In this document: in pieces, positions 1 to 64,000 of the stretch
Layout: every line of letters starts with the position of its first letter
Numbering within the stretch: position 1 is the first letter of the stretch
From: an uncultured Patescibacteria group bacterium
GTDB taxonomy: Bacteria; Patescibacteriota; Minisyncoccia; Phycocordibacterales; UBA918
Direction: 5' to 3'
Length of the DNA: 64,000 nt
Assembly (NCBI GenBank): GCA_934699595.1
Contig: CAKUWT010000001.1
Span: 289,033 to 353,032, forward strand
Program-made: the position numbers and the translations under genes
Notes under the pieces: generated by a model
Database searches by the model: none
Seen by the model: the letters and a program-made list of their open reading frames with translations, nothing else
What the model was told of the DNA's origin: nothing

Positions 1-348
1 CTCCTCTTCACTACCTAAAATATCCGTCAAGGCTGTTAGAAGTAAGTTACCAAAGTTGTGCCCATTTAAGCCCTCTCCTTTAGCAAAACGATACAAAAAT
101 AATTCTCGCAGTACGTCAGCATGCTCCCCTCTCTCACTCGCCAGTGCTACCAGAGCGTTCCGTACATCACCCACCGGCAAGTAGCCGAACTCATCCCGCA
201 ACCGGCCAGTGGAGCCGCCAGAATCCGCCATGGTGACAACAGCACTAATTTCCAACTGATCGCGATGCTTTTTCAACGCTCGTAACAAAGCATGGATTCC
301 TGTCCCCCCGCCCACAACGACAATATTTTTCTTTTGCTGTATCTGCAT
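1..348 (-). CDS. YvcK/CofD-family protein (UPF0052 gluconeogenesis factor-like). The start codon is at 348 and the gene runs off the window edge.
   Basis: The reverse-complement translation begins MQIQQKKNIVVVGGGTGIHALLRALKK...AVVTMADSGGSTGRLRDEFGYLPVGDVRNALVAL. The Gly-rich loop, the ADxGGSTG motif and the PPGDVRN motif are characteristic of the YvcK/CofD family. This partial ORF is not in the supplied track. Confidence 0.6.
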   Translation of the reverse strand, partial: MQIQQKKNIVVVGGGTGIHALLRALKKHRDQLEISAVVTMADSGGSTGRLRDEFGYLPVGDVRNALVALASERGEHADVLRELFLYRFAKGEGLNGHNFGNLLLTALTDILGSEEE

Positions 349-470
349 AATCTAGCTTTTAAAATTGGCCCTTAGTATAGCCCGACCTCTTCTAAAATAC
401 CAAAAACGCCCTAGGGTATCACCTCCTAGTAATTTTGCTATAATACGACAGTAAACTCTGCCATAAGAAG

Positions 471-1229
471 ATGTCTATTCCCATTTTTGTTATCAACCTC
501 AAGCGCAGTCCGGAACGGCGAGCTTTCATGGAAAAACAGCTTCAAGAATTAGGATTGAGTAGTGAGTTCCTCGTCGCCACTGATGGCCGAGAGCTTACCT
601 CTACCAAAGTGGAGGAACTTTACGACCAAACCGCTTCCTTAAAATATCTTAAGCAACCACTCTCCACCAACGAAGTGGCTTGTGCCGATTCTCACCTGCG
701 TATTTATGAGGAAATTATCAAAAGAAACCTACCCTACGCTTTGATACTGGAAGACGACGGGCTGCTTGATTCCAGAATTAAAGACGTTTTGCATGACAAA
801 TTCTTAAAGTCTAGTGATTTTGATTGGCTGCAAATCGGTTACAGCAGCGGCTGGCATTTTTTTACCACCTGGTGGCAAAGTAGCTGGTTGCAGATAAGTC
901 GCCGCCCGCTATTCTTTGCCTATTTCCTTGCCAAGCTACCCTATATATTTCCCCTTAGTCTTTATGAAGAATTACGAAACCGCCTTGATCAAAACCAACC
1001 CCAGATAAGAATATTTGCCCGGCCGCTTTATTTAACTAATGCCTACATCGTCACTAAGGCTGGTGCCGAAAAATTAGTTGCCTGCGGTCGTCCGATTCGC
1101 TTCGCCGCCGACATGCTGCCCAATAAAGCTCGCCTCCAGTCACCTCACTTTAAAATGCGTGGTTTAGTACCTTCTTTAGTGAAGCCTAGTCATTCTTTCC
1201 CTTCCGATATCTGGTCTAAGCCAAACTGA
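471..1229 (+). CDS. glycosyltransferase family 25 (LPS/glycan beta-glycosyltransferase-like)
   Basis: The N-terminus reads IFVINLKRSPERRAFMEKQL, the GT25 signature. A TATAAT at 437-442 lies upstream. Confidence 0.6.
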   Translation: MSIPIFVINLKRSPERRAFMEKQLQELGLSSEFLVATDGRELTSTKVEELYDQTASLKYLKQPLSTNEVACADSHLRIYEEIIKRNLPYALILEDDGLLDSRIKDVLHDKFLKSSDFDWLQIGYSSGWHFFTTWWQSSWLQISRRPLFFAYFLAKLPYIFPLSLYEELRNRLDQNQPQIRIFARPLYLTNAYIVTKAGAEKLVACGRPIRFAADMLPNKARLQSPHFKMRGLVPSLVKPSHSFPSDIWSKPN

Positions 1230-1239
1230 TTCCCAGCGG

Positions 1240-2049
1240 TCACAACCCTGGATAAATCGCCTGCTCCAACCTCTCCGCTGTATAGGTCGCCTCAATCCCC
1301 CTCCCGATATCTAAAGTTTGTACTCCCAGCTGACTGAGTTCGTAAGCCAGCACTTTACTCGCTGGACCAAGAGCCGCTAACACCACCACTTCTTTGATAC
1401 CTATTTTATTCGCCACAACTAGCACGAGCTCTTTTATCTCAGCATACACAGACATGGCTTCCGCCTCAGGCGTCTCAATAAAAGTGACGGCCGTAAAAGG
1501 AAAAGTTTGATTATTTTTTAGCCGGTCGATATTTTGTCGATTAGTAGCAATAATCAACTGCTTAGTCTTTAAATAGCTTTCTAAGTACTTAGCGATATGA
1601 CCAGGATAATAGAAAAAATGAGCATCAAAATAGGTGGCTTTTTTGTTGAAGTAGAGCTGCCAATAAACCTTAGTTGGCAACCAGCAATGCAGCAGGTTAT
1701 CTTGTCGCAGCTGCCTATTAGATTTACTGAGTGGCAACTCCGCCAGTCCGAGCACGTAGTTAGCGGAATCAGCATAACCACTAACCATTCGCTGCAAAGT
1801 CACTGACAAATGCTGATCATATTTCTGGTAACCAATACCACCTCCATTCATAATGTAAATCTCACCATCGCCAAGACGGATTAAAGACTTGCCTTGTCTT
1901 AAAAGATTTTCTAGCTCGGTTAGTTCATGATATTTAATCCTCGGTACATAGTTAGGATTAAAAAAATTTAAACTGTAAACCACTAAAAAGGCAGGGTTAC
2001 GAGTCAAATGAAATAGAAAGAATCGGATTCCTCTGTTTAGATACGACAT
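1240..2049 (-). CDS. DUF1792 (GT-D fold) glycosyltransferase
   Basis: The motif LIRLGDGEI and its surrounding context resemble the GtfC/dGT1 DUF1792 core. A paralog lies at 6238-7092. Confidence 0.5.
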   Translation of the reverse strand: MSYLNRGIRFFLFHLTRNPAFLVVYSLNFFNPNYVPRIKYHELTELENLLRQGKSLIRLGDGEIYIMNGGGIGYQKYDQHLSVTLQRMVSGYADSANYVLGLAELPLSKSNRQLRQDNLLHCWLPTKVYWQLYFNKKATYFDAHFFYYPGHIAKYLESYLKTKQLIIATNRQNIDRLKNNQTFPFTAVTFIETPEAEAMSVYAEIKELVLVVANKIGIKEVVVLAALGPASKVLAYELSQLGVQTLDIGRGIEATYTAERLEQAIYPGL

Positions 2050-2053
2050 AAGA

Positions 2054-2959
2054 TTACAAGTTTAAATAATCGCTTTTCTGTTTGGTGAAAAAATAATTTG
2101 AAGCAGTGTTTACAAAATGCTGACTTTGATAAACTCGCTTTTCCCGCTCGTCGATTGCATAGACATAGTAAGTATCTGATAGCAACTTAATAAAATTAGA
2201 AAAAGTTTCTTCATCCAACAATTCGGCGGTAAAAGAAATATTATATTTCTTCATAGTTTCTTGCATACCAACAAAGACCCTATCTTCAGCACCCTCGACA
2301 TCAATTTTACAAAGTATTTTTGTATTCACGTTAAGATTATGACTAGCCACAACCTCATCAATAGTGACCATCTCGCAAACCAACTCTGTAGCTTCGTCCG
2401 GTTTTGAAAACTTACGACTAAACTCTTTATTTACAGAAGCGACATCCACCCAACCCGATCGAGGGATATAAAGTGTCTCTTGACCAATCTTCTCTCCAAC
2501 CAATTTACCACTGACTATAATATTACCAAAATCATTGAGAGTAATATTTTCCTCTAACATCTCCCTCACTTTGGGTACCGGTTCAAAGGCCAGCACCTCG
2601 GCTTCTTTGTTGGTAGCAGCAATCAAGGTATAGACACCAATATTAGCGCCGACGTCTAGTATTACGTCCGCTTCCTTAATCAGCTGCGACCAAAGTCTCA
2701 GTTGTGTCGGTTCCCAAACGCCAAAAATACCATACCAAAAAATATAAATCTCAATAAAATTATTGTGTGACTGTAGTTTAATTTCTTGACCATTGATAGA
2801 AAAATCTACAACCCCTTGATAATTTAATTTTTCCGCAAAGTGTAAGTAAGGAAACCTAAAGCCGATTGTCCGCAGCAGCCGCTGAACCCAAGCTGGTTTT
2901 AATGGGTAATGAACAACATCAAAGATGATGATAAAAAATTTTTTAATTTTGGGATTCAT
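2054..2959 (-). CDS. FkbM-family SAM-dependent methyltransferase
   Basis: The motif VILDVGANIGVYTLIAA ... AFEP is typical of FkbM-family methyltransferases. Confidence 0.6.
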   Translation of the reverse strand: MNPKIKKFFIIIFDVVHYPLKPAWVQRLLRTIGFRFPYLHFAEKLNYQGVVDFSINGQEIKLQSHNNFIEIYIFWYGIFGVWEPTQLRLWSQLIKEADVILDVGANIGVYTLIAATNKEAEVLAFEPVPKVREMLEENITLNDFGNIIVSGKLVGEKIGQETLYIPRSGWVDVASVNKEFSRKFSKPDEATELVCEMVTIDEVVASHNLNVNTKILCKIDVEGAEDRVFVGMQETMKKYNISFTAELLDEETFSNFIKLLSDTYYVYAIDEREKRVYQSQHFVNTASNYFFTKQKSDYLNL

Positions 2960-2981
2960 ATTTCAATATCGGGGACAGGCA

Positions 2982-3845
2982 CTAACGACAAACAATGTCT
3001 TGCTGCTCGAGATCACTGGATAAAATTTGCTCAACACTCAACTCTTCGTTGGTCTTGGAATCATAAAAACGATAACCTAATGCGGTCAAAAAGCTAATCA
3101 AGTCCTTGGCCTTACCTTGGTAATCAGCCTCATAAATAGAGGGACTAAACTCCATCACAATGACAGGATGAAATTTTTCTAATAAGTGTCGGCCACCACG
3201 GAGCGCCTCCAGCTCTCTGCCTTCCACGTCGATCTTGACCACATCTAACCTACCGAATTGCTCTTGGTAACTATCTAAAGTGGTCACGGCCACTGGTATT
3301 TTAGCGGCCACCCTTTCTTCACTCAGGACAGAGCCTAACCTAGAAGCGCCGATATTGCCGTCGATAATAGATATTTCTGTCTTCTCATTGTGGTCTCCTA
3401 AAGCGTAATTCTCAATCTGCACATTGTCTAAATTATTAAGTTTCAGACTGGATCGCAGCTGAGTAACCAACCATGGAATCGGCTCAAATGCCCACACCTG
3501 ACCTTTTTCATTTAAATAACTAGCCGCGAACAAAGTATGGTAGCCAATGTTAGCACCAATATCTAAGAAGGTTCCCTCTCTGGGTAAATATCTTTTAATC
3601 ACGCGACTGATATGTGGCTCCCAGCCACCCTCGTGATAAATCACATAATCTACCCCGGCATTGGCAAAGGGTTCAAGATTGATTTGGTACCGAACATCCT
3701 CAACCAGCATTTCTTTAACGCGATACTTTTTATTTTTAGTAGAAAAGAAACTTTTGACCCGTAATTTTTTACGGTAATTTTTTAACCAACGCAAGACTGG
3801 TTTCGGCAGGATACTTTTTATAAAATTATTTATTTTTACAGACAT
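2982..3845 (-). CDS. FkbM-family SAM-dependent methyltransferase (second copy)
   Basis: The motif FLDIGANIGYHTLFAA ... WAFEP matches the FkbM family. Confidence 0.6.
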   Translation of the reverse strand: MSVKINNFIKSILPKPVLRWLKNYRKKLRVKSFFSTKNKKYRVKEMLVEDVRYQINLEPFANAGVDYVIYHEGGWEPHISRVIKRYLPREGTFLDIGANIGYHTLFAASYLNEKGQVWAFEPIPWLVTQLRSSLKLNNLDNVQIENYALGDHNEKTEISIIDGNIGASRLGSVLSEERVAAKIPVAVTTLDSYQEQFGRLDVVKIDVEGRELEALRGGRHLLEKFHPVIVMEFSPSIYEADYQGKAKDLISFLTALGYRFYDSKTNEELSVEQILSSDLEQQDIVCR

Positions 3846-3848
3846 ATT

Positions 3849-5102
3849 TTAAACTCGATACTTTCTTAACACCCACCAGGCCACCAAGTTCATAATTAAC
3901 GTTCGCGCCCCCAAAGCATACACCAAACCCCACACTCCCCAAAGCGGGATAAACAGCAGGTATAAACCGCACACCAGGAGCGGTTCTGCCATACTATAAA
4001 TATACAACTCTTTGACTTTCTTTTTGGCGGTAAAAATACTCCACACCACCACGTGTGGATTCACTGCAAAAGCAAACATCAAAGCCCCGGACATTAAATA
4101 AGCTCCCGCATAAACTGGCAAAAACCAAGCAAAGATAAATTTAGCTAGCAGTAAATATACAGTACTCAGAAGCAGGGTAAGGACAAGCATTAACCAAAAA
4201 ATCTTCTTTACCACGACCATCGTTTGCTCATTCTCCGTCTGGACAATTCTCGGGAAAAAAGTACCTCCCGCCGCCGAGACCAAGCGACTCACTTCTTGCG
4301 GCAGCACACTCGCAATCCAAAAAGTAGCTAAGGCCGCCGGACCAAAGAAAAAGAACAAGATGAACTTGTCTAGCTGTGAGGTTACTGCCGCAATTAGACT
4401 CATGCTGGTTAAGTGTTTGGCGTAGACAAACATGTGTTTATCTATTGGGGCGTTGACGGGCACTTGCCGTTTGGTGCAATAGTATAAAAATAATCTGACC
4501 ACCAAACTAGCTACCAGATAGGTGATGACTAAAGCTAGAAAGGTAGGCCAAAAGAAAGCGGTGATAATGAGAGCTCCAGCCAACACGGTTCGTTCTAAGA
4601 CTAAGGCTTGGGCATAATTCTTAAACCGCGACACCCCGGTTAAATACGAGCCATATAGACCACTAGCTTCAAGCCACGGGATTAATGCTCCACACACCAA
4701 TAACGCTTTGGCCAAATCGTTATTTGTCTGAACAAAGTAAAAATACCCAGCCGAGCCCCAACAAATTACCGTAGCAATCAGGCCATATTTTACTTTTACG
4801 GCAAATGCCACAGAGTAACTGCCCTCCTGACCGGCCGCGGTCGCCTGCTGCAAGGCACTGGATATACCACCGAGAGCAAAGACCGACACCGTTGCCAGGA
4901 GTGATAAAACAAACCGGTAATTACCCACCACCTCCTCCGTAACCCAGTTGGCAAGCGCTAAGGTGCTAAACAAGGTTACTACCGATACCAATACCTGTCC
5001 GCCCACTGTCCATAAGGAGTAGCTCCATTCTGGCTTGGAACGCAGGATAACCAACTGTGTTTTCAGATTGTCTTTGGTAAGAAGTTTTTTTAGCGAGAGC
5101 AT
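3849..5102 (-). CDS. polysaccharide-biosynthesis flippase (Wzx/MOP-superfamily-like polytopic membrane protein)
   Basis: About 12 hydrophobic helices. It sits in a glycan cluster between methyltransferases and glycosyltransferases. Confidence 0.5.
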   Translation of the reverse strand: MLSLKKLLTKDNLKTQLVILRSKPEWSYSLWTVGGQVLVSVVTLFSTLALANWVTEEVVGNYRFVLSLLATVSVFALGGISSALQQATAAGQEGSYSVAFAVKVKYGLIATVICWGSAGYFYFVQTNNDLAKALLVCGALIPWLEASGLYGSYLTGVSRFKNYAQALVLERTVLAGALIITAFFWPTFLALVITYLVASLVVRLFLYYCTKRQVPVNAPIDKHMFVYAKHLTSMSLIAAVTSQLDKFILFFFFGPAALATFWIASVLPQEVSRLVSAAGGTFFPRIVQTENEQTMVVVKKIFWLMLVLTLLLSTVYLLLAKFIFAWFLPVYAGAYLMSGALMFAFAVNPHVVVWSIFTAKKKVKELYIYSMAEPLLVCGLYLLFIPLWGVWGLVYALGARTLIMNLVAWWVLRKYRV

Positions 5103-5116
5103 ATCAGTCGGACTAA

Positions 5117-6241
5117 TTAGTCTAGTTTAGCAGACTCATCAGTAAAAAGATTGGTGAACTTATCACTCAAGGCAGTGACGGAAAAGTGTCGTACGATTTG
5201 CTGTCGTGCCGCCTGCCCCATCACGGTTAATCGAGCAGAGTCGTAACACTGTCGCAACTTACCTTCCAGATCTGCCACATTTCCAGTGGTGAAAATAAAA
5301 CCAGTCACATTTTCTTCAACATAGACATTCGCCCCCACCGTGTCGCTGGTAATGGTCGGCAGGCCACACGCCATCGCCTCCGGCACCACCATGCCCACTG
5401 CTTCGTTATAGCTGGGCAAAACCAAAACATCATAGTCTTGATAGAGCGCTGGTAATTCCGCCTGACTGACCGCTGGCAAGAAGCTCACCATAGACTCTAA
5501 TCTCCTCTCTTTAATCAAACCAACGATACGATCCTGTCCAGCCTTGTCACGACTCAGCAAGGCTAAGTGAAATAATTTACCCTGATCTCTTAATCTAACC
5601 AACGCGTCCAGTAAATCGACATGTTTTTTATAGGCAGCATACCGAGCGTTCATGACCAAACGCAAGACCTTGTCGGTTTTTCCTTTGCTGTTAACAGCTG
5701 GTTGAAACAGCCCGGTATCGATTGGTGCAGGCATAATTTCCACAACCTTGGTCGGTAACTCTCTTTGCCAAAAATGCTCTCCAGCCTCAGTAGGAACAAT
5801 GATTTTTGTTAGGTACCGCTCACGCTTCTGCAAATAGTACAAAAAAATTCTAAAGACTAACTTCGAGAAATAATTATGCGGCAACCGTTTCGATTCTGAA
5901 AGCAAGTACAATTTGGTCGCCGGGTTTTTTTGCAGATACTTGATCACCTGCCAGAAATACCAGTGATAGAAATCAGACACCACAATCACCTCCGGTTTTT
6001 CTTTAACTAAAATCTTCCCGAGCGCTGGGAGATAAACCGGCACGGTAATTTCCTTTTGCAAAACTTTATTAAATAACCAATCTAAGCCTACTGTAAAGAA
6101 TTTTGTTTTATAAGTCGTCACCCCCACCAAGGACTTACACTTCAAACCAATCTCAATCACTGTTACTGAGTTACCTCTAGCCAGCTTAGTAACTAAGCTG
6201 TCGTACAGATGATAACGATTGATAAAGACAATCTTTTTCAT
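5117..6241 (-). CDS. glycosyltransferase family 4
   Basis: The C-terminal motif EAMACGLPTITSD is the GT4/GT1 E-x7-E region. Confidence 0.6.
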   Translation of the reverse strand: MKKIVFINRYHLYDSLVTKLARGNSVTVIEIGLKCKSLVGVTTYKTKFFTVGLDWLFNKVLQKEITVPVYLPALGKILVKEKPEVIVVSDFYHWYFWQVIKYLQKNPATKLYLLSESKRLPHNYFSKLVFRIFLYYLQKRERYLTKIIVPTEAGEHFWQRELPTKVVEIMPAPIDTGLFQPAVNSKGKTDKVLRLVMNARYAAYKKHVDLLDALVRLRDQGKLFHLALLSRDKAGQDRIVGLIKERRLESMVSFLPAVSQAELPALYQDYDVLVLPSYNEAVGMVVPEAMACGLPTITSDTVGANVYVEENVTGFIFTTGNVADLEGKLRQCYDSARLTVMGQAARQQIVRHFSVTALSDKFTNLFTDESAKLD

Positions 6242-7092
6242 AATGATTTTATTTTTTCCATAGCAAAACGAAAAATGTGACCAGTATCCCAGGCCAGGTA
6301 ATTCCTTTTACTAAGATGTTCTACTATAACACCTGAAGTACAGCCTAAAGAAATCATAAAAAAGGTTTCTTTAGGTACGAGTAATTCCTTGGCAATTAAA
6401 TTATCAATCTGATTAATTATTTCCGACTTTCTCTGAAAAGCATTATGTTTACCGCACTCCAAAAAAATTGTCCTGATACCGATTTTAACGTCACCTAACT
6501 TTCCTATTCCCCCAGTCATAATCACTACCGTTTTATGCTTAAGAAAATCACTTAATTTTTGCCAATCCAGATCTGGGTTGATGTGGGGCAAAAAAATTGA
6601 CCAATCTCCATATAATACGTCTTGATGGTTAATCTTACCCAGAATCATTCTGGCCTCGGTATGCATGCTGGAAATAATTTCTGGCTCTAAATTTAACCCC
6701 TCTCTATAAGCCAAATGCCGCTTAGGTGGAATAGCAATCAAAATTTTTTTATTCCTCGAGGTAAGCTGTCTAAGCAAAGTCTTTTTTAATTTAGCCGCGT
6801 AGCGCTGCGACCAATCTGAATCTGGTGGATAAATACCAGCTCCAGTCATCATACCAAATTCACCATCACCAAACCTGATCATCGAACTCTCACTCTCTAT
6901 TAGGTAGGTCAAGGTCTCATTAGCGGTTAACTGCTTAATATTCTTAATGTTTTCAACGTACTGAAAAGAGGATTGCTTATAAATAAAATACCGCTTTAAC
7001 CAAAACCAAATATAAGCTGGATTTGTGGAGAACTGCTTTAATCGTACCAGAGGAAATTTTTTGTAGTGGAGTTCCATATTATTCATGCTCAA
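6238..7092 (-). CDS. DUF1792 (GT-D fold) glycosyltransferase, paralog of 1240-2049
   Basis: The motif MIRFGDGEFGMMTGAGIYPP is shared with the 1240-2049 ORF. Confidence 0.5.
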   Translation of the reverse strand: MSMNNMELHYKKFPLVRLKQFSTNPAYIWFWLKRYFIYKQSSFQYVENIKNIKQLTANETLTYLIESESSMIRFGDGEFGMMTGAGIYPPDSDWSQRYAAKLKKTLLRQLTSRNKKILIAIPPKRHLAYREGLNLEPEIISSMHTEARMILGKINHQDVLYGDWSIFLPHINPDLDWQKLSDFLKHKTVVIMTGGIGKLGDVKIGIRTIFLECGKHNAFQRKSEIINQIDNLIAKELLVPKETFFMISLGCTSGVIVEHLSKRNYLAWDTGHIFRFAMEKIKSL

Positions 7093-8230
7093 TTAAGGTG
7101 TCGATCAAAGCTAATAAAGGAGTAGCTTGTTTTTCTACCGAGAAGAACTGGGCTCGTTCTCTCATTTTAGTTTTACTAAAAGTATTATTTTTAACTTTAT
7201 TCAGAGCAATGCTGAAGTGTTGGTAAAAATTATCTTTACCATTCTCAGTGAAAGACGTCAGCAGATAGCCATAATTATTTCGATATGGATATACCAAAAC
7301 TTTGTCTCTAGTTACATTCATGATTTCTCTCGGGCCATAGGGAACATCAGTCGCAACTAACGGCACCTCTCTAGCCATAGCCTCCAATAAAGAAAGACCG
7401 AAGGATTCACTAGGGGCCAGCGATAAGTAGGCTACGGCTCTATCTAAATAAGGTCGCACATTATCAATCGCACCAAGAAAAACTATTCTCTCCCCTAATC
7501 CAGAAGCTTTAACCTTCTCTTGTAAATCCTTTTCTAAACTACCAGAACCCAGTATTAATAAAGTGCCACTATTTTCTTTAGCATAGCGAATAAAATTACT
7601 AACCAAAATATCTACCCCTTTGATTCTTTCTAATCTTGAAGCGGTAACAAAGACTGGTTCTTGATATTCACCCGAGACAGGGTTCCTTATCGCCGTTAGG
7701 TACGCAGGTGGAATAGAATTATAGACCAGAATTGACCGACCTTTTTCTATCTTCAATTCGCTCTCTAGCTCATCCTTAATACCTTGTGAGACACTGATAA
7801 AACCATCAGCTTTCCGATAGAGCAACTTTATCAGAGTATAATACATCTTGCCTGAGACATTGAGATTCTCATGCACGTACACAATTACTGGGATTTTAAT
7901 CAATCCTAATTTTTTACCAAGCAAAACTAGAACAGCGATACCTTGAGCAGAAACGATTAAGACCTCTGACTTCGTCTTAGAGACGAAGTTCCTTAACTTC
8001 ATTATTCTAGCAACAGATTTGATTGCCTTATGAAGAAGACCTCGGCTCTGACCCTCTTTTAGAGTACTGACATTTTGCCAAAATTTTTGCTCGGCGGGAA
8101 TTTCTCCGTATAGCACAAAAGCATTTACCACTAACTCATTATCATTAAGAAAACTTGATACTTCAGGCACCACTTTCTCGATTCCCCCCACTCCCTCTAA
8201 TTTTGGTTGTACAAAAAGTATTTTTTTCAT
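7079..8230 (-). CDS. glycosyltransferase family 4
   Basis: The motif LLEAMAREVPLVATDVPYGPREI and the GT-B architecture support a GT4 call. Confidence 0.6.
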   Translation of the reverse strand: MKKILFVQPKLEGVGGIEKVVPEVSSFLNDNELVVNAFVLYGEIPAEQKFWQNVSTLKEGQSRGLLHKAIKSVARIMKLRNFVSKTKSEVLIVSAQGIAVLVLLGKKLGLIKIPVIVYVHENLNVSGKMYYTLIKLLYRKADGFISVSQGIKDELESELKIEKGRSILVYNSIPPAYLTAIRNPVSGEYQEPVFVTASRLERIKGVDILVSNFIRYAKENSGTLLILGSGSLEKDLQEKVKASGLGERIVFLGAIDNVRPYLDRAVAYLSLAPSESFGLSLLEAMAREVPLVATDVPYGPREIMNVTRDKVLVYPYRNNYGYLLTSFTENGKDNFYQHFSIALNKVKNNTFSKTKMRERAQFFSVEKQATPLLALIDTLIEHE

Positions 8231-8234
8231 ACTT

Positions 8235-8963
8235 CTAATTTTTCTTTAACCAACTTTTTACTTTCCTAATCACACCTATCAAACCCACCCGACGCAAGAC
8301 CTTCCGTAGACGGCGATATGGTACCCAGCTCTCCGCCCAGTGATTTTTTGTGTAAGCCAAAGATAGTTTTTCTGGTAGACATCGTTCGCCGTCGTCACAA
8401 GGGTTGAAATAGCGGTAATCAAAAACTTTCACCTCGGGGAAATTCTTGGTAGCCAGAACCTCAGTCACAATCATTGGTGAAGTACGCACAGTGTCTTTAG
8501 TAACTCCCCGTTCATATTCTGCCAACATGGCCTTAATGGCCGGGTGTTGCGACACCGCGCCGATCACTCCCGCGGCCGTCACGCCATCTTTAGTTTGTCC
8601 AAAAAAAGCTCGACTGGAAAGTAATGGTGATAGACTCTTTAAAACTTCGGTATCAGTATCCAAATAAATTCCACCATATTCTGCCAAGGCCCAAAAGCGG
8701 ACGTAATCGGAGACGAACGCCCAGCGCTTTTTAGCATACATCGCTCGCACGTAAGGATGATTTATCACCTCACTAGGAATAGTCTCCTCATTCCACAACC
8801 TTAATTCGTAGTCTGGCAAAAACTGTCGCCAGCTGGCCACACACCGTTCGGCTAGCGGCGTAAGCGGCTGACCACCCACCCAGACGTAGTGAATGATTTT
8901 AGGGATCAAAACTTTTTCCTGCTTATTTTCAATAGTCATTGTTATTTTTGATACACCTGCCAA
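8235..8963 (-). CDS. GT32-like glycosyltransferase (DXD sugar-binding region)
   Basis: The motifs IPKIIHYVWVGG ... YLDTDTEV match the Gly_transf_sug / Och1-like pattern. Confidence 0.5.
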   Translation of the reverse strand: MAGVSKITMTIENKQEKVLIPKIIHYVWVGGQPLTPLAERCVASWRQFLPDYELRLWNEETIPSEVINHPYVRAMYAKKRWAFVSDYVRFWALAEYGGIYLDTDTEVLKSLSPLLSSRAFFGQTKDGVTAAGVIGAVSQHPAIKAMLAEYERGVTKDTVRTSPMIVTEVLATKNFPEVKVFDYRYFNPCDDGERCLPEKLSLAYTKNHWAESWVPYRRLRKVLRRVGLIGVIRKVKSWLKKN

Positions 8964-9895
8964 GTATCCTCCACCATCTCCGTCAGGGTTTTCTTTGGCT
9001 GCCAGCCCAGCTCATTCTTGGCTTTAGTGGCATCAGCCACCACGGTATCTGGGTCGCCAGCGCGGCGAGGTGCTTCGTGAGTAATCACTACCTCCCCTGT
9101 CACCAAACTAAAAGTATTAACTAAATCCAGTACTGAATAGCCAGTGCCAGTACCCAGGTTGTAGGTATCACTCTTCTCACTCTCTAGTGCCAGTAAGTGA
9201 GCCTCAGCCAAATCCGCCAAGTGAATGTAGTCACGCACACCAGTACCATCTTTAGTAGTGTAATCATTGCCAAAGACCAGGAAGGGTAACTGCTCCTCTA
9301 CACTCTTGGCCAAAATCGGAAAAACGTTTTGGGCGTTGTCCTCGCGATAACTTAAGCCCGCATCTCCCGCCACGTTAAAGTAGCGCAAGGTAGTGAACTG
9401 CCTGATTTTACCTAGCCTGGCATAGGTCTGAATAGCTTCTTCGGTCATTAACTTGGTGAGACCGTACACACTCATAGGTGAAAGTGGTGAAGCTTCAGTG
9501 AGTGAGTCACCAAGAGGACTGGAGGCATACACGGCTGCCGTGGAGGAAAAAACTAGCTGCGGCACCGAAGCAGCTGACATCGCTTCTAATAAATTAAGCG
9601 AACCAACTACGTTATTATAAAAATATTGAGCCGGATCAGCTTCACTTTCGCCCACGGCTTTTTTGGCAGCGAAGTGCATGACGGCGTCAAAATGATGCTC
9701 GGCAAAAACTTTTTGCAGACAGACACGGTCGGTGAGGTCGCCAGTGATAACCTCAGCGCCAGCCGATACCTTATCTCGCTGACCAGTAGAAAAATTATCC
9801 AGCACCACCGCCTGATGCCCGGCCGCTATCAAAGCCTGCACGCACGCCGAGCCAATGTATCCTGCCCCACCAGTCACCAACACTTTTTTGTTCAT
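8942..9895 (-). CDS. galE: UDP-glucose 4-epimerase
   Basis: The N-terminus reads MNKKVLVTGGAGYIGS. The length, the YxxxK region and the SDR fold fit GalE. Confidence 0.75.
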   Translation of the reverse strand: MNKKVLVTGGAGYIGSACVQALIAAGHQAVVLDNFSTGQRDKVSAGAEVITGDLTDRVCLQKVFAEHHFDAVMHFAAKKAVGESEADPAQYFYNNVVGSLNLLEAMSAASVPQLVFSSTAAVYASSPLGDSLTEASPLSPMSVYGLTKLMTEEAIQTYARLGKIRQFTTLRYFNVAGDAGLSYREDNAQNVFPILAKSVEEQLPFLVFGNDYTTKDGTGVRDYIHLADLAEAHLLALESEKSDTYNLGTGTGYSVLDLVNTFSLVTGEVVITHEAPRRAGDPDTVVADATKAKNELGWQPKKTLTEMVEDTWQVYQK

Positions 9896-10036
9896 AAGTT
9901 CAGCCTATTCTAGCAAACTTTTAACTTGAATAAGTTATATTTGACAGTCCTATATTTTTATCTTCTAGAAGATAAAAGCGCCCGTCTGGTGCTATGGTAG
10001 CTACCAGAAGCAACTCTCTATGAGGAGGAGGAAGAA

Positions 10037-10602
10037 ATGAAACGTAGATATTTTCTTACTGGTCTCGGCGCAATCGTCTGCCTGCCTGAGGTTGCTGCGG
10101 CGGGACGGTACGTCCTCAGCCGCGACCGGAGCGGAAACTGGCCACAGGGCGACAGGAAGACACACTTATCAGTGTCGACTTCAACACCGCCATGCTGACC
10201 ATCGTCCGCAACGGACAGCTCCTGCATAGCACCAGGGTAGTGCTACCTCACAGTGCGCAGGCCTATCGTTTGCCGGTGCATGGCGTGGTGCAACAAGCCA
10301 TCTGGAAACCATCTTGGACACCAACCGCTGCCACTCGAAAGGCCCAGCCGCGCCTGAAGGCATATTACCGTGGGGGCGAATCCGGGAACGCTATGGGTGA
10401 CATCAAGTTGGTCATCCAGTACGAAGCCGGGAGTAACATTCCCAGCACCGTACGGATTCATGGAGCGGCGGCAGAGGTCGATCTGGGGACCAGGAAATCG
10501 CGTGGCTGTATCCGAGTACAGAACTCGTTCGCTCCCACGCTGCTGCAAGCAGTCAACGAGGGCCAGCGGCTGGGGGTGGTGAGGACATATTTCTACAACT
10601 GA
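10037..10602 (+). pseudogene. L,D-transpeptidase (YkuD) gene with a Tat-type signal; an apparent frameshift separates the signal-peptide frame (10037-10198) from the catalytic-domain frame (open from about 10090, M at 10192, to 10602)
   Basis: Frame 1 gives MKRRYFLTGLGAIVCLPEVAAAG, a twin-arginine signal. Frame 2 gives ...LISVDFNTAMLTIVRNGQ...RIHGAAAEVDLGTRKSRGCIRVQNS, the LDT catalytic HG...SxGCIR motif. The two frames overlap at 10090-10198. The segment is GC-rich (about 60%). A strong SD (GAGGAGGAGGAAGAA) precedes the ATG at 10037. Confidence 0.5.
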
Positions 10603-10656
10603 GAGCGGCGGTTAGCCGCTCTCAAGAGGGCGAACGCTAATTCGCCCTCTTTTTAA
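10603..10656 (+). terminator. tandem stem-loops ending in a T-run, downstream of the LDT gene
   Basis: Two hairpins are visible: gagcggcggttagccgctc, then agagggcgaacgctaattcgccctct followed by ttttaa. Confidence 0.5.
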
Positions 10657-10725
10657 TTCCTCATCACTTGCTAGCACTTGTTATATCAACTCTTTTTGAT
10701 CACGACAACTTCCAACCTCTACAGA

Positions 10726-12210
10726 CTAATCAGCAAAAAAGCTCTTGGTGTCATCCTTGTAGACATCTGATTCTAATACTTCTCTATCGTCATTCTCTTT
10801 TCGAGACACCACAAAGATTCCTCCAATAACCAGTACCAGCAAGCCGCCAAGAGCCCAGTAACTCCAAGCAGTATCTCGCCTAGCAATCTCTTCTTCATCT
10901 CTCTCCAGGTCCTCTGCTTGCAGCCAAATCTCTTCTTGGCCAACTGTCTCTAATTTGACTGGTACCACCTCCTCATCACCGGCAAATGAGAATCTTTTGC
11001 CGTCTGCCATTGGTGACGCTGCCTGATTGCTAACACTGCCCACCGGCGCCTTGGCGACGCTCGCCACTAGTGCCGCTGGGTTGGTCTCTTTAGCGGTAGC
11101 AGTAATCTGCTTGCCAGTATTATCCCGCAACCAAATAGCATCGCGATTACTCAATCCCAAAATCACCGCCGGTAAAGTAATGGAACCATGCGCGGTCATG
11201 ATGGTGTCACGCGGAAAAGTAAAAACTTTCCGCGGGGTGACAATTTGGTAGTTACTAATATCGACCTCGTAGGCAGTATCATTAAAAATGGTCAGCCGAC
11301 CGTCGACCTGCAGTTGCCAAGAAAGTTTAACTGGCAATACTAGGATTTCATGACGCGCGGCCGCTTCGTAATCAGCATATTTAGCTCGCAGGGTAACAAT
11401 GTATTTACCGGGTTCGGTGAAAGTGTGAGTAACTTTTTCCAATCCGTCAAGAACAGCGAAGCCATCCCCAAAATTCCAGGTATAGCGCATCGATTGTAGG
11501 ATGGTATTTGGCATGCCGCCGATCTCTCGCCGCAGTGTAATCGTCTGTCCCACGTACGCCGCCTCACTGACAACAATTTCTAGACTAAGCTCGTTGGCGG
11601 GTAAGGTCACATTTGGGATAATCTTTTTTACCAGCTCAGCTGGCTTGATAGTCGTTGTTGTCTTAGAGCCAGAGTTGCCGCCAGCACCACTTTCTTTTGG
11701 CACACACTGCGACGGTGGTCCTAAGTCTGGATTAATATTGGCTTGTCCCGGAGTGGCGACCGCAGTCATCCAGCTGGTACTGGTACGCTGAGCGGTAGTT
11801 TTAGCCTTGTTGTCGCCACCAATCAAACACCAATCTTTACCGCCCACCACCCTATCCACCTCATTATCTTCCGCATCAAACATGACAACGGTGGCACCAG
11901 TATCCACCATAGCACCGGTGTAATCATCAGTCCTTTTTAAGACCAAATATTGACCACCTGAGATCTCTCCCTTCAAGGACTTAGCGCCAACTGAAATAGT
12001 TTCGTCATCCTGCCCTGTTTTTATAAAGCCAATTTTCCAACCTTCCAGACTAACAGTTTGATCCCCGTCATTATAAAGCTCCAACCACTCCTTAGTGCTA
12101 GCACCCTCCTCACCCATCCATGCTACTTCAGTAATAGTCACCGCCGCCTGGCCAAACTGAGGACAGAGAAAACTAAATAAAATCACGTTTCCTACTACCC
12201 ACCGTTGCAT
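10726..12210 (-). CDS. lamin-tail-domain (LTD) surface protein with a signal peptide, a beta-rich middle region and a C-terminal TM anchor
   Basis: The motif ITEVAWMG...KEWLELYN is the LTD signature. An N-terminal signal peptide and a C-terminal TM segment (WALGGLLVLVIGGIFVV) are present. The gap from the upstream ATPase gene is 6 bp. Confidence 0.55.
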   Translation of the reverse strand: MQRWVVGNVILFSFLCPQFGQAAVTITEVAWMGEEGASTKEWLELYNDGDQTVSLEGWKIGFIKTGQDDETISVGAKSLKGEISGGQYLVLKRTDDYTGAMVDTGATVVMFDAEDNEVDRVVGGKDWCLIGGDNKAKTTAQRTSTSWMTAVATPGQANINPDLGPPSQCVPKESGAGGNSGSKTTTTIKPAELVKKIIPNVTLPANELSLEIVVSEAAYVGQTITLRREIGGMPNTILQSMRYTWNFGDGFAVLDGLEKVTHTFTEPGKYIVTLRAKYADYEAAARHEILVLPVKLSWQLQVDGRLTIFNDTAYEVDISNYQIVTPRKVFTFPRDTIMTAHGSITLPAVILGLSNRDAIWLRDNTGKQITATAKETNPAALVASVAKAPVGSVSNQAASPMADGKRFSFAGDEEVVPVKLETVGQEEIWLQAEDLERDEEEIARRDTAWSYWALGGLLVLVIGGIFVVSRKENDDREVLESDVYKDDTKSFFAD

Positions 12211-12216
12211 AGTACT

Positions 12217-14283
12217 TTAGATAGTCTCAGGATTTTGTCCACTAAGGATTTTCCGTACTGCCTGTTGAGACGGTGCCTTCGACTGTCTGGCTTCGCTATT
12301 ACGCTTCGCTACTTCGAGAGCCTCGAGAGCCTTTTCTGCTTCCTCCAGTAAAACCTCTAGCTTGGCCATACTGGCATGGTCAGTCATGGCTAAGTTGGTT
12401 GCTAAGCTAGCACCAGCGTCACGAGAGCCAGTTTTAGATCTGTTCTTTTCAACTTTCGTAACTCTCTCTGATTGTTTAGAGTTCTGAGCCTCACTATCAT
12501 CCCCAACCTCATTCTTGGTCTCATTACTTTTTTCGGTGGCCTGAAGCACAGCCAGCGCAGCCTGTAATGATTTGCTCTCAGCCGCTTTTTTAGTAGGTGC
12601 ACCAGGATTGCTTTTGCGCTGCTCGTCGGCAGTGAGCTGTCGCAAGATATTTTTTAAATCATCCGATTCGCGAGGCGACTCTGGTCGCTTTGTCTCCGAA
12701 CGAGAATTGTCTCGCTTAGCAGAATTACGCCACTCCGCTGATGGTTTTTTTGAATCCATGCCACTATCTTCACGAGCGGTGCGATTATTTTGCGGAGTCG
12801 TCGCTCTCTCATCACGAGCCGCACTACTTCGCTCATTTTTTTGTGGCCGCTCATTTCGTTGACTTAAACGTGTGTCTTTGTCTTGCGAATTCCCTGCTCG
12901 TGACGACTCCTCACGAGCTCCACTTTCTCGTGGACGATTATCCGGACGTCTCTTCTCGTCTGGTCGTTTATTATTACTCTTCTCTGGACGTTCTGGATTA
13001 TGCAGCAAATTTACCAATTCTTCCACGTACGCTCGTGGTCGGGTGTAATTTTTCCGACTTGCCAAAATCGCCATCTGCTTATAAGAAATGCTCGGTGGCG
13101 ACAGTGGCGGCAAAGTAGTGGCAGAAAATGGCGCTGAACCAATCCCGTCAATCATTAACGACAAATAAATCTGCGCAAAGCCGAGGTTGATTAAATCGGC
13201 CGCCAGGAAAGTGGGAGTAAAAACTGTCTCCAGCACTTCCGCATCAAAAGGACCAACCCTAAAAGCAATGGTGGTACCAACGTTACCAAACACCGCATCC
13301 CGTACCTCCTCTTCCATCTGCTCAATGTACTGGTGAGCGATGATGAGATTCAGGTGATACTTCCGTGCCTCAGACAAAATGTCGGCAAAAGTAGCGTTAG
13401 CAAACGACTGAAACTCATCCACGTAAAAATAGAAGTTGGGCATCTTCCGCATCTGTTCGACAGACAAATCAGCCCGACTCATAGCGGCTAGATAAATACG
13501 AGTGGTGAGCATCGAGCCCAGTAAGTTAGCGTTAGTTTCCCCGATCAAACCTTTGGACAGATTCATAATGAGAATCTTTTTATTATCCATGATGTCACGA
13601 ATATCGAAGCTTGATTTCGGCTGTCCGATAATGTTGCGGATCAAGGGGTTGCCAGTAAACTGACCAATCTTGTTTTGGATAGCAGGCAGCGCTTCAGCAG
13701 CAAAGCGATCAGTGTAGTTAGCAAACTCATCCACCCAAAAAGATTTTACTGCGGGATCGGTAATGTAATCCACTACTTCCTGTCGATATTTTTTATCAGT
13801 AAAGAGTCGATTGACAGAAAGCAGAGTAGTATCGGGATACTCAATCAATGCCAACAGCGCATTGGTAAGAATGTACTCCATTCGCGCACTCCAAGCATCG
13901 ACCCAAATCTTTTTGAAGGTAGACATAAGTCCTGAGACCACCAGATGGCGCTTGTCTGGACCAACGTCTTCCATAACGTTAAAAGAAATCGGATTGTTTA
14001 AATCAAAAGGCGCAAAGTAAATCACATCATTCACTCGCTCTTCCGGAATATACTCCAGCAAAGTCTCAGCGGCACTACCGTGCGGATCAATAAAAGCCAT
14101 CCCTTCGCCATTTTGAATATCCTGTGCCGCCATGTTTTCTAACAAGGTCGACTTACCCATACCCGTCTTGCCGATGACATACATGTGTCGCTGACGATCC
14201 TTAGCCTTAATTCCAAATGAGACGGGTTGTCCGCGGGCGTCGGTCTTCGCAAAATAAGTGATTTTTTCTGGATCAAAGGCCAT
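12217..14283 (-). CDS. TraD/TraG/VirD4-like (AAA_10 / TraG-D_C type) P-loop ATPase with a roughly 260-aa low-complexity, highly charged C-terminal tail
   Basis: A Walker A motif (YVIGKTGMGKST) is present. The motif FYVDEFQSFANATFADILSEARKYHLNLIIAHQ resembles the TraD/TraG C-terminal region. There are no N-terminal TM helices. The last roughly 260 residues are R/E/K/S/N/D-rich. Confidence 0.5.
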   Translation of the reverse strand: MAFDPEKITYFAKTDARGQPVSFGIKAKDRQRHMYVIGKTGMGKSTLLENMAAQDIQNGEGMAFIDPHGSAAETLLEYIPEERVNDVIYFAPFDLNNPISFNVMEDVGPDKRHLVVSGLMSTFKKIWVDAWSARMEYILTNALLALIEYPDTTLLSVNRLFTDKKYRQEVVDYITDPAVKSFWVDEFANYTDRFAAEALPAIQNKIGQFTGNPLIRNIIGQPKSSFDIRDIMDNKKILIMNLSKGLIGETNANLLGSMLTTRIYLAAMSRADLSVEQMRKMPNFYFYVDEFQSFANATFADILSEARKYHLNLIIAHQYIEQMEEEVRDAVFGNVGTTIAFRVGPFDAEVLETVFTPTFLAADLINLGFAQIYLSLMIDGIGSAPFSATTLPPLSPPSISYKQMAILASRKNYTRPRAYVEELVNLLHNPERPEKSNNKRPDEKRRPDNRPRESGAREESSRAGNSQDKDTRLSQRNERPQKNERSSAARDERATTPQNNRTAREDSGMDSKKPSAEWRNSAKRDNSRSETKRPESPRESDDLKNILRQLTADEQRKSNPGAPTKKAAESKSLQAALAVLQATEKSNETKNEVGDDSEAQNSKQSERVTKVEKNRSKTGSRDAGASLATNLAMTDHASMAKLEVLLEEAEKALEALEVAKRNSEARQSKAPSQQAVRKILSGQNPETI

Positions 14284-14353
14284 AACTTAGAATCTATTAT
14301 AGCAAACACTTTATCTTTATACGGGAGAGGTGGCGGGAAAGATACCAATATTT

Positions 14354-15244
14354 TTACTGATTTAGGATATCCTGTTCAGACTTCTTTTTAGAAAAATAAA
14401 TCAGAAGAAAAGCAAAATAATAAATTAACACTACCGCCATTAGATACCAGTACTGATAATCAGAATCATAGTAATTACGATCACTCCTACTGAAAACCTT
14501 AAACACAAAGCTGCCATAAAGCATTATCAGCGGTGAAGAATAGACGGTAAATTTATAAAGATACAAATAAATTACGTCTCCTAAGCGAAAAGACAATAGG
14601 AGCGGGATTAGCAAAATCAGTAATAGTAAAGCTACCTCTGACAGCCCTATAATAAAATAGTCACAATTATAGCCCGACGGGTCAATTATTGGACATAAAC
14701 CTGTCACAGATATCACCACACTGGGCACCTGCAGAAATATAGCAACTAAAAACCAAATAAATGCCTTTCTCTTTAACCTTTTAACTAACAGAGGTTTCTC
14801 AATAGGCCCGTCTTCTACTTTTATTTTACCGCGCTTAATCCCGTAAGCAGTATAAATGATAACTCCTAATGAAATAAGTATATATGCCAAGCAAGCAAAC
14901 AGGGCAAAAATCATTTTGTAATTTATTCCCAACCAATCAGTCTCCACTACCGTAATTGCATAATAGATATAAATTAATAGCAGCGGTATAGCCACTGAAG
15001 CAAATTTAAACCATCTGAGAAAAACTAACTTATCAAATGGTAAAGTTAATAAGAGTGGCAGACTTAATAGGGTAAAGCTTAGTATGAGAGTGTAAGCATT
15101 CTCAAATGTTACGTAACACCGAAAACTATAAGTGTTGTTTGTTGAGCACAGATTACCCACTTCATAAAAGTACATAAAAATAACTACGGGCACGCAAGTA
15201 AGAAAAATCATCAAAAATGTCCACTTGCTAAATAACTTACTCAT
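14354..15244 (-). CDS. polytopic membrane protein (about 8 TM), hypothetical
   Basis: The hydropathy pattern is strongly hydrophobic. The gene shares a 5' leader motif with the next gene upstream. Confidence 0.45.
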   Translation of the reverse strand: MSKLFSKWTFLMIFLTCVPVVIFMYFYEVGNLCSTNNTYSFRCYVTFENAYTLILSFTLLSLPLLLTLPFDKLVFLRWFKFASVAIPLLLIYIYYAITVVETDWLGINYKMIFALFACLAYILISLGVIIYTAYGIKRGKIKVEDGPIEKPLLVKRLKRKAFIWFLVAIFLQVPSVVISVTGLCPIIDPSGYNCDYFIIGLSEVALLLLILLIPLLLSFRLGDVIYLYLYKFTVYSSPLIMLYGSFVFKVFSRSDRNYYDSDYQYWYLMAVVLIYYFAFLLIYFSKKKSEQDILNQ

Positions 15245-15325
15245 ATCAAATTAATTACCTATTAATTAGCCTAGGCCTCAGATCTGATCATATTATTACT
15301 TGGCTTTAATATTTTAAAATAAGGA

Positions 15326-15724
15326 TTATTTAGTCTTATTTTTCCTAGAATTATAAGCTGTGTGCACAGCTACCGCCAAAAAAGCTATAAAGTATGCCAG
15401 ATAAATAAAAGGCAGGAAGGCACTTAAAATATTATATCCTGAAAAATAACCTCCACCAATACTCAAAGCGACGGTTGTATAAGTAAAAATAATGGGAACA
15501 GTCACTAGTGTGAAAAAAGAGCAATTATCAAAAAATTTCCTACTAGAAAAAATAGACATGACACTAAGCGGTAAAACCAAGAAAAAACTCCCCAACAATG
15601 ACCAGGCTATGCTGTTGAGAAATTTATAATTATAGACTTCTCCCAAATAACCAAACCCAATGAAACAGACCAAAAATGTAAAGTTTATTAAAAATACATT
15701 TTTTCTATTTAAAAAATTATTCAT
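15326..15724 (-). CDS. small 4-TM membrane protein immediately downstream of the secreted lipase (candidate immunity/partner protein)
   Basis: Four hydrophobic helices in 132 aa. The gap from the lipase stop codon is 6 bp. Confidence 0.5.
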   Translation of the reverse strand: MNNFLNRKNVFLINFTFLVCFIGFGYLGEVYNYKFLNSIAWSLLGSFFLVLPLSVMSIFSSRKFFDNCSFFTLVTVPIIFTYTTVALSIGGGYFSGYNILSAFLPFIYLAYFIAFLAVAVHTAYNSRKNKTK

Positions 15725-15730
15725 ACCAAA

Positions 15731-18160
15731 TTAATTACCTATTAATAACCTCAATTTCAATTCCAATAGTTGAACAATCAGTTTTAATAGTTCGAGGTAT
15801 TGGGAGTTTGCTTCTATTTCCATTTTACGATCCTCAAAGTGGGTGATATATCCAACAGCTGAGGACCCGGAACTTACTGCCGGCCCCTTACCACCTTCCT
15901 CAAACAACGGTAGAGAAACTGGTCCAAGAAGTGATAGAGCGAGTTCTAGATCAGTAGCACCGTCACCATCATAATCAATAATTAAATCACCAGCTGCGGT
16001 AAGGCTACCATCGGGAAAATCCATACGAGCAAGTGTATCAGGATTGCTAGGAATACCCGAGAAAACACTGTAGTTAATTTGCGTATCCGCTTCGTATTCT
16101 TCTATTTCTAAGGTAAAAGAACCCTCATCGTAACCCGTTAAATAAATTGTGGGATTTGCCTCTTTTGGTAAAGACAGCATCTGCACCTCACCGAAGCGCT
16201 CATACCAGGCTCCAGGAATTTGAGAAACGTTTTGACCTATCTCATTACCACTCTCATCCACAGCTGAGAGATGTAGGGGCGAATGCAATATAAACTGTAG
16301 GCGGTTATCTTTATCGATTACTGGTTGAGCGCCATAGATATACTGAGGTAACGGTGAATTATATTCAAAGATAATATTTTTAAAGATAAAATCATTTAAC
16401 TGTCTTAGGTCAAGAAGATTATGATGACCTTTCCTCAACAAGTCAGGGAGTTCAATTCCAAGAAATCTATTGTAACTATCCAAATCCACCCACCACCTAC
16501 TCACACCTTCACCGTCACCAATAGCCAAAGCGCTCGGCGCCACCACTGTTCCATCACCGTCGTAGACAATTCTTGGTTTGTACGACAGGACTTCTGAGGA
16601 ACAAATTTTAGTAAAGAAATTAACAACTTTTGTAACAAGTTCCCTACAGTCTTCAATGCCCTTATAATCAATACCCGCCAAAGTAGCTTCGCCCACGCCA
16701 GCAATTTGATGTATCTCTATTTCTGGAGGTGGCTCCCAGGCACCTATTTTATTTTGGGCAACTTGAGCGGCCTTAATCAATACTGAATTACCAACTACTG
16801 GTAATTTTAAGTTCGAGCTAGGGGGCTGAGTGCGTCCCTCTGTACCCACCAAAAAATCATGCAGCTCATTAGGAGTAATCGCATAGCCAAATTTATCAAT
16901 AAAAGCTTGAGTAGCGAGACGATCATCAAAAGTTACATAGGGAGTGTAAATACTACTGCCAACACTACCGTAATAATTAGCGAACGGTAATAACTGATAC
17001 ATCCCTGGCATATTGCGAGCAATGTCTCTCGCCCTCTCATCTTTTAATGTGCCTAAAATACCGACCTCATACCCATGCAATAAAGCACCAATAGTTTTAG
17101 GTGTCCCCAGCTGTGGTGTCCCTACCATTACTAATTTATCTACCAAATCTGCCGCCTCACTACCAAGCTCACTCAATAAATACTTGGCTAATAATCCCCC
17201 TTTAGAGTGAGCCACTATTGAAACCTTCCCCGTTGGTGATGAAGCCGCTAAATCACGTAAATTATTTTCAATACTGCCGTCACTTAAAATATCTGAAAAG
17301 GAAAGCCGCCAATCGTAAGGCATCGCCAGATAATCAGTAATCTTACTATTGTTTTTATAATTTTCTAAATCTGCCAAAAAAGATTTGTAAATGTCCACAT
17401 TAAGCAACCCGTGAAAAGTATCAACAACCTCCTTGGCAGTAATACTATTTAGACTTTGTCCTACTTCGTTCAGGTATAGTCTTTGGACATGAGAATCCCC
17501 ACCCTCCCAACGCTGAATTTCTCCTTCAAATAAACGGCTGCCCATAAACCCCGGCAAGAAAAGTACATTTGATACTAAGTCTGAGTTCTCAGTTACAGTA
17601 AATGTAATGGACCGAGTATGAATTGGTTCAGCCTCGTCTGCATAAGCTATAGGGAATAACTGGGTAAAAAGATTAAGGAAACGATTAGATTTATTGAGAG
17701 TTAGGTAACCCTCATAAGAAACTAGAGTATAAGTACCTGTAATAAACTCAGGTAGAGGCTCACCCTCCACTAATACATTTTGGTAGCTACCTCCTTCATG
17801 TCTAAATACCTCTATGTCTAGGTAATTGTAATCAAAATCAGGCGCTATTTTGTAATTGACATACTCACTTAGCCCACCAACAGGAACTTGGATAATAGCC
17901 CCCTGAGTAACTGTTTGTCCATTCAAAGTAATCTGGTGTGGGTAATGTGCATCATTAACTACCTCGACATTAAATGGATTGTTACAATCGAATACCGGAG
18001 TTGTGACTGGCCCCTGCACATAGGAACCGCCATGAACCCAGCTCCAAAAATCTGAACTAATGTTTCCACAGCCGGACTGAGCTCCTGCTAACTGCACCGA
18101 CAGTAGAAGAACTACTAGCAGAGAGCTTGTTAGCTTAATGAGACTTAAAATTCTATTCAT
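15731..18160 (-). CDS. secreted LCAT-like / PGAP1-like alpha/beta-hydrolase (phospholipase/acyltransferase family), about 809 aa
   Basis: A signal peptide (MNRILSLIKLTSSLLVVLLLSVQLAGAQS) is present. The motifs LFLPGFMGSRL and YLAMPYDWRLS (YDWR) and the nucleophile elbow VSIVAHSKGG (GHSxG-type) are present. DGDGTVVAPS is a candidate catalytic Asp. A paralog lies at 61410-63785. Confidence 0.65.
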   Translation of the reverse strand: MNRILSLIKLTSSLLVVLLLSVQLAGAQSGCGNISSDFWSWVHGGSYVQGPVTTPVFDCNNPFNVEVVNDAHYPHQITLNGQTVTQGAIIQVPVGGLSEYVNYKIAPDFDYNYLDIEVFRHEGGSYQNVLVEGEPLPEFITGTYTLVSYEGYLTLNKSNRFLNLFTQLFPIAYADEAEPIHTRSITFTVTENSDLVSNVLFLPGFMGSRLFEGEIQRWEGGDSHVQRLYLNEVGQSLNSITAKEVVDTFHGLLNVDIYKSFLADLENYKNNSKITDYLAMPYDWRLSFSDILSDGSIENNLRDLAASSPTGKVSIVAHSKGGLLAKYLLSELGSEAADLVDKLVMVGTPQLGTPKTIGALLHGYEVGILGTLKDERARDIARNMPGMYQLLPFANYYGSVGSSIYTPYVTFDDRLATQAFIDKFGYAITPNELHDFLVGTEGRTQPPSSNLKLPVVGNSVLIKAAQVAQNKIGAWEPPPEIEIHQIAGVGEATLAGIDYKGIEDCRELVTKVVNFFTKICSSEVLSYKPRIVYDGDGTVVAPSALAIGDGEGVSRWWVDLDSYNRFLGIELPDLLRKGHHNLLDLRQLNDFIFKNIIFEYNSPLPQYIYGAQPVIDKDNRLQFILHSPLHLSAVDESGNEIGQNVSQIPGAWYERFGEVQMLSLPKEANPTIYLTGYDEGSFTLEIEEYEADTQINYSVFSGIPSNPDTLARMDFPDGSLTAAGDLIIDYDGDGATDLELALSLLGPVSLPLFEEGGKGPAVSSGSSAVGYITHFEDRKMEIEANSQYLELLKLIVQLLELKLRLLIGN

Positions 18161-18234
18161 AATATTATAAGCGACAATAAATCTCTTTTTAAAACCAAGC
18201 GGCGGGCACCGAAGGTGTCCGCCGCTTAATCCCC

Positions 18235-19788
18235 CTATCTCCCGAAACGTTCCTCCGCGTAACGCAGTAAATCTTTCACATCTTGATTGCGGTGTTTGGA
18301 GTTGAGAATCACCACCGCCACTACTCGACTCTGGTCACCCACCCTTAAAGTATGGAGAGAGACTGAAGTTTGCCCGGCGGCCGTAGTCTCTCCGATCTTA
18401 CCTCCAAGGAAGTTTTCCAACGACTCTACTTTATTAAAGTTCAGCAACTTACCAAACTCACCGCTAGTGTAGATGGTTGGCAAATCTTGGTTGGCGGTTA
18501 AGTCTAAGATAAACCGGCGATGTTTGTAGATATATTGAGTCAGCTGAAATAGGTCTCGGACCGAAGATACATTACCATCACCAAGCCCAGACGGATCCAC
18601 AAAATGGGTGTCGCTCATTCCCAAGCGCTCAGCCATTTCATTCATTTTTTTGATAAAATCTTCTCTGCCGAGCTGGGCCGCGATCACTTCTGCTGATTCG
18701 TTTGACGATTCAATTAAAAGCAGCTGCATCAAACTAAACATTGACACTCGAGAACGATCGCCCAACCGGGGCACTAAGGATTGCACGAAGGTGGGCTGGG
18801 AGACCGTTACGGAACTGTCGAGGTTAATATACTCTGAAGCAATCAAAGCAGTCATCAGTTTAGTCAGTGAAGCAATTGGTACTGCGGCGTCTAGATCACT
18901 ACTAGCGAGAATGGTATTACTCTCAACATCGGCGATTAAGTAATGTGGGGTTTCGAGAGAAGGAATTTTCGGCTGATAAACAAAGGCGTCTGCCGGTGCC
19001 GCTTCTTCATGTACCAAAACTGGGGTGTTGATTGCTACTTGTTTATACAGAGCTTTAGCGTCGGCATCACTTAGGCGGATGCACCCCCCCTGATAATCAT
19101 CGGCCACTTTTTCTCCTGGAGACACCTCTGGCGTACCGTGAATCATGAAATTACCTTGAAAGCCCAGACTCCAAGGTTGGTAAATCTGACTAAAGTTAGA
19201 AAAATTACGCTCCTTTTTTGACTCCACCTGGTACAAGCCTGCTGGGGTCTCACACCAAGAGCTGATTGGAGCTTTAGTGAGGATCGGATACTGCACAGAG
19301 ATATTGCCACCCTCGTAATAACGCAGGCGCATTTTAGCCAAATCCACCTCTAAAAAAGTCCGACCCGCGTTGATAAAGCTGTCTCGCGTTTCGTTAAAAA
19401 AGTACGGCTCGGCAAAGATACCCTGAATACCGTAATTTAACGGGGTTTGCTCACCGGTATAGGGGTTTTCAATCACTAATGGAGTATCAGCTTTAGCTGT
19501 CAGCCACTCACTACCAATGGCTGCCAGCATCCCTCCGCTAGGTAGCGAGAGCGGTGTGAAGCTTAAAATGACCGCCAACATTAATCCTGGAATCAAAAAT
19601 AGTAGCGGCGTTAGTGCCGCTAGTTTTAAGCTGGCTGCTTTATTATCTAAAGAGACTGACTGTGGTGAAAAACGCTTTGGTAGCGAAATTAAGCGACCCT
19701 GATCAACCGTGGTCTCACTATCACTCTGATAACTCACCGCCTGAAAGCGTTTAGAGCCTTTCTCGCTACTGTCCATGCTCCTTATCAT
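18235..19788 (-). CDS. membrane-anchored fusion of an L,D-transpeptidase (YkuD) domain and an S11-like serine DD-peptidase / beta-lactamase-fold domain
   Basis: The LDT motif is IHGTPEVSPGEKVADDYQGGCIRLSDADAKALY. Downstream are SLTK (SxxK), SSN (SxN) and KIGET (a degenerate KTG). An N-terminal TM segment is present. The likely start is MIRSMDSS at 19788; the track ORF extends to 19860. Confidence 0.55.
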   Translation of the reverse strand: MIRSMDSSEKGSKRFQAVSYQSDSETTVDQGRLISLPKRFSPQSVSLDNKAASLKLAALTPLLFLIPGLMLAVILSFTPLSLPSGGMLAAIGSEWLTAKADTPLVIENPYTGEQTPLNYGIQGIFAEPYFFNETRDSFINAGRTFLEVDLAKMRLRYYEGGNISVQYPILTKAPISSWCETPAGLYQVESKKERNFSNFSQIYQPWSLGFQGNFMIHGTPEVSPGEKVADDYQGGCIRLSDADAKALYKQVAINTPVLVHEEAAPADAFVYQPKIPSLETPHYLIADVESNTILASSDLDAAVPIASLTKLMTALIASEYINLDSSVTVSQPTFVQSLVPRLGDRSRVSMFSLMQLLLIESSNESAEVIAAQLGREDFIKKMNEMAERLGMSDTHFVDPSGLGDGNVSSVRDLFQLTQYIYKHRRFILDLTANQDLPTIYTSGEFGKLLNFNKVESLENFLGGKIGETTAAGQTSVSLHTLRVGDQSRVVAVVILNSKHRNQDVKDLLRYAEERFGR

Positions 19789-19849
19789 ACCGTATTTATT
19801 AATTTTTTTCCGAGACTTTTGTACAGGTGACTTGTGTATAAAACTGAGC

Positions 19850-19895
19850 CTAATAAACAAAAAAGACGCCGGGGAGCCCTGGCGTCTTGGTTTTT
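19850..19895. terminator. bidirectional rho-independent terminator
   Basis: The hairpin agacgccgggg-agc-cctggcgtct is flanked by A-run/T-run on both strands. Confidence 0.5.
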
Positions 19896-19925
19896 GACTG
19901 TTTACAAAAACAGGCTAAGAAGTGG

Positions 19926-20135
19926 CTAGAGGTCGACAACAATCCCCCGTCGGCTCAGCTCCTTTCGAGCTGCCACCACAAATTCGTGCTGATTCACGAA
20001 TTTACGATGCCGATTTCGATTCAGATAATTGGATAATCGCACATACAAATCCTCATCGGTACACTGACATAAGCAATTCCTGGCCGAATCGATCAGCTCT
20101 GATTTTTCCTGGCGGTCCTTATGAAGTTCAAGCAT
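19926..20135 (-). CDS. small hypothetical protein (69 aa)
   Basis: The ORF composition is charged and mixed. A terminator lies 39 nt downstream on the same strand. Its status is uncertain. Confidence 0.25.
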   Translation of the reverse strand: MLELHKDRQEKSELIDSARNCLCQCTDEDLYVRLSNYLNRNRHRKFVNQHEFVVAARKELSRRGIVVDL

Positions 20136-20229
20136 CTTCCTCTCCCTCTGCTAAGCATGTCAAGAACACATTGGTTCCATATATTTTTATAGCACAAAAG
20201 ATAACCTCTGCCTAGTAACTGATTACTCC

Positions 20230-21576
20230 CTACTCCACTTCGTAGACGCCTGGTGCTTTTAGGGCAGCTTTGGTGTAGCGATTACCAGGATCCCAAATCA
20301 TCCAATCCATTACGCCCGCGTCGTAACTAGCCTGGATTTGGGTACGCACTTCAGCTGGACCATAAATACCGCCGTAGTTAAAATCCTGAATCCAGGTACG
20401 AAGTTTACGATGATCGTAGCCAGGCTTCTCATATATGGCCGGAGTCGAGGTACCTACTCGCTGATAGGCAAAACTCTCTAAAGCAGTAGTGGTGGCTTTA
20501 GTCCTAGTCAGGGCAGCGCTCATAGAGTGTTCAACAATCCGGTACGGAATAGTGTTGGGATTATCCACCCCCAAGAAACCGCGTGGATAATGAGACGGAT
20601 ACACCATTGGCGCCACCGCATCGAAGTATGGCAACGCCCGTTCAAGAACCTGTCCAATTGATAGATCATCATGATTAGTGGCAGTCATACCAAACAAATC
20701 CACCGAGGTGTACGGGGTGGCCAATTCACGACCGGTATTTTCGTGTCGATAAGCGGTAAACTTCTCCGGCTTAGATAACTCTTCATGTAGATAACGGAAA
20801 AAAGCCTCCAGATTAGCCTGCTTATCGCCCGGCCACTCCGACTGCTCTGTGTAGGTAAAGGCGATATCTGTCATATTACCGTCAGAAGGATAGCGAACGT
20901 AGTCGTAGTTCAGTTCATCAAAACCGACGTTGTAGGCATCTACACTCAAGCTGACAACTTTCTCCCAGTAGGGCTTAGCCGCTACATCAATAAAGGCCAA
21001 GCCTTTATGGTCGCGCCAAACTGTCTGTCGATCACTTTGCTTCACGGCTAGCTCCGGATGCTTATTAGTGAAGAAGGGATCTTGAAAGACAGTCACACGA
21101 CCAATCACATAGATTCCCAGCTTGTGTAAACTAGCGATGAATTCGCGCATGTCGCGTGCGCCACACTCAGCCGCCTGCCAGGCTCCTTCCCACTCAGGAT
21201 TCTCAGGCGCAAAAGAAATATGTCCAGAGTAGTCTTTGATATCAATTACGATACTATTAACCTCAGTTGAAGTTACTAAATCCACCACCTGCTGCCGAAA
21301 GGTAGGCGTACCTACCACACAAGCGGTCATATAGACTGCCTTCACCTGCTTTGGTAATGGTTGATGTGCTACTACCGTGCGCTCATCTGTCTGATTATCC
21401 CGGTCTAATTCTCTCTGACTAGACTCTGTCAAGGCAGTGGCTTCATCAGTTTGTAAAGAGGCTGATTCATAGGTCACCTTGTTACCGAGCCCACCACCCC
21501 ACCAGCCGTAAGCTACTAGAGCAAAGCCAAAGGCCGCCATCATCGCTAACCCTAAAATACCATAACGCTGTTTCAT
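20230..21576 (-). CDS. membrane-anchored putative glycoside hydrolase (TIM-barrel, DUF4015/GHL-like)
   Basis: An N-terminal TM segment is present. Overall similarity to DUF4015-type putative glycosyl hydrolases (VIGRVTVFQDP...FDELNYDYVRYP). Confidence 0.35.
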   Translation of the reverse strand: MKQRYGILGLAMMAAFGFALVAYGWWGGGLGNKVTYESASLQTDEATALTESSQRELDRDNQTDERTVVAHQPLPKQVKAVYMTACVVGTPTFRQQVVDLVTSTEVNSIVIDIKDYSGHISFAPENPEWEGAWQAAECGARDMREFIASLHKLGIYVIGRVTVFQDPFFTNKHPELAVKQSDRQTVWRDHKGLAFIDVAAKPYWEKVVSLSVDAYNVGFDELNYDYVRYPSDGNMTDIAFTYTEQSEWPGDKQANLEAFFRYLHEELSKPEKFTAYRHENTGRELATPYTSVDLFGMTATNHDDLSIGQVLERALPYFDAVAPMVYPSHYPRGFLGVDNPNTIPYRIVEHSMSAALTRTKATTTALESFAYQRVGTSTPAIYEKPGYDHRKLRTWIQDFNYGGIYGPAEVRTQIQASYDAGVMDWMIWDPGNRYTKAALKAPGVYEVE

Positions 21577-21578
21577 AA

Positions 21579-21854
21579 CTATCCCTCTTTAGCAGTGAAC
21601 AAATCACCAGTAGTCTCCATAAAAGTATCCTCCTCAGAATACTTTCTGATTTCAGCTAAGTATTGCTGACGTCTAATCAAGTAACCGCACAGCGCGAGCA
21701 GACCGCCTAAGCTAACAGTGGCATACAATTTCCACGGAGCTGGTATGCCGAGAAACGGCAATACTACTAATAAAAGTCCACTTAAAAAAACTACTGTACC
21801 TTTTGTCATTATTAAAGCAGTATAACTTAATTCACCCTCGAGAACAAAAACCAA
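21579..21854 (-). CDS. small membrane protein, hypothetical
   Basis: Two hydrophobic helices. The gene is tightly packed between neighbours. Confidence 0.35.
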   Translation of the reverse strand: MVFVLEGELSYTALIMTKGTVVFLSGLLLVVLPFLGIPAPWKLYATVSLGGLLALCGYLIRRQQYLAEIRKYSEEDTFMETTGDLFTAKEG

Positions 21855-21872
21855 CCTGGATAATTAAAGAAT

Positions 21873-22565
21873 TCATGAGCTTAATGCTGGAGGCACCACC
21901 AACACAAACTCCCCTTTTTGCTTCACTGGGGTTGTGGTCAGAGCAGCTAATAAGTCCGCTGGCGTGCCTGTCAATACCTCTTCGTGTAGCTTGGTTAACT
22001 CACGCATCAAGAGCAGCGGCCGGAGAGCTAGCTCAGGCACGGCAGCCATCTCTGTCAACATTTTGACGATGCGGTGTGTGGACTCAAAAAAAATCACTGG
22101 CCTCGAGTAGCTGGTCAACTCCTTCAAAAAAGTCTGCCGCCCTTTTTTAAGAGGGGCGAAACCCAAGAAAGTAAACTGATTCCCTACTAGCCCCGCCAAG
22201 GAAAAGGCGGCCGTAACGGCAGAAGCTCCGGGCACCACCTCTACTCGCAGCCCCTGCTCGCGCGCCGCCTGCACCAGGAGTACGCCAGGGTCGCTGACTC
22301 CGGGAGTGCCAGCGTCTGAGACTAGTGCCAAATTTTTCCCAGCGGCTAAATCAGCCAGAATATTATCCGCCACTAGCTGGCTGGCATGTGCATCATATCG
22401 CCGCAGCGACTGTTTAATTTCATAGTGGGCCAGCAATTTCCCTGTCACCCGCGTATCCTCACAAAGCACATAATCAACCTCACCCAAGATACGCAACGCT
22501 CGCAAAGTAATGTCTTCCAAATTACCAATCGGGGTGGCTACTAAATATAAAATTCCTGTTTCCAT
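21873..22565 (-). CDS. rsmI: 16S rRNA (cytidine1402-2'-O)-methyltransferase
   Basis: The sequence METGILYLVATPIGNLEDITLRALRILGEVDYVLCEDTR is the tetrapyrrole-methylase-fold RsmI N-terminus. The start is taken at the conserved Met; the track ORF begins 21 codons earlier. Confidence 0.7.
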   Translation of the reverse strand: METGILYLVATPIGNLEDITLRALRILGEVDYVLCEDTRVTGKLLAHYEIKQSLRRYDAHASQLVADNILADLAAGKNLALVSDAGTPGVSDPGVLLVQAAREQGLRVEVVPGASAVTAAFSLAGLVGNQFTFLGFAPLKKGRQTFLKELTSYSRPVIFFESTHRIVKMLTEMAAVPELALRPLLLMRELTKLHEEVLTGTPADLLAALTTTPVKQKGEFVLVVPPALSS

Positions 22566-22662
22566 AGCTAATTTTGATATTGGTTTAAGCATAGCAGGTT
22601 CAGCGTAAATAAAAAGAAAAATCGGCACTCTCCAAGAGAGCGCCGATCAAGGTGAGCCTGAT

Positions 22663-23256
22663 TCAGTACGAGGTCCGCTGGCTGACGCGCCGCTTATAGA
22701 AACGCACCAAGCGATCCTGCCACGTTAAAGGCAGGGCGGCATTGATGAATTTGAGGGGCTCCATCGCCAGGGCGAAGAGCGGGATTGGGTCCCGCACCTT
22801 CGCGTATTTTAACGACTTCGCAAAGCGTCCACCGATATGGCGATGGACGAGGAACCAGACTCGCGGTATATGCCACGAGAAAGCTCGCACCCGGATTCTC
22901 ACCGGGTGCAATTTGCCCGATCTCCCCCTCGCCGCCAGTTCCTGATACCTCTCGTTCAGATACTCCTCGAAGGTGAGGAGTTCACCGATAGTGTTGAATC
23001 GCCGGGACGACAGGACAACGACCTCGGTACGAGGCACTCCTACCTCGTACAAGTACTCAGCCATCAATTCGGCCAAGGTCTGTCTGAGTCGCGGCAAATC
23101 AGGATTATACCCTGCGGCCACCACCAGTCTTCGACCAGTGCTGCCACGTTCGAACGCCGCCTCATCGAGTAGTCTCTTGGTTCGCAGACCAAGCTCCCCC
23201 TCCTTGGTCATATCATTCCCGAGTATCAGTTCATATTCGTAAGGAACCAGAAACAT
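22663..23256 (-). CDS. DUF218 (YdcF/SanA/ElyC-like) domain protein in a GC-rich segment
   Basis: The motif EVGVPRTEVVVLSSRRFNTIGELLTFEEYL resembles the DUF218 core. Local GC is about 58% versus about 45% in the flanks. Confidence 0.4.
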   Translation of the reverse strand: MFLVPYEYELILGNDMTKEGELGLRTKRLLDEAAFERGSTGRRLVVAAGYNPDLPRLRQTLAELMAEYLYEVGVPRTEVVVLSSRRFNTIGELLTFEEYLNERYQELAARGRSGKLHPVRIRVRAFSWHIPRVWFLVHRHIGGRFAKSLKYAKVRDPIPLFALAMEPLKFINAALPLTWQDRLVRFYKRRVSQRTSY

Positions 23257-23310
23257 CCCTCATCTCCCTAAAATCTGGGGTTGTTTGACTGCTTTAAAAA
23301 ATACTACGGT

Positions 23311-24654
23311 TTACAATTTTGTCAAGTTGGTAGCTACTTTGGTGATCGGCCCTGCCCCCATTACCAAAATTACATTGTCGTCACCTGCTTCTTCACGGAG
23401 GGTTTTGGTTAGACTTTCTAGATCAGAGACGGACTGAGCTGAAGTGCCTGTGTCGACAACAGCAGCTGCCAATTGTTCACTACTAATCTCTCCTAAATCC
23501 TCCTCACGGGCGGCATAAATCGGTGCCAGATAAACCCGGTCTGCTTTGGCTAGCGCTTCCACAAAATCGGCAAATAGCTCTCTGGTACGAGAAAAAGTAT
23601 GGGGTTGAAAAGCCACTACTATTTGCCGCTCTGGATACAGCTCTCTCGCCGCCAGAATGGTAGCGGTAATTTCGGTTGGATGATGACCGTAGTCGTCGTA
23701 AACCGGCACCCCGCCCACTCCCCCAGTCAACTCACCCTTATATTCAAAACGGCGCCAAGTGCCACTAAAGTTTTCTAACGCGGTGCTGGCAATAGTTTCA
23801 GGAATACCGATAGTAACTGCGGTGGCTTTGGCCGCCGCCGCATTCTGGCGGTTATGCATCCCTGGCTGCTTTAATGCTAGCTGCAGGTCTAGATATTCCT
23901 CATAATCAATCACTGTCGCTTTAGCTGCCGTCAGCACCGGTGCCACTTGAGGGTTTTTCGTTGGCGCAATAATAAAGCCTGTTTCTGACACCTTAGCAAC
24001 CAGTTCTGCAAAGGCAGCCTGTACATCAGCTAGGTCATGATAGTAGTCAACATGTTCAAACTCCAGGTTGGTAATCACTAACACATCCGGCTCAAGGTGA
24101 AGAAAATCTCGCTTGTATTCGCAAGCCTCTACTACCGCATACTTACTTTTGCCTGGCCGATAATTACTTCCAGTTTCAGTCCGCAAACTACCCACAATGG
24201 CAGTCGGGTCGTAATCGGCTTCTTCAAGAATGTCGGTCAACATGGCGGTAGTAGTAGTTTTACCATGACTACCAGCGACGGCTACTAGATAGTAGTCATT
24301 AAAAGCGAGAGCCAGGCCAGAAAAATAATTCACCATCGGCACCCGCAAAGCCTTAGCCGCGACCATCTCTTCCTGATCCGCACTCATGGCCTCAGTGTAA
24401 ATAACTAGTTCAATATCATCAGTAATATTTGTTGCTATCTGGCTAGGAAAAATATGAACACCGAGCTTTCTTAGATCTTCAGTAATTTGTGACTCGCTGC
24501 GGTCACTCCCCGATACTACCTTACCTTCGTGAGCCAAATGTCGAGCCAGGGCACTCATGCCAATACCGCCCACACCTATCATATGAATACGTTTTATAGC
24601 AGACAAATCTAGTCGGTTTGTTGTTGCGGAAACTGAAGTTCTTGACGTTTGCAT
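23311..24654 (-). CDS. murC: UDP-N-acetylmuramate--L-alanine ligase
   Basis: The motifs IHMIGVGGIGMSALA and VAVAGSHGKTTTTAML are present, with Mur ligase architecture. Confidence 0.8.
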   Translation of the reverse strand: MQTSRTSVSATTNRLDLSAIKRIHMIGVGGIGMSALARHLAHEGKVVSGSDRSESQITEDLRKLGVHIFPSQIATNITDDIELVIYTEAMSADQEEMVAAKALRVPMVNYFSGLALAFNDYYLVAVAGSHGKTTTTAMLTDILEEADYDPTAIVGSLRTETGSNYRPGKSKYAVVEACEYKRDFLHLEPDVLVITNLEFEHVDYYHDLADVQAAFAELVAKVSETGFIIAPTKNPQVAPVLTAAKATVIDYEEYLDLQLALKQPGMHNRQNAAAAKATAVTIGIPETIASTALENFSGTWRRFEYKGELTGGVGGVPVYDDYGHHPTEITATILAARELYPERQIVVAFQPHTFSRTRELFADFVEALAKADRVYLAPIYAAREEDLGEISSEQLAAAVVDTGTSAQSVSDLESLTKTLREEAGDDNVILVMGAGPITKVATNLTKL

Positions 24655-24710
24655 AGATTTTAATATTATCAGATATAGATTGATCTGTCATAAAAAATGG
24701 AGCCGTAGCC

Positions 24711-25445
24711 ATGGAGACGATCCTGACGCTAAAAACACTGAACTGGAAGCTCTCCGTTTTCGGACAAGCGCTTCAAGCTGAGAACAGCAGTGAGGAAGAC
24801 TACCGAATTATGTTGGCCCTACAGCCAGATCACTGCCAGAAAGCCGTGATTACTCAGCGAGGCGTCCCCTTACCCTACGGGGTCGTAGATCATGCTGATG
24901 AAAATGGTCTCGTCAGAGCTCAGGGTCTCTGGCTAAAGCGATCTGGTAGCAGTGTCGCCATAGCCACCAGAGACTGTGGCGTAACGATTTTTTCTGGCAC
25001 CCACGATCAGCCTGTCGCCCTCGTACATACCGGGCGAGACCAACTACTGCGAACTCCGGACATCAGAACTGAGTGCCGCGCCTCGGTCATTCAGAGTGCA
25101 ACGAGCTGGTTCAGAAACCGCTTCCCCATTGCCGATCTGGAAGCTTACAGCATTGGCCATATCCACGCTGGGGATTTTCCGCACAGCACTCATCCTCGAA
25201 AAGAACAAATCCAAAATGAGTTAGCAGGTTGGACTCAAGACAATTCCGATTTGACAATAGTCAAAAATCAGGAACAGCTGACCATCTGCCTGCAGACCCT
25301 GATTAAGGTACAGCTGCGTCACTATAAAGTCCTGGAAAAAAATATCCAAAGCGATGACTGTCTGGATCCTTTCCGTGATCCACGACTAGGCTCCACCCGA
25401 GCCAAACGCCCAGGAAGTAATGTTTTTGTCCTTGAGCGACTCTAG
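24711..25445 (+). CDS. divergent YfiH/PgeF-like (DUF152) protein, possibly a peptidoglycan editing factor
   Basis: The motif AIATRDCGVTIF...ALVHTGRDQL resembles the ADCxP...HAGWRG core of the family. The length (244 aa) fits. It is divergently adjacent to murC. Confidence 0.3.
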   Translation: METILTLKTLNWKLSVFGQALQAENSSEEDYRIMLALQPDHCQKAVITQRGVPLPYGVVDHADENGLVRAQGLWLKRSGSSVAIATRDCGVTIFSGTHDQPVALVHTGRDQLLRTPDIRTECRASVIQSATSWFRNRFPIADLEAYSIGHIHAGDFPHSTHPRKEQIQNELAGWTQDNSDLTIVKNQEQLTICLQTLIKVQLRHYKVLEKNIQSDDCLDPFRDPRLGSTRAKRPGSNVFVLERL

Positions 25446-25518
25446 CGTCGCTCGAGGAGATAACCACAGACCCGCTCTTCGAGCGGGTCTTCCTTTTTAG
25501 AGACTAACCAAAGCAAGG

Positions 25519-26895
25519 CTACTCCACATCCAAGCTGTCCCTGACCAGCTGCAAAAATTCATCATTCCGTTCATACTCATTTTTATATTGAGAAAATGAG
25601 GCAAAACCTGGAGAAAATAAAATTGTATCTCCAATTACCGCTATCTGTAGTGCCGCTTGGTAAGCCGTGCGCAAATCAGCCAGAACCGCCACCGGAATCT
25701 GGTTATCATGTAAATAACCAAGTAACTCCTCAGTGCCACTACCAGGAATTAGGAACACTTGGCGACAAGTTTGACCAATCTCATAAGCCAACTCAGCAGC
25801 TGATAATCCTTTTGAGGCCCCGCCAGCGATTAAAATCAATCCCTGATCCTTGTCCTTACTAGCCAAGGCTTTAAGCGCCATAATGGTGGCAGTGGGGGTA
25901 GTGGCGTTATTGTCGTTGAAAATCTTTACCCCTTGTCGGGTAGTAACTTGCTGTAAGCGTCCTTCTACTCCAGAAAAACTGGCTAGAGCTGGAAAAATTT
26001 CTTCCCTTGTAAGCCCTAAGGCCTCTAAGGCAGCGGTGGCCAACGCGGCATTAAAACGATTATGTACTCCAGGCATGACGAGCTCCAGCTCTACAGGCAA
26101 GAGCGAATCATCTACCAAAACTACCTCCTGTCCCAGAGTTAGCTCTGGACAATATTGCTTAATCAGATCAAAAACAGCAGTTGTAGTGACTAAAGTACTG
26201 AACTCATCTTGATAGCGGAAAATATTAGCCTTGTCTAAAAAATATCTCTCTAAAGCCTTCGCTTCTGAAAAACCACCCTTCTGATAATAGTCAAGATGAT
26301 CAGACATAAAGTTGGTAAAAACCGCTACTTGAGGAGACATTTTAGCCCAACCCCAGCCCTGTAACTGCCAAGAATCTAACTCCATGACCGCAAGTGAATC
26401 CTCATGAACCTCTTTGAGCAGCTGTAAATTTGAGATGCCGCGAATATTTCCACCTCGAATCACTTCTTCACTAGTCACCATTTCAATTACGTGACTAATC
26501 ATAGCAGTCACGGTACTTTTTCCGCGAGTACCAGTAATACCCACGACAGGGGTTTGTGAAATTGAGGCAAACAATGCGGCGCTTTGATAGAGGGGCACAT
26601 CCATCCTTCTTGCCACCTCTAAATATTCAGAATTCAATGGCACACCAGCCGCTACCAGAATCAGGTCTCGGTTTTGAAAATCCTCCCGCCGGTGTTCACC
26701 AAGAACTAGCTTTACGTCCGGGTAACGCTCTAAAACCTTCACAGAAGTGGCTAGAGCAGCCGCATCTTTTAAATCAGTCACAATTACTTCAGTCGCTCCG
26801 GATTCGGCAATATAAGCCGCGTCGCCCACCCCTCGCCCCAGCAGTCCGAGACCCATCACTGTCACTCGCTTATCTCGAAAAAAGTCAGTTTCCAT
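25519..26895 (-). CDS. murD: UDP-N-acetylmuramoylalanine--D-glutamate ligase
   Basis: The motifs VTVMGLGLLGRG and GITGTRGKSTVTAM are present, with Mur ligase C-terminal domain features. Confidence 0.8.
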   Translation of the reverse strand: METDFFRDKRVTVMGLGLLGRGVGDAAYIAESGATEVIVTDLKDAAALATSVKVLERYPDVKLVLGEHRREDFQNRDLILVAAGVPLNSEYLEVARRMDVPLYQSAALFASISQTPVVGITGTRGKSTVTAMISHVIEMVTSEEVIRGGNIRGISNLQLLKEVHEDSLAVMELDSWQLQGWGWAKMSPQVAVFTNFMSDHLDYYQKGGFSEAKALERYFLDKANIFRYQDEFSTLVTTTAVFDLIKQYCPELTLGQEVVLVDDSLLPVELELVMPGVHNRFNAALATAALEALGLTREEIFPALASFSGVEGRLQQVTTRQGVKIFNDNNATTPTATIMALKALASKDKDQGLILIAGGASKGLSAAELAYEIGQTCRQVFLIPGSGTEELLGYLHDNQIPVAVLADLRTAYQAALQIAVIGDTILFSPGFASFSQYKNEYERNDEFLQLVRDSLDVE

Positions 26896-26958
26896 ATACC
26901 CAGTATCATAAACATAAAGACTTGGAAAAGCTAGTACAATGTTACAATAAAGATCTTA

Positions 26959-27140
26959 TGAATCAAAAGCGTGCTCTGGAGCAATATCGAGTTTTTCCTT
27001 TCTTGGCCTGGTTTGCGATTATTATCGCCTCTTTATCTCTTGGTCACTTGCTTATCTCTCTGAACCACTCACTAGCAGATCTGGATCATCGGACTAGTCA
27101 CTTGGAACAAATTATTCAATCCCACCAACTAGATCTTTAG
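26959..27140 (+). CDS. small TM protein (60 aa), hypothetical
   Basis: The ATG at 26959 lies after the murD start. There is one TM helix and a short ORF. The call is weak. Confidence 0.2.
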
Positions 27141-27196
27141 TACCCTCTATGTTTCTTACTAAACCATGGCGCCACGACCGTCTTTAGAGCGGTTTA

Positions 27197-27736
27197 ATGC
27201 TATTTCTACTAACGGCCGTTTTTATCTTCTTTTTATGGCAACTGGCACACAGTATTACTCCAGGTTCTCGAGCAGAATCTTTTGTTCATGATTACGGCTA
27301 TTTAGCAATTTTTTTAATCAGCTTCTTATCTGGGTTAAATTTTATCATCCCTCTGCCCACAATGGCATTTACTCCCATTTTTCTTGCTGGAGGAATTTCT
27401 CCCTTGAAGATAATTATTTTCTTAAGTGCCGGAACCATATTAGCTAACCTGATTGCTTATTATCTCGGTCGCTTTGGTAAGAAATATGCCGACAATCATT
27501 ATCCTACTTGGCAAAAACGAATAAACCACTTTGTTATAAAATACACAAACTTCCTTCCTTGGATATTATTAATCACGGCTTCGTTTATACCTATTTCCGA
27601 AAAATTCTACCTGATTCCTCTCGGCCTCACTAAAATCTCAGCTTGGAAAATTTTACCTCCAGTTATTATTGGCAATATTGTTTACCACACTCTGACTACA
27701 ACCATAATTAGTTTACTCTTTCTTCATTATAGTTAG
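27197..27736 (+). CDS. DedA/VTT-family membrane protein
   Basis: The motif YGYLAIFLISFLSG...IPLP is the DedA signature. Polytopic. Confidence 0.5.
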   Translation: MLFLLTAVFIFFLWQLAHSITPGSRAESFVHDYGYLAIFLISFLSGLNFIIPLPTMAFTPIFLAGGISPLKIIIFLSAGTILANLIAYYLGRFGKKYADNHYPTWQKRINHFVIKYTNFLPWILLITASFIPISEKFYLIPLGLTKISAWKILPPVIIGNIVYHTLTTTIISLLFLHYS

Positions 27737-27882
27737 TGCCACAAAACCCAAACCGATACCTCCAGCTAAAAACAAGCGGGTAATAAATCCCACGCCTGCG
27801 CTGTGCCCAGCGCAGGCTATACCTAAGAATCACTATAGTGCCTTACTGGATACGTGGTTAAAAAACAAAATCCCGTTCTTAG

Positions 27883-27956
27883 TGCGCGCTCTAGGGGTCG
27901 AACCTAGGACCTTTCGAGTATCAGTCGAATGCTCTAGCCAACTGAGCTAAGCGCGC
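27883..27956 (-). tRNA. tRNA-Ile (anticodon GAU)
   Basis: The reverse complement folds as a cloverleaf: acceptor GCGCGCT/AGCGCGC, D-stem GCTC/GAGC, anticodon stem TTCGA/TCGAA with loop CTGATAC, T-arm CTAGG-TTCGACC-CCTAG, and discriminator A. Confidence 0.8.
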
Positions 27957-28214
27957 ACTAAGCACAGGATTAATGTGTCCGCGCATTATAACAAATAATA
28001 AAAAAGTTACCAGGTTTTTGATTAGGACACATAACATCCTTATAAGATTACTCAGACCAAGCTATTTTTCAAACAAAAATCTTGTCAGGGTTACTTAAAA
28101 TATTCCGGCTCTCATTCACTTTTTATTTATTCACAGTGTGCAGAAATATCCTTCAAGATAATTTTTTACGCTAGAATAGACTTAACTGTTTATCATTTTG
28201 TACGTATCTATATT

Positions 28215-29306
28215 ATGTCTAAGTTCTTACTCACTCTCCTACTGCTTTTTCCAGGAATATCTCTAGCCCAATCCGGAGTCACCTCTCTACAAAACATTCT
28301 GACTAATCTTACTGTTTTTATTAATAACTTGTTACTGCCTACGGTATTAGCAATCGCTTTTTTAATCTTTGTCATTAATGTCTTTCGCTACTTTGTAGTA
28401 CAAAGCCACACTGAGGAGGGGCAAAAAAAAGCACGGGCTTTGGCTCTCTGGAGTGTGCTAGCCTTCGTAGCTGTCCTTCTTTTCTGGGGATTAACTAGCT
28501 TAATTGTTTCCGGTATCGGACTTACTGATAAATGTATCGATGGTTATGACCGCACTCTTTCAGACTATATAGCCAGGACCCCACTCTGCAGTTCTGTCCC
28601 CCCTAAACCAAAACCAACTCCTCCAGTTCCTCCAACCCCTCCGACCCCACCAACTCCTCCTACCCCACCTACCACGCCTGACCCAGGTGGAATAGGTAGT
28701 GGTGGAACTCCATCTGACACAACGGTTACCATTGCCACCGTCAGGGATAAAACCAAGACTTATTTTGATTCAGTCATGAGCGCCACTTTTGGTCACAACA
28801 CCAACGCCGTAGCAAGTGCCCTACTCGCGGACCTCTACACAGCTCCAAGCAGCCTTACCAGCAACCACGATCGGTCAGTGGCTGCCTACCGACTACAACA
28901 ACTTGGCGTACTATCAAACAAAGAGTTTAATGATTATCTCGCTGCTTTAAATGCTGAAGAAGTTGCTAAAGGATCAATTGTTCGTTTTACGCCAACTACT
29001 GCTAAAGCTGCAGCCATCACCTCCCCCAACGCTGCTCTTAAAGTCAACGCCGACCGCACTTTTACCGCCATGGCTGATATCGGCATTGGTAAAGAGGATT
29101 TGGAAATACTCACCGCCCTCAGAGACTCTCCACTGAAGACCACCGAGAAGATACAGGAGTTTGATTGGATCTATAATTCAGGAACCAGACTTGATGGCAC
29201 CTGGATACCCGCCGATCACGATCCAAACGGAAAAGTTAGGAAAGATTACGTAGCCGATACCAATGCCGCCGCCTTTTTCGCCGGCAGCACAGACTTTATA
29301 GAATAA
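28215..29306 (+). CDS. secreted/membrane protein with a signal peptide, two hydrophobic helices, a Pro/Thr-rich (PTPP)n linker and a roughly 230-aa C-terminal domain
   Basis: The N-terminus reads MSKFLLTLLLLFPGISLAQS. Two TM-like segments are followed by PKPKPTPPVPPTPPTPPTPPTPPTTPDP. Confidence 0.45.
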   Translation: MSKFLLTLLLLFPGISLAQSGVTSLQNILTNLTVFINNLLLPTVLAIAFLIFVINVFRYFVVQSHTEEGQKKARALALWSVLAFVAVLLFWGLTSLIVSGIGLTDKCIDGYDRTLSDYIARTPLCSSVPPKPKPTPPVPPTPPTPPTPPTPPTTPDPGGIGSGGTPSDTTVTIATVRDKTKTYFDSVMSATFGHNTNAVASALLADLYTAPSSLTSNHDRSVAAYRLQQLGVLSNKEFNDYLAALNAEEVAKGSIVRFTPTTAKAAAITSPNAALKVNADRTFTAMADIGIGKEDLEILTALRDSPLKTTEKIQEFDWIYNSGTRLDGTWIPADHDPNGKVRKDYVADTNAAAFFAGSTDFIE

Positions 29307-29387
29307 AATTATTTACTTATCAGGAAGCCTGACTCAGAAGTACAATTAGACTACGCTCAGCAAAAAATCTCCCTGTCAGGGACCAAA

Positions 29388-29435
29388 TAAAATGACCTAT
29401 CGCAAGATAGGTCATTTTATTTGGTTCTTTTTGTT
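29388..29435. terminator. bidirectional rho-independent terminator between the convergent 28215 gene and the 16S rRNA
   Basis: The hairpin aaaatgacctatc-gcaa-gataggtcatttt is followed by atttggttcttttt. An A-run on the 5' side serves the opposite strand. Confidence 0.55.
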
Positions 29436-29619
29436 ATAAAAAATCTCATACTATTCAAACTCATCACGGCAACAAACTCTCTTTTGTCTTATCCTTTTTG
29501 GCCTGGTCTTTCCCAGGAGTCTGATACCACTTCAGAGTGTTCTGTATCTTCTACTCATTATCTGCTCAATTGAGGCAGATAATATCGACCAATTAGCCGT
29601 TTGTGATTTGGGTCACCCC

Positions 29620-31098
<1,479 letters not shown>

Positions 31099-31572
31099 AC
31101 AGGTACTGAAAAAGTAAACTTTTTCGTGTATCTGCGTTTCTGAGCATATGGTGTATCTGTACTGATTGATACTCCGCTCGAAGAAACATTTTTCCAATTA
31201 AGGATAAGACAAAAGAAAGAACCAAAAGAAATTTTAGTTTTCTTTTGCCTATGTGCTGTGATGCATACTACATCATTTTACTTTTAACAAAATAAAAAAG
31301 ATGTCGTACATCATATCTAATCTGCATTAGATATGTTTAGTATGAAATTTTCAAATAACAGCCATTCTCTTTTGAGTATTTCCTGGTCATAAATAAGGCA
31401 AATAAATAGAGCAACGAAGTCTCGTTCCCCTTTCTCCTCGACCAGTCAACAATCAAACGAACAGTGGGAGCATTATACAGAGTCTGAAAAATAATGCAAG
31501 CTTTTTAACTTACTCACCGACTTGAAAAAGTCTAGCTACGCAACCGAGACCGCGAACTATCAAAACACCCTG

Positions 31573-31612
31573 TTTTTGGTGGGGGTTTCTATACAGAAAC
31601 CCCCACCAAAAA
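31573..31612. repeat. perfect 17-bp inverted repeat with a 6-nt loop upstream of the 16S
   Basis: The sequence is tttttggtgggggtttc-tataca-gaaacccccaccaaaaa. Confidence 0.6.
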
Positions 31613-32019
31613 CCATCAAAAAACCCGCTCTGACAAATCAGGCGGGTGGATTAATTAGGCGGAGCTAAAGTACAGACAACTGATCGCTGAGGAATACCAT
31701 CATGGATACCCTCCCGCCAGTAGTCGTCAATAACTCTCCTAAGAAACCTTCTTCAAGGGTGACCCAGTCACTCACTAACGGTCAAGCCGCAGTGGTGCGA
31801 GTCCTCCAGGAAGTTAACCCGGCAAAGATCAGAACTGAGCGCTAGCACGAAGCTAGGCTCGCTCGATCAAGTCGGGACTAGGTCGAAGACTGACAGTGTC
31901 AGCCCCCACCCTTAGTAAGGTCGACTAGATTTAATCGAACTGACAAAGGGTGGATGAACAAAGTAGAAAGGAAATGGTTTGGAGTGGGCAACCAGAATCA
32001 ATGGTTGCCCACTCCTTCC

Positions 32020-33390
32020 TTACGCCGCCGCAGAAGTCGGCCTGGCCGGAGCCATAACCCCAGTCAGGCGACCATCGCTCCAGGCACGGGCAATCACCCT
32101 GTTCAAACTCATCGCTTTGATGGCTTGGGTCTGATCAAGGATACCAACCAGTTTCAACTGGCCAGCTTCCGTGGCCGTGGCCTTGAGCCAGAACTCCTCT
32201 CCAGCCACCGTAAAGTGGAGGAAGGATTCCTTGCCAGGCTCTTGGAGCATCGCCTCGACCACTTCAGGATTCAAGTAGGTGATATTCACCCGCTCTTCCT
32301 GTGTGGCCGCATTAAGTTCTTCGCGGATTCCTCGCGCGTAGCGGCGAGTTGTCCGCGAATAAGCCTTGGCTGTGTCGGCTGCTTCCATTGCCTGTCCAGC
32401 TTTATCATCAGCTGTGTCGGCAGTGGTCTTCGCCGTCATTGCCGCCGCTTGCGCGCTGGCAACTAGGTCGCTCATCCTTGTGAACGCTTCGGTCTGGTCG
32501 CCGATTTTCTTCTGGAGATCTTTTTGTGTGAGGAAGACGATAATCGTCCCCACCAAGGCCAGCAGAGCCAGAATCGCAGCTCCTAATGCCCACCAGAGAG
32601 ACTTGCCAGCAGTGGTCGCAGCGTCAGTCGCTTTGGCGTCAGCCACCGCCACGTCGGTCTTCAGCTGACCGACATCGGCCTCAACAGCATCAAGCCGAAG
32701 CTCAATGCCCGCCAAGTGCGCAGCGATATCAGCCATGGTCGCCCGATTCTCGCGAATCTGCTCCACGACCTCCGCAGTCGGCACGCCGAGGTTTTCCAAC
32801 CCCGCCGTCACCAACCTCTCCACCTCACCGCGAGTCATGGACTCGGTCGGTGCGACGGTGATCTTGGGGAAGGTCTCCTTCACCAGAGCAATCACTTGCT
32901 CTGGTGTGAGCATGGTCGACTCGACCTTGCTCGCCCAGTCCTCGAACGCGGCTTGAAGCTCGGAAGCTTCCGTAGCCGCGATCGCCGGCTCAGGGGTTCC
33001 TGCCTTCGCTGGCAGAACCATTCCTTCTGTCGTCGGGAAAAAGTAACTTTTCCCCTTCATCAGATAGTAATGGCTCTCCTGCGAGGGCTGCTTCGGAAAC
33101 AATTCCCTGTTCCCGAAAAAGACTGCTTTCATGCAGTCAACAGTGACTGCTTTCGCCAGACCGGCTGGCCTGACAAAGTCAAGGTAGCAGCCATTCCAGA
33201 GCGAGTCGCGCCCCGTCATGGCTGTCCGACTTTCCCACACCTTCACCATTGGCAAGTAGGGCGAGGTAACCTCGATTTTCTTGCCAGTGGAAGTGAAGGT
33301 AGTTTGGTACGCCCAGGTGGGTGCACCAAATCCTATCCCTAGGATGAAGACGGTCACCAAGGTGGCCGCCCGCTTCAGAATATGTCGCAT
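32020..33390 (-). CDS. secreted hypothetical protein with an Ala-rich coiled region and a central TM segment (GC-rich island)
   Basis: A signal peptide (MRHILKRAATLVTVFILGIGFGAPTWA) is present. A strong SD (AAAGGGAGG) lies 7 nt upstream. A terminator hairpin (ggagtgggcaacc...ggttgcccactcc) follows the stop. Confidence 0.45.
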   Translation of the reverse strand: MRHILKRAATLVTVFILGIGFGAPTWAYQTTFTSTGKKIEVTSPYLPMVKVWESRTAMTGRDSLWNGCYLDFVRPAGLAKAVTVDCMKAVFFGNRELFPKQPSQESHYYLMKGKSYFFPTTEGMVLPAKAGTPEPAIAATEASELQAAFEDWASKVESTMLTPEQVIALVKETFPKITVAPTESMTRGEVERLVTAGLENLGVPTAEVVEQIRENRATMADIAAHLAGIELRLDAVEADVGQLKTDVAVADAKATDAATTAGKSLWWALGAAILALLALVGTIIVFLTQKDLQKKIGDQTEAFTRMSDLVASAQAAAMTAKTTADTADDKAGQAMEAADTAKAYSRTTRRYARGIREELNAATQEERVNITYLNPEVVEAMLQEPGKESFLHFTVAGEEFWLKATATEAGQLKLVGILDQTQAIKAMSLNRVIARAWSDGRLTGVMAPARPTSAAA

Positions 33391-33447
33391 AGCGACCTCC
33401 CTTTTTTCAGGTTATTTTTATCAGGCGGTCTGGCGACCGCCTGATAA

Positions 33448-34023
33448 TCACTGCATCAGCACGCATGTCGGACAACCACTCAAAGTCGAATTGACCTGGG
33501 TGGCATTGCTCGAACTTGAGCCGGCAGCGGCGTTGGAGTTACCTCCTTGTCCACCCTGGCCACCTTGTCCGCCTTGACCACCAGACGCTTTGACTGTTGT
33601 CTCGGAGCTGTTCTGGTTGGCGTTTTCGTTGGACGCCCCCGCGACAGCGGTGGCGCCCTCAATCGCGATCTGCGTACCACAATTACCTTTGCACCGTCCG
33701 GCCAATGCGCCAGCGGTTTGGATAGCCGCAGCACCCATGCCGCTCGTCATTCCGACGACGACTTGACCAGCCACCGTCGGTCCGATTTGGACTTCGCCAG
33801 CGGTCTGCACCACCCGGCCGTCAGCCGTGCGGGCGTACATGCCTGCCACCGTTGCCTGTCCGTTGATGCTGTTTGAGCCACTGGCGACAGCCAGGTATTG
33901 GCCGTCCGGCATCAACGTGATGTCTGGGGCCTTCGGTTTTTCCATCGTCCCCTGCGGTCCACAGGCGGCGAGAAACAAAGTTGCCACCAAGGACAACCTT
34001 ACCAGAACTTTCTGTTTCATTTT
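33448..34023 (-). CDS. lipoprotein with a GGQ repeat and a C-terminal CPTC motif (GC-rich island)
   Basis: The start MKQKVLVRLSLVATLFLAACG carries a lipobox (LAAC). The repeat GGQGGQGGQGGQGG is present. The protein ends SGCPTCVLMQ. Confidence 0.45.
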   Translation of the reverse strand, partial: KMKQKVLVRLSLVATLFLAACGPQGTMEKPKAPDITLMPDGQYLAVASGSNSINGQATVAGMYARTADGRVVQTAGEVQIGPTVAGQVVVGMTSGMGAAAIQTAGALAGRCKGNCGTQIAIEGATAVAGASNENANQNSSETTVKASGGQGGQGGQGGQGGNSNAAAGSSSSNATQVNSTLSGCPTCVLMQ

Positions 34024-34048
34024 TTGTTCCTTTCTGGATGAGCTGGTT

Positions 34049-34714
34049 TCAGCGGATACCGAAGCCCTGGCCCGAGGTGCCAAAGCCGCTTTGGTGTCTT
34101 GTGGAGTACGTCTGCCCGAGGACAGTCACCCCCGGAATATACACGCCGCATAGGTAGAGACCATTCGTCACTACCGATGGCGTGCTGTGATACTCAGTCC
34201 AGCTCCGCGACGCCGGTTTCATCGGCGGCGGTGCTGGAGTGATCACTTTCCAGACCAAGTTCAAACAACCAAGCGACACGGCGGTCACCCAGCTACCGTC
34301 CGGTCTTTCGACCTGGATCAGCTGCTCTTTGTTGTAACACCTCCGAGAGAACCAGCTGATCGTGCCATCCGCACGAAGACCGCTGGTCTCGATAGTGTCG
34401 CCATTGCAAGCAACGGTGCGCAGCTTTCCCTGCTGGGAAAGCTGCTGAAAAACAGCCTCCGTATTCGGAATGCCAGCAGCCATCGCCAACTGCTTCCGCA
34501 CGGCCGCATAGGCAGCATTGGAAGCAAAGTAGTGGCGAGGATTGGCCACTAATTCGTTAAGAGTCGGCGGTGTTCCGCCTTTACCCAGATAGTATTCCGT
34601 TTTTGCAAACGGAGCCAGAGTGGCAGCGCTGGCAAAAGTTGCCAGCGTCAAAGTCATCGCCGCGACCAACGCGGTGATGATTGCTCCCGCGCGGGCGCGC
34701 GACGAAGTCAACAT
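34049..34714 (-). CDS. secreted hypothetical protein (GC-rich island)
   Basis: The start MLTSSRARAGAIITALVAAMTLTLATFASA is signal-like. An SD (AAAGGAAA) lies upstream. The gap to the next gene is 25 bp. Confidence 0.4.
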   Translation of the reverse strand: MLTSSRARAGAIITALVAAMTLTLATFASAATLAPFAKTEYYLGKGGTPPTLNELVANPRHYFASNAAYAAVRKQLAMAAGIPNTEAVFQQLSQQGKLRTVACNGDTIETSGLRADGTISWFSRRCYNKEQLIQVERPDGSWVTAVSLGCLNLVWKVITPAPPPMKPASRSWTEYHSTPSVVTNGLYLCGVYIPGVTVLGQTYSTRHQSGFGTSGQGFGIR

Positions 34715-35103
34715 TTTTATTTCCTTTCTTGTCAAGGAACAGTCGGAACTGTCCTCTTGGTTAAACCTCAGCCGTTTCCTAGTTTGCACCACAGAGACGG
34801 CTGGGGTAGTTCCCTTTTCCTAGCGAGAACCGTAGCATACTTTAAAGAAAAAATCAAGTCTGGAGACACCATTCTGGTAATTAAAAAAGCTCACCGAAAA
34901 ATAAAACTGGCGAGCAACAAAAAACCCCGCCGAAGTGAAAAGTCACATTCATACGGGGTTATCTTTTTCTCTCGACCAGCGAGAGGAATTCTTGGGGAGT
35001 AACTATCTACCTTAGACAGCCGCTCGGGTGATGGATGTGGCTCGTGGACACACTCATCGTGGATAGGTGTGGGAAGGCGACAAGTCGCCCTCCCACCAAA
35101 AGC

Positions 35104-35544
35104 TCATTTGGTCGAAAAATCGAGCTTGGAACCGAAGGTGAACTCGCCCATGGCGGCCGAGCCCGACTGTGCAGTCACACCACCCGTGCCGACGCTCTTC
35201 GCGTAGGTATTGCCCTTCGCCAACTGGTTGGCGTCAAAGCCGGAGAAGAGCACCTGGTCGCCACACCCGGCGCCGCAGTTCGGGTCGACCTTGATCGACC
35301 CGCCGCCCCAGGCGTTGTAGGAATCCACGGTGGAGGATTCCACCACTCCTTCCTTGTCGCCGAAAGCAAAGCCTTGGCCTTGGACCTGTCCGGTCCAATT
35401 CATCTTGAGGTCCATCTGCAGCACCGGCTGTTGCGGGGTCTGCTGCTGCCCACCACTGCAGCCCCAGCAGCCCGCGGCCGCAAAGCCGGCAGTGCCGAGA
35501 GTCAGGGCGGCGGTCGCGATCGCGATCTTAAAGAACTTGTTCAT
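35104..35544 (-). CDS. small secreted Gly/Cys-rich protein (GC-rich island)
   Basis: The start MNKFFKIAIATAALTLGTAGFAAAGCWGCSGG is signal-like. An SD (AAGGAAAA) lies upstream. Confidence 0.4.
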   Translation of the reverse strand: MNKFFKIAIATAALTLGTAGFAAAGCWGCSGGQQQTPQQPVLQMDLKMNWTGQVQGQGFAFGDKEGVVESSTVDSYNAWGGGSIKVDPNCGAGCGDQVLFSGFDANQLAKGNTYAKSVGTGGVTAQSGSAAMGEFTFGSKLDFSTK

Positions 35545-35786
35545 GGCGGTTTTCCTTTTCAAAACCGGTTGAGATTTTGGAGCCGAAGCTCCAGTGAACG
35601 CTCTGCCAAAAACGGCAGACGTCCGAGGAAAGGGGTGACCACTCGCAAAAATGATCCGCACGCCTTATCCGTTCTCAACAGAACTGCCCACGAGTATACA
35701 GACATCCACAAGTTTGTCAAGAGCTCCCGTCTGTATTACCAAGCAAACCTTCAAAAAGAAACCTCGGCCTCATCATGAGGGCTAGT

Positions 35787-35839
35787 ATCAACAAAAAAGC
35801 TGGACGTTGCTTGGTTCTTTAAACCAAGCAACGTCCAGC
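35787..35839 (-). terminator. strong rho-independent terminator (19-bp perfect stem) after the 35852-36193 gene
   Basis: The hairpin agctggacgttgcttggtt-cttta-aaccaagcaacgtccagct is followed on the minus strand by TTTTTTGTTG. Confidence 0.6.
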
Positions 35840-35851
35840 TAGTAAACTCCC

Positions 35852-36193
35852 TCATATCTCAGCATCCGGTCGAGTTTTTTTAGATATTGGTGGGGCCGGA
35901 TACTTTTCAAAAGAACAAGAAAAACTCCCAGTGATTATTTCTTCCTTGGTACAGGTAATCATGTAATCCTTCTGTCCCACCACAATATCATAGTGAGCAT
36001 TGGGATAAATATCACCATAGAGAATCACCCTTGATGAGCTCTGAAGTTCAAACAACAATTCTTGAATGGATAACTGAACACGGAGGTTAAAGTTCTCTTT
36101 AGCCAACTTATCAGTGAAGCTGTTCAAAAAACGAACTTCCTCACTGCGGGCTCGGTAACTATTTTCTATTGAGATTAAGCTCGTCGTAACCAC
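35852..36193 (-). CDS. hypothetical protein (AT-rich gene inside the GC-rich island); the start is uncertain (GTG, or a frameshifted upstream ATG)
   Basis: An ORF of about 113 codons with a strong downstream terminator. An SD-preceded ATG at 36236 is in another frame. Confidence 0.35.
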   Translation of the reverse strand: MVTTSLISIENSYRARSEEVRFLNSFTDKLAKENFNLRVQLSIQELLFELQSSSRVILYGDIYPNAHYDIVVGQKDYMITCTKEEIITGSFSCSFEKYPAPPISKKTRPDAEI

Positions 36194-36352
36194 GGCGGCA
36201 CTGACACCAGTGCACGACCAGTCTGAGAATTTTTCCAGTCTTACGCATCGTCGCTTCCCTCCTCACCTTACTCAGATTACTAGAAGTCTTCTATGTAAAA
36301 ACCCGGGCAAGAATCCTTGCCCGGGTTGGTGATTCGCGAAGCGAATCCTGTC

Positions 36353-36847
36353 TTACTTGCTGATGACACCAGCGCCGGCCTGAGCGCCCGCGATCGCGGT
36401 CGTATCCTGAACGGCAATGGCGACCGCGCCGCCGCTGTCGCCGGCACCATAGACCTTGGTGACCCCGAACTGGGCCATAGGCTCGGTGTGCCCGGCATAC
36501 ACGATCTGCGAAGTCCCGCAGGCCTTGATCAACCCTTGGTTGGCCAGGGAAAGATCGCGGTTGTCGCCGGTCGGCGACGTCGCCGGATTCTCCGACACCA
36601 GGATATAGCCAGGGGCGAACAGTCCGCCGCCGCGCGCGACTTTCGTCGCTCCGCAGCGGAACTCCGTGTCCTCGGCGACCACCTTGCCGCCGGCCAGCCT
36701 GGTGCCGGCCGGCAGCGGGATCACCTTCTCGAAGGTGTCCACCCCAGTCACAATACCGGGTGCCGTCGTCGGCACAGTGCCACAGGCGCCGAGGCCCATG
36801 ATCGTGGCGGCGGTGATGATCAAACCAAATTTGCCGTGTACCTTCAT
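36353..36847 (-). CDS. lipoprotein, hypothetical (GC-rich island)
   Basis: The start MKVHGKFGLIITAATIMGLGACG carries a lipobox. An SD (GGGAGAAG) lies upstream. Confidence 0.4.
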   Translation of the reverse strand: MKVHGKFGLIITAATIMGLGACGTVPTTAPGIVTGVDTFEKVIPLPAGTRLAGGKVVAEDTEFRCGATKVARGGGLFAPGYILVSENPATSPTGDNRDLSLANQGLIKACGTSQIVYAGHTEPMAQFGVTKVYGAGDSGGAVAIAVQDTTAIAGAQAGAGVISK

Positions 36848-37013
36848 CTTCACTTCTCCCGTTTCAAAGAAGATTGACAACTTCCCGCAGACACACCATT
36901 GTCTCTGCCAGTTTGTCAATTCTGCGCCTGAGGTTAGCAAACAATTATTGTTTTGTCAAGAGGAGCATAGAAGCGAGTGGCTGGGACTTTACCTTAACTG
37001 CTACTCACCGTTA

Positions 37014-37098
37014 AAAATAACCGCCGCCGACAAAGTCGGTGGCGGTTATTTTCACTAACTCAAATATAAAAATAGCCCCCGCATTTGCATGCGAGGGC
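37014..37098 (-). terminator. two tandem stem-loop terminators downstream of the 37144-37587 gene
   Basis: The hairpins are aaaataaccgccgccgac-aaag-tcggtggcggttatttt and gcccccgcat-ttgc-atgcgagggc. Each is followed by a T-run on the minus strand. Confidence 0.5.
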
Positions 37099-37143
37099 TG
37101 AGGGTCACTGACAGTTTTTGCCAACAACCGATGCTTGAGCCCG

Positions 37144-37587
37144 TTACCGGGGGGGGCCGTAGCCGCCGGTGGACGGCTCGATGATGCCGCCGGCGTTGAC
37201 ATAGCCGGAGTTCGTCCCATTTTCCTGGGTCATGACACGGGCCGGGGCCCTGATGCCGAAACTCGCGGCCGCCGCCTTGCCACGGGTGCCGCTGGCAGCA
37301 TCCGAGAAGGAAACGACTTGGCCCTGGCTGGCGCCGTTCGGCCCCGTGATCAGGATGTCGGCGGATGCGTTGCCCTCGAGCTGTTTGTAGCTTTCGCTCT
37401 CGGCCTTGGTGAGGTCACCCTTGGCCAGCCCGACGTTGTTGGTGTTCGTGAACCCGTCGTACCAGCCGGAGGCCTGCAGCGAGGTCACGTTCAGCCGGGG
37501 ATGCTTGATCCCGCCAGCAAAGACGGGGGCAGCGACGAGAGACATGATCGCAGTGGTGATGGCAATCGTTTTGGCTTTGTTGAACAT
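37144..37587 (-). CDS. secreted hypothetical protein (GC-rich island)
   Basis: The start MFNKAKTIAITTAIMSLVAAPVFAGG is signal-like. An SD (AAGGAG) lies 6 nt upstream. Confidence 0.4.
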   Translation of the reverse strand: MFNKAKTIAITTAIMSLVAAPVFAGGIKHPRLNVTSLQASGWYDGFTNTNNVGLAKGDLTKAESESYKQLEGNASADILITGPNGASQGQVVSFSDAASGTRGKAAAASFGIRAPARVMTQENGTNSGYVNAGGIIEPSTGGYGPPR

Positions 37588-37690
37588 CGTCAACTCCTTG
37601 TAAAAAGATCTCCCTAACACCCCCTTGGTGCTGGGGCGTTCCTCTGTGGAACAGCAGACGTAAGTTAACACAAGTAGAAAAAAATACAAT

Positions 37691-37718
37691 ATTGACAATA
37701 TGCCAAAAATATATACTA
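37691..37718 (+). promoter_or_regulatory. candidate sigma70-like promoter for the 37824 gene
   Basis: A TTGACA is followed 14-16 nt later by TATACT / TACTAA. The spacing is suboptimal. Confidence 0.25.
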
Positions 37719-37823
37719 ATTTAAGAGCCCCATCCCCTTCTTTAGCCGGGACCTTTTGATCCTTCTGATCCTCTTCCCCAGCGACCACCCGAGACCAACA
37801 AAATCTGTTACAATGGTAGCCGT

Positions 37824-38528
37824 ATGTCTTCAGAAAAACCAGAAACTATCGTGATGTCAGTCGGCGGCTCGCTGATTGTGCCCGACCAAATCGACACCGG
37901 CTTCCTTACCAATCTTAAAAATTTTATTAATGAGCAACTAGCGACGAGTCATCGTCGTTTTATTATTATTGCCGGCGGCGGCCGTACCGCTAGACGCTAT
38001 CAGGATGCGGCCGCGGCTGTTTCGGAGCTGGCTCGCGACGACCTTGATTGGCTAGGCATTCATGCTACCCAGCTGAATGGCCACCTCTTGCGCACCGTAA
38101 TGCGGGAGCACGCCTACCCGATCATGATTAATAACCCTGACGATATTCTTGACGTTCCCGCTCGAGAACGGCTCATCATCGCCGCTGGCTATCGACCCGG
38201 TTGTTCGACTGATTTGCGCGCTATTCAAATTGCCGAACGCACTCATGCCAAGAAAATCGTCAACTTGTCCAACACCGATTACGTCTACGACAGCGACCCC
38301 CGCACCAATCCAGAGGCAAAAAGAATTGAGACCACCACCTGGCCGGAGTTCCGCAAGTTGATTCCTGAGGAGTGGGACCCAGGACTATCAGTCCCCTTCG
38401 ATCCAATTGCGGCTAAGGCCGCAGAACGCCTACACCTAGAGGTCGCCCATATCAATGGAACCAACCTCTCGGAGCTAAGTCTCTACCTTAATGATCAAAA
38501 CTTTGTGGGAACCAGAATTACTTCTTAG
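37824..38528 (+). CDS. pyrH: UMP kinase-like amino-acid-kinase-family protein
   Basis: The motifs MSVGGSLIVP and IIIAGGGRTARRY fit the carbamate/UMP kinase fold. The gene symbol is tentative. Confidence 0.5.
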   Translation: MSSEKPETIVMSVGGSLIVPDQIDTGFLTNLKNFINEQLATSHRRFIIIAGGGRTARRYQDAAAAVSELARDDLDWLGIHATQLNGHLLRTVMREHAYPIMINNPDDILDVPARERLIIAAGYRPGCSTDLRAIQIAERTHAKKIVNLSNTDYVYDSDPRTNPEAKRIETTTWPEFRKLIPEEWDPGLSVPFDPIAAKAAERLHLEVAHINGTNLSELSLYLNDQNFVGTRITS

Positions 38529-38542
38529 GTTTGCCGAGAGTA

Positions 38543-38590
38543 AAAATCACCCATTTTGGCAGCAGCCAAAATGGGTGATTTTTCTTATTT
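38543..38590. terminator. bidirectional terminator between convergent genes
   Basis: The hairpin aaaaatcacccattttggc-agcagcc-aaaatgggtgattttt is flanked by A- and T-runs. Confidence 0.6.
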
Positions 38591-38622
38591 CTTTCTAGCA
38601 CACAAACTTCTGTACTGTATTC

Positions 38623-39192
38623 CTAATTTTGCTTAGTAATTCCCAGCTTCGCCATCACCGCATCCGTCTCTCGCTGCAGATCTTTAATGCTTCTGGTATT
38701 AAAAACCGTATAATCAGCCGCTGCCATAACGGCTCCTTTCTGCATCCCATGCGGGTCTGGATCATTCTTTTCTAATTCTTCATGAGCCAAGAATTCGTCA
38801 TAAGTTACTTGGTCGGAAGAAGATTGGCGTCTTCTGATGCGCTCATAACGCACCCGTGGGTCAGCGTCTACCGCCAACAAGATACCGCTCTCAGCCCGTA
38901 AAGCTTCCACCTCCGCCAGCGCTCTAATCGACTCAATAATTATCCGAGACTGTTTATTTATCGATGCTTTATTAAGTGCCGTAGTAACGATGACAGCATT
39001 ACCGTACTTGGCTCTCATCTCGTTAGCTACTGTCCGCATCGTACTGCGATCGGGGGTCAGACCTTGTCGAGTAATTTCTTCCAAAATTAATTCCCGAGAA
39101 GAATGGTGTACGAAGCCGTAGGTTTCAACAAGGTACTTCACCAAAGTCCCCTTGCCAGCCCCGTCCGTTCCTGTTACTCCAAAAATAATCAC
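38623..39192 (-). CDS. P-loop nucleoside/nucleotide kinase-family protein
   Basis: A Walker A motif (GVTGTDGAGKGT) and a lid-like Arg-rich segment (RYERIRRR) are present. Confidence 0.4.
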   Translation of the reverse strand: MIIFGVTGTDGAGKGTLVKYLVETYGFVHHSSRELILEEITRQGLTPDRSTMRTVANEMRAKYGNAVIVTTALNKASINKQSRIIIESIRALAEVEALRAESGILLAVDADPRVRYERIRRRQSSSDQVTYDEFLAHEELEKNDPDPHGMQKGAVMAAADYTVFNTRSIKDLQRETDAVMAKLGITKQN

Positions 39193-39211
39193 TTGTCTGA
39201 CTTTGGTTTAA

Positions 39212-40192
39212 TTAGTTCTTTGTGACACCCTTTTTCTGAGACCATTGGTAATATTCTACCAAAAGTGGTGCTGCCACAAACAGTGACGAGTAAGCACCAG
39301 CCGCTACTCCAACAAATAGTACCAGGGCAAAGATTTGGGTGACACTGCCGCCAAAGAAGTAGAGACACGCCAAAGCAATCATGGTAGTCATCGAAGTATT
39401 GATAGAGCGAGCTACTGACTGTGAGACTGCTTGGCCGACAACATCCTCAAATGGTGTGGTTAATTCATGGGTAACCTCTTCTTTAGTCACGCCACCACTA
39501 TCCTTCACACGGATCTTTTTCTCCACACGATGTAATTGCAAATTTTCTCGCACTCGGTCAAAAACTACAATCGTGTCATTCACTGAATATCCCAGCACCG
39601 CCAAGATCGCAGTAATAAAGAGCACATCAACCTCCAGCCCCAGCAGGTGTCCGAGCAAGCTCATCATTGCCGCTGGCAGCAACACGTCGTGCGCTAAAGA
39701 TACTAAAGTAATACCACCAAAAACCCAAGAGCTTACCGGTCGGCCCACACCCATAAAAGCGTAAGCAATGTACAAAATAATAATCAACGCCACTGCACCC
39801 ATCGCCCAGTAAGACTTCTGGGCTAGTTCCGAACCAATTGACGGCCCAATAGAGGTAAAGCGCTCAACTTCACCGTCACCAAGGCTGGTGACTGATGCTT
39901 CCAGCTGAGTACGCTCAGCATCATTCAGGTGACGAGTGCTAATCTGCACCGCCTGTCGCCCGGAAGCCGTCTCGCCAGCCCGACGCAGCGAGAAGGCGCC
40001 ATAGTCCAGCTTGCCCACCTCGCTTTCTAATTCATGATTGTCTGGAGCGGTCACGTAGCTCACCTCCAACATTGATCCTCCGGTAAACTCAATCCCCGGC
40101 TTCAATCCGTAACGCATCAACACCACGATGGCGAACAGTGAAATTAGTCCTGAGAGGATGAGAAATAAATTTTTGTGTTTAACTGCAAACAT
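39212..40192 (-). CDS. secF: protein translocase subunit SecF
   Basis: SecD/SecF family TM architecture. The motifs GGSMLEVSY and the C-terminal region are conserved. The gene lies directly downstream of secD. Confidence 0.75.
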   Translation of the reverse strand: MFAVKHKNLFLILSGLISLFAIVVLMRYGLKPGIEFTGGSMLEVSYVTAPDNHELESEVGKLDYGAFSLRRAGETASGRQAVQISTRHLNDAERTQLEASVTSLGDGEVERFTSIGPSIGSELAQKSYWAMGAVALIIILYIAYAFMGVGRPVSSWVFGGITLVSLAHDVLLPAAMMSLLGHLLGLEVDVLFITAILAVLGYSVNDTIVVFDRVRENLQLHRVEKKIRVKDSGGVTKEEVTHELTTPFEDVVGQAVSQSVARSINTSMTTMIALACLYFFGGSVTQIFALVLFVGVAAGAYSSLFVAAPLLVEYYQWSQKKGVTKN

Positions 40193-40196
40193 AAGA

Positions 40197-41615
40197 CTAT
40201 TTGTGTGTTATTCCTGCTCCTAATAACCATGACAGCAACCCGCCATCTGCTCGCTTCCGTTCCGGCAAAGTCATCATTAAAGTTCTGGTTAGAGTGATAG
40301 CGGTAAACATCGACACCAGCACCCCAAGACCAAACACTAAGGCAAACCCTTTTACCATGGCTGTACCAAACCAGAACAGGACAATAGCAGTCAGAATACT
40401 GGTAAGGTTACCGTCGCGAATCGCGCTCCAGGCTCGAGAGAAACCTTCGCGAGCCGCTTCACGACTATTTTTACCAGCTCGAAACTCTTCTTTAAAGCGC
40501 TCAAAAATGAGTACGTTCGCGTCCACCGCCATACCAAGCGACAGAATCAACCCAGCTAGACCGGCCGCGGTAATGGTGACCGGAATATACTGAAACAGAG
40601 CTAAAGTAATCACGGCATACACTACCAACATCAAGGAAGCCAAGACCCCTAACAGGCGATACCAGAAAACCATAAACAGTGACACCATCGCTAAACCAAT
40701 CATGGCCGCCATCATACCCTTGGTTAGAATCTCGGTACCTAAAGTAGCACCAATGGTTTGAGTACTGACCAAATCAATCGGTACCGGTAAAGCACCCAAG
40801 TTGAGGCTTTGCGCCAATTCTTTAGCCTCGGTCGGAGTAAAGCCACCAGAAATCATGGCCGTGCCACCAGTAATAGCCTCGTTAATATTTGGTGCTGACA
40901 ACACCTCGCCATCGAGGAAGATGGCTAGTTGCCGGCCAATATTGGCTCGAGTAATTTCAGCAAACAAATCTCCGCCCTCTTTATTAAACTTAATTGACAC
41001 CACCGGTTCACCGGCCATTCCTTGTCCAGAGCTGGTAAATTCCAAGGCGGCGCTTTCCAAATAGCGTCCAGTGAGGCCGGTATCAACGTATGGGTTAGGC
41101 AAATTAAGCTGGGAAAAATCTAACTGCCCATCTTCATTTAGGGTCACAGCCTGAGTATCAATCTTTTGCAGAGCGGCGGCCGCTTCTGGATCTACCAGCT
41201 TAAATTCCAACAACGGTGTACGACCGATTTCAGCCACCGCTTCGTCGACGTCAGTAATACCTGGCAACTCCACCACTAAACGATACGTGCCCTCGCTCGC
41301 CACAAAACTGGCTTGCTCCACTCGCACCACTGGCTCAGACACACCAAAGACATTGATTCGGGTTTCGATAACACTGCGAAGCGTGTTCATCAACTCTGGC
41401 ACATCTTTCTCGGGTACCCCTGAGGTATCAGCTTCGTAAGTAAGCTGACTACCACCGGCCAGATCAAGTCCGAGTCGAAAAGGGTGTGCAGAATCAACCC
41501 CAACAGCATTTTGATAAACTAACCAGCCCAGTGCCAGCGGTATAATCAGCACCAACAAGGCCTTGATAAAATCTAGTGGTGTACGACCTTTATGAGTGGT
41601 TTTTGTATTGTTCAT
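40197..41615 (-). CDS. secD: protein translocase subunit SecD
   Basis: The motif LGLDLAGGSQLTYEAD, a large periplasmic domain and a 6-TM core are present. Confidence 0.75.
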   Translation of the reverse strand: MNNTKTTHKGRTPLDFIKALLVLIIPLALGWLVYQNAVGVDSAHPFRLGLDLAGGSQLTYEADTSGVPEKDVPELMNTLRSVIETRINVFGVSEPVVRVEQASFVASEGTYRLVVELPGITDVDEAVAEIGRTPLLEFKLVDPEAAAALQKIDTQAVTLNEDGQLDFSQLNLPNPYVDTGLTGRYLESAALEFTSSGQGMAGEPVVSIKFNKEGGDLFAEITRANIGRQLAIFLDGEVLSAPNINEAITGGTAMISGGFTPTEAKELAQSLNLGALPVPIDLVSTQTIGATLGTEILTKGMMAAMIGLAMVSLFMVFWYRLLGVLASLMLVVYAVITLALFQYIPVTITAAGLAGLILSLGMAVDANVLIFERFKEEFRAGKNSREAAREGFSRAWSAIRDGNLTSILTAIVLFWFGTAMVKGFALVFGLGVLVSMFTAITLTRTLMMTLPERKRADGGLLSWLLGAGITHK

Positions 41616-41668
41616 AATTATTCAGTCACTAATAACAGCGGTAATATCAGATTATATACCACAAATCC

Positions 41669-42478
41669 TTACTTTTTCCTATGCTCCAAAGCTAGTTGCA
41701 ACACATTTTTTAACAAAATGGAAATAGTCAGAGGCCCAATACCGCCCGGCACAGGAGTGAATAAACTAGTTACAAAGGCCGCTTCGGCATCCAAATCACC
41801 ACGCAAACTCCCTTGACTATCTGAGGTACCAGCATCAAACACCACCACCCCCGGCTTCAGATCCGAAGCCTGCAACAAGCCTGGCACGCCAGCACCAGAG
41901 ATAATAATATCAGCCGCTCTGATGTCCCCATCTTTATCCTTACTATCACGATCAATAACGGTGAGTTCACCACCTTGACTAGTCACGTATCGGGCCGCTG
42001 GTTCGCCCACTAACCGTCCCCGACCAATCACTACTACTTTTTTGTCAGTAAAACTGACCTGATACGCCCGGCTAATTAAATCAATTGCTCCGACCACCGG
42101 TGGTAAAATTTGTGCCACTGGAGTCTGTCCCGACAACACATCAGCGTCGTGACTGGCGGGCACGGTCTTTAAAATAGTATCACTGTCAAATCGTACTGGC
42201 AGTGGCAGCTGCACAATGACCGCATCACAATTGGGCAAGCTCTCAGTTATCACCCGCTGTACCGCGGTGGTATCCCGACAAGCGGCGACGTCGACCACCT
42301 CAACAACAATCCCCGCTTCTAGGGCTCGTAGTTTTTTGTAGTAGACAAATTTTTCAGTAGCCTCATCAGGCTCCGCTAGAATGACCACCAGCTTAGGTGC
42401 TGGTGTTAAATCCCTAGCTTCCTGAGCGACAGCTAGCAACAACTCCGCTGCTAATTTTTTTCCGTCGACAGCAATCAT
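41669..42478 (-). CDS. folD: bifunctional methylenetetrahydrofolate dehydrogenase/cyclohydrolase
   Basis: The sequence IDGKKLAAEL...VVVIGRGRLVG...ISGAGVPGLL fits FolD throughout. Confidence 0.75.
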   Translation of the reverse strand: MIAVDGKKLAAELLLAVAQEARDLTPAPKLVVILAEPDEATEKFVYYKKLRALEAGIVVEVVDVAACRDTTAVQRVITESLPNCDAVIVQLPLPVRFDSDTILKTVPASHDADVLSGQTPVAQILPPVVGAIDLISRAYQVSFTDKKVVVIGRGRLVGEPAARYVTSQGGELTVIDRDSKDKDGDIRAADIIISGAGVPGLLQASDLKPGVVVFDAGTSDSQGSLRGDLDAEAAFVTSLFTPVPGGIGPLTISILLKNVLQLALEHRKK

Positions 42479-43599
42479 GATACTTGATGACTCTTATCTT
42501 CAGTCGGTGTCTCCTCCGCAATTTTTACTGGCCGAGCTTTCTTTAAGTCATCTGCTAAATATTTTTCGTAGCGACCGTCTGTGTAAGACAATGCTTCCTG
42601 ACTAGAATACTGGCAAGTATAAACGGTGGCCAATTTATCACCGCTTATCACGAGTGGGTAGGAATAGAAGCGCCAACTTCCCGGCGCTGTCGGTACCTTA
42701 CCTCGTGTACCATGCCAAAAAATAAAGAAAGCTAAGCGAACCATCCATGGGTAAATCGGCAGGACTTTTTTACCTACCGCCGCTGCCATATCAGCCGCTG
42801 AAACTGGCTCACCAGTAGGAGTGATATTAAAAATCTGATACTTTTGACTGAAGTTTTCAAACACAAACATACTGATAATATCCACCACGTCGTCCTCGTG
42901 AATAAACTGACGCACCCAGTGTGCCGTCGCGGGCATAAAAGCTGTTAATGCAGTAACCAAGCGGAAAACTCCGCCGCCTTTCAGATTACCCTGCAGTGCT
43001 GTTTGTAAACCAAAGCGATCTCGCAAATAGCGCCCCCGAGGTCCGGTTATGGCGGCTGGACGCACAACGAATATTTGTGGCGTATGCGTATTAGCCATTT
43101 CAGCCGCCGTAAATTTAGCAAGCAAATTCTCTTCCACTTGCTTTTTCTCTTCCGCATACAAATACTCATCATCGCGAAAATCTTCCTGCTCAGTAAAAGC
43201 GTGCTCTAAAGTGTTGTCTTTTCTGGCACTGTAGGCTGAAGCAGTCGAGAAGTAAATTAATTTACGCACACTGCTAAGCTGAAAGGCGAAATCAAACACC
43301 CGCTCCGAGCCATCCACATTCCAGCGCCATTGCTCATCCTCACGCCCGTACATCGTACGAATTTGCCAGGCGGTATGAATGACAGTATCTGGTTCGTACT
43401 GAGCTGCCTCCTCCTGCCAACCATCGTCAGCAACGTTGGATTTTAAGTAAATTACTTTCTCTAGGTTTTTGGTACTTTCTCCCTGTGACTCTTTATCGAT
43501 GGCAATAATCTGCTTCACATCTTCTCGAGCCGCCAGCTGTTCCACCAACATCTCCCCTACGTAACCAGCGCCACCGGTTATTAAAATAGTCCTGCCCAT
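42475..43599 (-). CDS. NAD-dependent epimerase/dehydratase (extended SDR) family protein
   Basis: The N-terminus reads ILITGGAGYVGEMLVEQL, a Rossmann fold. Confidence 0.55.
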   Translation of the reverse strand: MGRTILITGGAGYVGEMLVEQLAAREDVKQIIAIDKESQGESTKNLEKVIYLKSNVADDGWQEEAAQYEPDTVIHTAWQIRTMYGREDEQWRWNVDGSERVFDFAFQLSSVRKLIYFSTASAYSARKDNTLEHAFTEQEDFRDDEYLYAEEKKQVEENLLAKFTAAEMANTHTPQIFVVRPAAITGPRGRYLRDRFGLQTALQGNLKGGGVFRLVTALTAFMPATAHWVRQFIHEDDVVDIISMFVFENFSQKYQIFNITPTGEPVSAADMAAAVGKKVLPIYPWMVRLAFFIFWHGTRGKVPTAPGSWRFYSYPLVISGDKLATVYTCQYSSQEALSYTDGRYEKYLADDLKKARPVKIAEETPTEDKSHQVS

Positions 43600-43688
43600 A
43601 AATAATCTTGCTCCAAAATTGAAAAGTAAAGCTAATAATCACCCTTAATTACCCGCCAGTATAACACTAATCTGTAACCGTTGCGGCA

Positions 43689-45089
43689 TTATTTTTTAAC
43701 CCTCAACCGCCAGGTCGTACCCCCGAGTCGTACCAAAATAGTCTTGATAGTCTTGATTGCGATGGTCATATCGAGGAAAAAGGACCGGTTTTTAATATAA
43801 TAAAGATCATAAGCTAGCCTCATTCTGGTTTCAGCAATTGACTGAGGACTAATATTTTCTCCCATGTAGCGCTGATTGACTTGAGCCCAGCCTGTCACTC
43901 CCGGCTTAACTAAATTACGAATGTAATAATACGGAATATTTGCGGCCGCTCGCTCCGCCAGACCCACGATGTCATTGCGAGGGCCAATCAGCGACATCTG
44001 TCCTCGCAAAATCGCCAGCACTTGTGGCAGCTCATCAACAGATAACTTGCGTAAAAGCGCCCCAACTTGCGTCACCCGATTACCGCTCTTACCATCCTCA
44101 GTGGTCCAGGTTGCACTCGCGCTCTGATTTTTCTCCATAGTACGGAGTTTGTAAACTCGCAGAGGCAGGTTGTATCTCCCCAGTCGTTCCTGATAAATAA
44201 ACAGTGGTCCCCTACCCTCCAAACGAACTGCCACGTAAATAAAAGGTAGTAGTAGCAATAGCAATACTCCCAGCGCCAAACTAACCACAATATCAAAGAC
44301 TCTTTTACCAAACTCATAAAGTGGGTTTCGCATCTGGGAAATGTTGTCCAAAAACCAGCTGTATTTCAGCGAAGATAGCGGCACTCGATCAAAAATATCT
44401 TCATAGACTTGATAAAAATCAACGAAGGTAATTTTATGATCTAAAAACGCCAGTTGAAACACTTTAGGTAAAATATTTTCTAAGTAGGTCGCGTAGGGAT
44501 TAGCAACAATAATCTCAATACGATCGCGTTTGATAATCTCCAGAAGCTTCTGTTCAAAATCTGGACATTTTGCTGCGGTACTTTTATCAACCAGACGCAC
44601 AAAGCGGTAGTTGTAACGATCGTTATTATTAACCTCATCAGCCAACTCAATTGCCTCCACTCCATCCGCCAACAGAATTGCCCGTCTGGTCGTCTTGCTA
44701 GAAAAAAAGCTGAACAAATACAGCCGCCAGACGGTTAGAAAAATTGTCGATACCAGTAGGTAAATAACTAAATTTGTCTTGGGAGTAATGCCGAGTGGAA
44801 AAGTAGCAAAAATCAATAACGCCACCCCGGCATTAACAATCTGAATACTGATAATCCTCCCTAGCAACAGCGACTTGAGGATGTTAGTGTGTTTATCGTA
44901 AAGTCCGCCCAGATAAAAAAGACCGATCCAAATAATTGTGAGGAGCAAAAAAGGATTGAGATGAAGCTCAATCAAATCCCGATTCGGCCAGGACAAATAC
45001 CGCACTCCTAAAGTAACCCATAAAGCGGAAATAAATAGCAGAACATCTCCGACCACCAATAATAATAATTCCCGACGTCTTTCTCCCAT
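43689..45089 (-). CDS. initiating polyprenyl-phosphate sugar phosphotransferase (bacterial sugar transferase, WbaP/CpsE-like)
   Basis: N-terminal TM helices are present. The C-terminal domain carries PLFIYQERLGRYNLPLRVYKLRTM ... DELPQ. Confidence 0.65.
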   Translation of the reverse strand: MGERRRELLLLVVGDVLLFISALWVTLGVRYLSWPNRDLIELHLNPFLLLTIIWIGLFYLGGLYDKHTNILKSLLLGRIISIQIVNAGVALLIFATFPLGITPKTNLVIYLLVSTIFLTVWRLYLFSFFSSKTTRRAILLADGVEAIELADEVNNNDRYNYRFVRLVDKSTAAKCPDFEQKLLEIIKRDRIEIIVANPYATYLENILPKVFQLAFLDHKITFVDFYQVYEDIFDRVPLSSLKYSWFLDNISQMRNPLYEFGKRVFDIVVSLALGVLLLLLLPFIYVAVRLEGRGPLFIYQERLGRYNLPLRVYKLRTMEKNQSASATWTTEDGKSGNRVTQVGALLRKLSVDELPQVLAILRGQMSLIGPRNDIVGLAERAAANIPYYYIRNLVKPGVTGWAQVNQRYMGENISPQSIAETRMRLAYDLYYIKNRSFFLDMTIAIKTIKTILVRLGGTTWRLRVKK

Positions 45090-45222
45090 AAGTAATTACT
45101 CCTAAGCATAACCTGTTTAAGGTAGTAAAATCAACCTTATTTTTTAACTCTATTCCGCTGCTCTGGCACTAGAGAAAAACTACTTTATAAGCTATGCTTG
45201 GTAAATAAACCGTCTCTACATT

Positions 45223-46362
45223 ATGACTATCAAACTCAAAACTGTACTCTTAGTAATTACCAAAGGCAATGACGGTGGCGCCCAAAAATATGTCTACGAT
45301 TTGGCCACCAATCTGGACCGGTCTGAGTTTCGAGTAATGGTGGCAGTTGGCGAAACTGGTGTCCTAGTTGACAAACTCAAGAATGCTGGTATTTCAGTTT
45401 ACCTACTTCCCGACCTCAGTAACTCACTGTCCCTGAAAAAAAATTGGCAGGCTGGTCTAGAGCTCCGTCGTCTAGTAAAGAGTATTCAGCCAGATATTAT
45501 TCACCTCAATAGCTCAGTAGCCGGGGTGATCGGTACCATTGTTGGCCGCCTCACACGTACCCCCAAAATAATTTTTACCGCTCACGGCTTTGCCTTTAAT
45601 GAAGACCGTCCGTTTTGGCAAAAACTTTGCTTTCGCTATCTCTATTGGCAAACCATGGTGCTCTCGACCTGGTCAATTCTGGTCGCCACTCCCCTGATCA
45701 AGCAAGTTTCTACTCTTGGTATTAAGCACAAGCTAAAAGTAATCAGACCCGGGCGCAACTTGGGGGCTGTCTTTTCTCGTGAAGAAGCTCGTGCCACCTT
45801 GACCAATTTTTACCCCGTATTAGCACCCTACCAAACAGACACCTGGCTAGTCTGCCTCGCCGAACTCCATCCTATTAAAGGCCACCGTTATTTACTTGAG
45901 GCCTTTCGAGAACTAGCTCCAACCTTTCCCCGGGCTCGACTCTGCCTAATTGGTGCCGGACAAGAAGCCGAACGTCTAGCCGATACTGTCGAGGAATACT
46001 CTCTGAGTAACCAGGTCCTTCTCCTTGGTCATCTCACGGAAGCGGCTCGCTTTTTAAAAGCTTTCGACATCTTGATTCTACCCTCTATTTCTGAGGCACA
46101 CCCATATGTCCTACTGGAAGCCGGGCTTTCTGGATTACCGGTCATCGCTACCGATGTAGGTGGCGTTACCGATATTGTGACCAATCAAAAAACCGGACTC
46201 CTGGTGCCGCCCCGGGATCCGACAGACTTACAAAAGGCCTTAGCCACGCTGCTGACAGACACCTCCCTGGCGAAGACTTACGGTACTTCACTAAAAGAGT
46301 CGTTGTCTGCCCGCACAGTAGAGTCGATGGTTAGCCAAACCGCCGCCCTTTACCGTCGCTAA
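45223..46362 (+). CDS. glycosyltransferase family 4
   Basis: The motif EAHPYVLLEAGLSGLPVIATDVGG is present. Confidence 0.6.
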   Translation: MTIKLKTVLLVITKGNDGGAQKYVYDLATNLDRSEFRVMVAVGETGVLVDKLKNAGISVYLLPDLSNSLSLKKNWQAGLELRRLVKSIQPDIIHLNSSVAGVIGTIVGRLTRTPKIIFTAHGFAFNEDRPFWQKLCFRYLYWQTMVLSTWSILVATPLIKQVSTLGIKHKLKVIRPGRNLGAVFSREEARATLTNFYPVLAPYQTDTWLVCLAELHPIKGHRYLLEAFRELAPTFPRARLCLIGAGQEAERLADTVEEYSLSNQVLLLGHLTEAARFLKAFDILILPSISEAHPYVLLEAGLSGLPVIATDVGGVTDIVTNQKTGLLVPPRDPTDLQKALATLLTDTSLAKTYGTSLKESLSARTVESMVSQTAALYRR

Positions 46363-46378
46363 ACTTAATTACCAGCCT

Positions 46379-47500
46379 TTAGTCAAACGGGAGGTTTTTA
46401 GCGGTCACCCGAGTGTGAGCATAACGACTCATCGCCATCACCATACCCAGAGCAAAAAACTCCATCACTAAATGCGAGCCGCCATAACTCAAGAAGGGAA
46501 TGGTAGTACCAGTGACGGGAAGAACACCAATATTAATCCCCACATGAATGATGAACTGAGTAATCAACAGAATAGCTACCCCAGCAATAAACAAAGTCTC
46601 GAAATTGCTAGCGGCCAAAACTGCATGTCGGAGGAGTCGCCAAATCAAAACTAGAAAAATACCGAACAACGTGAACGAGCCCACTAAGCCCCACTCCTCC
46701 GCGAAGGCGGCAAATATAAAATCTGTTTCCGGATACGGTAAATACAACAACTTTGACTGAGTGCCATAGCCCACCCCTTTTCCTAACAACTGGCCCGAAC
46801 CCACCGCCACAATAGACTGGTAGGCGTTATAACCGTCACCCTGAATATCTGAAAGTGGATCAAGAAAAGTATAAATACGGGTTTTTTGATAATCTGCTAG
46901 ACCAAAGTTCCAAGCCAAAACCGCTGCCACCAAACATATTGCCCCAAATGACAAAAAATGCTTCACACGTATACCTGCTACCAAAACCATGCACAACCAG
47001 ATAAAGAAGACAATAATGGCAGTACCCAAGTCTGGTTGTAAATACAACAGAACAAAATAAATCGCGGCATAAATACCCGAAGCAAAAATATGTCGCAGGC
47101 TGCCAATCTGCTCGTGTCGTTTAGCAAAATATTTAGCTAAGACAATTACCAGCACCAGCCGTGCTAGATCTGATGGCTGAAAAGCAAAGAAAGCAAAGTG
47201 TAAACGTTGAGTAGCCCCTAAAGTCTCCGAACCAAAAATCGGAATCAGCAACAACAAAAAAATACTAGCTAAGAAAATATAGAAGGTGCTGTTCCCTACC
47301 CGCAAGAAACGATAGTCGGGAATCATGGCTACAAAAAAAGCAGCGATGGCAACCCCCAGCCATATTAGCTGCTTTTCAAAATAGTGATTATCCCCCTGAA
47401 AGGAGTACATTGTCATCAGCCCGAGAGTCGTCAGTAAAACCGCGGCTCCAAACATGAGCCAATCAAATGACTGCCAAAAATTACGCCAGCGCTCAATCAT
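46379..47500 (-). CDS. SEDS-family peptidoglycan glycosyltransferase (FtsW/RodA)
   Basis: The motif GVGYGTQSKLLYLPYPETDFIFAAFAEEWGLVGS is present, with 10 TM helices. Confidence 0.7.
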   Translation of the reverse strand: MIERWRNFWQSFDWLMFGAAVLLTTLGLMTMYSFQGDNHYFEKQLIWLGVAIAAFFVAMIPDYRFLRVGNSTFYIFLASIFLLLLIPIFGSETLGATQRLHFAFFAFQPSDLARLVLVIVLAKYFAKRHEQIGSLRHIFASGIYAAIYFVLLYLQPDLGTAIIVFFIWLCMVLVAGIRVKHFLSFGAICLVAAVLAWNFGLADYQKTRIYTFLDPLSDIQGDGYNAYQSIVAVGSGQLLGKGVGYGTQSKLLYLPYPETDFIFAAFAEEWGLVGSFTLFGIFLVLIWRLLRHAVLAASNFETLFIAGVAILLITQFIIHVGINIGVLPVTGTTIPFLSYGGSHLVMEFFALGMVMAMSRYAHTRVTAKNLPFD

Positions 47501-47503
47501 AAT

Positions 47504-48949
47504 CTAATATCCGGCCGGAAACACAACTTTGGGCTTGGCCAAAATATCAATCCGAGCTGGACCGTCCTCACAAATATCTCTGGCGATTTCTGAATAAACA
47601 CGTTCTAAATCTGTGATAGTAGGTGCCAGATACGACTTCTTAGCATCCGTAGCGAGGTCTTTGATTAACTTCGTGTCCCGATCGATACTATGCTCATCAT
47701 TAGCAATAAAAAAGTCCCCGAAGCCAATAGTGTAGACTATAATCTCTTGGTCTTTAGCTTCTTGCGCCTTTTCTCGAGCATAGTTAGCTGCATACTCCAC
47801 ATCACGCTCCCCTTGCGAATTTAACGGACGAGTAACATCACCATCAGTCACCAGCACCAACACTTTTCTGGCGTCATCACGATGGCGAACACTCAAAAGC
47901 TCGTTCTTGGCGGCCGTAAAAGCAGCGCCCATATTAGTGTACTGGACACCGTCGGTACCCATCTTGGTCTGATTAATTGCCTGTAGTACTTTGTTGCGAT
48001 CTCCACTGAGCAACTGCTCCAACGGACTGGAAGGAGTGGTGGCATAGGACAAAAAGCCAACCTGATCACTATCTCGCAGCTGGCGCACAAAAGCCATAGC
48101 CGCTTTCTTGGCACTTTCGAGTGGCTCCGGCGGATTACCGCCGTCAGCCGCCATCGATCCCGAACGATCCAACAGCACCATTACATCGGTCGGAATCTCG
48201 CAGCTACGAACTGTCTTAGCGATCGGTCTCGGCCAAGTAAAAGTCACGTCGGCTTGAGTTTGAGGTAAAAAGTTTTCAATAACAGTATACGAGGAAGTTA
48301 GTGCGGTTCCTTGAGAATCAAAGATAGTAGCAACCACCTCGACATCTTCTGCTCCGCGGACGCTATCGTTTTCTAAACGCGCAGAGAGGGACGGTCTCGC
48401 GTCTGCATTATGTAAACTAAAGTCTACGACTTTAAACTGACTTCGAATTTCTAACACTGGCAACCAATTCTCTACTGGTTTCAATTCCACAGTAGTTTTA
48501 GTAGGAACCCGGCTTCCAGTATCAATACGACCCTCAAAAATAGGAGTACGGCTGTTAGGATACAGCGGTACCGAGCCAGATCGCTCTGTAATCAAGCCCT
48601 CATCATCATGAAGTTGTAATTTATATTCTTGCTTGGGAGTGCCGGCAATTTTATCTTTGTTACTGATATAGGCCACGGCGTTATACTGCCCCTCAACGAC
48701 CGGAAAACTATTCACCCAATCCACCTCCGGAGGCTGCACAGCAAAGGCACAGATACGAGCACAGGCACCACCGCAGTCGATACCGAGCTCGTCACCATTT
48801 TGCACACCATCAAAACAGGCAGCTGGCGTGTAAAAAGCTAAGAAATAAACTCCTATTACGAGAAAAGATAGGGTGGTGAGATAATAAAATCCGTATTCCA
48901 AACGACGTCTGAACGCCCACCATCGCCAAGCTGATTTCATCTTTGCCAT
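47504..48949 (-). CDS. membrane-anchored von Willebrand factor type A (VWA) domain protein
   Basis: An N-terminal TM segment is present. The MIDAS motif reads VLLDRSGSMAADGG. Confidence 0.5.
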   Translation of the reverse strand: MAKMKSAWRWWAFRRRLEYGFYYLTTLSFLVIGVYFLAFYTPAACFDGVQNGDELGIDCGGACARICAFAVQPPEVDWVNSFPVVEGQYNAVAYISNKDKIAGTPKQEYKLQLHDDEGLITERSGSVPLYPNSRTPIFEGRIDTGSRVPTKTTVELKPVENWLPVLEIRSQFKVVDFSLHNADARPSLSARLENDSVRGAEDVEVVATIFDSQGTALTSSYTVIENFLPQTQADVTFTWPRPIAKTVRSCEIPTDVMVLLDRSGSMAADGGNPPEPLESAKKAAMAFVRQLRDSDQVGFLSYATTPSSPLEQLLSGDRNKVLQAINQTKMGTDGVQYTNMGAAFTAAKNELLSVRHRDDARKVLVLVTDGDVTRPLNSQGERDVEYAANYAREKAQEAKDQEIIVYTIGFGDFFIANDEHSIDRDTKLIKDLATDAKKSYLAPTITDLERVYSEIARDICEDGPARIDILAKPKVVFPAGY

Positions 48950-49144
48950 AAAGTGTCCCTATTGTAACAAATAAAACTGAAGACGTAATTACGCTTAACG
49001 TATAAATCTCACAGTGTAACCACTTGCAATAAGGCGCAATAACTCAGCCCTCCTAAATGCCGTTACTCAGCCTTTTAATAAACTTGACTTTAGCGGGACA
49101 AAATAGTTAACTTATAATAGTCTGTACATGAATGGAGTCTGCAA

Positions 49145-49453
49145 GTGAATTCGCCCTCGGTCAAGAATACTGACTTGCTGTTGAACAAGAGCAATCTTTT
49201 AATTGCCATCGGTAGAGAGTTTAAAAATACACCATTTACCCCAGAATCACTCCTCGACCGACTGAACAACTGTTCGGCATACTACTTCCAGAGCGGTGCC
49301 TCAAGACAGTTCACCAGTCGCGACTTCCTGACCCAGGTCTTGCCCCTACTACTTGCCCTAGAAACCAGAGGTCTTGTCGAGAAAATCGACCCCGAGAACT
49401 ATCGCGTTTCTCAAAGCGGTCTGGCGGCCCTCCGGTCAGTTTCCGAATACTGA
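49145..49453 (+). CDS. hypothetical small protein (possible winged helix)
   Basis: The ORF has a GTG/ATG start region and is followed by a strong terminator. Confidence 0.3.
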   Translation: MNSPSVKNTDLLLNKSNLLIAIGREFKNTPFTPESLLDRLNNCSAYYFQSGASRQFTSRDFLTQVLPLLLALETRGLVEKIDPENYRVSQSGLAALRSVSEY

Positions 49454-49470
49454 GTCAAAACCTCGAGCCT

Positions 49471-49514
49471 GGCTCCAACTTTTTTAGACAGAAAAAAGTT
49501 GGAGCCTTTTAAAT
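49471..49514 (+). terminator. rho-independent terminator
   Basis: The hairpin ggctccaactttttt-agacag-aaaaaagttggagcc is followed by ttttaaat. Confidence 0.55.
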
Positions 49515-49568
49515 AACCCTTATTAACCCTGCCCAAACTGAGCTCATACAGAAGTAAAAATATAGATA

Positions 49569-49593
49569 AAACCACCCTAATTAGGGGTGGTTT
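49569..49593 (-). terminator. terminator hairpin after the duplicated 5S 3'-end fragment
   Basis: The hairpin aaaccaccc-taatta-ggggtggttt is followed by a T-run on the minus strand. Confidence 0.4.
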
Positions 49594-49601
49594 ATCTTAA
49601 T

Positions 49602-49647
49602 CTTCAAAACTTTAAGTTGGCGCCTACCTACTCTTCCCCAATTAAGG
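49602..49647 (-). repeat. 46-bp direct repeat copying the 5S rRNA 3' end plus its trailer (a 5S pseudo-fragment)
   Basis: The sequence cttcaaaactttaagttggcgcctacctactcttccccaattaagg at 49602-49647 is identical to 49723-49768. Confidence 0.6.
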
Positions 49648-49689
49648 GGGCGTACAGTCTGGGGGACTGTAGAGCCGGCGATGTATAAC

Positions 49690-49716
49690 AAAAGACCACC
49701 TTGGTGGTGGTCTTTT
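49690..49716 (-). terminator. terminator immediately after the 5S rRNA 3' end
   Basis: The hairpin aaaagaccacc-ttgg-tggtggtctttt is followed by a T-run on the minus strand. Confidence 0.45.
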
Positions 49717-49736
49717 GTCTATCTTCAAAACTTTAA

Positions 49737-49845
49737 GTTGGCGCCTACCTACTCTTCCCCAATTAAGGAGTACCATCGGCGATGGAGGGCTTAACTGCCG
49801 TGTTCGGAATGGGAACGGGTGTACCCCCTCCGCTGAAGCACCAAC
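49737..49845 (-). rRNA. 5S rRNA
   Basis: The reverse complement reads GTTGGTGCTTCAGCGGAGGGGGTACACCCGTTCCCATTCCGAACACGGCAGTTAAGCCCTCCATCGCCGATGGTACT...GGCGCCAAC, a conserved 5S core. Confidence 0.8.
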
Positions 49846-50377
49846 TTAAAGCTTTCAAGAAGCTTTCGTTATTTGTGTTTAAATAACGGAAAGTGGTCGG
49901 GAGGTGGTTTAGCATGTTGTTGCTACCTGCCTCCCTGTGGATTTGTCCAGGAATCCCATCTAGCTCTGCCCGGGGGGGGACACGAACTATACAGACAGGT
50001 CCGTAAAGGACTCACCACTTTCCGTTATTCAAACCTGCATATTCTCAAGGTAAACTTTTTTCACACTCCTACAAAATTGTCTCTACCAGGAATCCAATGT
50101 GGATTTCTAGCTTTACTGAGAGGGTGAGAAATTGTTCAAAGAGCGAGGCGTGAGACAAAAATTTTTGAAGCGGGACCTAAATGTCCAGCGACTAAAATTT
50201 TTGCCGTAGCAACAAAGCTATTTGACAATTTATCTCCTCTCAGGCCATGTACAATATTCCTTGCAGGAAATAACGTCCTATTAGTACACCTCCGCTCCGT
50301 ATGTTACCACACTTCCACGTAGTGCCTATCAACCTGATCATCTCTCAGGGGACTTAATGAAACCTAATCTTAAAGTT

Positions 50378-50410
<33 letters not shown>

Positions 50411-50551
50411 ATTCCGAACATAGCTACTCGGCGGTGCCACGGGCGTGACAGCCGACAGACCAGAGGTTCGTTCATCCCGGTCCTCTCGTACTAGGGACAA
50501 CTCTCTTCAAGTTTCGACGCCTGCAGTAGATAGTAACCAACCTGTCTCACG

Positions 50552-51296
50552 CATCCCAGGTCCCGTATTACTACGGGGATTGGACTATATGTTCTCCATT
50601 TCAGGAGGTTGACGTTTAGTCTCTACGGGGTCAATATCGTGTTTTTCGTCGTTTAGAGTAATTCAATTCTCTGAAGTAATCAATTTTCTTCAACATTTTA
50701 GTAAAATCCTGCTGAGAACTCAGCTTCTTCTTATCTTCTAAAATCTCAAGCAGTAAATCTGCTTGGAGTCTCTTAAGGAATAAGAAAGGTTTTACTTTGT
50801 CAAGAAAATCAACAAGCTCAGCCTGTTTATTGATTGTAAATTCATACATCTCATCATTTCTTATGCGCAATCTACCGTAACCGATCCTTTCCATCAACTT
50901 TGAAAAGTTGGTATCGGTCGCCTTCTGAAAAAAGGCAACGTAAGGTGCAATTTGGTAACCATATCGATAACTCGAATTTGGTTTTGCGCGCACATAGATA
51001 CTTCCGTCTCCATCTAAGAGACCCGCTAAGTATGCGTAGAAATTTTCTTGATTTGTCGACATAACACTGACTTCCCTCGGTATTATCCTATTTTAACTTA
51101 GGACTCCACCGATATAGTCAACTTCTCTCCACAATATTTCTATTGTGGGCCGCCGTGAATGATGTCTTTTTGAATACTTTTTGGTTAAACCAGTATTCAC
51201 CTCGGGTTTAGATTGGTCGAGCACCTTTTATAACTAAACAGCTACAAAGGTTTCTTTGTCCTTTAAACATTATTAAATAATGGAAAAAGGTGCTCG
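50552..51296 (-). mobile_element. group I intron in the 23S rRNA at the I-CreI-type site (E. coli about 2593, ...TTTAGACCGT^CGTGAGACAG...)
   Basis: The exon junction can be reconstructed from the conserved flanking 23S sequence. The intron ends in G after an exon U. It contains the LAGLIDADG ORF. Confidence 0.6.
50631..51062 (-). CDS. single-motif LAGLIDADG homing endonuclease (143 aa, I-CreI-like)
   Basis: The motif YLAGLLDGDGSI is near the N-terminus. The ORF lies wholly within the 23S intron. Confidence 0.7.
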   Translation of the reverse strand: MSTNQENFYAYLAGLLDGDGSIYVRAKPNSSYRYGYQIAPYVAFFQKATDTNFSKLMERIGYGRLRIRNDEMYEFTINKQAELVDFLDKVKPFLFLKRLQADLLLEILEDKKKLSSQQDFTKMLKKIDYFRELNYSKRRKTRY

Positions 51297-51323
51297 ACGG
51301 TCTAAACCCAGCTCGCGTGACTT

Positions 51324-51356
<33 letters not shown>

Positions 51357-51910
51357 GCTCCAGCCCCAGGATAAGTCGAGCCGACATCGAGGTGCCGAAC
51401 CGTGCCGTCGCTATGGACGCTTAGGCACGACTAGCCTGTTATCCCCAGGGTAACTTTTATCGGGTAATCTCCGGCAGCATCTAAAGCCCACCGTCGGTTC
51501 ACTATGCTCCACTTTCGTGTCTGTTTGACTCCTAAGTCTTACAGTCAAGCTGGTTTATGCCATTACACTATCAGCACGGTTTCCATTCGCGCCTAACCAA
51601 CCTTGAGACCCCTCCGTTACTTTTTAGGAGGGTAGCGCCCCACTAAAACTGCCTGCCACACACTGTCCCTGCCAGGTTTTTCCTAAGCGGGTTAGAGACT
51701 ACCGAATTAAAGAGAGGTATTTCACTGGCGACTCCACGGTACCCGAAAGCCCGCTTCAAAGTCTCCCTCCTATGCTGCGCATTAAGTCAATAGCCCCAAT
51801 ATGAAGCTACAGTAAAGCTCCTGGGGTCTTTCCGTCTAACTGCAGGTAACCGGCATCTTTACCGGTATTGTATTTTCACCGAGCTAGTCCTCGAGACAGT
51901 TTCCCAGTCG

Positions 51911-51950
<40 letters not shown>

Positions 51951-52950
51951 ATACGCTCTATTTTTCCTTCTCCTAAACATCTTGCAAGCAAGATATTTAG
52001 ACATTTCACAATAGGACTCTATCTTAGCCCACGAACCTAAATAAATTTAGTCGTTACGGGCCAGCAACATTTGGTCTCTTGTTGGTTGCTGTTGGACAAA
52101 CTGCACCTTTCAGTACAGTAGGTAACTATGGCTAGGCTATTTAACCTATAATCGTTCCAGTCCTGGAACGTACTTTCAAGAAAAATACGCTCCACCTTAG
52201 AACGATTATAGTTATCGCTGACATTTACCGGGGCTTATACAGCCCAGCAAAGCAATCCGAAGATCACTTCACCATCCGTATTTAACCTTCCGGCATAGGT
52301 CAGGCGTCACCCCCTATACATCCTCTTACGAGTTCGCAGGGAGCTGTGTTTTTGTTAAACAGTCGCCAGGAAATCTTTCGCTGCGGCCTTTCTATCGCTA
52401 GAAAGGCAGGCCTTATCCCTAAGTTACGGCCGCTTTTTTGCCGAGTTCCTTGAGGACCAATCACTCGTTCGCCTTAGTCTTCTCGACCCTACCACCTGTG
52501 TCGGTTTGCGGTACGGAACCATCACGTTTATGCTTAGAAGTTTTTCTTGGAAGCGTGCTCCCTGACATCGGATCGGCCGAAGCCTCACCTTTAGACTGAA
52601 CTCGGAGTATTGCTAGACGGATTTGCCTATCTAGCCTCCTCGAACCTCCAACGGCAATCCAGTAAGCCGCGTCAGGTACAACCCTCCGTCCCTCCATCGC
52701 AACGTAACAGTGTGCAGGAATATTAACCTGCTATCCATCGAGTCCCCCTTTCGGGATTCCCTTAGGACCGACTAACCCTTCGCTGATCAACATAGCGAAG
52801 GAAACCTTGGTATTTCGGCGGGCAGGGGTCTCACCTGCCTTGCGGTTACTTGTGCCGGCATTCTCACTTCTGTACGCTCCAGATGAGGTCTCCCTCACCA
52901 TTCATCGCAGAACAGAACGCTCTCCTACCACTCGTACACTTCATTGAGGA

Positions 52951-53170
52951 TTCAATCATAAACTGATTGAAAAAAGGAAAACTGTTGAGGGAATTCCTTT
53001 AAGGAGCTCCTTAGCACCCCAGTGTAACTGGCCACTCGAGTTTATCTAGAAAACTCTCTTGGATATTATTATATGTGCTTACCTGTGAAGATCAGGAGAG
53101 GTCTCGCGAACCTGGTCCTGCATCAACTGGGTGTTTCCCTCAACAATCTCAGAGACTAGCTCTGAAGTAT
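52951..53170 (-). other. 220-nt insertion (IVS-like) in 23S helix 45, flanked by a perfect 17-bp inverted repeat
   Basis: The arm GTACACTTCATTGAGGA at 52934-52950 is the reverse complement of the arm at 53171-53187. The equivalent E. coli helix is a short hairpin. Confidence 0.5.
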
Positions 53171-53888
53171 TCCTCAATGAAGTGTACGAATTCGCAGTTT
53201 CGGTAATATGCTTGAGCCCCGATCATCTTCGGCGCAAGGACTCTCGATCAGTGAGCTGTTACGCTATCTTTAAAGGATGGCTGCTTCTAAGCCAACCTCC
53301 TGACTGTTTGTGAATCCTCACCTCCTCGTTTGCACTGAGCATATATTTAGGGACCTTAACTGGCGATCTGGGCTGTTTCCCTTTTGACCAATGGAGCTTC
53401 TCCCCCATAGTCTAACTGCCGAGCTATAACCAACTGGTATTCGGAGTTTGATAAGAGTAACGAGATTTCTCCCTGTTTACCCTTTCCAGTGCTCTACCCC
53501 CAGTGGGATCACTCGACGCCAACCCAAAAGCTGTTTCGGAGAGAACCAGCTATTACGGAAATCGATAAGCTTTTCACTCCTTACCACAAGTCATCCCCGC
53601 GTGTTGCACGGCGCGTGGGTTCGGGCCTCCACGACCTTTTACAGTCGCTTCACCCTGCTCATGGCAAGCTCTTTCCGCTTCGGGTCGTACCCCTACCCTC
53701 GAATTGTAAACAATTCATTCGCACTATTCATGCTCGCTTTCACTATGCCTCCGTGGGGTTACCACTTAAACAAAGGATAAAGGTACACTCGCCGGCTCAT
53801 TCTTCAATAGGCACGCCGTCACCCGGATAAATCCAGGCTCCGACTCCTTGTAGGTGTATGGTTTCAGATCTATTTCACTCCCCTCTCC

Positions 53889-53933
<45 letters not shown>

Positions 53934-54909
53934 TTTTAAGGATATTTAGCCTTACCAGTTAGTACTGGTGGATTCATTCAAGCTATTCATGTCTCGAACT
54001 ACTCAGGAGCAAAAACCAAGGAGATGTATAAATTTCAAATACAGGACTATTACCTTCTGTGGTCGAACTTTCCAGATCGTTTTTCTATCTATACATTTTG
54101 TAACTCCTCGCAACTAAATGCTGTCTTTGTCCTACAACCCCATTATTGTAAACAACAATGGTTTGGGCTCTTCCCGTTTCGCTCGCCGCTATTCAGGGAA
54201 TCGCGAGAACCTTCTTCCTGAACATAATGGCGCTCGCGCACCAATGTTCAGAATAAATCCTGAACATGATGCCAAGCATCTGTTCAGAAAGAAAATTCTC
54301 TTTATTGCTTTCTTTTCCTATAGGTACTGAGATGTTTCACTTCCCTACGTTCGCTCTCTCATACAAGAGTACCTGCCGATGGCAGGTGGGTTTCCCCATT
54401 CGGAAATTTCCGGGTCAAAAGTTATTTGGCACCTCGCCGAAACTTATCGCAGCCATATCACGTCCTTCATCGCTCCTTAAAACCTAGGCATCCGCCATAC
54501 ACCCTTACATTCCTGCAAGGAATGCTGTACACCGCTGTACAATTTTATTTGAGTGTTTGTGATCATGAGACCCTACAATAAAATCTCATGACCCTTCTTT
54601 TGTGTGCTGGGGACGAAAAGACCCGTATCGGATAATTGATACTTTATTGGGTCAAACCCAACACACATTTTTACCTGCCACATATTTTAATAAATTAAAA
54701 TATGTGGATGCCAGTGTGCGTCGAACACACTGGACTTGTCGAACCACCCCTTATCAAAGGTGGTTCTGAGAATATGCAGTTTTCAAATAACTGCGTACTA
54801 TTCATTGAAATCTTAGAAAGAAAAATCCGCGTTCTCGCGGCACAAAAAACGAAAGTTATCTGAGCGCGCTGCGTTACTTTTTTCCCAATCCCATAAGTAC
54901 GTGAGTGCT

Positions 54910-54937
54910 AGTATATACAAACGAAAATATTTGTCAA
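54910..54937 (-). promoter_or_regulatory. candidate rRNA promoter (TTGACA-16-TATACT) about 400 nt upstream of the 23S 5' end
   Basis: The minus strand reads TTGACAaatattttcgtttgtaTATACT. Confidence 0.3.
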
Positions 54938-55031
54938 ATATTCAGACAGGCTGGAGGAATCGTCTTCACTCAAGTTATAAAGTGACGGAAAATAGCAAAA
55001 TTTTCTGAATAAAACTCAGCCAAATTTACTA

Positions 55032-55059
55032 TTGACATTTTATGTATATATTATATTAT
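55032..55059 (+). promoter_or_regulatory. candidate promoter (TTGACA-16-TATTAT) for the 55100 gene
   Basis: The sequence is attgacattttatgtatatattatattat. Confidence 0.3.
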
Positions 55060-55099
55060 CTGAATTTAGAAGAGACCTGATGTTCGGGACTCAAGGACC

Positions 55100-55711
55100 T
55101 TGAAAGTGGAGATAAATAAAATGTGGAATATCAAGGCTGTCACCATCGCCGCGACACTCCTACTGCTTCCGACAGTTGGCTCTGCTGGGAGTCTTTATGA
55201 GGACGCTCCGGTCTTTCCTCTTACCCCCTTGGGGTGTGAAGGATTTTTTTACGACGCGCCCGGATTCCCTACCAACAAAACGCACCCTATCACAATGACA
55301 GACCGTCCAGGAGTTCGCTACGCGCCCTTTGAAAGCACAACTGATGTGCGCTTCTTGAAGGAAGGACCTGCGGACGAGATAACCGGTGTTGAAATCCACT
55401 TTAACAAAAGTGGCAGTTACTCCATCGGCCTGGAGGGTTTTGGGAGGTATGCTCAATCAAAGGGCTTCCCTCCTGAAGAAGATATCCCGTACGTCTTCCT
55501 GAAGAATCAAAGCCTGCCATTCGTCGACCTCCTTACCCAACTCGGGGATCGGGCGACGATCTACGGCTTCATGGGCCCGGACTTCATCGTCTGGGGACTA
55601 CAAGACGTTAAGAGGGATGGTCGTACCCAAAAATGCACCTGGTATCGCACGAACTTCATCGATATAAACTTCTTCGACAAGATCGAGAATCGTCCCTACC
55701 TCGGCTCTTGA
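55100..55711 (+). CDS. secreted hypothetical protein
   Basis: A signal peptide (MWNIKAVTIAATLLLLPTVGSAGS) is present. A terminator follows. Confidence 0.4.
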   Translation: MKVEINKMWNIKAVTIAATLLLLPTVGSAGSLYEDAPVFPLTPLGCEGFFYDAPGFPTNKTHPITMTDRPGVRYAPFESTTDVRFLKEGPADEITGVEIHFNKSGSYSIGLEGFGRYAQSKGFPPEEDIPYVFLKNQSLPFVDLLTQLGDRATIYGFMGPDFIVWGLQDVKRDGRTQKCTWYRTNFIDINFFDKIENRPYLGS

Positions 55712-55826
55712 CTGACTGGACCCGACGCCTTATTGGTGCCGGGTCCTCTTTTATTAAAACTATCACTCGACAACCTATAACACTTGGCCCGGCGACACTC
55801 CCATGTGGTGAATTTTTCTTTAGAAC

Positions 55827-55874
55827 AAACTACCCCGCGAACCAAAGGTTCGCGGGGTAGTTTGTTTCATTTTC
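55827..55874 (+). terminator. rho-independent terminator
   Basis: The hairpin aaactaccccgcgaacc-aaa-ggttcgcggggtagttt is followed by gtttcatttt. Confidence 0.6.
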
Positions 55875-55917
55875 ACCCCTAATCAAGTTGGATGAGTTAC
55901 TTACGAATGTTCAGCAC

Positions 55918-56589
55918 TTAATTCTTTCGCAAAGAGTCCAGATAGCGGGCCGCCGTCTCTTTCCCTCCCAAACCAAACGCTAAACCTATCGCTAACGAGA
56001 TAGCAAATACCAAACCACCGAAGAACATCTGCACTAGTTCAGAGGCAATCTGTAGTTGATTAAGGGCTGCGAGGACAGTGAAGATAATAACTACCACCCG
56101 AGCAAACTTCGCCAGTATTTCCGGTGAGGAAAACTTAGCAGTCCGCGCCGTACCCACTACCACATCATGAACTACTTGAGCCAGAGTGATACCAATAAAG
56201 AGAATCGCTGTCGCTACAATTACGCGCGGCAAGTACCAGATGATCTCGTACAAAAAAGCCGAAGCCTGGTTAAGACCGACAACGTCCAACGCCACAATAA
56301 AGAAGACGGTCAGTACAAACCACTTCACTAGCGTTCCAAATACCTTACCGACATTAAGAGTGTAGCCAGAGCGCTCCACCAAAGGAGTTACGCCAGCTGA
56401 TTGCAAAAGATTATTGACTGGAAAACTATTAATAATTTTTTGTACTATCCCTCGTAGAATTGAGGCGATGATATAGCCAGCTAGAATAATTAGTAGGGCT
56501 ATTAATAGCTTCGGCAAAAAGTTCATTGCGTACGCACCCAGTGACATAAAAGTGCTATCGAGTGAACCATACCATTCGTATTGATACAT
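55918..56589 (-). CDS. membrane protein with conserved TM-helix repeats (MscS-N-terminal-like)
   Basis: Three similar helices (LPKLLIALLIILAGYII / LPRVIVATAILFIGITL / FGGLVFAISLAIGLAF) are present. Confidence 0.3.
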   Translation of the reverse strand: MYQYEWYGSLDSTFMSLGAYAMNFLPKLLIALLIILAGYIIASILRGIVQKIINSFPVNNLLQSAGVTPLVERSGYTLNVGKVFGTLVKWFVLTVFFIVALDVVGLNQASAFLYEIIWYLPRVIVATAILFIGITLAQVVHDVVVGTARTAKFSSPEILAKFARVVVIIFTVLAALNQLQIASELVQMFFGGLVFAISLAIGLAFGLGGKETAARYLDSLRKN

Positions 56590-56725
56590 AAATAAAATTA
56601 GATTAATACTAGCAAATAATTATTCGTTTGATACCAGAGCGATTTTACAATAATCACTCCACCACATTAACCATCTTAACATGTTCTGATTGGCTGTTTT
56701 CCAAATCCCCACCACCAATACCAAA

Positions 56726-57352
56726 TTAAAACTGGGAACGAAAACTATCTTCAGCGTCAATTCTGTCTAAAATCAAATGATGACGTCCATCAAACAGTTC
56801 CCGTACCAATCGATCGTGCAGACCAATACGGTAAAACAATTCCTCACTAGTCATTAACACAAAGCGGATCTCCATGCCAATCTCCCCCTCTAAGTTACGA
56901 ATAGCAGTTTCCATTTTTTTCTGATCTACTTTTTTCATCGTGATAAACAGGTCTAACTCATGTTCAAAATCATGAATCAACGCTCCAGCGGTAGCTACAA
57001 AGTCTAAGGTACCAGCCTTACGCAGATGACGCAGGATATTCTTATCATCTATTGGCGCAGTATCGTATAAAAAAGTTTGCAGGGCCCTTGCGTGGATAAA
57101 TTTTTTGTCTAGGGCATAACCTAAAACTTTCATTTTTTTAGTTTGCCCTTCCACCGGCACAAAGATATTTTTCTTGGTAATGACACCGGCTTTTTCTAAG
57201 TCATCAACTTCAGTGCGGGCAGTGCGGCGCACCAGACGGGCTCGCCGAGAAATATCGTCAAAGGTAAACTCTTTGTTAGGATTAAATAAAAAGAAACGCA
57301 ATAATTTTACACGGGCAGGACTGCCAAACAGAATTGCTAACGGATCAGACAT
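56726..57352 (-). CDS. hypothetical protein with an N-terminal wHTH-like segment
   Basis: The only evidence is the ORF itself. The N-terminus (FTFDDISRRARLVRRTARTEVDDLEKAGVI) is wHTH-like. Confidence 0.3.
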   Translation of the reverse strand: MSDPLAILFGSPARVKLLRFFLFNPNKEFTFDDISRRARLVRRTARTEVDDLEKAGVITKKNIFVPVEGQTKKMKVLGYALDKKFIHARALQTFLYDTAPIDDKNILRHLRKAGTLDFVATAGALIHDFEHELDLFITMKKVDQKKMETAIRNLEGEIGMEIRFVLMTSEELFYRIGLHDRLVRELFDGRHHLILDRIDAEDSFRSQF

Positions 57353-57543
57353 AACGGGGACATTATAGCACTGAAACTAAATTCTCTAAAGAAATCTTAG
57401 AAGTAAAAAATAGAAACCAAAATTGACAAGACTAGTCTTTATTAAAAACCCACGATTCTTAATAAAGTCAAGATAGTTAACTAAACCACTCTAGACTTGT
57501 GATAAAAAAATGAGCGCCTTCCCGGGGGAAAGCGCTCCTTCTG

Positions 57544-57993
57544 TCAGTAAGCAAGGTCTTCTTGACCTTGCTTATAGCATTCGAGAATCCGTTTGAGATT
57601 CCGCCGATGCTGGGACATCGCGAGGGCCAAACTCGCCATGACTTCGGCAGACAGACTGGCAGACGGCGTCGTGAGCAGCTCCTCAAACCAGCTCATCTCG
57701 ACCTGCTGCGAATCCTCTGGTGCTGGGTGAACGGCACCCGAAGCCAGGTTAATGCGGCTAGCAAAAGCCCGCCGTATCAAGGCCACCCCGACCACCAACT
57801 CCTCCCGGAAGGATATGTCTTCCGAATCACTCCCGACACCCTCACTCCAGAGAGTGGCGATGAACCTCAGTTCCGCCTGATACCAAACTAGTATCAGGTC
57901 AAGTCTGGCCTGCTGGGTGACAGTGGTGAAAAGCTTCTCCACCAGCCGGGTAACGGCCTCCACCCTCTCCGGATTCTTAAAAAGAACCGTCAT
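57544..57993 (-). CDS. hypothetical protein
   Basis: The only evidence is the ORF itself, which has moderately higher GC. Confidence 0.25.
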   Translation of the reverse strand: MTVLFKNPERVEAVTRLVEKLFTTVTQQARLDLILVWYQAELRFIATLWSEGVGSDSEDISFREELVVGVALIRRAFASRINLASGAVHPAPEDSQQVEMSWFEELLTTPSASLSAEVMASLALAMSQHRRNLKRILECYKQGQEDLAY

Positions 57994-58375
57994 TCCCCCC
58001 CCTCTTGGTTAGGTGACCACAATTAAGGTCTCCACAAATAATCTTAGTGGAAGCTACTTAAAATAGCAACCGCCACCCCTCATTATGACGGGGTGGCGAT
58101 GATGAACAGTAGCAGGTAAATGACCTGGTCTGGTCGACTAAAACTCCGCAACACCTCCACACCGATGAGAGGCACTGCTGAACTAGGTCGACTCAACTCA
58201 TACAGAAAGTAACTGCCGCCAGCGAGATACAGACTGATGATTATCAAACAGATTGGTGGTGGTTTCTGAAAGAACTTTCGCCAGTTGCACATGACTTCCT
58301 CCCTCTCTCATCTAATTGAAGCTTATTAGCTCTGCGGTAAATGTCAACTTTACCAAAACAAACTTTGAAGGTTTT

Positions 58376-58414
58376 TTGCCAAATTAAAAACGCCTGCGCT
58401 GGGGCGCGGGCGTT
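58376..58414 (-). terminator. rho-independent terminator after rplL
   Basis: The hairpin aacgcctgcgc-tgggg-cgcgggcgtt is followed on the minus strand by TTTTTAATTTGG. Confidence 0.55.
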
Positions 58415-58434
58415 CTTATTTTGGACTAAAAAAC

Positions 58435-58908
58435 TTACTTCAAAGTTACCTTAGCTCCAGCTTCCTCTAGCTTGGCTTTCAAGCTTTCGGCATCCTCCTT
58501 CTTCATTCCTTCCTTCAGTACGTCAGGAGCACCATCGACTAGCTCCTTAGCTTCCTTCAAGCCCAGGCCAAGTGCTTCTTTAACAGCCTTGATAACAGCA
58601 ATCTTCTGGCCACCTACTTCGGTCAACTCCACAGCAAATTCGCTTTGCTCCTCGCCACCACCGTCACCTGCTCCCGGAGCAGCCACGGCTACTGCTTGAG
58701 CAGACACACCAAAGTGTGCCTCTAGCACCTTCACAAATGAGTGCAGTTCGAGCACAGTCATTTTCTCTACCTTCTCTACTAACTCCTTAAACTCTGCTGG
58801 TACTTCAGCCTTTACCTCCTCCTTAGCTTCCTCCACTGGAGCTGCTGTAGCTTCCTCAACTACCGCCGTCTCTACTACTTCTGGAGTAGTGTTATTTTCT
58901 TCAGACAT
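58435..58908 (-). CDS. rplL: 50S ribosomal protein L7/L12 with an acidic N-terminal extension
   Basis: The sequence [31 protein letters not shown] ... [27 protein letters not shown] matches L7/L12. Confidence 0.8.
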
Positions 58909-58958
58909 AATAATTATCTATTTAGTAAATTTAATAAAATCTTCTTTCTGAGCCTTGC

Positions 58959-59447
58959 TTACGCTTCTTTTTGTTCAGCGATTTGTGCTAATGCCACTGC
59001 CAATCCTTGGATTGGTGAGTTAATTACATTCACAAACATACCACGCAAAGTATCAATACCAGGGATAGAGGCAATCTCTACCATCTCATGCTGATTTTTG
59101 AATACTCCCTGAAAGATACCACCCACAATAGACACTTGGTCTTTATGCTGCTTAGCAAAAGCCTGGATAGACTGAGCTGGAGCCATCGGATCGGCACTAT
59201 AGGCAATCGCTATCTCGCCATCCAAAGTAGGCCACTCACCTTCGTAGCCAGTTCCAAAAGCTCGCTTCAGCAAATTCTTTTTTGCCACATAGTACCCCAC
59301 GCCGTCTTCACGCAGAGAGCGTCGCATCTCCGTTCCCTCAGTCACTGGTAGACGTTCAAAGTGTACGAATACCACCGTTTCTGAATTCTTTTTTACCTCA
59401 TCTAACTTGGTGAGGATTTCCTCTTTTTTGGTTCTAGTAATAGCCAC
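58959..59447 (-). CDS. rplJ: 50S ribosomal protein L10 (GTG start)
   Basis: The L10 fold is recognisable. The gene lies directly upstream of rplL. Confidence 0.75.
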   Translation of the reverse strand: MAITRTKKEEILTKLDEVKKNSETVVFVHFERLPVTEGTEMRRSLREDGVGYYVAKKNLLKRAFGTGYEGEWPTLDGEIAIAYSADPMAPAQSIQAFAKQHKDQVSIVGGIFQGVFKNQHEMVEIASIPGIDTLRGMFVNVINSPIQGLAVALAQIAEQKEA

Positions 59448-59736
59448 AAAAAATATTGGAATTACTTCTTTGATAAATTATCAGACCAAGGTCAGTAGCG
59501 TCATAGATATTTTTCTACTGACAAAGGCTCGACCCCAACCGCTGTCTCTCACTGATACCAGCGCGAGACTGAGTAATGGACCTCGGTCGGTTAATGAATG
59601 GCGATTCATTACTTAAAAGAGAACGCTTCTCTTACCAACTGTCTTTAGTCTGACGTCGGTCATTATAGCAGAAAACGGACAAAAGAAAAGAGGCGGCTGC
59701 CGGACTGGCTGCCACCTCTGATACCAAGTCATAGTC

Positions 59737-60060
59737 TCAGACCCGAAAATCTACTCGTGGAGAGACTTCCAAAATCTGTCTTGGCTTCATGGGCAAGTCG
59801 GGGCGGTCATGGTGAGTCACCACTACCGTGATAAGACGGCGACGACGCTCAGTCCCAACTCCTGGAGGATAGGTACTAAAGCGTTCTCGTCCAGAGAGGA
59901 AATCTTTTCCGGCCGCCCGAAGCTTCGCCTGCAAGTCTTCCCCCTCTTGCCAATCGACATACCCGCCACCTAAGCGGTGGTCAAGGTACTCCACCTCCAG
60001 CCCCGCTGAGGTGACCGCCGTGCAGTCACAGATTTTGTCGAAATAAATACGGTACCTCAT
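59737..60060 (-). CDS. hypothetical protein
   Basis: The only evidence is the ORF itself. Confidence 0.2.
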   Translation of the reverse strand: MRYRIYFDKICDCTAVTSAGLEVEYLDHRLGGGYVDWQEGEDLQAKLRAAGKDFLSGRERFSTYPPGVGTERRRRLITVVVTHHDRPDLPMKPRQILEVSPRVDFRV

Positions 60061-60284
60061 CTTGTCCCTCCATTTACTTCCCAGATTCTCTGCTTTGATT
60101 ATTCCTCAAACTAAGGGATTTGTCAATTTTTTGGCGAGCGTCTACCTGTTCCAGCAACTAGACGACCCTAGTTTTTTTAAAACGGTTTTGTATACTAAAG
60201 AACGGCAGTCCGATATCATCGACAGTTATCAAAAAGTAATGTCGCTGACAATAAAGTCAAAATCTGCCAAGTAAAAAGTTTAAT

Positions 60285-60355
60285 CGGGGTATAGTATAGT
60301 GGTAGTATCTGCCCATGGGGTGGGTAAGGCATCGGTTCGATTCCGGTTACCCCGA
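60285..60355 (+). tRNA. tRNA-Pro (anticodon GGG)
   Basis: The sequence folds as a cloverleaf. The acceptor stem CGGGGTA/TACCCCG is 7 bp. U8 is present. The D-loop AGTGGTA carries G18G19. The anticodon stem TGCCC/GGGTA has loop A-U33-GGG-G37-T. The T-arm is ATCGG-TTCGATT-CCGGT. The discriminator is A. Confidence 0.7.
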
Positions 60356-60360
60356 CTAGT

Positions 60361-60417
60361 AGAGCTAACCTAAAACACAACCGCCACTTGGCTTCTGCCA
60401 AGTGGCGGTTGTGCTCT
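60361..60417. terminator. bidirectional terminator between tRNA-Pro and the convergent membrane-protein gene
   Basis: The hairpin acaaccgccacttggc-ttct-gccaagtggcggttgt has an outer agagc/gctct extension and a T-run on the minus strand. Confidence 0.5.
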
Positions 60418-60438
60418 CCAAAAAATAATTAGCAAAAA

Positions 60439-60888
60439 CTACCTCCCCGCCAGTCTCTTCCACAGATATTTTACTACCAAAATTAGGTACGGGATTAAAA
60501 CAAACAGCACGGTGACCGCAATAAGAATCAGAGCACCGATAGCTAGAGAAAATTGGGAATCAGTAGGAATGGGAGAAAAACCGATCTGCTGCCGATTCGC
60601 CGTAAGAGTCAGAACAATATAAAGTGGTATATACCAAATTCCAAAATATTTCCACCACTGCTTATAGGTTACTGTTCGCACCAGCAGCAAGAGTGCTTGA
60701 GATATTAGTATAGCTACAGACAAGGCGTATACATAACTTAAATTTGAACCGACTCGAAGTGGGTACAAAGAAATATTATTCTTCTCTGGCAAAAGATATC
60801 TTATAAAAAGAAAGAACAAAAGTACGATAATAAAAATTACGTATTTATTAAGAACTGATTGGATAGTATTTTCTAGTAATTTTTTCAT
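60439..60888 (-). CDS. small 4-TM membrane protein, tandem paralog B (candidate immunity/partner of lipase 2)
   Basis: The start is taken at MKKLLENT, matching the paralog. Nucleotide identity to 60943-61389 is about 85-90%. Confidence 0.5.
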   Translation of the reverse strand: MKKLLENTIQSVLNKYVIFIIVLLFFLFIRYLLPEKNNISLYPLRVGSNLSYVYALSVAILISQALLLLVRTVTYKQWWKYFGIWYIPLYIVLTLTANRQQIGFSPIPTDSQFSLAIGALILIAVTVLFVLIPYLILVVKYLWKRLAGR

Positions 60889-60942
60889 AATAAAGTATTT
60901 AGTTTCTAATTGATTCAAATTTTAATATAAATAATCATTAAA

Positions 60943-61389
60943 TCACCCTACTCTCTTCCGCCACAAATACTTTACTACAAAAATTAAGTGTGGGATTAGG
61001 ACAAACATCGATGTGACCGCAATAAGAATCAGAGCACCGATAGCCAGAGAGAATTGGGGATCAGTAGGAATGGGAGAAAAACCAATCTGCTGTCTATTCG
61101 CCGTAAGAGTCAGGAAAATATAAAGTGGTACATACCAGGCTCCAAAATACCTCCACCACTGCTTATAGGTTACTGTTCGCACCAGTAACAAGAGTGCTTG
61201 GGATATTAGTATAGCTACTGATAGAGCGTATACATAATCCAAGGTGGTTCCTACCCGCAGTGGGTAAAGGGAGAGTACGTTTCCTTCCGGAAGTAGCCAT
61301 TTTATCAAAAGGAAGAACAAGAGTGTAATAATAAAGATCATATATTTATTAAGAGCCGATTGGATGGTATGTTCTAGTAATTTTTTCAT
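60943..61389 (-). CDS. small 4-TM membrane protein, tandem paralog A
   Basis: MKKLLEHTIQSALNKYMIFIITLLFFLL... Four hydrophobic helices. The gene lies 20 bp downstream of the lipase 2 stop. Confidence 0.5.
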   Translation of the reverse strand: MKKLLEHTIQSALNKYMIFIITLLFFLLIKWLLPEGNVLSLYPLRVGTTLDYVYALSVAILISQALLLLVRTVTYKQWWRYFGAWYVPLYIFLTLTANRQQIGFSPIPTDPQFSLAIGALILIAVTSMFVLIPHLIFVVKYLWRKRVG

Positions 61390-61409
61390 AAAATTTATTT
61401 ATTGCACGA

Positions 61410-63785
61410 TTAAATAAGCCTAGCTTCCAATAAAAGTTTTAGCTGTAGTAACAACTCAAAAAGCTGTTTATATAACTCTATTAGATTGTCTGATTCCAGA
61501 TCACTTTCAGCTACCAGAGGCAAATACCCTCCTCCTGAATTACGCGAGGTCGGTTCTTCAAGCAGATCACTCATAACAGACAAATCGTTCCAACTGTATA
61601 CCTCGTCAATAATGCTATCTCCATCAAAATCAGTTGCAATATCAGAAAACTGCTCTGTTGAAGAATAAGATAAAAATGCCTGTGTATTACTAGAAACTGG
61701 AGTGTAGCCTAAAATATTAACCAACTCCTGAAATCCGTCGTTAAGTGTATGAGCGGTGAGGGCATAATAACCATCATCGGTACCCTGAAGAGCCACCTCA
61801 TAATTACCATTGTCCGGTATTAGAAGGTACTTACTCTCACCTAATTCTAAATAGCGGGAACCAGGAATATCCTCAAGGATATTCCCCTCACTAATACCAG
61901 CCGTCCTGCCTTCCTCATCAGTAACGATAATCTCTACTGGAGAATGAGCGCCCAGTAGCAGCTGTGGCTGTTTTAAAACTAATGGAACCGTCGGCAATTC
62001 TGAATCACCTTTAAAAAGATGGTCAAGAATTTCTATGACCCCATCACTGGACATCATACTTGAGTGATTAACTTCATCCGGAGCAAGATCAACGGTGAAA
62101 CTATTCTTACTACCTAAATACCCCGTAGCCGACTTAACCGCCACAGTTCCATCTCCCCAAACATCAAAATACGGAATTACTTTGAGAGCGGCTAAATCTC
62201 CATTACTATCTGAACAAATTAATAGAGCTACTAGTGGATTACACGGTAGCCTGGTGTAATAAAGTCCAGACAAGGTCGGTAGGTCTCTACCCGCAATTTC
62301 ATAAACCTCGACCTCATCCGGAAAGATAAAGTCTTCCAGTAAGACCTGATCAGGGCCAGCTTGGTTTAATAATCCAATATTAACGTTAGTTGGTCGATTA
62401 AGGCTGACACTCTCGCTTGGAGATGGGCGAGAAGTGTTATTTAAAAAAGCTTCTAGTATGGTTCGGTTGTCTATAGCCGTATTACCGACATAACTATTAG
62501 TTAGCTCCGATCCGTCGGTCTTGATTAGGGCTGGGAATTGATAAGTAGCAAAATATTTCTGACTTGGTAGTAAACTATACGCTACCGGAAAATTTCTCAC
62601 CGCTTCTCGGTTGACACTTCTGCTAGAAAGCAAGTTCTTTAGCCAGTTACTCTCGTAACCATGTAACAACTTAGCCAAAGTTTCTGAAGCGCCATACTGT
62701 GGCGTACCCACCATAATAAAATTATCAACCTTACTTTTGAGACTCTCACCATATTCAGCAAACAGGGCCTTGCCCAGCAAGCCGCCATTAGAATGACCGA
62801 CGATAGTAACCTTGCCAGTTTTTGAAGAAGCCGCCAGTCTCTCTATTTCATCTACCAAATACTTAGTTTCATTCTGATACTGAGTACCATTTTTCACGAT
62901 GCTCGAGACATCATAACGCCAGTCGTAAGCATAGATACCGAAATCATTAATAAACTTTTCAGTATTTTTATACGTATCCAATTTATTGATAAAGGTGTCG
63001 TAAATATCAACCACGGAGTAGGCTTTACGTAAAACATCATTTGTCTTGGTATAAATATTATTTAAACTCTGACCAGTTTCATCCATCATTAATTGTCTTA
63101 CGTCAGTATTACCAAATGGTAGCCAGCGTTCAAACTCTTTTCCTTGCACGCCTTCATAAAGATAACTCCCTTGTATTCCCGGAATGAATAAAATATTGGA
63201 ACCTCCAACCTCTTTCTCCTCCCTAACTACAAACGTGACTCCGTAAAGCATATTCCCCCAATCAGCGTGTGCGGTCGGGATGATAGCGTTTTTTAACCAA
63301 TTCCAGTAGGGGTGACGGTAATTAACTACCACTCTTTGGTCGATTAAAAGTGTGTAAACTCCGGGAGTAAAAACATAGCGGTCAAGGTCATCAGTGGCTA
63401 CCTCATAAAAATCATCACCTCGGTGATGAAATAACCTAAAGTATCGCCATTGAAAAAAGTCTGGATCGGTAACAAAAAAGTAACTAGTATTAGTGTCTAG
63501 GAAAATCTCTGAATCAGCCTCTAAGATTTGATCGTTTAGGAAAACTGCATGGGGTAGATCCCATCCCTCATTATCGAGAAAAAAAGGATTAGCGCAATCA
63601 CTTTCAAGACCTTGGTATTCATTTTTACTAGAGTTAAATGTATAGACAGTACAAGCTTGAGCGGTTGGAGCAAAAAGAAAGAAGATTAATGAGAGGAGGG
63701 TTAAAATAAGTAATTTAATACCGAAAAATCTAGTCGGCTGAAAAACTCTGTTAACTGTTTTAGGAATACCGCTAGTTATTATCAT
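61410..63785 (-). CDS. secreted LCAT-like / PGAP1-like alpha/beta-hydrolase (phospholipase/acyltransferase family), paralog of 15731-18160, about 791 aa
   Basis: A signal anchor/peptide (...LILTLLSLIFFLFAPTAQA) is present. The motifs ILFIPGIQGSYLYEG, IYAYDWRYDV (YDWR), VTIVGHSNGGLLGKALF (GHSxG), WGDGTVAVKSA (Asp) and EVNHSSMMS (His candidate) are present. The C-terminal Leu-rich tail is shared with the other copy. Confidence 0.65.
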   Translation of the reverse strand: MIITSGIPKTVNRVFQPTRFFGIKLLILTLLSLIFFLFAPTAQACTVYTFNSSKNEYQGLESDCANPFFLDNEGWDLPHAVFLNDQILEADSEIFLDTNTSYFFVTDPDFFQWRYFRLFHHRGDDFYEVATDDLDRYVFTPGVYTLLIDQRVVVNYRHPYWNWLKNAIIPTAHADWGNMLYGVTFVVREEKEVGGSNILFIPGIQGSYLYEGVQGKEFERWLPFGNTDVRQLMMDETGQSLNNIYTKTNDVLRKAYSVVDIYDTFINKLDTYKNTEKFINDFGIYAYDWRYDVSSIVKNGTQYQNETKYLVDEIERLAASSKTGKVTIVGHSNGGLLGKALFAEYGESLKSKVDNFIMVGTPQYGASETLAKLLHGYESNWLKNLLSSRSVNREAVRNFPVAYSLLPSQKYFATYQFPALIKTDGSELTNSYVGNTAIDNRTILEAFLNNTSRPSPSESVSLNRPTNVNIGLLNQAGPDQVLLEDFIFPDEVEVYEIAGRDLPTLSGLYYTRLPCNPLVALLICSDSNGDLAALKVIPYFDVWGDGTVAVKSATGYLGSKNSFTVDLAPDEVNHSSMMSSDGVIEILDHLFKGDSELPTVPLVLKQPQLLLGAHSPVEIIVTDEEGRTAGISEGNILEDIPGSRYLELGESKYLLIPDNGNYEVALQGTDDGYYALTAHTLNDGFQELVNILGYTPVSSNTQAFLSYSSTEQFSDIATDFDGDSIIDEVYSWNDLSVMSDLLEEPTSRNSGGGYLPLVAESDLESDNLIELYKQLFELLLQLKLLLEARLI

Positions 63786-64000
63786 AATTATTACAATGGA
63801 AAATTTTCTAAACTAATTAAGTCTCTAGGTTCTTTAACTTTCAATTAAACTGCCTGGGATTTGGCACTGATGACTACTACTAGGAGCAAGACCACCGCAA
63901 TCACAGTAATAAAATTTAGGACAAAATTAAGAAAATCTTTGTTGAACATAATGAAGAATAAGTGTAGTGATTATAACACGGTGTTTTGTGGCGCGGCGAA

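Follow-up and report, generated by a model that had tools for sequence, protein, structure and literature searches.

What does a coupling-protein-like ATPase do on the chromosome of an uncultured Patescibacteria group bacterium, where its gene stands directly before that of a lamin-tail-domain (LTD) surface protein? We addressed this question for one such locus within a stretch of 64,000 nucleotides (contig CAKUWT010000001.1 of assembly GCA_934699595.1), hereafter the window. The ATPase and its parts are encoded as follows.

12217-14283, minus strand: gene for a soluble VirD4/TrwB-type (coupling-protein-like) ATPase of 688 amino acids (ORF, Pfam and NCBIfam, homologs, fold).
12994-14283, minus strand: motor domain, amino acids 1-430 (AlphaFold2 model, Foldseek, identity to relatives).
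14146-14172, minus strand: Walker A motif GKTGMGKST, amino acids 38-46 (invariant residues, alignment to the TrwB P-loop).
13585-13950, minus strand: all-α domain, amino acids 112-233 (secondary structure of the model, coverage by Pfam TrwB_AAD_bind).
13414-13434, minus strand: Walker B motif FYFYVDE, amino acids 284-290 (invariant residues, position in the model).
12220-12993, minus strand: low-complexity C-terminal tail, amino acids 431-688 (composition, charge, disorder, motif conservation).

Among FtsK-HerA ATPases, this soluble protein falls in the VirD4/TrwB (type IV coupling protein) branch. It has intact Walker motifs and belongs to a very large family in Patescibacteria (more than 8000 homologs). 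Pfam matches it to TrwB_AAD_bind (E 1.6e-10, amino acids 26-343) and TraG-D_C (24.7 bits, cutoff 22). The match to the HerA-type family DUF87 (24.3 bits) covers amino acids 18-74 only, a weak NCBIfam match to CedD lies in the P-loop region, and Pfam FtsK_SpoIIIE gave no match at E ≤ 0.01. In the AlphaFold2 model of the ATPase monomer (motor domain pLDDT 89.6, pTM 0.88), the motor domain consists of an N-terminal β-hairpin and a RecA-like nucleotide-binding domain, into which the all-α domain is inserted, with confidence, between strands 87-90 and 237-241. Residues G38, G41, G43, and K44 of Walker A are invariant in both subfamilies, as are V288, D289, and E290 of Walker B (hhhhDE type), which comes after strand 284-288 in the model. 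The top 32 Foldseek matches to the motor model are all TrwB chains (E 4e-14, TM 0.59-0.65, ~425 columns). HerA, Cag-β, and DotL come next, HerA structures matching more poorly than TrwB (E 6e-12, TM ~0.5). No NurA or effector gene adjoins that of the ATPase.

The ATPase thus shares with TrwB, VirD4, TraD, and TraG (R388 TrwB, PDB 1e9s/1gki) the RecA-like domain, the inserted all-α domain, Walker A and B, the two Pfam families, and a C-terminal extension that may recruit partners. It matches TrwB structurally over its full length (TM ~0.6), with sequence similarity to solved coupling proteins confined to the Walker regions. Unlike coupling proteins, it has a β-hairpin in the model where these have a transmembrane domain, and no transmembrane-like segment was found in it (highest 19-residue Kyte-Doolittle mean, 1.56). 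The Pfam matches and this hydrophobicity maximum bear out the original prediction of a TraD/TraG-like ATPase without N-terminal membrane helices. It differs further from coupling proteins in being a chromosomal core gene without a linked type IV secretion system (T4SS), relaxase, or oriT, and in having a long disordered tail and a coupled secreted LTD/HhH protein.

The tail, first described as about 260 residues of low complexity, comprises 258 by composition (S 12%, E 11.6%, A 11.6%, R 11.2%, K 9.7%, N 7.4%) and has a net charge of +9. Disorder prediction had been proposed as a check, and AlphaFold gives the tail as disordered apart from four short helices. Alignment of 60 homologs revealed four or five short conserved motifs within it, among them SDDLKNILRQL (~540-550), LQAALAVL (~573-580), an amphipathic helix (641-660), and AVRKIL at the C-terminus; L543 is invariant, and L547, L573, and L577 are nearly so.

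TraD and DotL recruit adaptors through C-terminal tails with short binding motifs. The fold, the Pfam family, and the conserved tail motifs would all suit a true coupling protein of a chromosomal Patescibacterial T4SS, encoded away from virB4, in which the tail motifs recruit protein or DNA substrates for delivery to a VirB4/VirB6 channel and the LTD protein is a host-contact adhesin. T4SSs are indeed widespread in Patescibacteria, and t4cp genes often lie far from virB4 (PMC12102498). However, the ATPase has no transmembrane domain, and the homolog, although near-ubiquitous (2,918 of 3,035 genomes), lies near virB4 in only 148 of 5,713 cases (PMC12102498). In Southlakia the t4cp homolog is dispensable, as are the com genes, whereas the T4SS is essential (PMC12102498, PMC10633639), and this T4SS has been described without a recognizable coupling protein (PMC10633639). 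We therefore consider a T4SS coupling protein an unlikely, though still serious, explanation.

The partner surface protein is encoded directly downstream.

10726-12210, minus strand: partner surface protein gene, 494 amino acids (ORF, Pfam LTD and PKD, hydrophobicity, orthologs).
11845-12150, minus strand: N-terminal lamin-tail "head", amino acids 21-122 (Pfam LTD).
11347-11499, minus strand: PKD domain, amino acids 238-288 (Pfam PKD and PKD_4).
11086-11334, minus strand: third β-rich domain, ~amino acids 293-375, LTD-like by homology, with inferred boundaries.
10807-10872, minus strand: C-terminal membrane anchor, about amino acids 447-468 (hydrophobicity, motif alignment).

The partner is laid out as a signal peptide (a hydrophobic N-terminus ending GQA/A), the LTD head, a linker, the PKD domain, the LTD-like third domain, an acidic linker, the C-terminal transmembrane segment, and a 26-amino acid cytoplasmic tail. 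The head matches the Pfam LTD β-sandwich with an E of 5.4e-18 (65.8 bits, cutoff 34.3), which places the partner among lamin-tail-domain proteins, and NCBIfam gives a weak match to the ExeM LTD region. At a looser Pfam threshold a second LTD stretch appears in the third domain, a region that aligns with weak LTD matches in orthologs (e.g., amino acids 218-296 at locus L084, E 5e-7). The PKD domain is found in 64 of 66 partner orthologs, and the anchor starts with a juxtamembrane motif that reads WSYWAL in the window and WPYLGL or SPWxLGLLG in orthologs. Sequence, Pfam, and hydrophobicity together agree with the LTD protein originally predicted 6 bp downstream of the ATPase, with signal peptide and C-terminal anchor.

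The head of the partner is exchangeable. Pfam found no HhH domain in the window's partner, which has LTD and PKD instead, but in 10 of the 66 orthologs a ComEA-type HHH_3 domain (up to 77 bits) takes the place of the LTD head. This domain matches B. subtilis ComEA (8dss, 8dfk; E 1e-11) and the Thermus ComEA-related protein, and one further ortholog has a generic Ig-like head. The swap occurs between orthologs with 50-65% identity across the remaining 270 amino acids, and LTD, ComEA-type HhH, or other Ig-like heads are found among orthologs whose ATPases share 90-93% identity. Like ComEA (B. subtilis 8dss/8dfk, Thermus 2duy), the partner is membrane anchored and extracytoplasmic, and some orthologs have the HHH_3 domain in common with it at their outer end. 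Unlike ComEA, the window protein has an acidic LTD instead of HhH, a C-terminal anchor after a cleavable signal peptide, and extra PKD and LTD-like domains, and it is encoded with the ATPase rather than with comEC.

LTDs have been reported in extracellular DNA-processing proteins such as Shewanella ExeM (PMC6085458), in Haloferax Hvo_1477 and haloarchaeal ComA (PMC5118699), and in Izemoplasma DNA-degradation loci (PMC8289736). In ExeM, Hvo_1477, and ComA the LTD is N-terminal and the protein is secreted, envelope tethered, and linked to extracellular DNA; the partner differs from these in having no nuclease or metallo-β-lactamase domain. Two observations count against DNA capture by the head: the LTD heads are strongly acidic (median net charge −11, n=55; −11 in the window as well), and the HhH heads are also slightly so (−2 to −6). 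Given these acidic heads and the one generic Ig-like head, the head could serve as a variable module for adhesion. A protein of PKD, LTD, and Ig modules whose head can be exchanged would likewise suit the host-contact adhesin of a T4SS, on which a ComEA-type head would be unexpected. HhH-type partners stop at the membrane helix, and with so little of the partner, if any, reaching into the cytoplasm, no physical link to the ATPase is evident.

Three further elements bear on how the pair is expressed.

14296-14304, minus strand: extended −10 element TGCTATAAT, read from the sequence, ending 12 nt ahead of the ATPase ATG.
12211-12216, minus strand: 6-nt spacer AGTACT between the ATPase stop codon TAA and the partner ATG.
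10600-10651, no strand assigned: two adjacent GC-rich hairpins between the partner gene and a convergent plus-strand gene.

Of 83 related loci, 82 have a −10-like hexamer 6-14 nt ahead of the ATPase start codon, TG-extended in 62 cases; each neighboring gene family has only 1-2 TG-extended elements, and coding controls have 3 of 83. Its position directly before the ATPase in nearly all loci implies that the pair has its own promoter and that a near-leaderless transcript starts the two-gene unit there. The generic promoter scan did not list TGCTATAAT because it has no −35 match. The spacer AGTACT is the proposed site of translational coupling, and the tight coupling anticipated from these 6 nt recurs in relatives, in which the gap is 12 bp or less in 47 of 53 loci and some gene pairs overlap. 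At the other end, the terminator scan returned an 11-pair hairpin at 10624-10651, followed by a T-run on the plus strand, and a second hairpin is read on the minus strand at 10622-10600. No T-run follows the hairpins on the minus strand; they probably mark the end of the unit, where minus-strand transcription would terminate.

Upstream of the ATPase, a lipase gene and two multi-TM genes run in the same direction. The co-directional string is real, with gaps (6, 81, 70, and 6 bp) within the 81 bp first given, but it is not 8.5 kb long: lipase through LTD gene measure 7.4 kb, and the penicillin-binding protein (PBP) gene brings this to 9.1 kb. In 84 related loci the lipase and multi-TM genes turned up just twice, in the window and at L002; judged by this distribution, they are an unrelated insertion outside the two-gene unit. 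Together with the ATPase's own promoter, this distribution removes the basis for a single 8.5-kb apparatus that includes the lipase and membrane proteins. It also bears on the proposal that, within that apparatus, the ATPase powers the export of the LCAT-like lipase or its display on the surface. Co-directional genes and short gaps in the window would fit such a role, but 82 of the 84 loci lack the lipase and multi-TM genes, the lipase has its own signal-like N-terminus, a second lipase paralog, followed by a small multi-TM ORF, is present at 60439-63785 without any ATPase, and the promoter element of the ATPase is separate and conserved. Lipase export thus conflicts with the comparative data and is very improbable.

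The ATPase and its partner, on the other hand, are a conserved chromosomal two-gene unit of Patescibacteria within the window's clade. Gene order in relatives had been set beforehand as a refutation test, and the pair passes it: the partner adjoins the ATPase in 55 of 79 evaluable loci of this clade. A partner ortholog occupies the +1 position in 61 loci. The order RsmI, DUF4015, PBP, ATPase, partner, epimerase is kept across relatives in Kaiser-, Nomura-, Wolfe-, and Adlerbacteria and other Paceibacteria. Chance juxtaposition of the two genes was considered and rejected, as the pair recurs in dozens of independent genomes. The partner is missing from the other 24 of the 79 loci and from 38 of 39 more distant ones, and the core function of the ATPase therefore cannot depend on it.

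The motor domain is 73-91% identical to its relatives, as compared with ~60% for flanking housekeeping genes. Median identities at the same 50 loci are 79% for the motor, 62.6% for RsmI, 58.8% for DUF4015, and 33.5% for the partner. Conservation this strong is unusual for a dispensable competence factor, a point against a role in DNA uptake. The window contains rRNA, Sec, and Mur genes, with cell-wall and division genes around the ATPase (MurC, MurD, FtsW, PBP), and in distant relatives the ATPase adjoins pgk, trmD, efp, and SecDF.

This setting, the extreme conservation of the motor, the near-universality of the family in the phylum (PMC12102498), the long, basic, disordered tail, and the dispensability of the partner in many lineages are what a housekeeping cytoplasmic DNA motor would lead one to expect. 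Such a motor might, as an FtsK analog, act in chromosome segregation or resolution at division, the partner being merely a co-transcribed envelope protein. FtsK/SpoIIIE belong to the same ATPase superfamily and also combine a motor with a long low-complexity linker. However, the window ATPase has the motor first and the linker and tail last, unlike FtsK, and has neither transmembrane helices nor a γ domain, nor the Pfam FtsK_SpoIIIE match. Southlakia can do without the homolog (PMC12102498), an ftsK is annotated besides in at least one Saccharibacterium (PMC10768705), and tight coupling to a secreted protein of DNA-binding type would be left unexplained. We regard a housekeeping motor as improbable.

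The same context bears on whether the ATPase belongs to a decaying conjugative or integrative element, or is a phage terminase or a defense ATPase (HerA/MADS type). The match to a conjugative coupling-protein family and the weaker matches to PADLOC mad8 (6e-15) and PHROG phrog_5156 (2.9e-54, function not annotated) would be compatible with such an origin. Against this stand the stable chromosomal synteny among housekeeping genes and strong purifying selection. The ORFs scanned in the 64-kb window included no relaxase, integrase, or VirB4, and the recurrent neighbors in 160 loci no VirB4/T4SS gene or relaxase. Neither flanking attachment sites nor patchy strain-level presence and absence were seen, and only 12 relatives occur among 2.9 million viral contigs. 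A terminase match, which had been named as grounds for refutation, extends no further than the P-loop (phrog_2666, E 9.5e-6, amino acids 24-72). We judge all of these origins very improbable. The original suggestion of a conjugation or DNA-uptake remnant fails as to "remnant", since conservation in the neighborhood is highest in the motor domain; uptake itself gains support, because orthologous partners carry ComEA-type HhH instead of LTD.

Elsewhere in Patescibacteria a DUF8128 membrane protein comes before the ATPase or is fused to it, behind a Sigma70_r4/HARE-HTH gene. DUF8128 is present in 30 more distant loci and in fused proteins, and a search of the 64-kb window and of loci L001-L084 gave no homolog. 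These DUF8128-T4CP proteins (fused, e.g., P0194, or split), which NCBI names [quoted passage not shown], have the same ATPase module (47-64% identity) with a disordered C-terminal tail, and both they and the window ATPase are chromosomal and phylum specific. They differ in the membrane-anchored DUF8128 (PF26449, ~380 amino acids), fused or directly upstream, and in having no LTD partner, whereas the window type has a surface partner and no DUF8128. We counted this pairing or fusion against uptake.

On balance, we infer that the pair is a chromosomal module for DNA translocation, unlinked to any T4SS and most likely serving uptake, and assign this reading a probability of roughly 40%. The conserved pair, with ComEA-type heads in close relatives, hints at an undescribed DNA-handling device. 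The ATPase would form a hexameric ring, as TrwB does, and, on the cytoplasmic side of the membrane, would spend ATP on moving a nucleic-acid substrate; its tail motifs would bring it to the membrane or to partners. On the cell surface the partner would capture the substrate, DNA in the case of HhH variants, and together the two would help transfer DNA across the envelope, most likely inward. In such uptake the partner would take the role of ComEA, and the ATPase would pull from the cytoplasm, in concert with ComEC or some other channel. Uptake is at odds with the export direction of known coupling proteins, and no competence genes were found within ~8 kb of the ATPase in any locus. There is precedent for FtsK/HerA/VirB4-class ATPases in DNA import in Helicobacter ComB and crenarchaeal Ced (CedB ATPase); these differ in having VirB4-like ATPases with dedicated membrane channels alongside, and no channel gene is linked to the window ATPase. 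Only 31% of CPR genomes have an annotated ComEA, and an alternative DNA-binding mechanism has been proposed (PMC6744442). We counted this in favor of the DNA reading, together with the LTDs of extracellular DNA-processing proteins, the Southlakia findings, and the small number of homologs near virB4.

New here are the size and conservation of the family, the scope of the pair, the status of the lipase and multi-TM genes as an insertion, the pair's own promoter, the head swap, and the tail motifs. A bolder and more doubtful proposal is that Paceibacteria possess a T4SS-independent DNA-import (or export) device composed of a soluble VirD4-like hexameric motor and a C-terminally anchored surface receptor. 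The motor would be tethered via the short motifs of its long disordered tail, and the outer domain of the receptor would be exchangeable among LTD, ComEA-HhH, and Ig-like forms. If true, this device would replace the functions of ComEA and ComFA, which are sparsely annotated in the Candidate Phyla Radiation.

The ATPase region is encoded entirely on the minus strand in the ORF calls and comprises the following features:

12217..14283, minus strand: ATPase gene, ORF of 688 amino acids
10726..12210, minus strand: partner gene, ORF of 494 amino acids, its ATG following the ATPase TAA and six bases (AGTACT)
10807-10872, minus strand: partner anchor (hydrophobic segment, juxtamembrane motif)
14304-14296, minus strand: extended -10 element TGCTATAAT, from sequence reading
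14354-15244 and 15326-15724: two multi-TM proteins beside the first lipase, without Pfam match
15731-18160, minus strand: upstream lipase, LCAT family (Pfam)

A YkuD/Peptidase_S11 protein is also encoded upstream of the ATPase (Pfam). Since the window contains rRNA genes, SecDF, FtsW, and Mur ligases, the ATPase region is part of the core chromosome. ORF calls, Pfam, and hydrophobicity agree with the original prediction in its description of the ATPase, the tail, the 6-bp gap, and an LTD partner with a signal-like N-terminus and a C-terminal anchor.

Several other features of the window were observed. The rRNA genes are unlinked (29638-31097, 49736-49845, and 51240-54518, all minus strand), with ~20 kb separating the 16S gene from the genes for 23S and 5S. 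For the 23S, the match covers 3279 nt as compared to the 2925-nt model, and the gene therefore probably contains a ~350-nt insertion. The G+C content rises to 0.53–0.58 at ~32000–38000, versus ~0.45 elsewhere, in a patch of overlapping ORFs on both strands that lack Pfam matches (e.g., 32020-33390, 33448-34083, 34049-34792, and 35035-35778). A convergent ORF of 136 amino acids (10192-10602, plus strand) encodes only the catalytic domain of a YkuD L,D-transpeptidase (profile positions 14–142), has no evident signal sequence, and is kept in the related locus L002; it may have a mis-set start codon or be a truncated gene.

The ATPase matches the Pfam families TrwB_AAD_bind (E 1.6e-10, amino acids 26–343), TraG-D_C (24.7 bits, cutoff 22), and DUF87, and matches the NCBIfam TraD/VirD4 models below threshold. 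A first full-length AlphaFold model was poor due to a shallow alignment (pLDDT 57.6, residues 310–390 mis-modelled), and was replaced by a model of amino acids 1–440 from a more diverse alignment, which was confident (pLDDT 89.6, pTM 0.88). This model has a RecA-like core with an all-α insertion (helices 112–233), and its best structural match is TrwB (E 4e-14, TM 0.59–0.65, ~425 columns), followed by HerA, Cag-β, DotL, DndH-C, and VirB4. No variation occurs at the Walker A and Walker B residues in alignments of the family. In a PDB sequence search with the family profile, likeness to TrwB and other solved coupling proteins was confined to the Walker regions. The TraD/TraG-like assignment made originally is thus upheld by the TrwB_AAD_bind and TraG-D_C matches and the TrwB-like model. 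The terminase match that had been named as contrary to it was not obtained beyond the P-loop, and a terminase or defence ATPase was rejected, as these gave P-loop or remote matches only. In fold and motifs the protein is thus far a coupling protein, minus two defining features: unlike coupling proteins, it lacks a transmembrane domain (no membrane-helix-like segment was found by hydrophobicity in the 688 amino acids), and no T4SS or relaxase was found linked to it among the scanned ORFs of the window or the recurrent neighbours in 160 loci. A 400-kb metagenomic scaffold encodes an identical protein. Of the more than 8000 relatives scored, every named one belongs to Patescibacteria; they carry the NCBI name 'type IV secretion system DNA-binding domain-containing protein'. 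When 50%-identity representatives were searched exhaustively, 5,848 clusters were obtained at E < 1e-30.

The last 258 residues of the ATPase are rich in S, E, A, R, K, and N and have a net charge of +9; in 78 relatives, the median tail is 214 amino acids long and the median net charge is likewise +9. Short conserved motifs sit inside variable low-complexity spacers of the tail:

DLHTP
S..DLR.VLA.I
L..ALA
EL.RL.AE.EAAF.AL, an amphipathic helix
DPL.PK.I.K.L, near the C-terminus

Short helices are predicted at four conserved tail motifs in the full-length AlphaFold model. By analogy with the tails of TraD and DotL, the motifs are probably partner-binding or membrane-targeting elements.

The partner gene lies directly downstream of the ATPase gene in 55 of 79 evaluable loci (those with a motor at least 70% identical to that of the window), so that the unconserved gene order named as contrary to the original hypothesis was not observed, and 47 of the 53 partners at +1 are separated from the ATPase by 12 bp or less. 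An extended -10 element (TGnTATAAT or TATACT) is found 6–14 nt before the ATPase start in 82/83 loci. It is TG-extended in 62 of the 82, with 1–2 TG-extended cases per neighbouring gene family. This recurrence at the start codon indicates a putative dedicated promoter and an mRNA that would be leaderless or nearly so. The element is rare before the partner gene, a scarcity that would fit translational coupling. Two hairpins occur 3' of the partner gene. A generic promoter/terminator scan found no more than expected from shuffled sequence and did not pick up the extended -10 element.

The motor domain is 73–88% identical to that of the window across 80 genomes (GTDB species representatives). 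In the 50 loci sharing all compared genes, the motor has a median identity of 79%, RsmI 62.6%, DUF4015 58.8%, and the partner 33.5%, a comparison that holds within the locus only, as loci were picked by ATPase similarity. The recurring order is RsmI, DUF4015, (YkuD/S11 PBP), ATPase, partner, and epimerase. This stable synteny and strong conservation contradict the earlier suggestion of a conjugation remnant, and a mobile-element remnant was rejected on these grounds, with 12 relatives in viral contigs. These 12 (L168–L179) are the only ones among 2.9 million IMG/VR contigs, and may therefore derive from cellular fragments that were binned wrongly or from rare acquisition by phages. In the function-unknown PHROG phrog_5156, which has 824 profile positions, it is the C-terminal half that matches the ATPase (E 2.9e-54), and this family so appears to have a fused DUF8128-type architecture. 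Two short contigs, from a Gammaproteobacteria MAG (L009, CAYPRR010000148.1, 2.4 kb) and a Vibrio MAG (L042, NZ_JBNKVP010000177.1, 1.7 kb), carry a Patescibacteria-type ATPase with 78–86% identity, probably through binning contamination.

Among the related loci compared for synteny, the lipase and multi-TM genes are present only in the window and L002, and the ATPase has its own promoter element, showing that the lipase is excluded from the ATPase–partner unit. The idea of a lipase-linked apparatus, or of lipase export driven by the ATPase, was rejected due to this synteny, the internal promoter element, and a second lipase copy elsewhere. This LCAT-family paralogue (61410-63785, minus strand) is 30% identical over ~726 amino acids to the lipase at 15731-18160, and here too a small multi-TM ORF comes next (60439-60918, minus strand; module 60439-63785), which suggests that 'lipase + small membrane protein' is a repeated module. 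The multi-TM proteins at 14354-15244 and 15326-15724 show weak relatedness between themselves.

The partner protein has a hydrophobic N-terminus ending in GQA/A, an LTD (E 5e-18), a PKD domain, and, at its C-terminus, a hydrophobic segment with a 26-residue acidic tail. In 66 orthologues, PKD was found in 64, LTD in 63, and HHH_3 in 10, the last with the layout HHH_3, PKD, weak LTD, and anchor. The HhH domain matches B. subtilis ComEA (E 1e-11). Within a clade whose ATPases are 90–93% identical, partners are 50–65% identical over the C-terminal 270 residues and differ in their heads, which are LTD in loci L072 and L076, HhH in L084, and Ig-like in L078. L080 and L082 also have HhH heads, on more weakly related partners (30–37%). 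Several proteins acting on extracellular DNA carry LTDs (PMC6085458, PMC5118699, PMC8289736). Basic charge as a sign of DNA binding was not found in the LTD heads, which are strongly acidic (median net charge -11 in 55 heads; -11 in the window), and this counts against a simple DNA-binding role. Across the partner C-termini of L003–L084, a juxtamembrane motif recurs at the start of the anchor: most loci have WPYLGL, and one clade has F(R/K)SPWxLGLLG, with the protein stopping exactly at the helix. This layout resembles a sorting signal but may just as well be an interfacial aromatic belt of the ordinary kind.

More distant relatives (< ~62% identity) remain soluble and are usually tailed. Just 1 of 39 such loci has the partner; the ATPase is instead preceded by a gene for a ~400-amino acid TM-anchored protein. 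Its homologue in fused relatives is their N-terminal region, which is Pfam DUF8128 (PF26449). A Sigma70_r4/HARE-HTH gene and SecDF are almost always upstream of DUF8128-ATPase. Neither DUF8128 nor the Sigma70_r4/HARE-HTH gene was found in the window. L105 has both partners, with DUF8128 upstream and the LTD protein downstream. L166 and L167 have tandem fused DUF8128-ATPase paralogues. DUF8128 is fused to or precedes the ATPase in L104, L110–L138, and L165–L167 (e.g., L165:5758-9826; L166:2636-10423). A nearly tail-less subgroup (8–20-amino acid tail, ~50–56% identity; L146, L148, L150, L152–L154, L156, and L160) has other neighbouring genes, among them a small HTH-like ORF (L154), and may represent mobile-element coupling proteins. 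A second, shorter coupling-type ATPase paralogue occurs directly downstream of the first in L123 (3865-5382) and L161 (5069-6592), with the N-terminus '...KYAPPP.ELP...GRTNY...FGIKR.DR.RH.YIVG'.

The locus thus encodes a coupling-protein-family ATPase in a chromosomal, non-T4SS setting with a previously undescribed surface partner; our literature search found no paper on the ATPase-LTD/HhH pair or DUF8128, and nothing usable on FtsK in Parcubacteria. VirD4-like homologues number 5,713 in 2,918 of 3,035 Patescibacteria genomes, with 148 near virB4; they are unlinked to a secretion system in ~96% of genomes and may be exapted (PMC12102498). In Southlakia, the VirD4-like homologue is non-essential, whereas the T4SS is essential (PMC12102498); com genes are non-essential, although transformation needs them (PMC10633639). 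Only 31% of CPR genomes have an annotated ComEA (PMC6744442). The analysis shows what the two proteins are, that they are coupled and conserved, and that the lipase is excluded, whereas their function is inferred. The genetic data parallel those for com genes and not the T4SS, and the surface protein paired with the coupling-type motor has, in sister lineages, a ComEA domain as its head. For these reasons we tentatively favour, at a probability of about 40%, the pair being a DNA-translocation module, most likely for uptake. Of the main rivals, a distant coupling protein for a Patescibacterial T4SS, to which the TrwB-like fold would point, is less likely on the same genetic data, and a housekeeping DNA motor, for all the conservation of this chromosomal locus, is less likely still. 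Confidence in DNA translocation is limited because the LTD is acidic, the partner is often lost and has little or no cytoplasmic part, and pairing with DUF8128 is an alternative.

Patescibacteria account for much of bacterial diversity, are unable to synthesise nucleotides, and probably depend on DNA from hosts or the environment. The locus provides the orphan VirD4-like family with a concrete, testable context, consisting of its own conserved promoter element, a putatively translationally coupled surface protein, and a tail with defined short motifs. If the DNA-transport reading is true, missing parts of the Patescibacterial DNA-uptake route would be identified, and a coupling protein would be seen to operate without a T4SS; if it is wrong, the motor is still among the phylum's most conserved uncharacterised proteins.

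Follow-up and report, generated by a model that had tools for sequence, protein, structure and literature searches.

Why should a gene for an exported lipase be followed, almost without a gap, by genes for small membrane proteins, and what would those proteins do for the cell that makes them? The first-pass annotation took this arrangement for a candidate phospholipase effector with its immunity proteins, an interpretation that is partly supported by the analysis described here. Each of the three checks it had named as able to refute the idea, on the LCAT profile, the catalytic triad and the gene linkage, left the idea standing. The window, that is, the whole 64-kb stretch of DNA that was analysed, contains two such modules. 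The unlinked 16S, 23S and 5S genes are consistent with a CPR origin, and this origin also fits the observation that nearly all relatives of the module are from genomes labelled Patescibacteria or Parcubacteria. The pair, a lipase and a four-helix (4-TM) membrane protein, offers a testable explanation of how such ultra-small, lipid-dependent bacteria might attack host membranes, or harvest them, while sparing their own.

The exported lipase

The three reading frames first assigned to this locus, 15731-18160, 15326-15724 and 14354-15244, are present, and all of them are on the minus strand. The first encodes an 809-aa protein (lipase 1) that matches the Pfam LCAT family (PF02450) with an E-value of 1.8e-20 and 74 bits, well above the cut-off of 21; its match to Pfam PGAP1, 17.5 bits, is under the 24.3-bit cut-off of that family. 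When the AlphaFold model of lipase 1 (pLDDT 83.9, pTM 0.74) was used in a Foldseek search, lysosomal phospholipase A2 (LPLA2) was the top match (E 2.5e-13, TM-score 0.68-0.69, 0.68 when normalised to LPLA2) and LCAT structures gave TM-scores of 0.60-0.64. The protein begins with a signal sequence (aa 1-27) and continues with an N-terminal beta-rich domain (about aa 30-192), the LCAT/LPLA2-type alpha/beta-hydrolase (about aa 195-600), a beta-sandwich (about aa 615-745), a disordered linker and a C-terminal amphipathic helix (aa 784-808).

The signal peptide proposed earlier can be recognized at 18080-18160 (minus strand), where a positive n-region and an 18-aa hydrophobic core lead to an A-G-A/QS cleavage-type site after A27 (MNRILSLIKLTSSLLVVLLLSVQLAGA, then QS) and hydropathy peaks over aa 1-28. 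The cleavage site was read from the sequence by eye and is a candidate only. An N-terminal hydrophobic segment is present in 99 of 120 lipase homologues, any further TM-like segment in just four, and a fused 4-TM domain, which was sought in the same 120, in none.

The sequence motifs on which the LCAT assignment was first based are all present. YDWR (aa 282-285; 17306-17317, minus strand, codons checked) aligns with the PYDWR of human LPLA2; among the 71 lipases of the loci compared, its Y, D and R are found in all and its W in 70. The AHSKGG motif (aa 317-322) holds the predicted nucleophile, Ser319 (codon 17204-17206, minus strand), which falls on LPLA2 Ser165, an alanine in the S165A mutant entry 4x92. 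DGDGTV (aa 534-539) aligns with the same motif of LPLA2 and holds Asp536, the predicted triad acid (16553-16555, minus strand). The predicted base is His579 (16424-16426, minus strand), and motif order and invariance suggest that it is the counterpart of the LPLA2/LCAT histidine. The three residues are unchanged in each of two sets of relatives that were compared (40/40 and 71/71). Family I.1/I.2 lipases give weak sequence matches around the nucleophile elbow. Overall, sequence and model predict that the 15731-18160 product is an exported LCAT/LPLA2-type lipase with the LCAT fold and a Ser319-Asp536-His579 triad.

Upstream of the lipase gene, a GC-rich hairpin followed by TTTT (18191-18227, minus strand) lies 3' of a YkuD/Peptidase_S11 gene. 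It is missing from the terminator-scan list because its T-run is short, and it probably ends the transcript of that gene, in which case the lipase and partner genes would form a unit of their own. A promoter-like site, TTTAAA and TATAAT separated by 18 nt (18164-18193, minus strand, 10 of 12 consensus matches), is just upstream of the lipase ATG, but it is weak evidence, since such sites are not more numerous in the region than in shuffled sequence.

The membrane partners

The ATG of the first partner gene (15326-15724, minus strand) is 6 nt past the TAA stop codon of lipase 1. Its 132-aa product has four hydrophobic helices by hydropathy, which AlphaFold places at aa 7-27, 33-58, 62-89 and 97-131. 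The second partner gene (14354-15244, minus strand) encodes a 296-aa protein with about eight hydrophobic segments. Both membrane proteins described previously are real, but they are not two different proteins: they hold one copy and two copies of a single 4-TM unit. The family profile matches the 132-aa partner with E-values of 3.5e-11 in a search of 5.8 billion sequences and 1.2e-23 in an exhaustive search, and it matches the 296-aa partner at 3e-38. In addition, the N-terminal half of the 296-aa protein matches the C-terminal half of a protein from another locus, L002_284 (E 3e-26), its C-terminal half matches the N-terminal half of L002_284 (E 5e-14), and both halves match single-unit partners. 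The 296-aa protein consists of two 4-TM units joined in tandem (about aa 1-148 and 150-296), each homologous to the 132-aa protein. The exhaustive family search turned up further fusions of this kind elsewhere, 271-285 aa long.

The two proteins belong to one previously undescribed 4-TM membrane family with a predicted N-in/C-in topology. The predicted outer loops are about 19 and 10 aa long. Loop 1, predicted to face outward, is variable and acidic, is the least conserved region of the protein and typically has a cysteine pair, which is absent from the 132-aa partner. Conservation is best at the N-terminus and in the cytoplasmic-side loop 2 and start of helix 3 (motif EVFxxWxxFAxWxVP).

The identical 5' leader attributed to the two partner genes has a different meaning. 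The 19-nt string TTAATAGGTAATTAATTTG does occur exactly twice in the window, with no copies expected by chance: at 15727-15745 (minus strand), where it runs from the final codons of the lipase through its stop codon into the spacer ahead of the 132-aa gene, and at 15247-15265 (minus strand), directly ahead of the 296-aa gene. Because the first copy is a lipase end with its stop codon and a weaker similarity to the lipase 3' end extends about 60 nt upstream of the second, the shared segment is a duplicated junction between a lipase end and a partner start and not a dedicated leader. The 60-nt stretch is a remnant of the end of a lipase gene that has been lost or has recombined.

A second module and its relatives

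The paralogous module reported at 60.4-63.8 kb was also found. Lipase 2 (791 aa; 61410-63785, minus strand) is 30% identical to lipase 1 (E 3e-70), has YDWR at aa 287, GHSNGG with Ser332, GDGTV with Asp545 and His574, and is over both Pfam cut-offs (LCAT, E 7.6e-13; PGAP1, E 9.7e-10). Two partner genes follow it. The first (60943-61389, minus strand) begins 20 nt beyond the lipase stop and encodes one 4-TM unit of 148 aa, which matches the family profile at E 4e-9 and 3.1e-28 in the 5.8-billion-sequence and exhaustive searches, respectively. The second (60439-60888, minus strand), assigned by homology and the family profile, encodes 149 aa from the ATG at 60888 or 159 aa from an alternative upstream TTG at 60918. 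These two tandem partners are 82% identical to one another.

The gene pair is recurrent in hundreds of related genomes. A 4-TM family gene is downstream of the lipase in all 71 assessable Parcubacteria loci, as expected from the linkage first proposed. In 70 of them it follows directly: its start lies between -26 and +47 nt relative to the lipase stop, and in 11 the two genes overlap by 4 nt. In the exception (L080), a 5-TM ORF from outside the family is interposed, and the partner is found about 1 kb downstream of the lipase. In the reverse search of metagenome loci, an LCAT gene was linked to 70 of the 82 partner genes, and in three of three look-ups the LCAT gene was directly upstream in otherwise unrelated flanks. 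A literature search for the lipase/4-TM pair found no paper describing it, and the conservation of this linkage is a new result.

The two halves of the module change together. The identity matrices of enzyme core and partner are correlated (r = 0.67, Mantel p = 0.001), and divergence is about twofold faster in the partner than in the enzyme. Across the family the lipases are 642 to 1375 aa long and their N-terminal domains are swapped, with beta-helix, NosD, SpaA-like, Ig-like, DUF5018, HYR and MBG types. Several genomes have at least two diverged modules, the one studied here and others (L017/L020, L026/L027, L024/L043 and L077). Partners also occur in arrays of two to three copies, together with fragments, fusions and orphans. 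About 10% of partner genes are orphans beside ordinary housekeeping genes, e.g., those for AlaRS and MurB, and some orphans adjoin a transposase or zeta toxin gene.

What does the partner do?

We favor, with a probability of roughly 40%, the view that the 4-TM partner is an immunity-like guard that protects the producer from its own host-directed phospholipase. Each module is best explained, from its sequences, as a self-contained cassette of a predicted exported LCAT/LPLA2-type phospholipid acyl-hydrolase or acyltransferase and its cognate small membrane protein or proteins. The enzyme would reach the cell surface through Sec, its variable N-terminal domain would attach to a host or neighboring cell, and its catalytic core would strip or transfer acyl chains of the phospholipids in the target membrane. 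This would harm that membrane and release lysolipids and fatty acids, which would be usable by a CPR cell auxotrophic for lipids. The partner, at about one copy per enzyme, would reside in the producer's own membrane and block its hydrolysis, most likely by engaging the membrane-binding or lid surface of the enzyme with its outer loops and helices. Since the producer's membrane would be built from host-derived lipids chemically indistinguishable from those of the target, protection would have to come from a protein. Extra, fused and orphan copies would widen protection against paralogous enzymes or those of neighbors.

Several traits of the partner resemble those of an immunity protein, namely the arrays, fusions and orphans, the relic lipase end, the fast divergence and the variable outward loop 1. 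The swapped adhesin-like N-terminal domains and the several diverged modules per genome point to a target outside the cell; the near-universal linkage, frequent stop/start overlap and co-divergence point to a cognate partner. In Pantoea, a vgrG island is reported to contain a PF02450 gene (PMC3942780), which we count for an immunity-like role. Enrichment of lysolipids, which PLA-type enzymes would be expected to produce, has been reported for CPR (Probst 2020, as described in citing work). Other observations argue against a guard. Outer loops as short as these offer little exposed surface to cap an active site, and conservation peaks on the cytoplasmic side and at the N-terminus, not in the outward loops. 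The one-to-one linkage and translational coupling suit an obligate enzyme subunit equally well, and the orphans near AlaRS and MurB could mean that the partner has a lipase-independent role. The lipase may also act on lipids, lipoproteins or glycolipids of the producing cell.

The serious rival, which fits the data nearly as well as a guard but which we consider less likely, is that the two proteins form a split PGAP1-like enzyme. The 4-TM protein would then be an obligate subunit in the producer's own membrane and would dock the exported lipase there. Together they would build a lateral cavity through which one specific membrane lipid is raised into the active site. The outcome would be cis remodelling or (trans)acylation of the cell's scavenged lipids, lipoproteins or glycolipids, with bulk lipids spared. 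PGAP1 has a lipase domain, a jelly-roll beta-sandwich and TM helices in that order, and its TM domain and lipase cooperate to grip the acyl chains and guard against off-target hydrolysis (PMC10761859). The same order is seen here if the sandwich at aa 615-745 is followed into the 4-TM gene. The lipase families are related, as the PGAP1 match of lipase 2 indicates, and in Foldseek the lipase 1 model matches the PGAP1 structure 8k9t weakly. Near-universal linkage, frequent translational coupling, the rarity of lipases with a membrane anchor and the 8-TM platforms formed by two-unit fusions would also suit a subunit. However, the lipase homologues have no 4-TM fusion, and the best 150 partner matches, searched for the same fusion, are all 285 aa or shorter. 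Large swapped adhesin-like domains and diverged paralogues in a small genome are hard to square with a housekeeping cis enzyme, and orphans and a partner kept behind a relic lipase end are unexpected for a pure subunit. Furthermore, no invariant or conserved charged or polar residue, which would suggest substrate handling, was found in the partner's membrane core in the family alignment.

A lipid-uptake pair is improbable. The lipase would make lysolipids or fatty acids outside the cell, and a 4-TM dimer or oligomer would flip or insert them into the symbiont membrane. Small 4-TM proteins that work as dimers can move lipids across membranes, as the SMR-like ArnE/ArnF and GtrA-type proteins do. 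Units that are duplicated in tandem or fused head to tail would fit a dimeric transporter, and Patescibacteria have an unmet need for a route of lipid acquisition. Against this, the partner has no detected likeness in sequence or fold to SMR, GtrA or any transporter family, conserved charged or polar residues are lacking in its membrane core, and its rapid divergence is unusual for a transporter of generic lipids.

A foldase- or holin-like helper in lipase folding, release or surface retention, with no catalytic or protective part, is the least probable reading: membrane-anchored Lif is encoded directly downstream of the lipase in family I.1/I.2 operons, and those lipases are the ones with weak matches at the nucleophile, but Lif has a single TM helix and wraps the lipase in a large helical domain in the periplasm, whereas the partner is nearly without extracytoplasmic mass, the noise-level matches to a 3-TM holin family (3 of 46 members, best E 0.037) are not significant, and a lipase with its own Sec-type signal needs no holin-type exporter.

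Comparison with known systems

The locus had been described as a classic Tle/Tli layout, which does not hold. Tle4 of the Pseudomonas aeruginosa Tle4-Tli4 pair (PDB 4r1d) is the next structural match after LPLA2 and LCAT (E 1.4e-9), though with a TM-score of only 0.39; it shares the PGIMG-x-x-L and KV-x-x-V-x-HS-x-GGL motifs with lipase 1, and in both systems a lipase gene is beside a cognate gene. The extra and orphan partner copies seen here are common for immunity genes. However, type VI secretion genes are absent from both the window and related loci, so the module is not a Tle/Tli member, and here a Sec-type signal directs export. The Tli proteins known so far are periplasmic, either soluble or lipid-anchored, and cap the active site, unlike the integral 4-TM partner.

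In the LipA-Lif operons of Pseudomonas and Burkholderia, as here, a secreted lipase gene precedes that of a membrane-anchored partner; Lif is a single-pass protein with a large periplasmic helical scaffold, unlike the compact 4-TM bundle with short loops predicted by the partner model. Polytopic immunity proteins of membrane-acting toxins, e.g., those of pore-forming colicins, are small 3-4-TM inner-membrane proteins encoded beside the toxin gene; they act within the producer's membrane, evolve fast and occur as extra copies. Their toxins form pores, whereas the enzymes here are lipases, and no relationship in sequence or fold was found between the partner and small polytopic immunity proteins.

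The lipase domain of PGAP1/Bst1, a GPI inositol deacylase (PF07819; PDB 8k9t), is related to the lipases here, and the lipase domain, beta-sandwich and TM helices are in like order. It provides a known case in which TM helices and a lipase domain grip a membrane lipid together while bulk lipids are spared (PMC10761859). PGAP1 is a single polypeptide with 10 TM helices, whereas in the present modules the helices belong to a separate protein, with four of them in one unit or eight in a two-unit fusion. The partner showed no detected sequence similarity to the TM domain of PGAP1.

The closest relatives of the enzyme itself are LPLA2 (PLA2G15) and LCAT (PF02450), which share the alpha/beta-hydrolase fold and have PYDWR, AHS-x-G and DGDGTV in the same order as lipase 1, at an identity of only 13-16%. 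Unlike them, lipase 1 is bacterial, has a Sec-type signal, and is extended by a beta-rich domain on the N-terminal side and by a beta-sandwich and a tail helix on the C-terminal side, and in every assessable locus such lipases are encoded with a 4-TM partner.

The lipase-partner modules

Three consecutive open reading frames (ORFs) on the minus strand at 14354-18160, read with exactly the limits that the first-pass annotation gave them, form module 1: they encode an 809-aa LCAT-like lipase (lipase 1; 15731-18160) and two membrane proteins of 132 aa (15326-15724) and 296 aa (14354-15244). The annotation also pointed to a paralogous module at 60.4-63.8 kb, and module 2 is indeed present there. 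Its lipase 2 (61410-63785, 791 aa) is 30% identical to lipase 1 (E 3e-70) and is accompanied by partners of 148 aa (60943-61389) and 149 aa (60439-60888). The GC content of both modules is 0.31-0.41, compared with 0.46 +/- 0.05 in the rest of the window; the codons that hydrophobic proteins require may explain part of this difference.

Between the upstream YkuD/Peptidase_S11 gene and lipase 1 there is a GC-rich hairpin with TTTT after it, and a weak promoter-like match precedes the lipase 1 start codon. The 132-aa gene begins 6 nt past the lipase 1 stop codon, as reported earlier; 81 nt separate it from the 296-aa gene, and a TrwB-like ATPase gene is next downstream, 70 nt on. The same gene order is kept in L001 and L002, two related loci from other genomes (lipases 63% identical); in the window the flanks are at 10726-14283 and 18235-21576. 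DUF4015 and a YkuD+Peptidase_S11 fusion come before the lipase module, and a TrwB/TraG-like ATPase with a long low-complexity tail and then a lamin-tail/PKD surface protein come after it. The neighbours of the cassette in more distant genomes are unrelated to those of module 1.

The two module 1 membrane genes had been described as sharing an identical 5' leader. The identity is real, because the 19-mer TTAATAGGTAATTAATTTG is located ahead of both genes and nowhere else in the window. However, the string is not a dedicated leader, and so a regulatory role specific to the two genes was rejected. Copy 1 is made up of the final lipase 1 codons (L-I-G-N) and stop codon, followed by the spacer, and about 60 nt further upstream of copy 2 there is a weaker resemblance to the lipase 3' end; that is, the shared string is a duplicated junction between the end of a lipase gene and the start of a partner gene. 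The repeated sequence indicates that the 296-aa gene was formerly located behind a lipase gene or that it and the end of such a gene were copied as one piece.

The lipase

By profile score, motifs and fold, the lipase is a member of the LCAT Pfam family. Lipase 1 matches PF02450 with an E value of 1.8e-20 (74 bits; cut-off 21), lipase 2 scores 48.9 bits against the same cut-off, and the domain is present in all 120 of the homologues listed. With the PGAP1 profile PF07819 (cut-off 24.3) the two lipases differ: lipase 1 scores 17.5 bits and lipase 2 passes with 39 bits. Lipase 1 is also under the cut-offs of the related lipase families DUF676 and DUF900.

An AlphaFold model of lipase 1, built on 40 homologues (pLDDT 83.9, pTM 0.74), has an N-terminal beta-rich domain (about aa 30-192), a hydrolase domain (about aa 195-600), a beta-sandwich (about aa 615-745) and a C-terminus consisting of a disordered linker and then a terminal amphipathic helix. 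When the model was compared with the PDB using Foldseek, the best 11 matches were all lysosomal phospholipase A2 (LPLA2, PLA2G15) or LCAT (TM 0.60-0.69, normalised to the target). LPLA2 came first (E 2.5e-13, TM 0.68-0.69) and LCAT second (TM 0.60-0.64), followed by the type VI lipase effector Tle4 (E 1.4e-9, TM 0.39) and Legionella PlaB. Together with the PF02450 score, these matches bear out the LCAT/PLA2G15-type identity suggested by the first-pass annotation.

The predicted catalytic residues of lipase 1 are Ser319, Asp536 and His579. Alignment of the lipase family profile with LPLA2 places PYDWR on PYDWR, DGDGTV on DGDGTV and VaHSNGG on VAHSMG. With the profile aligned to the entries 4x90 and 4x92, Ser319 falls in the column of LPLA2 Ser165, where the S165A mutant has alanine, and the acid aligned with the DGDGTV aspartate is presumably LPLA2 Asp327. 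His579 is located in the order expected for the triad histidine of LPLA2 and LCAT. The triad, whose conservation had been put forward as a check on the assignment, does not vary in any of the 40 aligned homologues or in any of the 71 lipases from independent genomes, and the same holds for Y, D and R of the YDWR motif; the YDWR tryptophan is kept in 70 of the 71.

Lipase 1 has a signal-type N-terminus, with a positive n-region and an 18-residue hydrophobic core. This part of the earlier suggestion of a cleavable signal peptide stands, and the probable cleavage site, after A-G-A and before QS, was read by eye from the sequence. Neither hydropathy nor the AlphaFold model of lipase 1 revealed a transmembrane (TM) domain beyond the signal sequence, a membrane anchor of its own is almost absent among members of the lipase family, and none of the 120 homologues is fused to a partner. 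The N-terminal region is swapped among family members for beta-helix, NosD, SpaA-like, Ig-like, DUF5018, HYR or MBG domains. Taken together, the sequence and the model firmly support the prediction that the lipase is exported and is an LCAT/LPLA2-type serine hydrolase or acyltransferase.

The C-termini also display a pattern. Residues 784-808 of lipase 1 (window 15737-15811) and the C-terminus of lipase 2 are each preceded by a disordered Gly/Ser linker and form a Leu-rich amphipathic helix (YLELLKLIVQLLELKLRLLIGN and LIELYKQLFELLLQLKLLLEARLI, respectively). Similar tails are present in a subset of the homologues, and others finish in unrelated beta-rich or helical domains. Membrane association and coiled-coil tethering are both possibilities for this helix.

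The 4-TM partner family

The first-pass annotation listed a four-helix and an eight-helix membrane protein behind lipase 1. Both are present, but they are not different proteins; they are one and two copies of the same unit. The 132-aa protein is a single four-helix (4-TM) unit by hydropathy and in its AlphaFold model, and the 296-aa protein is a two-unit fusion, each half of which matches single-unit relatives (E values down to 3e-26). Close relatives with the same flanks and a lipase that is 63% identical have a single unit of 147 aa or a two-unit fusion of 284 aa in the equivalent position. The two module 2 partners are 82% identical to each other and match the family profile with E values of 4e-9 and 7e-10 in a search of 5.8 billion sequences.

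The size of the family is visible only by exhaustive search. A word-indexed search with the partner profile found only 13 proteins, and the exhaustive profile search found 1,502 clusters (50% identity) at E <= 1e-3 and 480 at E <= 1e-10. Since the profiles match hundreds of clusters, the possibility that the small genes are chance ORFs was rejected. Among the best 150 of the 1,502 clusters, nearly all are stand-alone proteins of about 110-190 aa, mostly 126-150 aa; six are 212-285 aa long, five of which are two-unit-sized (271-285 aa), and none is fused to another domain.

The family has a TKK N-terminus, a motif, SLITYxM[RK][DE]EVFxxWxxFAxWxVP, that extends from the end of helix 2 to helix 3, a Gly-rich loop 3, a conserved Ser in helix 4 and a basic C-terminus. 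A cysteine pair in loop 1 is also typical, but the window's 132-, 148- and 149-aa proteins lack it. The charge distribution predicts an N-in/C-in topology with loops 1 and 3 facing outward; the outer loops average about 19 and 10 aa. Conservation is lowest in the acidic, cysteine-bearing loop 1 and highest in the N-terminus and in loop 2 on the cytoplasmic side. No known relative was found in Pfam, NCBIfam or solved folds, and looking up sequence clusters yielded no name for the window proteins. The Lipocone/VanZ superfamily was considered as a home for the partner and dropped, VanZ being absent from the Pfam scan results.

Linkage across genomes

When one genome per species was scanned, the lipase had at least 586 relatives, 80 of which were kept. 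Going by the titles of the MAG records, 75 of these are labelled as a Patescibacteria/CPR lineage or unclassified ('bacterium'), and the other five are labelled Bdellovibrionales or Acidimicrobiales. A complete lipase ORF with downstream DNA was present in 71 loci; the others end inside the lipase gene or, in one locus (L071), 3 nt past its stop codon. All 71 have an ORF of 127-284 aa with 3-5 TM helices that starts between -26 and +47 nt from the lipase stop codon, with a 4-nt overlap in 11 of them. According to the family profile, this adjacent ORF is a partner family member in 70 loci, and in the remaining one a member is located about 1 kb downstream. Hence, the linkage of hydrolase and small membrane gene that the annotation expected in related genomes is present.

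The reverse look-up, from partner proteins, gave an LCAT gene directly upstream in three of three cases, with wholly different other neighbours. A partner-based scan of metagenome contigs, which mainly sampled a Moranbacteria-like subfamily, provided 82 assessable partner genes: 54 directly follow an LCAT gene, 16 belong to arrays downstream of one and 12 were classed as orphans. One of the latter follows a divergent LCAT/PGAP1-like gene and several are redundant copies of the same locus; the roughly seven distinct orphans adjoin a transposase, zeta toxin, lytic transglycosylase, AlaRS or MurB gene. For example, the orphan in the 1606-2622 region of contig L108 directly follows an IS30-type transposase and that in the 1537-2235 region of contig L118 a zeta-toxin gene. 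A second or third partner copy, sometimes fragmented, is present in about one locus in five, and tandem lipase-partner modules also occur. In another related locus, L102 (4486-8388), an orphan partner lies immediately upstream of a complete module, giving the order partner-lipase-partner.

Pairwise identities of the lipase core and the partner are correlated (r = 0.67, Mantel p = 0.001), and the partner diverges at roughly twice the rate of the lipase core. An autonomous, co-inherited cassette of a lipase and its cognate 4-TM membrane protein is firmly supported.

Other features of the window

The rRNA genes (29638-31097, 49736-49845 and 51240-54518) are unlinked, with the 16S gene about 20 kb from the 23S gene and a 143-aa ORF (50631-51062) between the 23S and 5S genes. 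The 23S match is 3,279 nt long versus 2,925 nt for the model, which suggests one or more insertions. From about 32000 to 38500 the GC content is 0.53-0.58 versus about 0.46 elsewhere, and ORFs with mostly GTG or TTG starts overlap on both strands; the two largest ORFs tested there (32020-33390 and 33448-34083) had no Pfam match. A tRNA-Pro(GGG) gene (60285-60356) is on the strand opposite to module 2, 82 nt past its end, and adjoins a 107-aa ORF (59737-60060) that matches nothing in Pfam; these features and the low GC of module 2 could be signs of an insertion site. A cluster of ten genes for envelope polysaccharides (GT25, GT-D, GT4, FkbM-type methyltransferases, a flippase-like Polysacc_synt and an epimerase) occupies 471-9895, and Mur ligase genes are located at 23311-26895. 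A VTT/DedA-domain membrane protein is encoded at 27197-27736. This family has been linked to lipid scrambling, and the protein may have a bearing on how the organism handles lipids.

Possible functions of the cassette

We propose that the exported LCAT-type enzyme would act on membrane phospholipids of a host or competitor and that the 4-TM partner would protect the producer's own membrane from it. We assign a probability of about 0.4 to this full mechanism. The target is most plausibly outside the cell because the lipases have variable adhesin-like N-termini, small genomes carry several diverged paralogues, Tle4 is a structural relative and a PF02450 gene has been found in a vgrG island (PMC3942780). 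Such an enzyme would fit a lipid-dependent organism: Patescibacteria lack lipid synthesis, a 2024 review states that no route of lipid uptake or breakdown has been identified for them (PMC11665869), and lysolipids are reportedly enriched in CPR (Probst 2020, as cited in later papers). In another CPR bacterium, a phospholipase that is secreted has been suggested to harvest lipids (PMC8080830).

Self-protection is the role we favour for the partner for three reasons. A monoderm with host-type lipids would not be able to spare itself by lipid chemistry; the arrays, fusions, orphans and relic junction resemble the dynamics of immunity genes; and the outward loop is the variable part of the protein. 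A somewhat less likely but serious alternative is that the partner is instead a docking or lipid-presenting subunit like the membrane part of PGAP1. The order of lipase domain, jelly-roll and TM helices in PGAP1 is that of the domains and genes here, and in PGAP1 the TM domain cooperates with the lipase in holding the lipid and in preventing off-target hydrolysis (PMC10761859). A subunit would account for the near-obligate coupling and the missing anchor of the lipase, but it accounts less well for the orphans, arrays and swapped adhesin domains.

Protection and docking are compatible and not mutually exclusive. One reading, which we regard as rather unlikely, is that the cassette is the device, so far missing, by which Parcubacteria acquire lipids: the surface enzyme would act on the host membrane as a transacylase or phospholipase A, and the partner would be a PGAP1-like lateral lipid gate, through which acyl chains or lysolipids would pass into the symbiont bilayer and which would also shield that bilayer from hydrolysis. 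If true, this would account both for membrane building without fatty-acid or phospholipid synthesis and for the lysolipid enrichment. A lipid flippase or uptake protein is improbable and a biogenesis helper very improbable; neither sequence nor fold gives positive support to these two roles.

Both roles of the partner, the self-protection that we favour and lipid presentation as a subunit, would have consequences for how episymbionts break through host membranes or feed on them. The cassette is a concrete and widespread two-gene candidate for lipid acquisition or breakdown in Patescibacteria, with at least 586 matches to the enzyme in species-representative genomes and about 1,500 partner clusters at 50% identity. 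The chemistry and catalytic residues of the enzyme are defined as predictions, and the partner belongs to a large membrane-protein family without an existing description.

Comparison with known systems

The first-pass annotation regarded the module as a classic Tle/Tli layout, and this does not hold. Tle/Tli pairs are delivered by type VI secretion and linked to vgrG, hcp or PAAR genes, whereas lipase 1 has a Sec-type signal, and no type VI Pfam families were found in the related loci or among the annotated ORFs of the window (those outside about 34-58 kb). Known Tli immunity proteins are periplasmic and either soluble or lipoproteins, unlike the partner, which is an integral 4-TM protein with short loops. 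Membership of Tle/Tli was therefore rejected.

The module is also not PGAP1 itself, in which a single polypeptide comprises the lipase, the jelly-roll and a TM domain of 10 helices; here the TM part is encoded by a separate 4-TM gene. LipA/Lif was rejected as well because the partner does not have the defining features of Lif. The Lif foldase has a single N-terminal TM anchor and a large periplasmic helical domain, whereas the partner has four TM helices and only those short outer loops.

We found no literature that links LCAT/PF02450 enzymes to Patescibacteria or Parcubacteria, or that describes the partner family. In conclusion, a secreted lipase with a cognate neighbouring protein is already known, and what is new here is the partner family and the phylogenetic setting.

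Follow-up and report, generated by a model that had tools for sequence, protein, structure and literature searches.

A GC-rich block of genes for secreted proteins adjoins the 16S rRNA gene in the 64,000-nt stretch of DNA analyzed here (the window). These genes have kept classical ribosome-binding sites, though the rRNA of the lineage has lost the matching sequence. This raises the question of where the block came from and whether its Shine-Dalgarno (SD) sites are used. The original prediction took it for a foreign island. We consider it likely that the block is a lineage-specific, positionally fixed and fast-diverging cassette of envelope-protein genes, ancestral to a Kaiserbacteria-like family of the ultra-small Paceibacteria.

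A GC-rich gene block between the 16S rRNA gene and pyrH

The genome is a Paceibacteria (Kaiserbacteria-like) MAG, and the pyrH homologues with source names all came from Patescibacteria, Paceibacteria or Kaiserbacteria. The GC content of 31640-37800 was 0.555, compared with 0.445 in the rest of the window without rRNA. This is the GC maximum of the window by a wide margin, the runner-up 6.16-kb stretch reaching 0.486, and the predicted contiguous GC-rich block beside the 16S gene was thus confirmed. The predicted level of about 60-65% holds within the gene bodies, which reach 0.60-0.67 in 300-bp windows, but not for the whole block (55.5%), where the spacers and an open reading frame named ORF x fall to 0.40-0.48. 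As predicted, the block contains hairpin terminators and six minus-strand genes of 146-456 aa (A to F, 32.0-37.6 kb), all with an N-terminal signal peptide and two with a clear lipobox (LGAC in B, LAAC in E). No integrase or tRNA was found in the island, again as predicted, and no flanking direct repeat or att repeat either. The features are as follows.

29638-31097, minus: 16S rRNA gene, adjoining the GC-rich block
29638..29651, minus: 16S 3' tail GGAUUAAUUCCAAU, from covariance-model alignment to the consensus GGAUcACCUCCUUu
31100..31980, minus: non-coding spacer, cassette to 16S
31200-31219: one arm of a stem bracketing the 16S gene, within this spacer
31430-31540: AT-rich 16S leader/promoter region, partly conserved among relatives
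31572-31613: 19-bp hairpin, within the same spacer
31981..32015, minus: hairpin terminator 3' of gene F
32020..33390, minus: gene F, 456 aa; GGGAGG leader at 33396-33401
33418..33447, minus: hairpin 3' of gene E, TTATCAGGCGGTC…GACCGCCTGATAA, read from sequence
33448..34020, minus: gene E, lipoprotein of 190 aa, lipobox LAA/C; AAAGGAA leader
34049..34714, minus: gene D, 221 aa, secreted, Cys-containing; AAAGGAAA leader
35104..35544, minus: gene C, 146 aa, GC3 0.80; AAAGGAAAA leader
35693..35720, minus: putative sigma-70-type promoter, near-consensus TTGACA-16-TATACT (consensus match only), about 150 nt upstream of gene C
35798..35840, minus: hairpin terminator 3' of ORF x, 19/20-bp perfect
35852..36248, minus: low-GC (0.40) insert inside the island
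35852-36193, minus: ORF x, 113 codons, in a different frame from the 29-codon ORF
36159-36248, minus: 29-codon SD-led ORF, within the low-GC insert
36297..36325, minus: hairpin terminator 3' of gene B, CCCGGGCAAG-GATT-CTTGCCCGGG-TTTTT, read from sequence
36353..36847, minus: gene B, lipoprotein of 164 aa, lipobox LGA/C, GC 0.66, GC3 0.81; GGGAGAA leader at 36854-36860
37014..37099, minus: two hairpin-plus-T-run terminators 3' of gene A (37074-37099 and 37014-37052)
37144..37587, minus: gene A, 147 aa, GC 0.64, GC3 0.84; AAGGAG 6 nt before the ATG (GGAG at 37594-37597)
37824..38528, plus: pyrH (UMP kinase), conserved right-hand border of the slot

The block could in principle be an artefact, either a chimeric assembly or a set of spurious ORFs within non-coding sequence of high GC. 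Long antisense ORFs do exist, and one public annotation has an antisense ORF in place of gene A. However, over both junctions the window agrees exactly with two independent assemblies, an ENA scaffold and a Logan contig, and the minus-strand genes are backed by codon-position GC, signal peptides, SD-plus-ATG starts and homologues elsewhere. GC3 was 0.64-0.84 in genes A to F and about 0.44 in native genes, while the antisense ORFs gave the mirror pattern, with high GC1. The coding frames of the island are the minus-strand ones, and the chance of an artefact is negligible.

Similar cassettes in the same slot of related species

Among 80 species-representative loci, 49 carry the 16S gene and pyrH in one orientation, with 16S upstream at a distance of 0.3-7 kb, and 21 of these 49 hold at least two SD-led secreted genes in between. 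Counted upstream of pyrH, at least two such genes are present in 31 species. Absence of the island from close relatives had been proposed as a check. Instead, all ten relatives whose full 16S is at least 92.1% identical carry at least one SD-led secreted gene in the slot, in a homologous or analogous and mostly GC-enriched cassette. In several relatives at greater distance, the pyrH-16S slot holds no cassette, and in a 16S neighbor-joining tree the bearers are found to either side of the midpoint root.

The contents of the slot recur as well. A common order is a protein of about 150 aa, one of 220-300 aa, a lipoprotein and a protein of 400-560 aa; the recurring classes are a small Cys/Gly-rich protein, the Cys-rich secreted D family, the lipoprotein E family and the coiled-coil membrane F family. 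BLAST and phmmer tied D, E, F and B to slot genes of other species, and hhalign joined the families f4, f12 and f22 into one group and f7, f13 and f9 into another. The flanks are highly conserved (16S 89-95% identity, pyrH about 70% amino-acid identity), whereas cassette proteins are about 27-37% identical where housekeeping proteins reach 63-69%. Identity within cassette families correlated weakly with housekeeping identity, and the correlation was also weak for native neighbors.

The composition of the cassettes also deviates across species. Over the 31 species, GC3 was 0.546 in the cassette against 0.416 in native genes. It was the higher of the two in 27 species (Wilcoxon p = 2.6e-6), and cassette GC2 was higher by 0.087. 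In the window, Ala, Gly and Thr are also more frequent in the cassette. The excess is missing in L015, L020, L031 and L052 and small in L066, all five being low-GC cassettes. Since it is missing in 4 of 31 species, it is not required for function.

Age and inheritance of the cassette

On the reading of a recent horizontal gain, the GC content, codon usage and SD sites would be traits of a GC-rich, SD-using donor that have not yet ameliorated. The canonical SD leaders, the high GC3 and the general move to C- and G-ending codons are what this reading expects. The cassette proteins of the window are also singletons at 90% clustering, and GC3 is split between A, B and C (about 0.8) and D, E and F (about 0.65), which could mean separate arrivals. 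Yet the slots of many species carry such a cassette, with homologous D, E, F and B, SD sites and GC excess, and the spacers inside the island are host-like in their low GC. No donor lineage was found, and cassette matches were found in neither phages nor plasmids. When F was searched exhaustively with phmmer against 1.84 billion representatives, only F itself and one weak match came back, and JGI metagenome contigs yielded no relative of F. The recurring slot contents, together with the lack of any integrase, tRNA, att site, donor, phage or plasmid match, therefore indicate an old cassette and not a recent import. Recent gain is largely refuted by synteny and is very improbable, and the foreign origin originally proposed is unsupported as a recent or strain-specific import. 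Syntenic genes of matching composition, named beforehand as evidence against that proposal, were largely found. Because several of the more distant relatives lack the cassette, a gain by ancient transfer after loss of the anti-SD is possible. An ancient import into the ancestor of the clade is possible as well.

Classical genomic islands likewise combine deviant GC, codon usage and translation signals with accessory-type secreted products. Unlike them, the cassette lacks integrase, tRNA, att borders and a detectable donor, recurs at one position across many related species, and has host-like spacers. Conserved genes also bracket variable surface loci, such as the pneumococcal cps locus (dexB-aliA) and the E. 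coli O-antigen cluster (galF-gnd). The cassette resembles these in its fixed slot between housekeeping genes, strongly varying contents, atypical composition and putative surface products. It differs in encoding small secreted proteins, lipoproteins and a coiled-coil membrane protein instead of sugar-synthesis enzymes, in a GC content above and not below that of the genome, and in having a 16S rRNA gene as one border.

For the cassette, exchange by recombination is only a rival reading, in which homologous recombination, with 16S and pyrH as arms, passes cassettes around between related Paceibacteria, much as in capsule or O-antigen loci, and the GC3 excess arises secondarily, from GC-biased gene conversion or because the pool of cassettes is GC-rich. 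It overlaps with the preferred reading of an old, fixed cassette, the main difference being the mode of inheritance. The extreme conservation of the flanks beside strongly diverged cassette proteins would suit it, as would the GC3 excess in most species. Families appear in mosaic combinations: f7 occurs with f12 in the window and L012 and with f4 in L048, L052 and L023, and f8 occurs with f7 in the window and with f16 in L063 and L038. However, this mosaic may reflect BLAST thresholds laid over a continuum of divergence, and the sharing of all four families between L015 and L020, with low GC in both, suggests simple vertical descent for these two. Signs of recent exchange were not found, and near-identical cassettes are not shared by any two distant species. 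We regard circulation as conceivable but rather unlikely. On the preferred reading, the GC3 excess would come from a persistent locus-specific force and not from a recent GC-rich donor; candidates are GC-biased gene conversion tied to recombination between the highly conserved arms (16S and pyrH), or selection acting on the transcripts.

SD-like motifs and the altered 16S tail

Each of the six genes has the predicted SD-like leader, 5-6 nt before the ATG (AAGGAG, GGGAGAAG, AAAGGAAAA, AAAGGAAA, AAAGGAA and GGGAGG for A to F, respectively). The accompanying statement that native genes show essentially none was close to correct: some GGAG/GAGG/AGGA-like string is present in about 7 of the 48 further ORFs listed for the window, and the motif is at background in 718 neighboring genes of relatives (7% vs 5% in the control). 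In contrast, an AAGGAG-type motif precedes 79% of 128 cassette genes, compared with 2% in a control window, with the spacing peaking at 6-7 nt before the ATG and the logo AAAAGGAGA. Only native genes show an enrichment of TAnAAT hexamers whose last base lies 5-9 nt ahead of the ATG.

The 16S tail, GAUUAAUUCCAAU, lacks CCUCC in the window genome and in each of the 20 relatives whose 3' end could be read, the anti-SD core having changed from CCUCC to AUUCC. It had been suggested that with such a non-canonical anti-SD the sites may be poorly used. This is contradicted by the motif being kept at a fixed 6-7 nt in most cassette genes despite protein identities of about 20-35%. Such retention while the proteins diverged points to purifying selection and hence to use, and we infer that the motif functions in translation initiation.

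What would the motif pair with? It may be an ordinary SD site that pairs with the UUCC remaining in the altered tail, by 4 bp with GGAA or through a G-U wobble with GGAG, which would be weak but sufficient and would concern only the few leadered mRNAs. The UUCC is invariant in the 20 relatives, AAAGGAA occurs in C, D and E of the window, the spacing is typical for SD sites, and cassette leaders pair better with the resident tail than controls do (-3.8 vs -1.7 kcal/mol). However, the canonical anti-SD is a closer match to the motif than the tail present in this genome. The predicted pairing with a canonical tail is far stronger (-7.1 vs -3.8 kcal/mol), and the canonical partner fits at three discriminating positions. 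After GGA, G is commoner than A (63 vs 29) despite A-rich flanks. A is found at position -1 in 72 of 92 genes and at -2 in 55 of 92, whereas the resident tail needs U at both, which is present in just 6 and 15 genes, respectively. We give pairing with UUCC somewhat less than an even chance.

A comparable situation is known from SD-blind Bacteroidia, where rare genes are SD-led, e.g., rpsU in Flavobacterium johnsoniae (PMC7797042, PMC9976891, PMC13000453). In both cases, a genome without SD sites overall keeps strong ones in a very small, specific gene set, and this analogy suggests a special regulatory or translational regime for the SD-led cassette genes. The Bacteroidia differ in that their anti-SD is intact but sequestered by bS21, bS18 and bS6, whereas here it is changed, as reported for about half of Parcubacteria (PMC9297842). 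Moreover, the SD-led set here is an envelope-protein cassette and not a ribosomal protein gene. We propose that cassette genes would be expressed from leadered mRNAs with the AAGGAG-type motif 6-7 nt before the ATG, and that genes outside would have neither motif nor long leader, their recognizable promoters placing the -10 box 5-9 nt before the ATG.

The cassette proteins

The core of the window cassette consists of C, D, E and F; A and B are accessory members. Protein A has a signal peptide (…VAAPVFA/GG) and is rich in Gly, Ala and Asn; no homologue of gene A was found in the relatives, and it is therefore counted as accessory. The corresponding slot of L075 contains a homologue of gene B (36% identity, E 6e-12). 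ORF x has no signal peptide, SD or homologue; it would be an orphan gene or a remnant, and its status as a gene is doubtful.

In protein C, the signal peptide is followed by GCWGC and a body rich in Gly, Gln and Ser, with NCGAGC as a central motif. It fits a class (signal peptide, CxxC, central Cx2-4C; P1) that comes first in the cassettes of many relatives, among which no alignment-level homology to gene C was found. Protein D has a Pro-rich linker and belongs to family f8, aligned with f6 and f21. Its homologues are in L038, L062, L063, L017, L032, L025 and L076, and the only D-family match with a name is a Kaiserbacteria protein. Gene E starts 28 nt past the stop of D, so the two are probably in one operon. 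Protein E has a Gly/Ala-rich body with CKGNC, C-terminal GCPTC motifs and a fourfold GGQ repeat, and belongs to f7 (hhalign relation to f13 and f9, 97% and 88-91%).

Searches of Pfam, NCBIfam, PHROG and PADLOC gave no matches for the cassette proteins beyond coiled coil, and AlphaFold models were unusable (pLDDT 46-49). The original reading as surface or secreted proteins fits the sequences, with their signal peptides and lipoboxes and, in F, the order of signal peptide, head, coiled coil and transmembrane (TM) segment. Synteny, family relationships, motif conservation and the recurring excess in GC2 and GC3 are observed; beyond these, we propose that the products would build an assembly at the surface or in the envelope that is under diversifying selection.

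Protein F consists of a signal peptide, an N-terminal domain of about 100 aa, an Ala-rich coiled coil, a TM helix (about 267-289), a cytoplasmic coiled coil and a C-terminal domain of about 90 aa ending in AA. It belongs to f12 (hhalign relation to f4 and f22, 95-99%), and 14 members share this architecture at just 12-22% identity to the F of the window. The best PDB match of the F-family profile was the coiled coil plus TM of SlaB (8qox_B, E 5e-8), with further matches to sigma-1, trimeric adhesins and spike S2. SlaB of Sulfolobus acidocaldarius is a membrane-anchored coiled-coil S-layer stalk (PDB 8QOX chain B, PMC10903991). F shares with SlaB, trimeric autotransporter stalks and reovirus sigma-1 a signal peptide, N-terminal domain, long heptad coiled coil and TM, though the similarity to SlaB extends over the coiled coil and TM only and may therefore be compositional. 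F differs in that its TM is central and followed by the cytoplasmic coiled coil and C-terminal domain. It would be anchored in the membrane with an external head and coiled-coil stalk and a cytoplasmic tail, and may act as a stalk that holds or presents the secreted partners.

A GC-rich block of six exported-protein genes lies between the 16S gene and pyrH

The GC content of the window rises directly upstream of the 16S gene, on the same strand. The predicted GC-rich island does exist there (0.555 at 31640-37800, compared with 0.445 in the rest of the window without rRNA genes), although the figure of 60-65% first given for it was overstated. In 1-kb windows, GC is 0.53-0.59 at 32-38 kb and 0.37-0.50 in most of the window; in 300-bp windows, it is 0.60-0.67 within genes and 0.40-0.48 in the spacers and a small low-GC ORF. 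Similar GC elsewhere had been named as grounds for doubting the island, and the next richest 6.16-kb stretch of the window reaches only 0.486. As predicted, the block contains six minus-strand genes whose products have a signal peptide or lipobox, as read from the sequence:

Genes of the cassette in the window
Gene A, 37144-37587, minus strand, signal peptide VFA↓G
Gene B, 36353-36847, minus strand, clear lipobox LGA↓C
Gene C, 35104-35544, minus strand, signal peptide, cleavage site ambiguous (AAG↓C)
Gene D, 34049-34714, minus strand, signal peptide ASA↓A
Gene E, 33448-34020, minus strand, clear lipobox LAA↓C
Gene F, 32020-33390, minus strand, signal peptide TWA↓Y

Export was judged by eye from the sequences, by a positive n-region, a hydrophobic h-region and an AxA-type cleavage site, or by a lipobox L-[AS]-[GA]-C, and the cassette proteins display these Sec-export or lipoprotein features. 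GC3 of the minus-strand frames is 0.64-0.84 (native genes, that is, neighbours outside the cassette, ~0.44), as real genes should show, while the long antisense ORFs have the mirror pattern of high GC1; for gene A, the antisense ORF was wrongly called in one public annotation. Codons ending in G or C are raised across all amino acids in the window cassette, a shift more like the effect of a compositional pressure than of the usual selection for optimal codons. Hairpin terminators, also anticipated, are present after A, B, ORF x (a 113-codon low-GC ORF, 35852-36193), E and F. No paralogy was detectable among the six genes, and an Rfam search with relaxed thresholds gave no RNA family for the island. 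We also considered an assembly chimera, and rejected it because two assemblies, an ENA scaffold and a Logan contig built independently, match the window base for base across both borders. The longest copy of the contig spans 454 kb.

Within the cassette, a low-GC (0.40) minus-strand stretch (35852-36248) holds two ORFs in different frames: a 29-codon ORF with the leader GAGGAGGGAAG and, after it, ORF x, for which no signal peptide, Shine-Dalgarno (SD) motif or homologue was found. This stretch is possibly a gene that has been disrupted, or else an orphan insert.

Related species carry such a cassette in the same slot

The pyrH gene (37824-38528) has thousands of homologues at ~70% identity, the named ones belonging to Patescibacteria, Paceibacteria, Kaiserbacteria or Nomurabacteria. 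By pyrH alignment we retrieved 80 loci with 10-kb flanks from GTDB species representatives, and in 49 of them a 16S gene lies upstream of pyrH, oriented as in the window and 0.3-7 kb away. In relatives with 92-95% 16S identity, the slot between the two genes usually spans 4-7 kb and holds minus-strand genes encoding small secreted proteins and lipoproteins; AAGGAG or GGAGG stands ahead of almost all of them.

Order of gene classes in the cassette, with protein families (f)
First, ~150 aa, very GC-rich, with signal peptide, CxxC and central Cx2-4C; class of gene C
Second, 220-300 aa, secreted, Cys-containing; families f6, f8 and f21, with D in f8
Third, 150-245 aa, lipoprotein; families f7, f9 and f13, with E in f7
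Fourth, 400-560 aa, with the architecture of F; families f4, f12, f22 and f32, with F in f12
Fifth, ~250 aa, sometimes present; family f5, not in the window

BLAST and phmmer linked D, E, F and B to genes in the slots of other species, and profile-profile comparison joined f4, f12 and f22 at 95-99% probability and f7, f13 and f9 at 88-97%. In the F-family alignment, the domain order is the same in 14 members that are 12-22% identical to the F of the window. In all 10 relatives whose full-length 16S gene is ≥92.1% identical, the slot has one or more SD-led genes for secreted proteins, and in 9 of them two or more, the relatives compared being all beyond the genus level (the closest pyrH in the collections is 76% identical). 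Below 92% 16S identity, the cassette becomes patchy (3/11). Cassette bearers fall on either side of the midpoint root of a rough 16S neighbour-joining tree, and the simplest reading of these sequences would place the cassette in the family's common ancestor, followed by several losses.

The original prediction took the block to be of foreign origin, and its composition and codon usage do deviate, in GC and GC3 alike, as those of a genomic island would. The predicted lack of an integrase or tRNA boundary was confirmed: Pfam, PHROG and NCBIfam gave no integrase or transposase match, the closest tRNA (27882) lies on the far side of the 16S gene, and no direct repeats were found around the island. 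An exhaustive donor search with F among 1.84 billion representatives returned F itself and one weak match, and a word-indexed search returned F alone. The D profile retrieved 9 proteins, of which the only named one is a Kaiserbacteria protein. Phage and plasmid searches, and metagenome contigs scanned with F and D, yielded no relatives. A recent horizontal import from a GC-rich donor is therefore very improbable, because the same slot holds such a cassette in related species, with the D, E, F and B families shared, and because no donor was detected. Syntenic presence of the island genes in all relatives, with matching composition, had been set beforehand as a ground for abandoning foreign origin, and on the sequences compared here the foreign-island reading fails on that ground. 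Thus, high GC, foreign-looking codons and ribosome-binding sites do not signal recent import at this locus, which corrects a tempting mis-annotation.

Instead, the block is probably an old, lineage-specific, hypervariable envelope-protein cassette with its own expression architecture. Its proteins are ~20-35% identical between species, compared with 63-69% for UMP kinase, SecD and SecF. Correlating cassette identity with housekeeping identity did not separate vertical descent from exchange, and control families behaved alike. These comparisons define an envelope-protein locus that is conserved yet hypervariable within a large group of uncultured, probably host-dependent bacteria, in which surface proteins are obvious candidates for host contact.

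Between F and the 16S gene, a position often taken in relatives by the ~250-aa f5 gene, the window has a 12-codon minus-strand mini-ORF, MMVFLSDQLSVL, preceded by GGCGGGAGGG (~31690-31730). No f5 remnant was detected there by tblastn.

The GC excess recurs across species and is independent of the SD motif

We compared 31 species, each with at least two cassette genes and at least four native neighbours. Mean GC3 was 0.546 in cassette genes versus 0.416 in native genes, and was higher in the cassette in 27 of the 31 species (p = 2.6e-6). Cassette GC2 was raised by 0.087, with more Ala, Gly and Thr, and GC1 by 0.029. Four low-GC cassettes (L015, L020, L031 and L052, named by pyrH locus) have no GC3 excess, and that of L066 is small. 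All of them keep their SDs, which makes the SD independent of GC. Both anomalies, the SD motif and the composition, thus belong to the cassette rather than to the genome of the window.

The first cassette gene, which is small and Cys/Gly-rich, was consistently the GC-richest in L005, L012, L026, L032, L033 and L037, with a GC3 of 0.78-0.82 compared with 0.32-0.50 in the other genes; the excess is therefore gene-specific as well as locus-specific. The excess may stem from an ancient import into the ancestor of the family or from selection acting on the mRNAs. It may also come from cassettes still being exchanged between relatives, with 16S and pyrH as the highly conserved arms and with GC-biased gene conversion; families are paired in a mosaic fashion from species to species, which hints at such exchange.

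A conserved SD motif precedes the cassette genes

The SDs predicted ahead of the island genes were found for all six, as GGAG, GGAA or GGGAGG located 5-6 nt before the ATG. We then took 128 slot genes, picked only by position, strand, signal peptide and length. GGAG, GAGG or AGGA occurs at -18 to -5 in 79% of them, compared with 2% in a control window at -40 to -27, and the full AAGGAG occurs in 25%. The spacing between motif and ATG peaks at 6-7 nt, and the aligned logo reads A-A-A-A-G-G-A-G-A. Judged by this conservation, the SD-like motif is under selection, since a neutral hexamer would not survive divergence to ~20-35% protein identity. Since the motif was conserved through that same divergence, we infer that it raises translation initiation.

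Native genes start differently. In 718 neighbouring genes of relatives, GGAG, GAGG or AGGA was present in 7% at -18 to -5, versus 5% in the control window. Among 701-718 neighbours from loci L003-L082, TAnAAT hexamers show an approximately ten-fold enrichment at sites where they end 5-9 nt ahead of the ATG, and 65% of the genes have T at position -1. This pattern suggests that native mRNAs may be mostly leaderless or have very short leaders.

In the window itself, the expectation that native genes have no SD holds for most of the other genes. Three unusually GC-rich minus-strand genes outside the cassette (22663-23256, 57544-57993 and 59737-60060; GC3 0.56-0.67) do have G-rich, SD-like leaders (GGGAGATGAGGG, AAGAGGGGGGGGA and AATGGAGGGACAAG, respectively). 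None of the three has a signal peptide, and two lie near the tRNA-Pro at 60285. Another local GC peak, a 136-aa plus-strand ORF at 10192-10602 (59% GC), has no SD-like leader and contains an L,D-transpeptidase (YkuD)-like motif, …VRIHG…SRGCIRV…. Two adjacent low-GC minus-strand genes (14354-15244 and 15326-15724; 0.31-0.34) have a near-identical 20-nt leader, TAATAGGTAATTAATTTG(A/G)T, before the ATG; the two may have arisen by local duplication or share a control element.

The motif fits the lost anti-SD better than the resident 16S tail

The 16S 3' tail in the window is GAUUAAUUCCAAU, and in the covariance-model alignment of the 16S 3' end GGAUUAAUUCCAAU stands opposite the consensus GGAUcACCUCCUUu. 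The extended tail GGAUUAAUUCCAAUUGGA (29638-29655, minus strand) is identical in all 20 relatives with a recovered 16S 3' end; as every readable member of the set has the altered tail, cassette and non-canonical tail have been together throughout the history of the clade. Loss of the anti-SD motif has been reported for about half of Parcubacteria (PMC9297842). A search for a hidden canonical anti-SD, in a downstream exon or elsewhere in the 16S gene, found nothing convincing.

Complementarity between the motif and its own 16S is limited, the tail pairing only with GGAR (4 bp, one possibly a wobble). One explanation is that the motif works through this residual 4-bp pairing, with GGAA, or GGAG through a G-U wobble, as partner of the resident tail. 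The duplex energies of cassette leaders with the resident tail, on average -3.8 kcal/mol versus -1.7 in the control, are compatible with it. With the canonical tail, however, the same leaders average -7.1 kcal/mol versus -2.7 in the same-leader control, and logo positions -2, -1 and +3 fit the canonical tail instead of the resident one: GGA is followed by G in 63 cases versus A in 29, despite A-rich surroundings, while A predominates at -1 (72/92, U 6) and at -2 (55/92, U 15), where the resident tail would need U. We give residual pairing somewhat less than an even chance. Native leaders gave no pairing signal with either tail.

The better fit of the motif to the lost CCUCCUU than to the resident AUUCCAA would point to a reader other than classical pairing. 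On the sequences, a family devoid of the canonical anti-SD might have kept AAGGAG on its envelope cassette since the common ancestor for such a non-SD:anti-SD reader; we hold this full proposal with low confidence. The reader could be a protein factor, a different part of the rRNA or a specialised subset of ribosomes. If true, the motif would mark a private translational regime for surface proteins.

The nearest studied case of SD-blind ribosomes together with an SD-led gene is that of Bacteroidia, in which an intact anti-SD is sequestered and a single SD-led gene, rpsU, forms a regulatory loop (PMC7797042, PMC9976891, PMC13000453). Unlike in Bacteroidia, the anti-SD sequence itself differs here, so that mechanism is not simply transferable. 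In the literature on SD in Patescibacteria, CPR and Parcubacteria, we found only anti-SD loss (PMC9297842) and no SD-keeping cassette. Canonical SD motifs are thus unexpectedly conserved in a lineage without the canonical anti-SD, which offers a natural test case of what recognises an SD once its classical partner is gone.

The sequence UCCAAUUGGA within the 16S tail is a perfect palindrome, and conservation runs past the usual mature end. The palindromic tail could fold on itself or pair between molecules.

Gene F resembles a membrane-anchored stalk

The cassette products are, by sequence, exported or lipid-anchored and rich in Cys motifs, Gly, Ala, Ser and Thr. Pfam, NCBIfam, PHROGs and PADLOC searches of all seven ORFs, and Pfam searches of all D, E and F family members, gave only coiled-coil or Alanine_zipper noise. 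Curli or another functional amyloid was considered for A, C and E, and rejected with no Pfam or NCBIfam match at E ≤0.1. AlphaFold2 reached a pLDDT of 48.6 for D (9-sequence alignment) and 46.2 for F (single sequence), both too low for a usable model. A gap of 28 nt separates D from E and one of 57 nt separates E from F, and a hairpin follows E; with this layout, at least D and E are probably co-transcribed in one operon. At locus L012, the genes P2, P3 and P4, labelled by class in cassette order, are similarly close.

The domains of F follow the order signal peptide, N-terminal domain, Ala-rich coiled coil, central transmembrane helix, second coiled coil and C-terminal domain. In PDB profile searches, the D family had no match, the E family matched lipoprotein signal peptides only and the F family coiled coils only. 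The best F-family match was 8qox_B (E 5e-8), with coverage limited to the coiled coil and transmembrane part, followed by other trimeric fibre proteins. This best match is SlaB, the stalk of the Sulfolobus S-layer (PMC10903991), whose coiled coil and membrane anchor F resembles in architecture, without implying homology. F appears to be built like a membrane-anchored stalk. In our working model, F would anchor or display a cell-surface assembly of secreted partners, and the strong divergence of the proteins might result from diversifying selection on exposed surfaces.

The rRNA genes are unlinked

Rfam placed the rRNA genes of the window as follows:

16S gene, 29638-31097, minus strand, bacterial
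23S gene, 51240-54518
5S gene, 49736-49845

The 23S and 5S genes are 18-20 kb away from the 16S gene, and the closest tRNAs map to 27.9 and 60.3 kb. The 23S match is 3279 nt long against a model of 2925 positions, which suggests insertions in the 23S gene. A 20-nt inverted repeat has one arm on either side of the 16S gene (29477-29496 and 31200-31219), in the manner of a processing stem. An opposite-strand gene is located between tRNA-Ile(GAU) and the 16S gene. Just downstream of the 16S gene, a plus-strand gene (28215-29306) encodes a 363-aa protein with a long PTPP repeat and a weak T4SS_pilin match just under the Pfam cut-off; its homologues lie near the 16S gene in relatives, L004, L013, L011 and L026 among others, at 38-48% identity.
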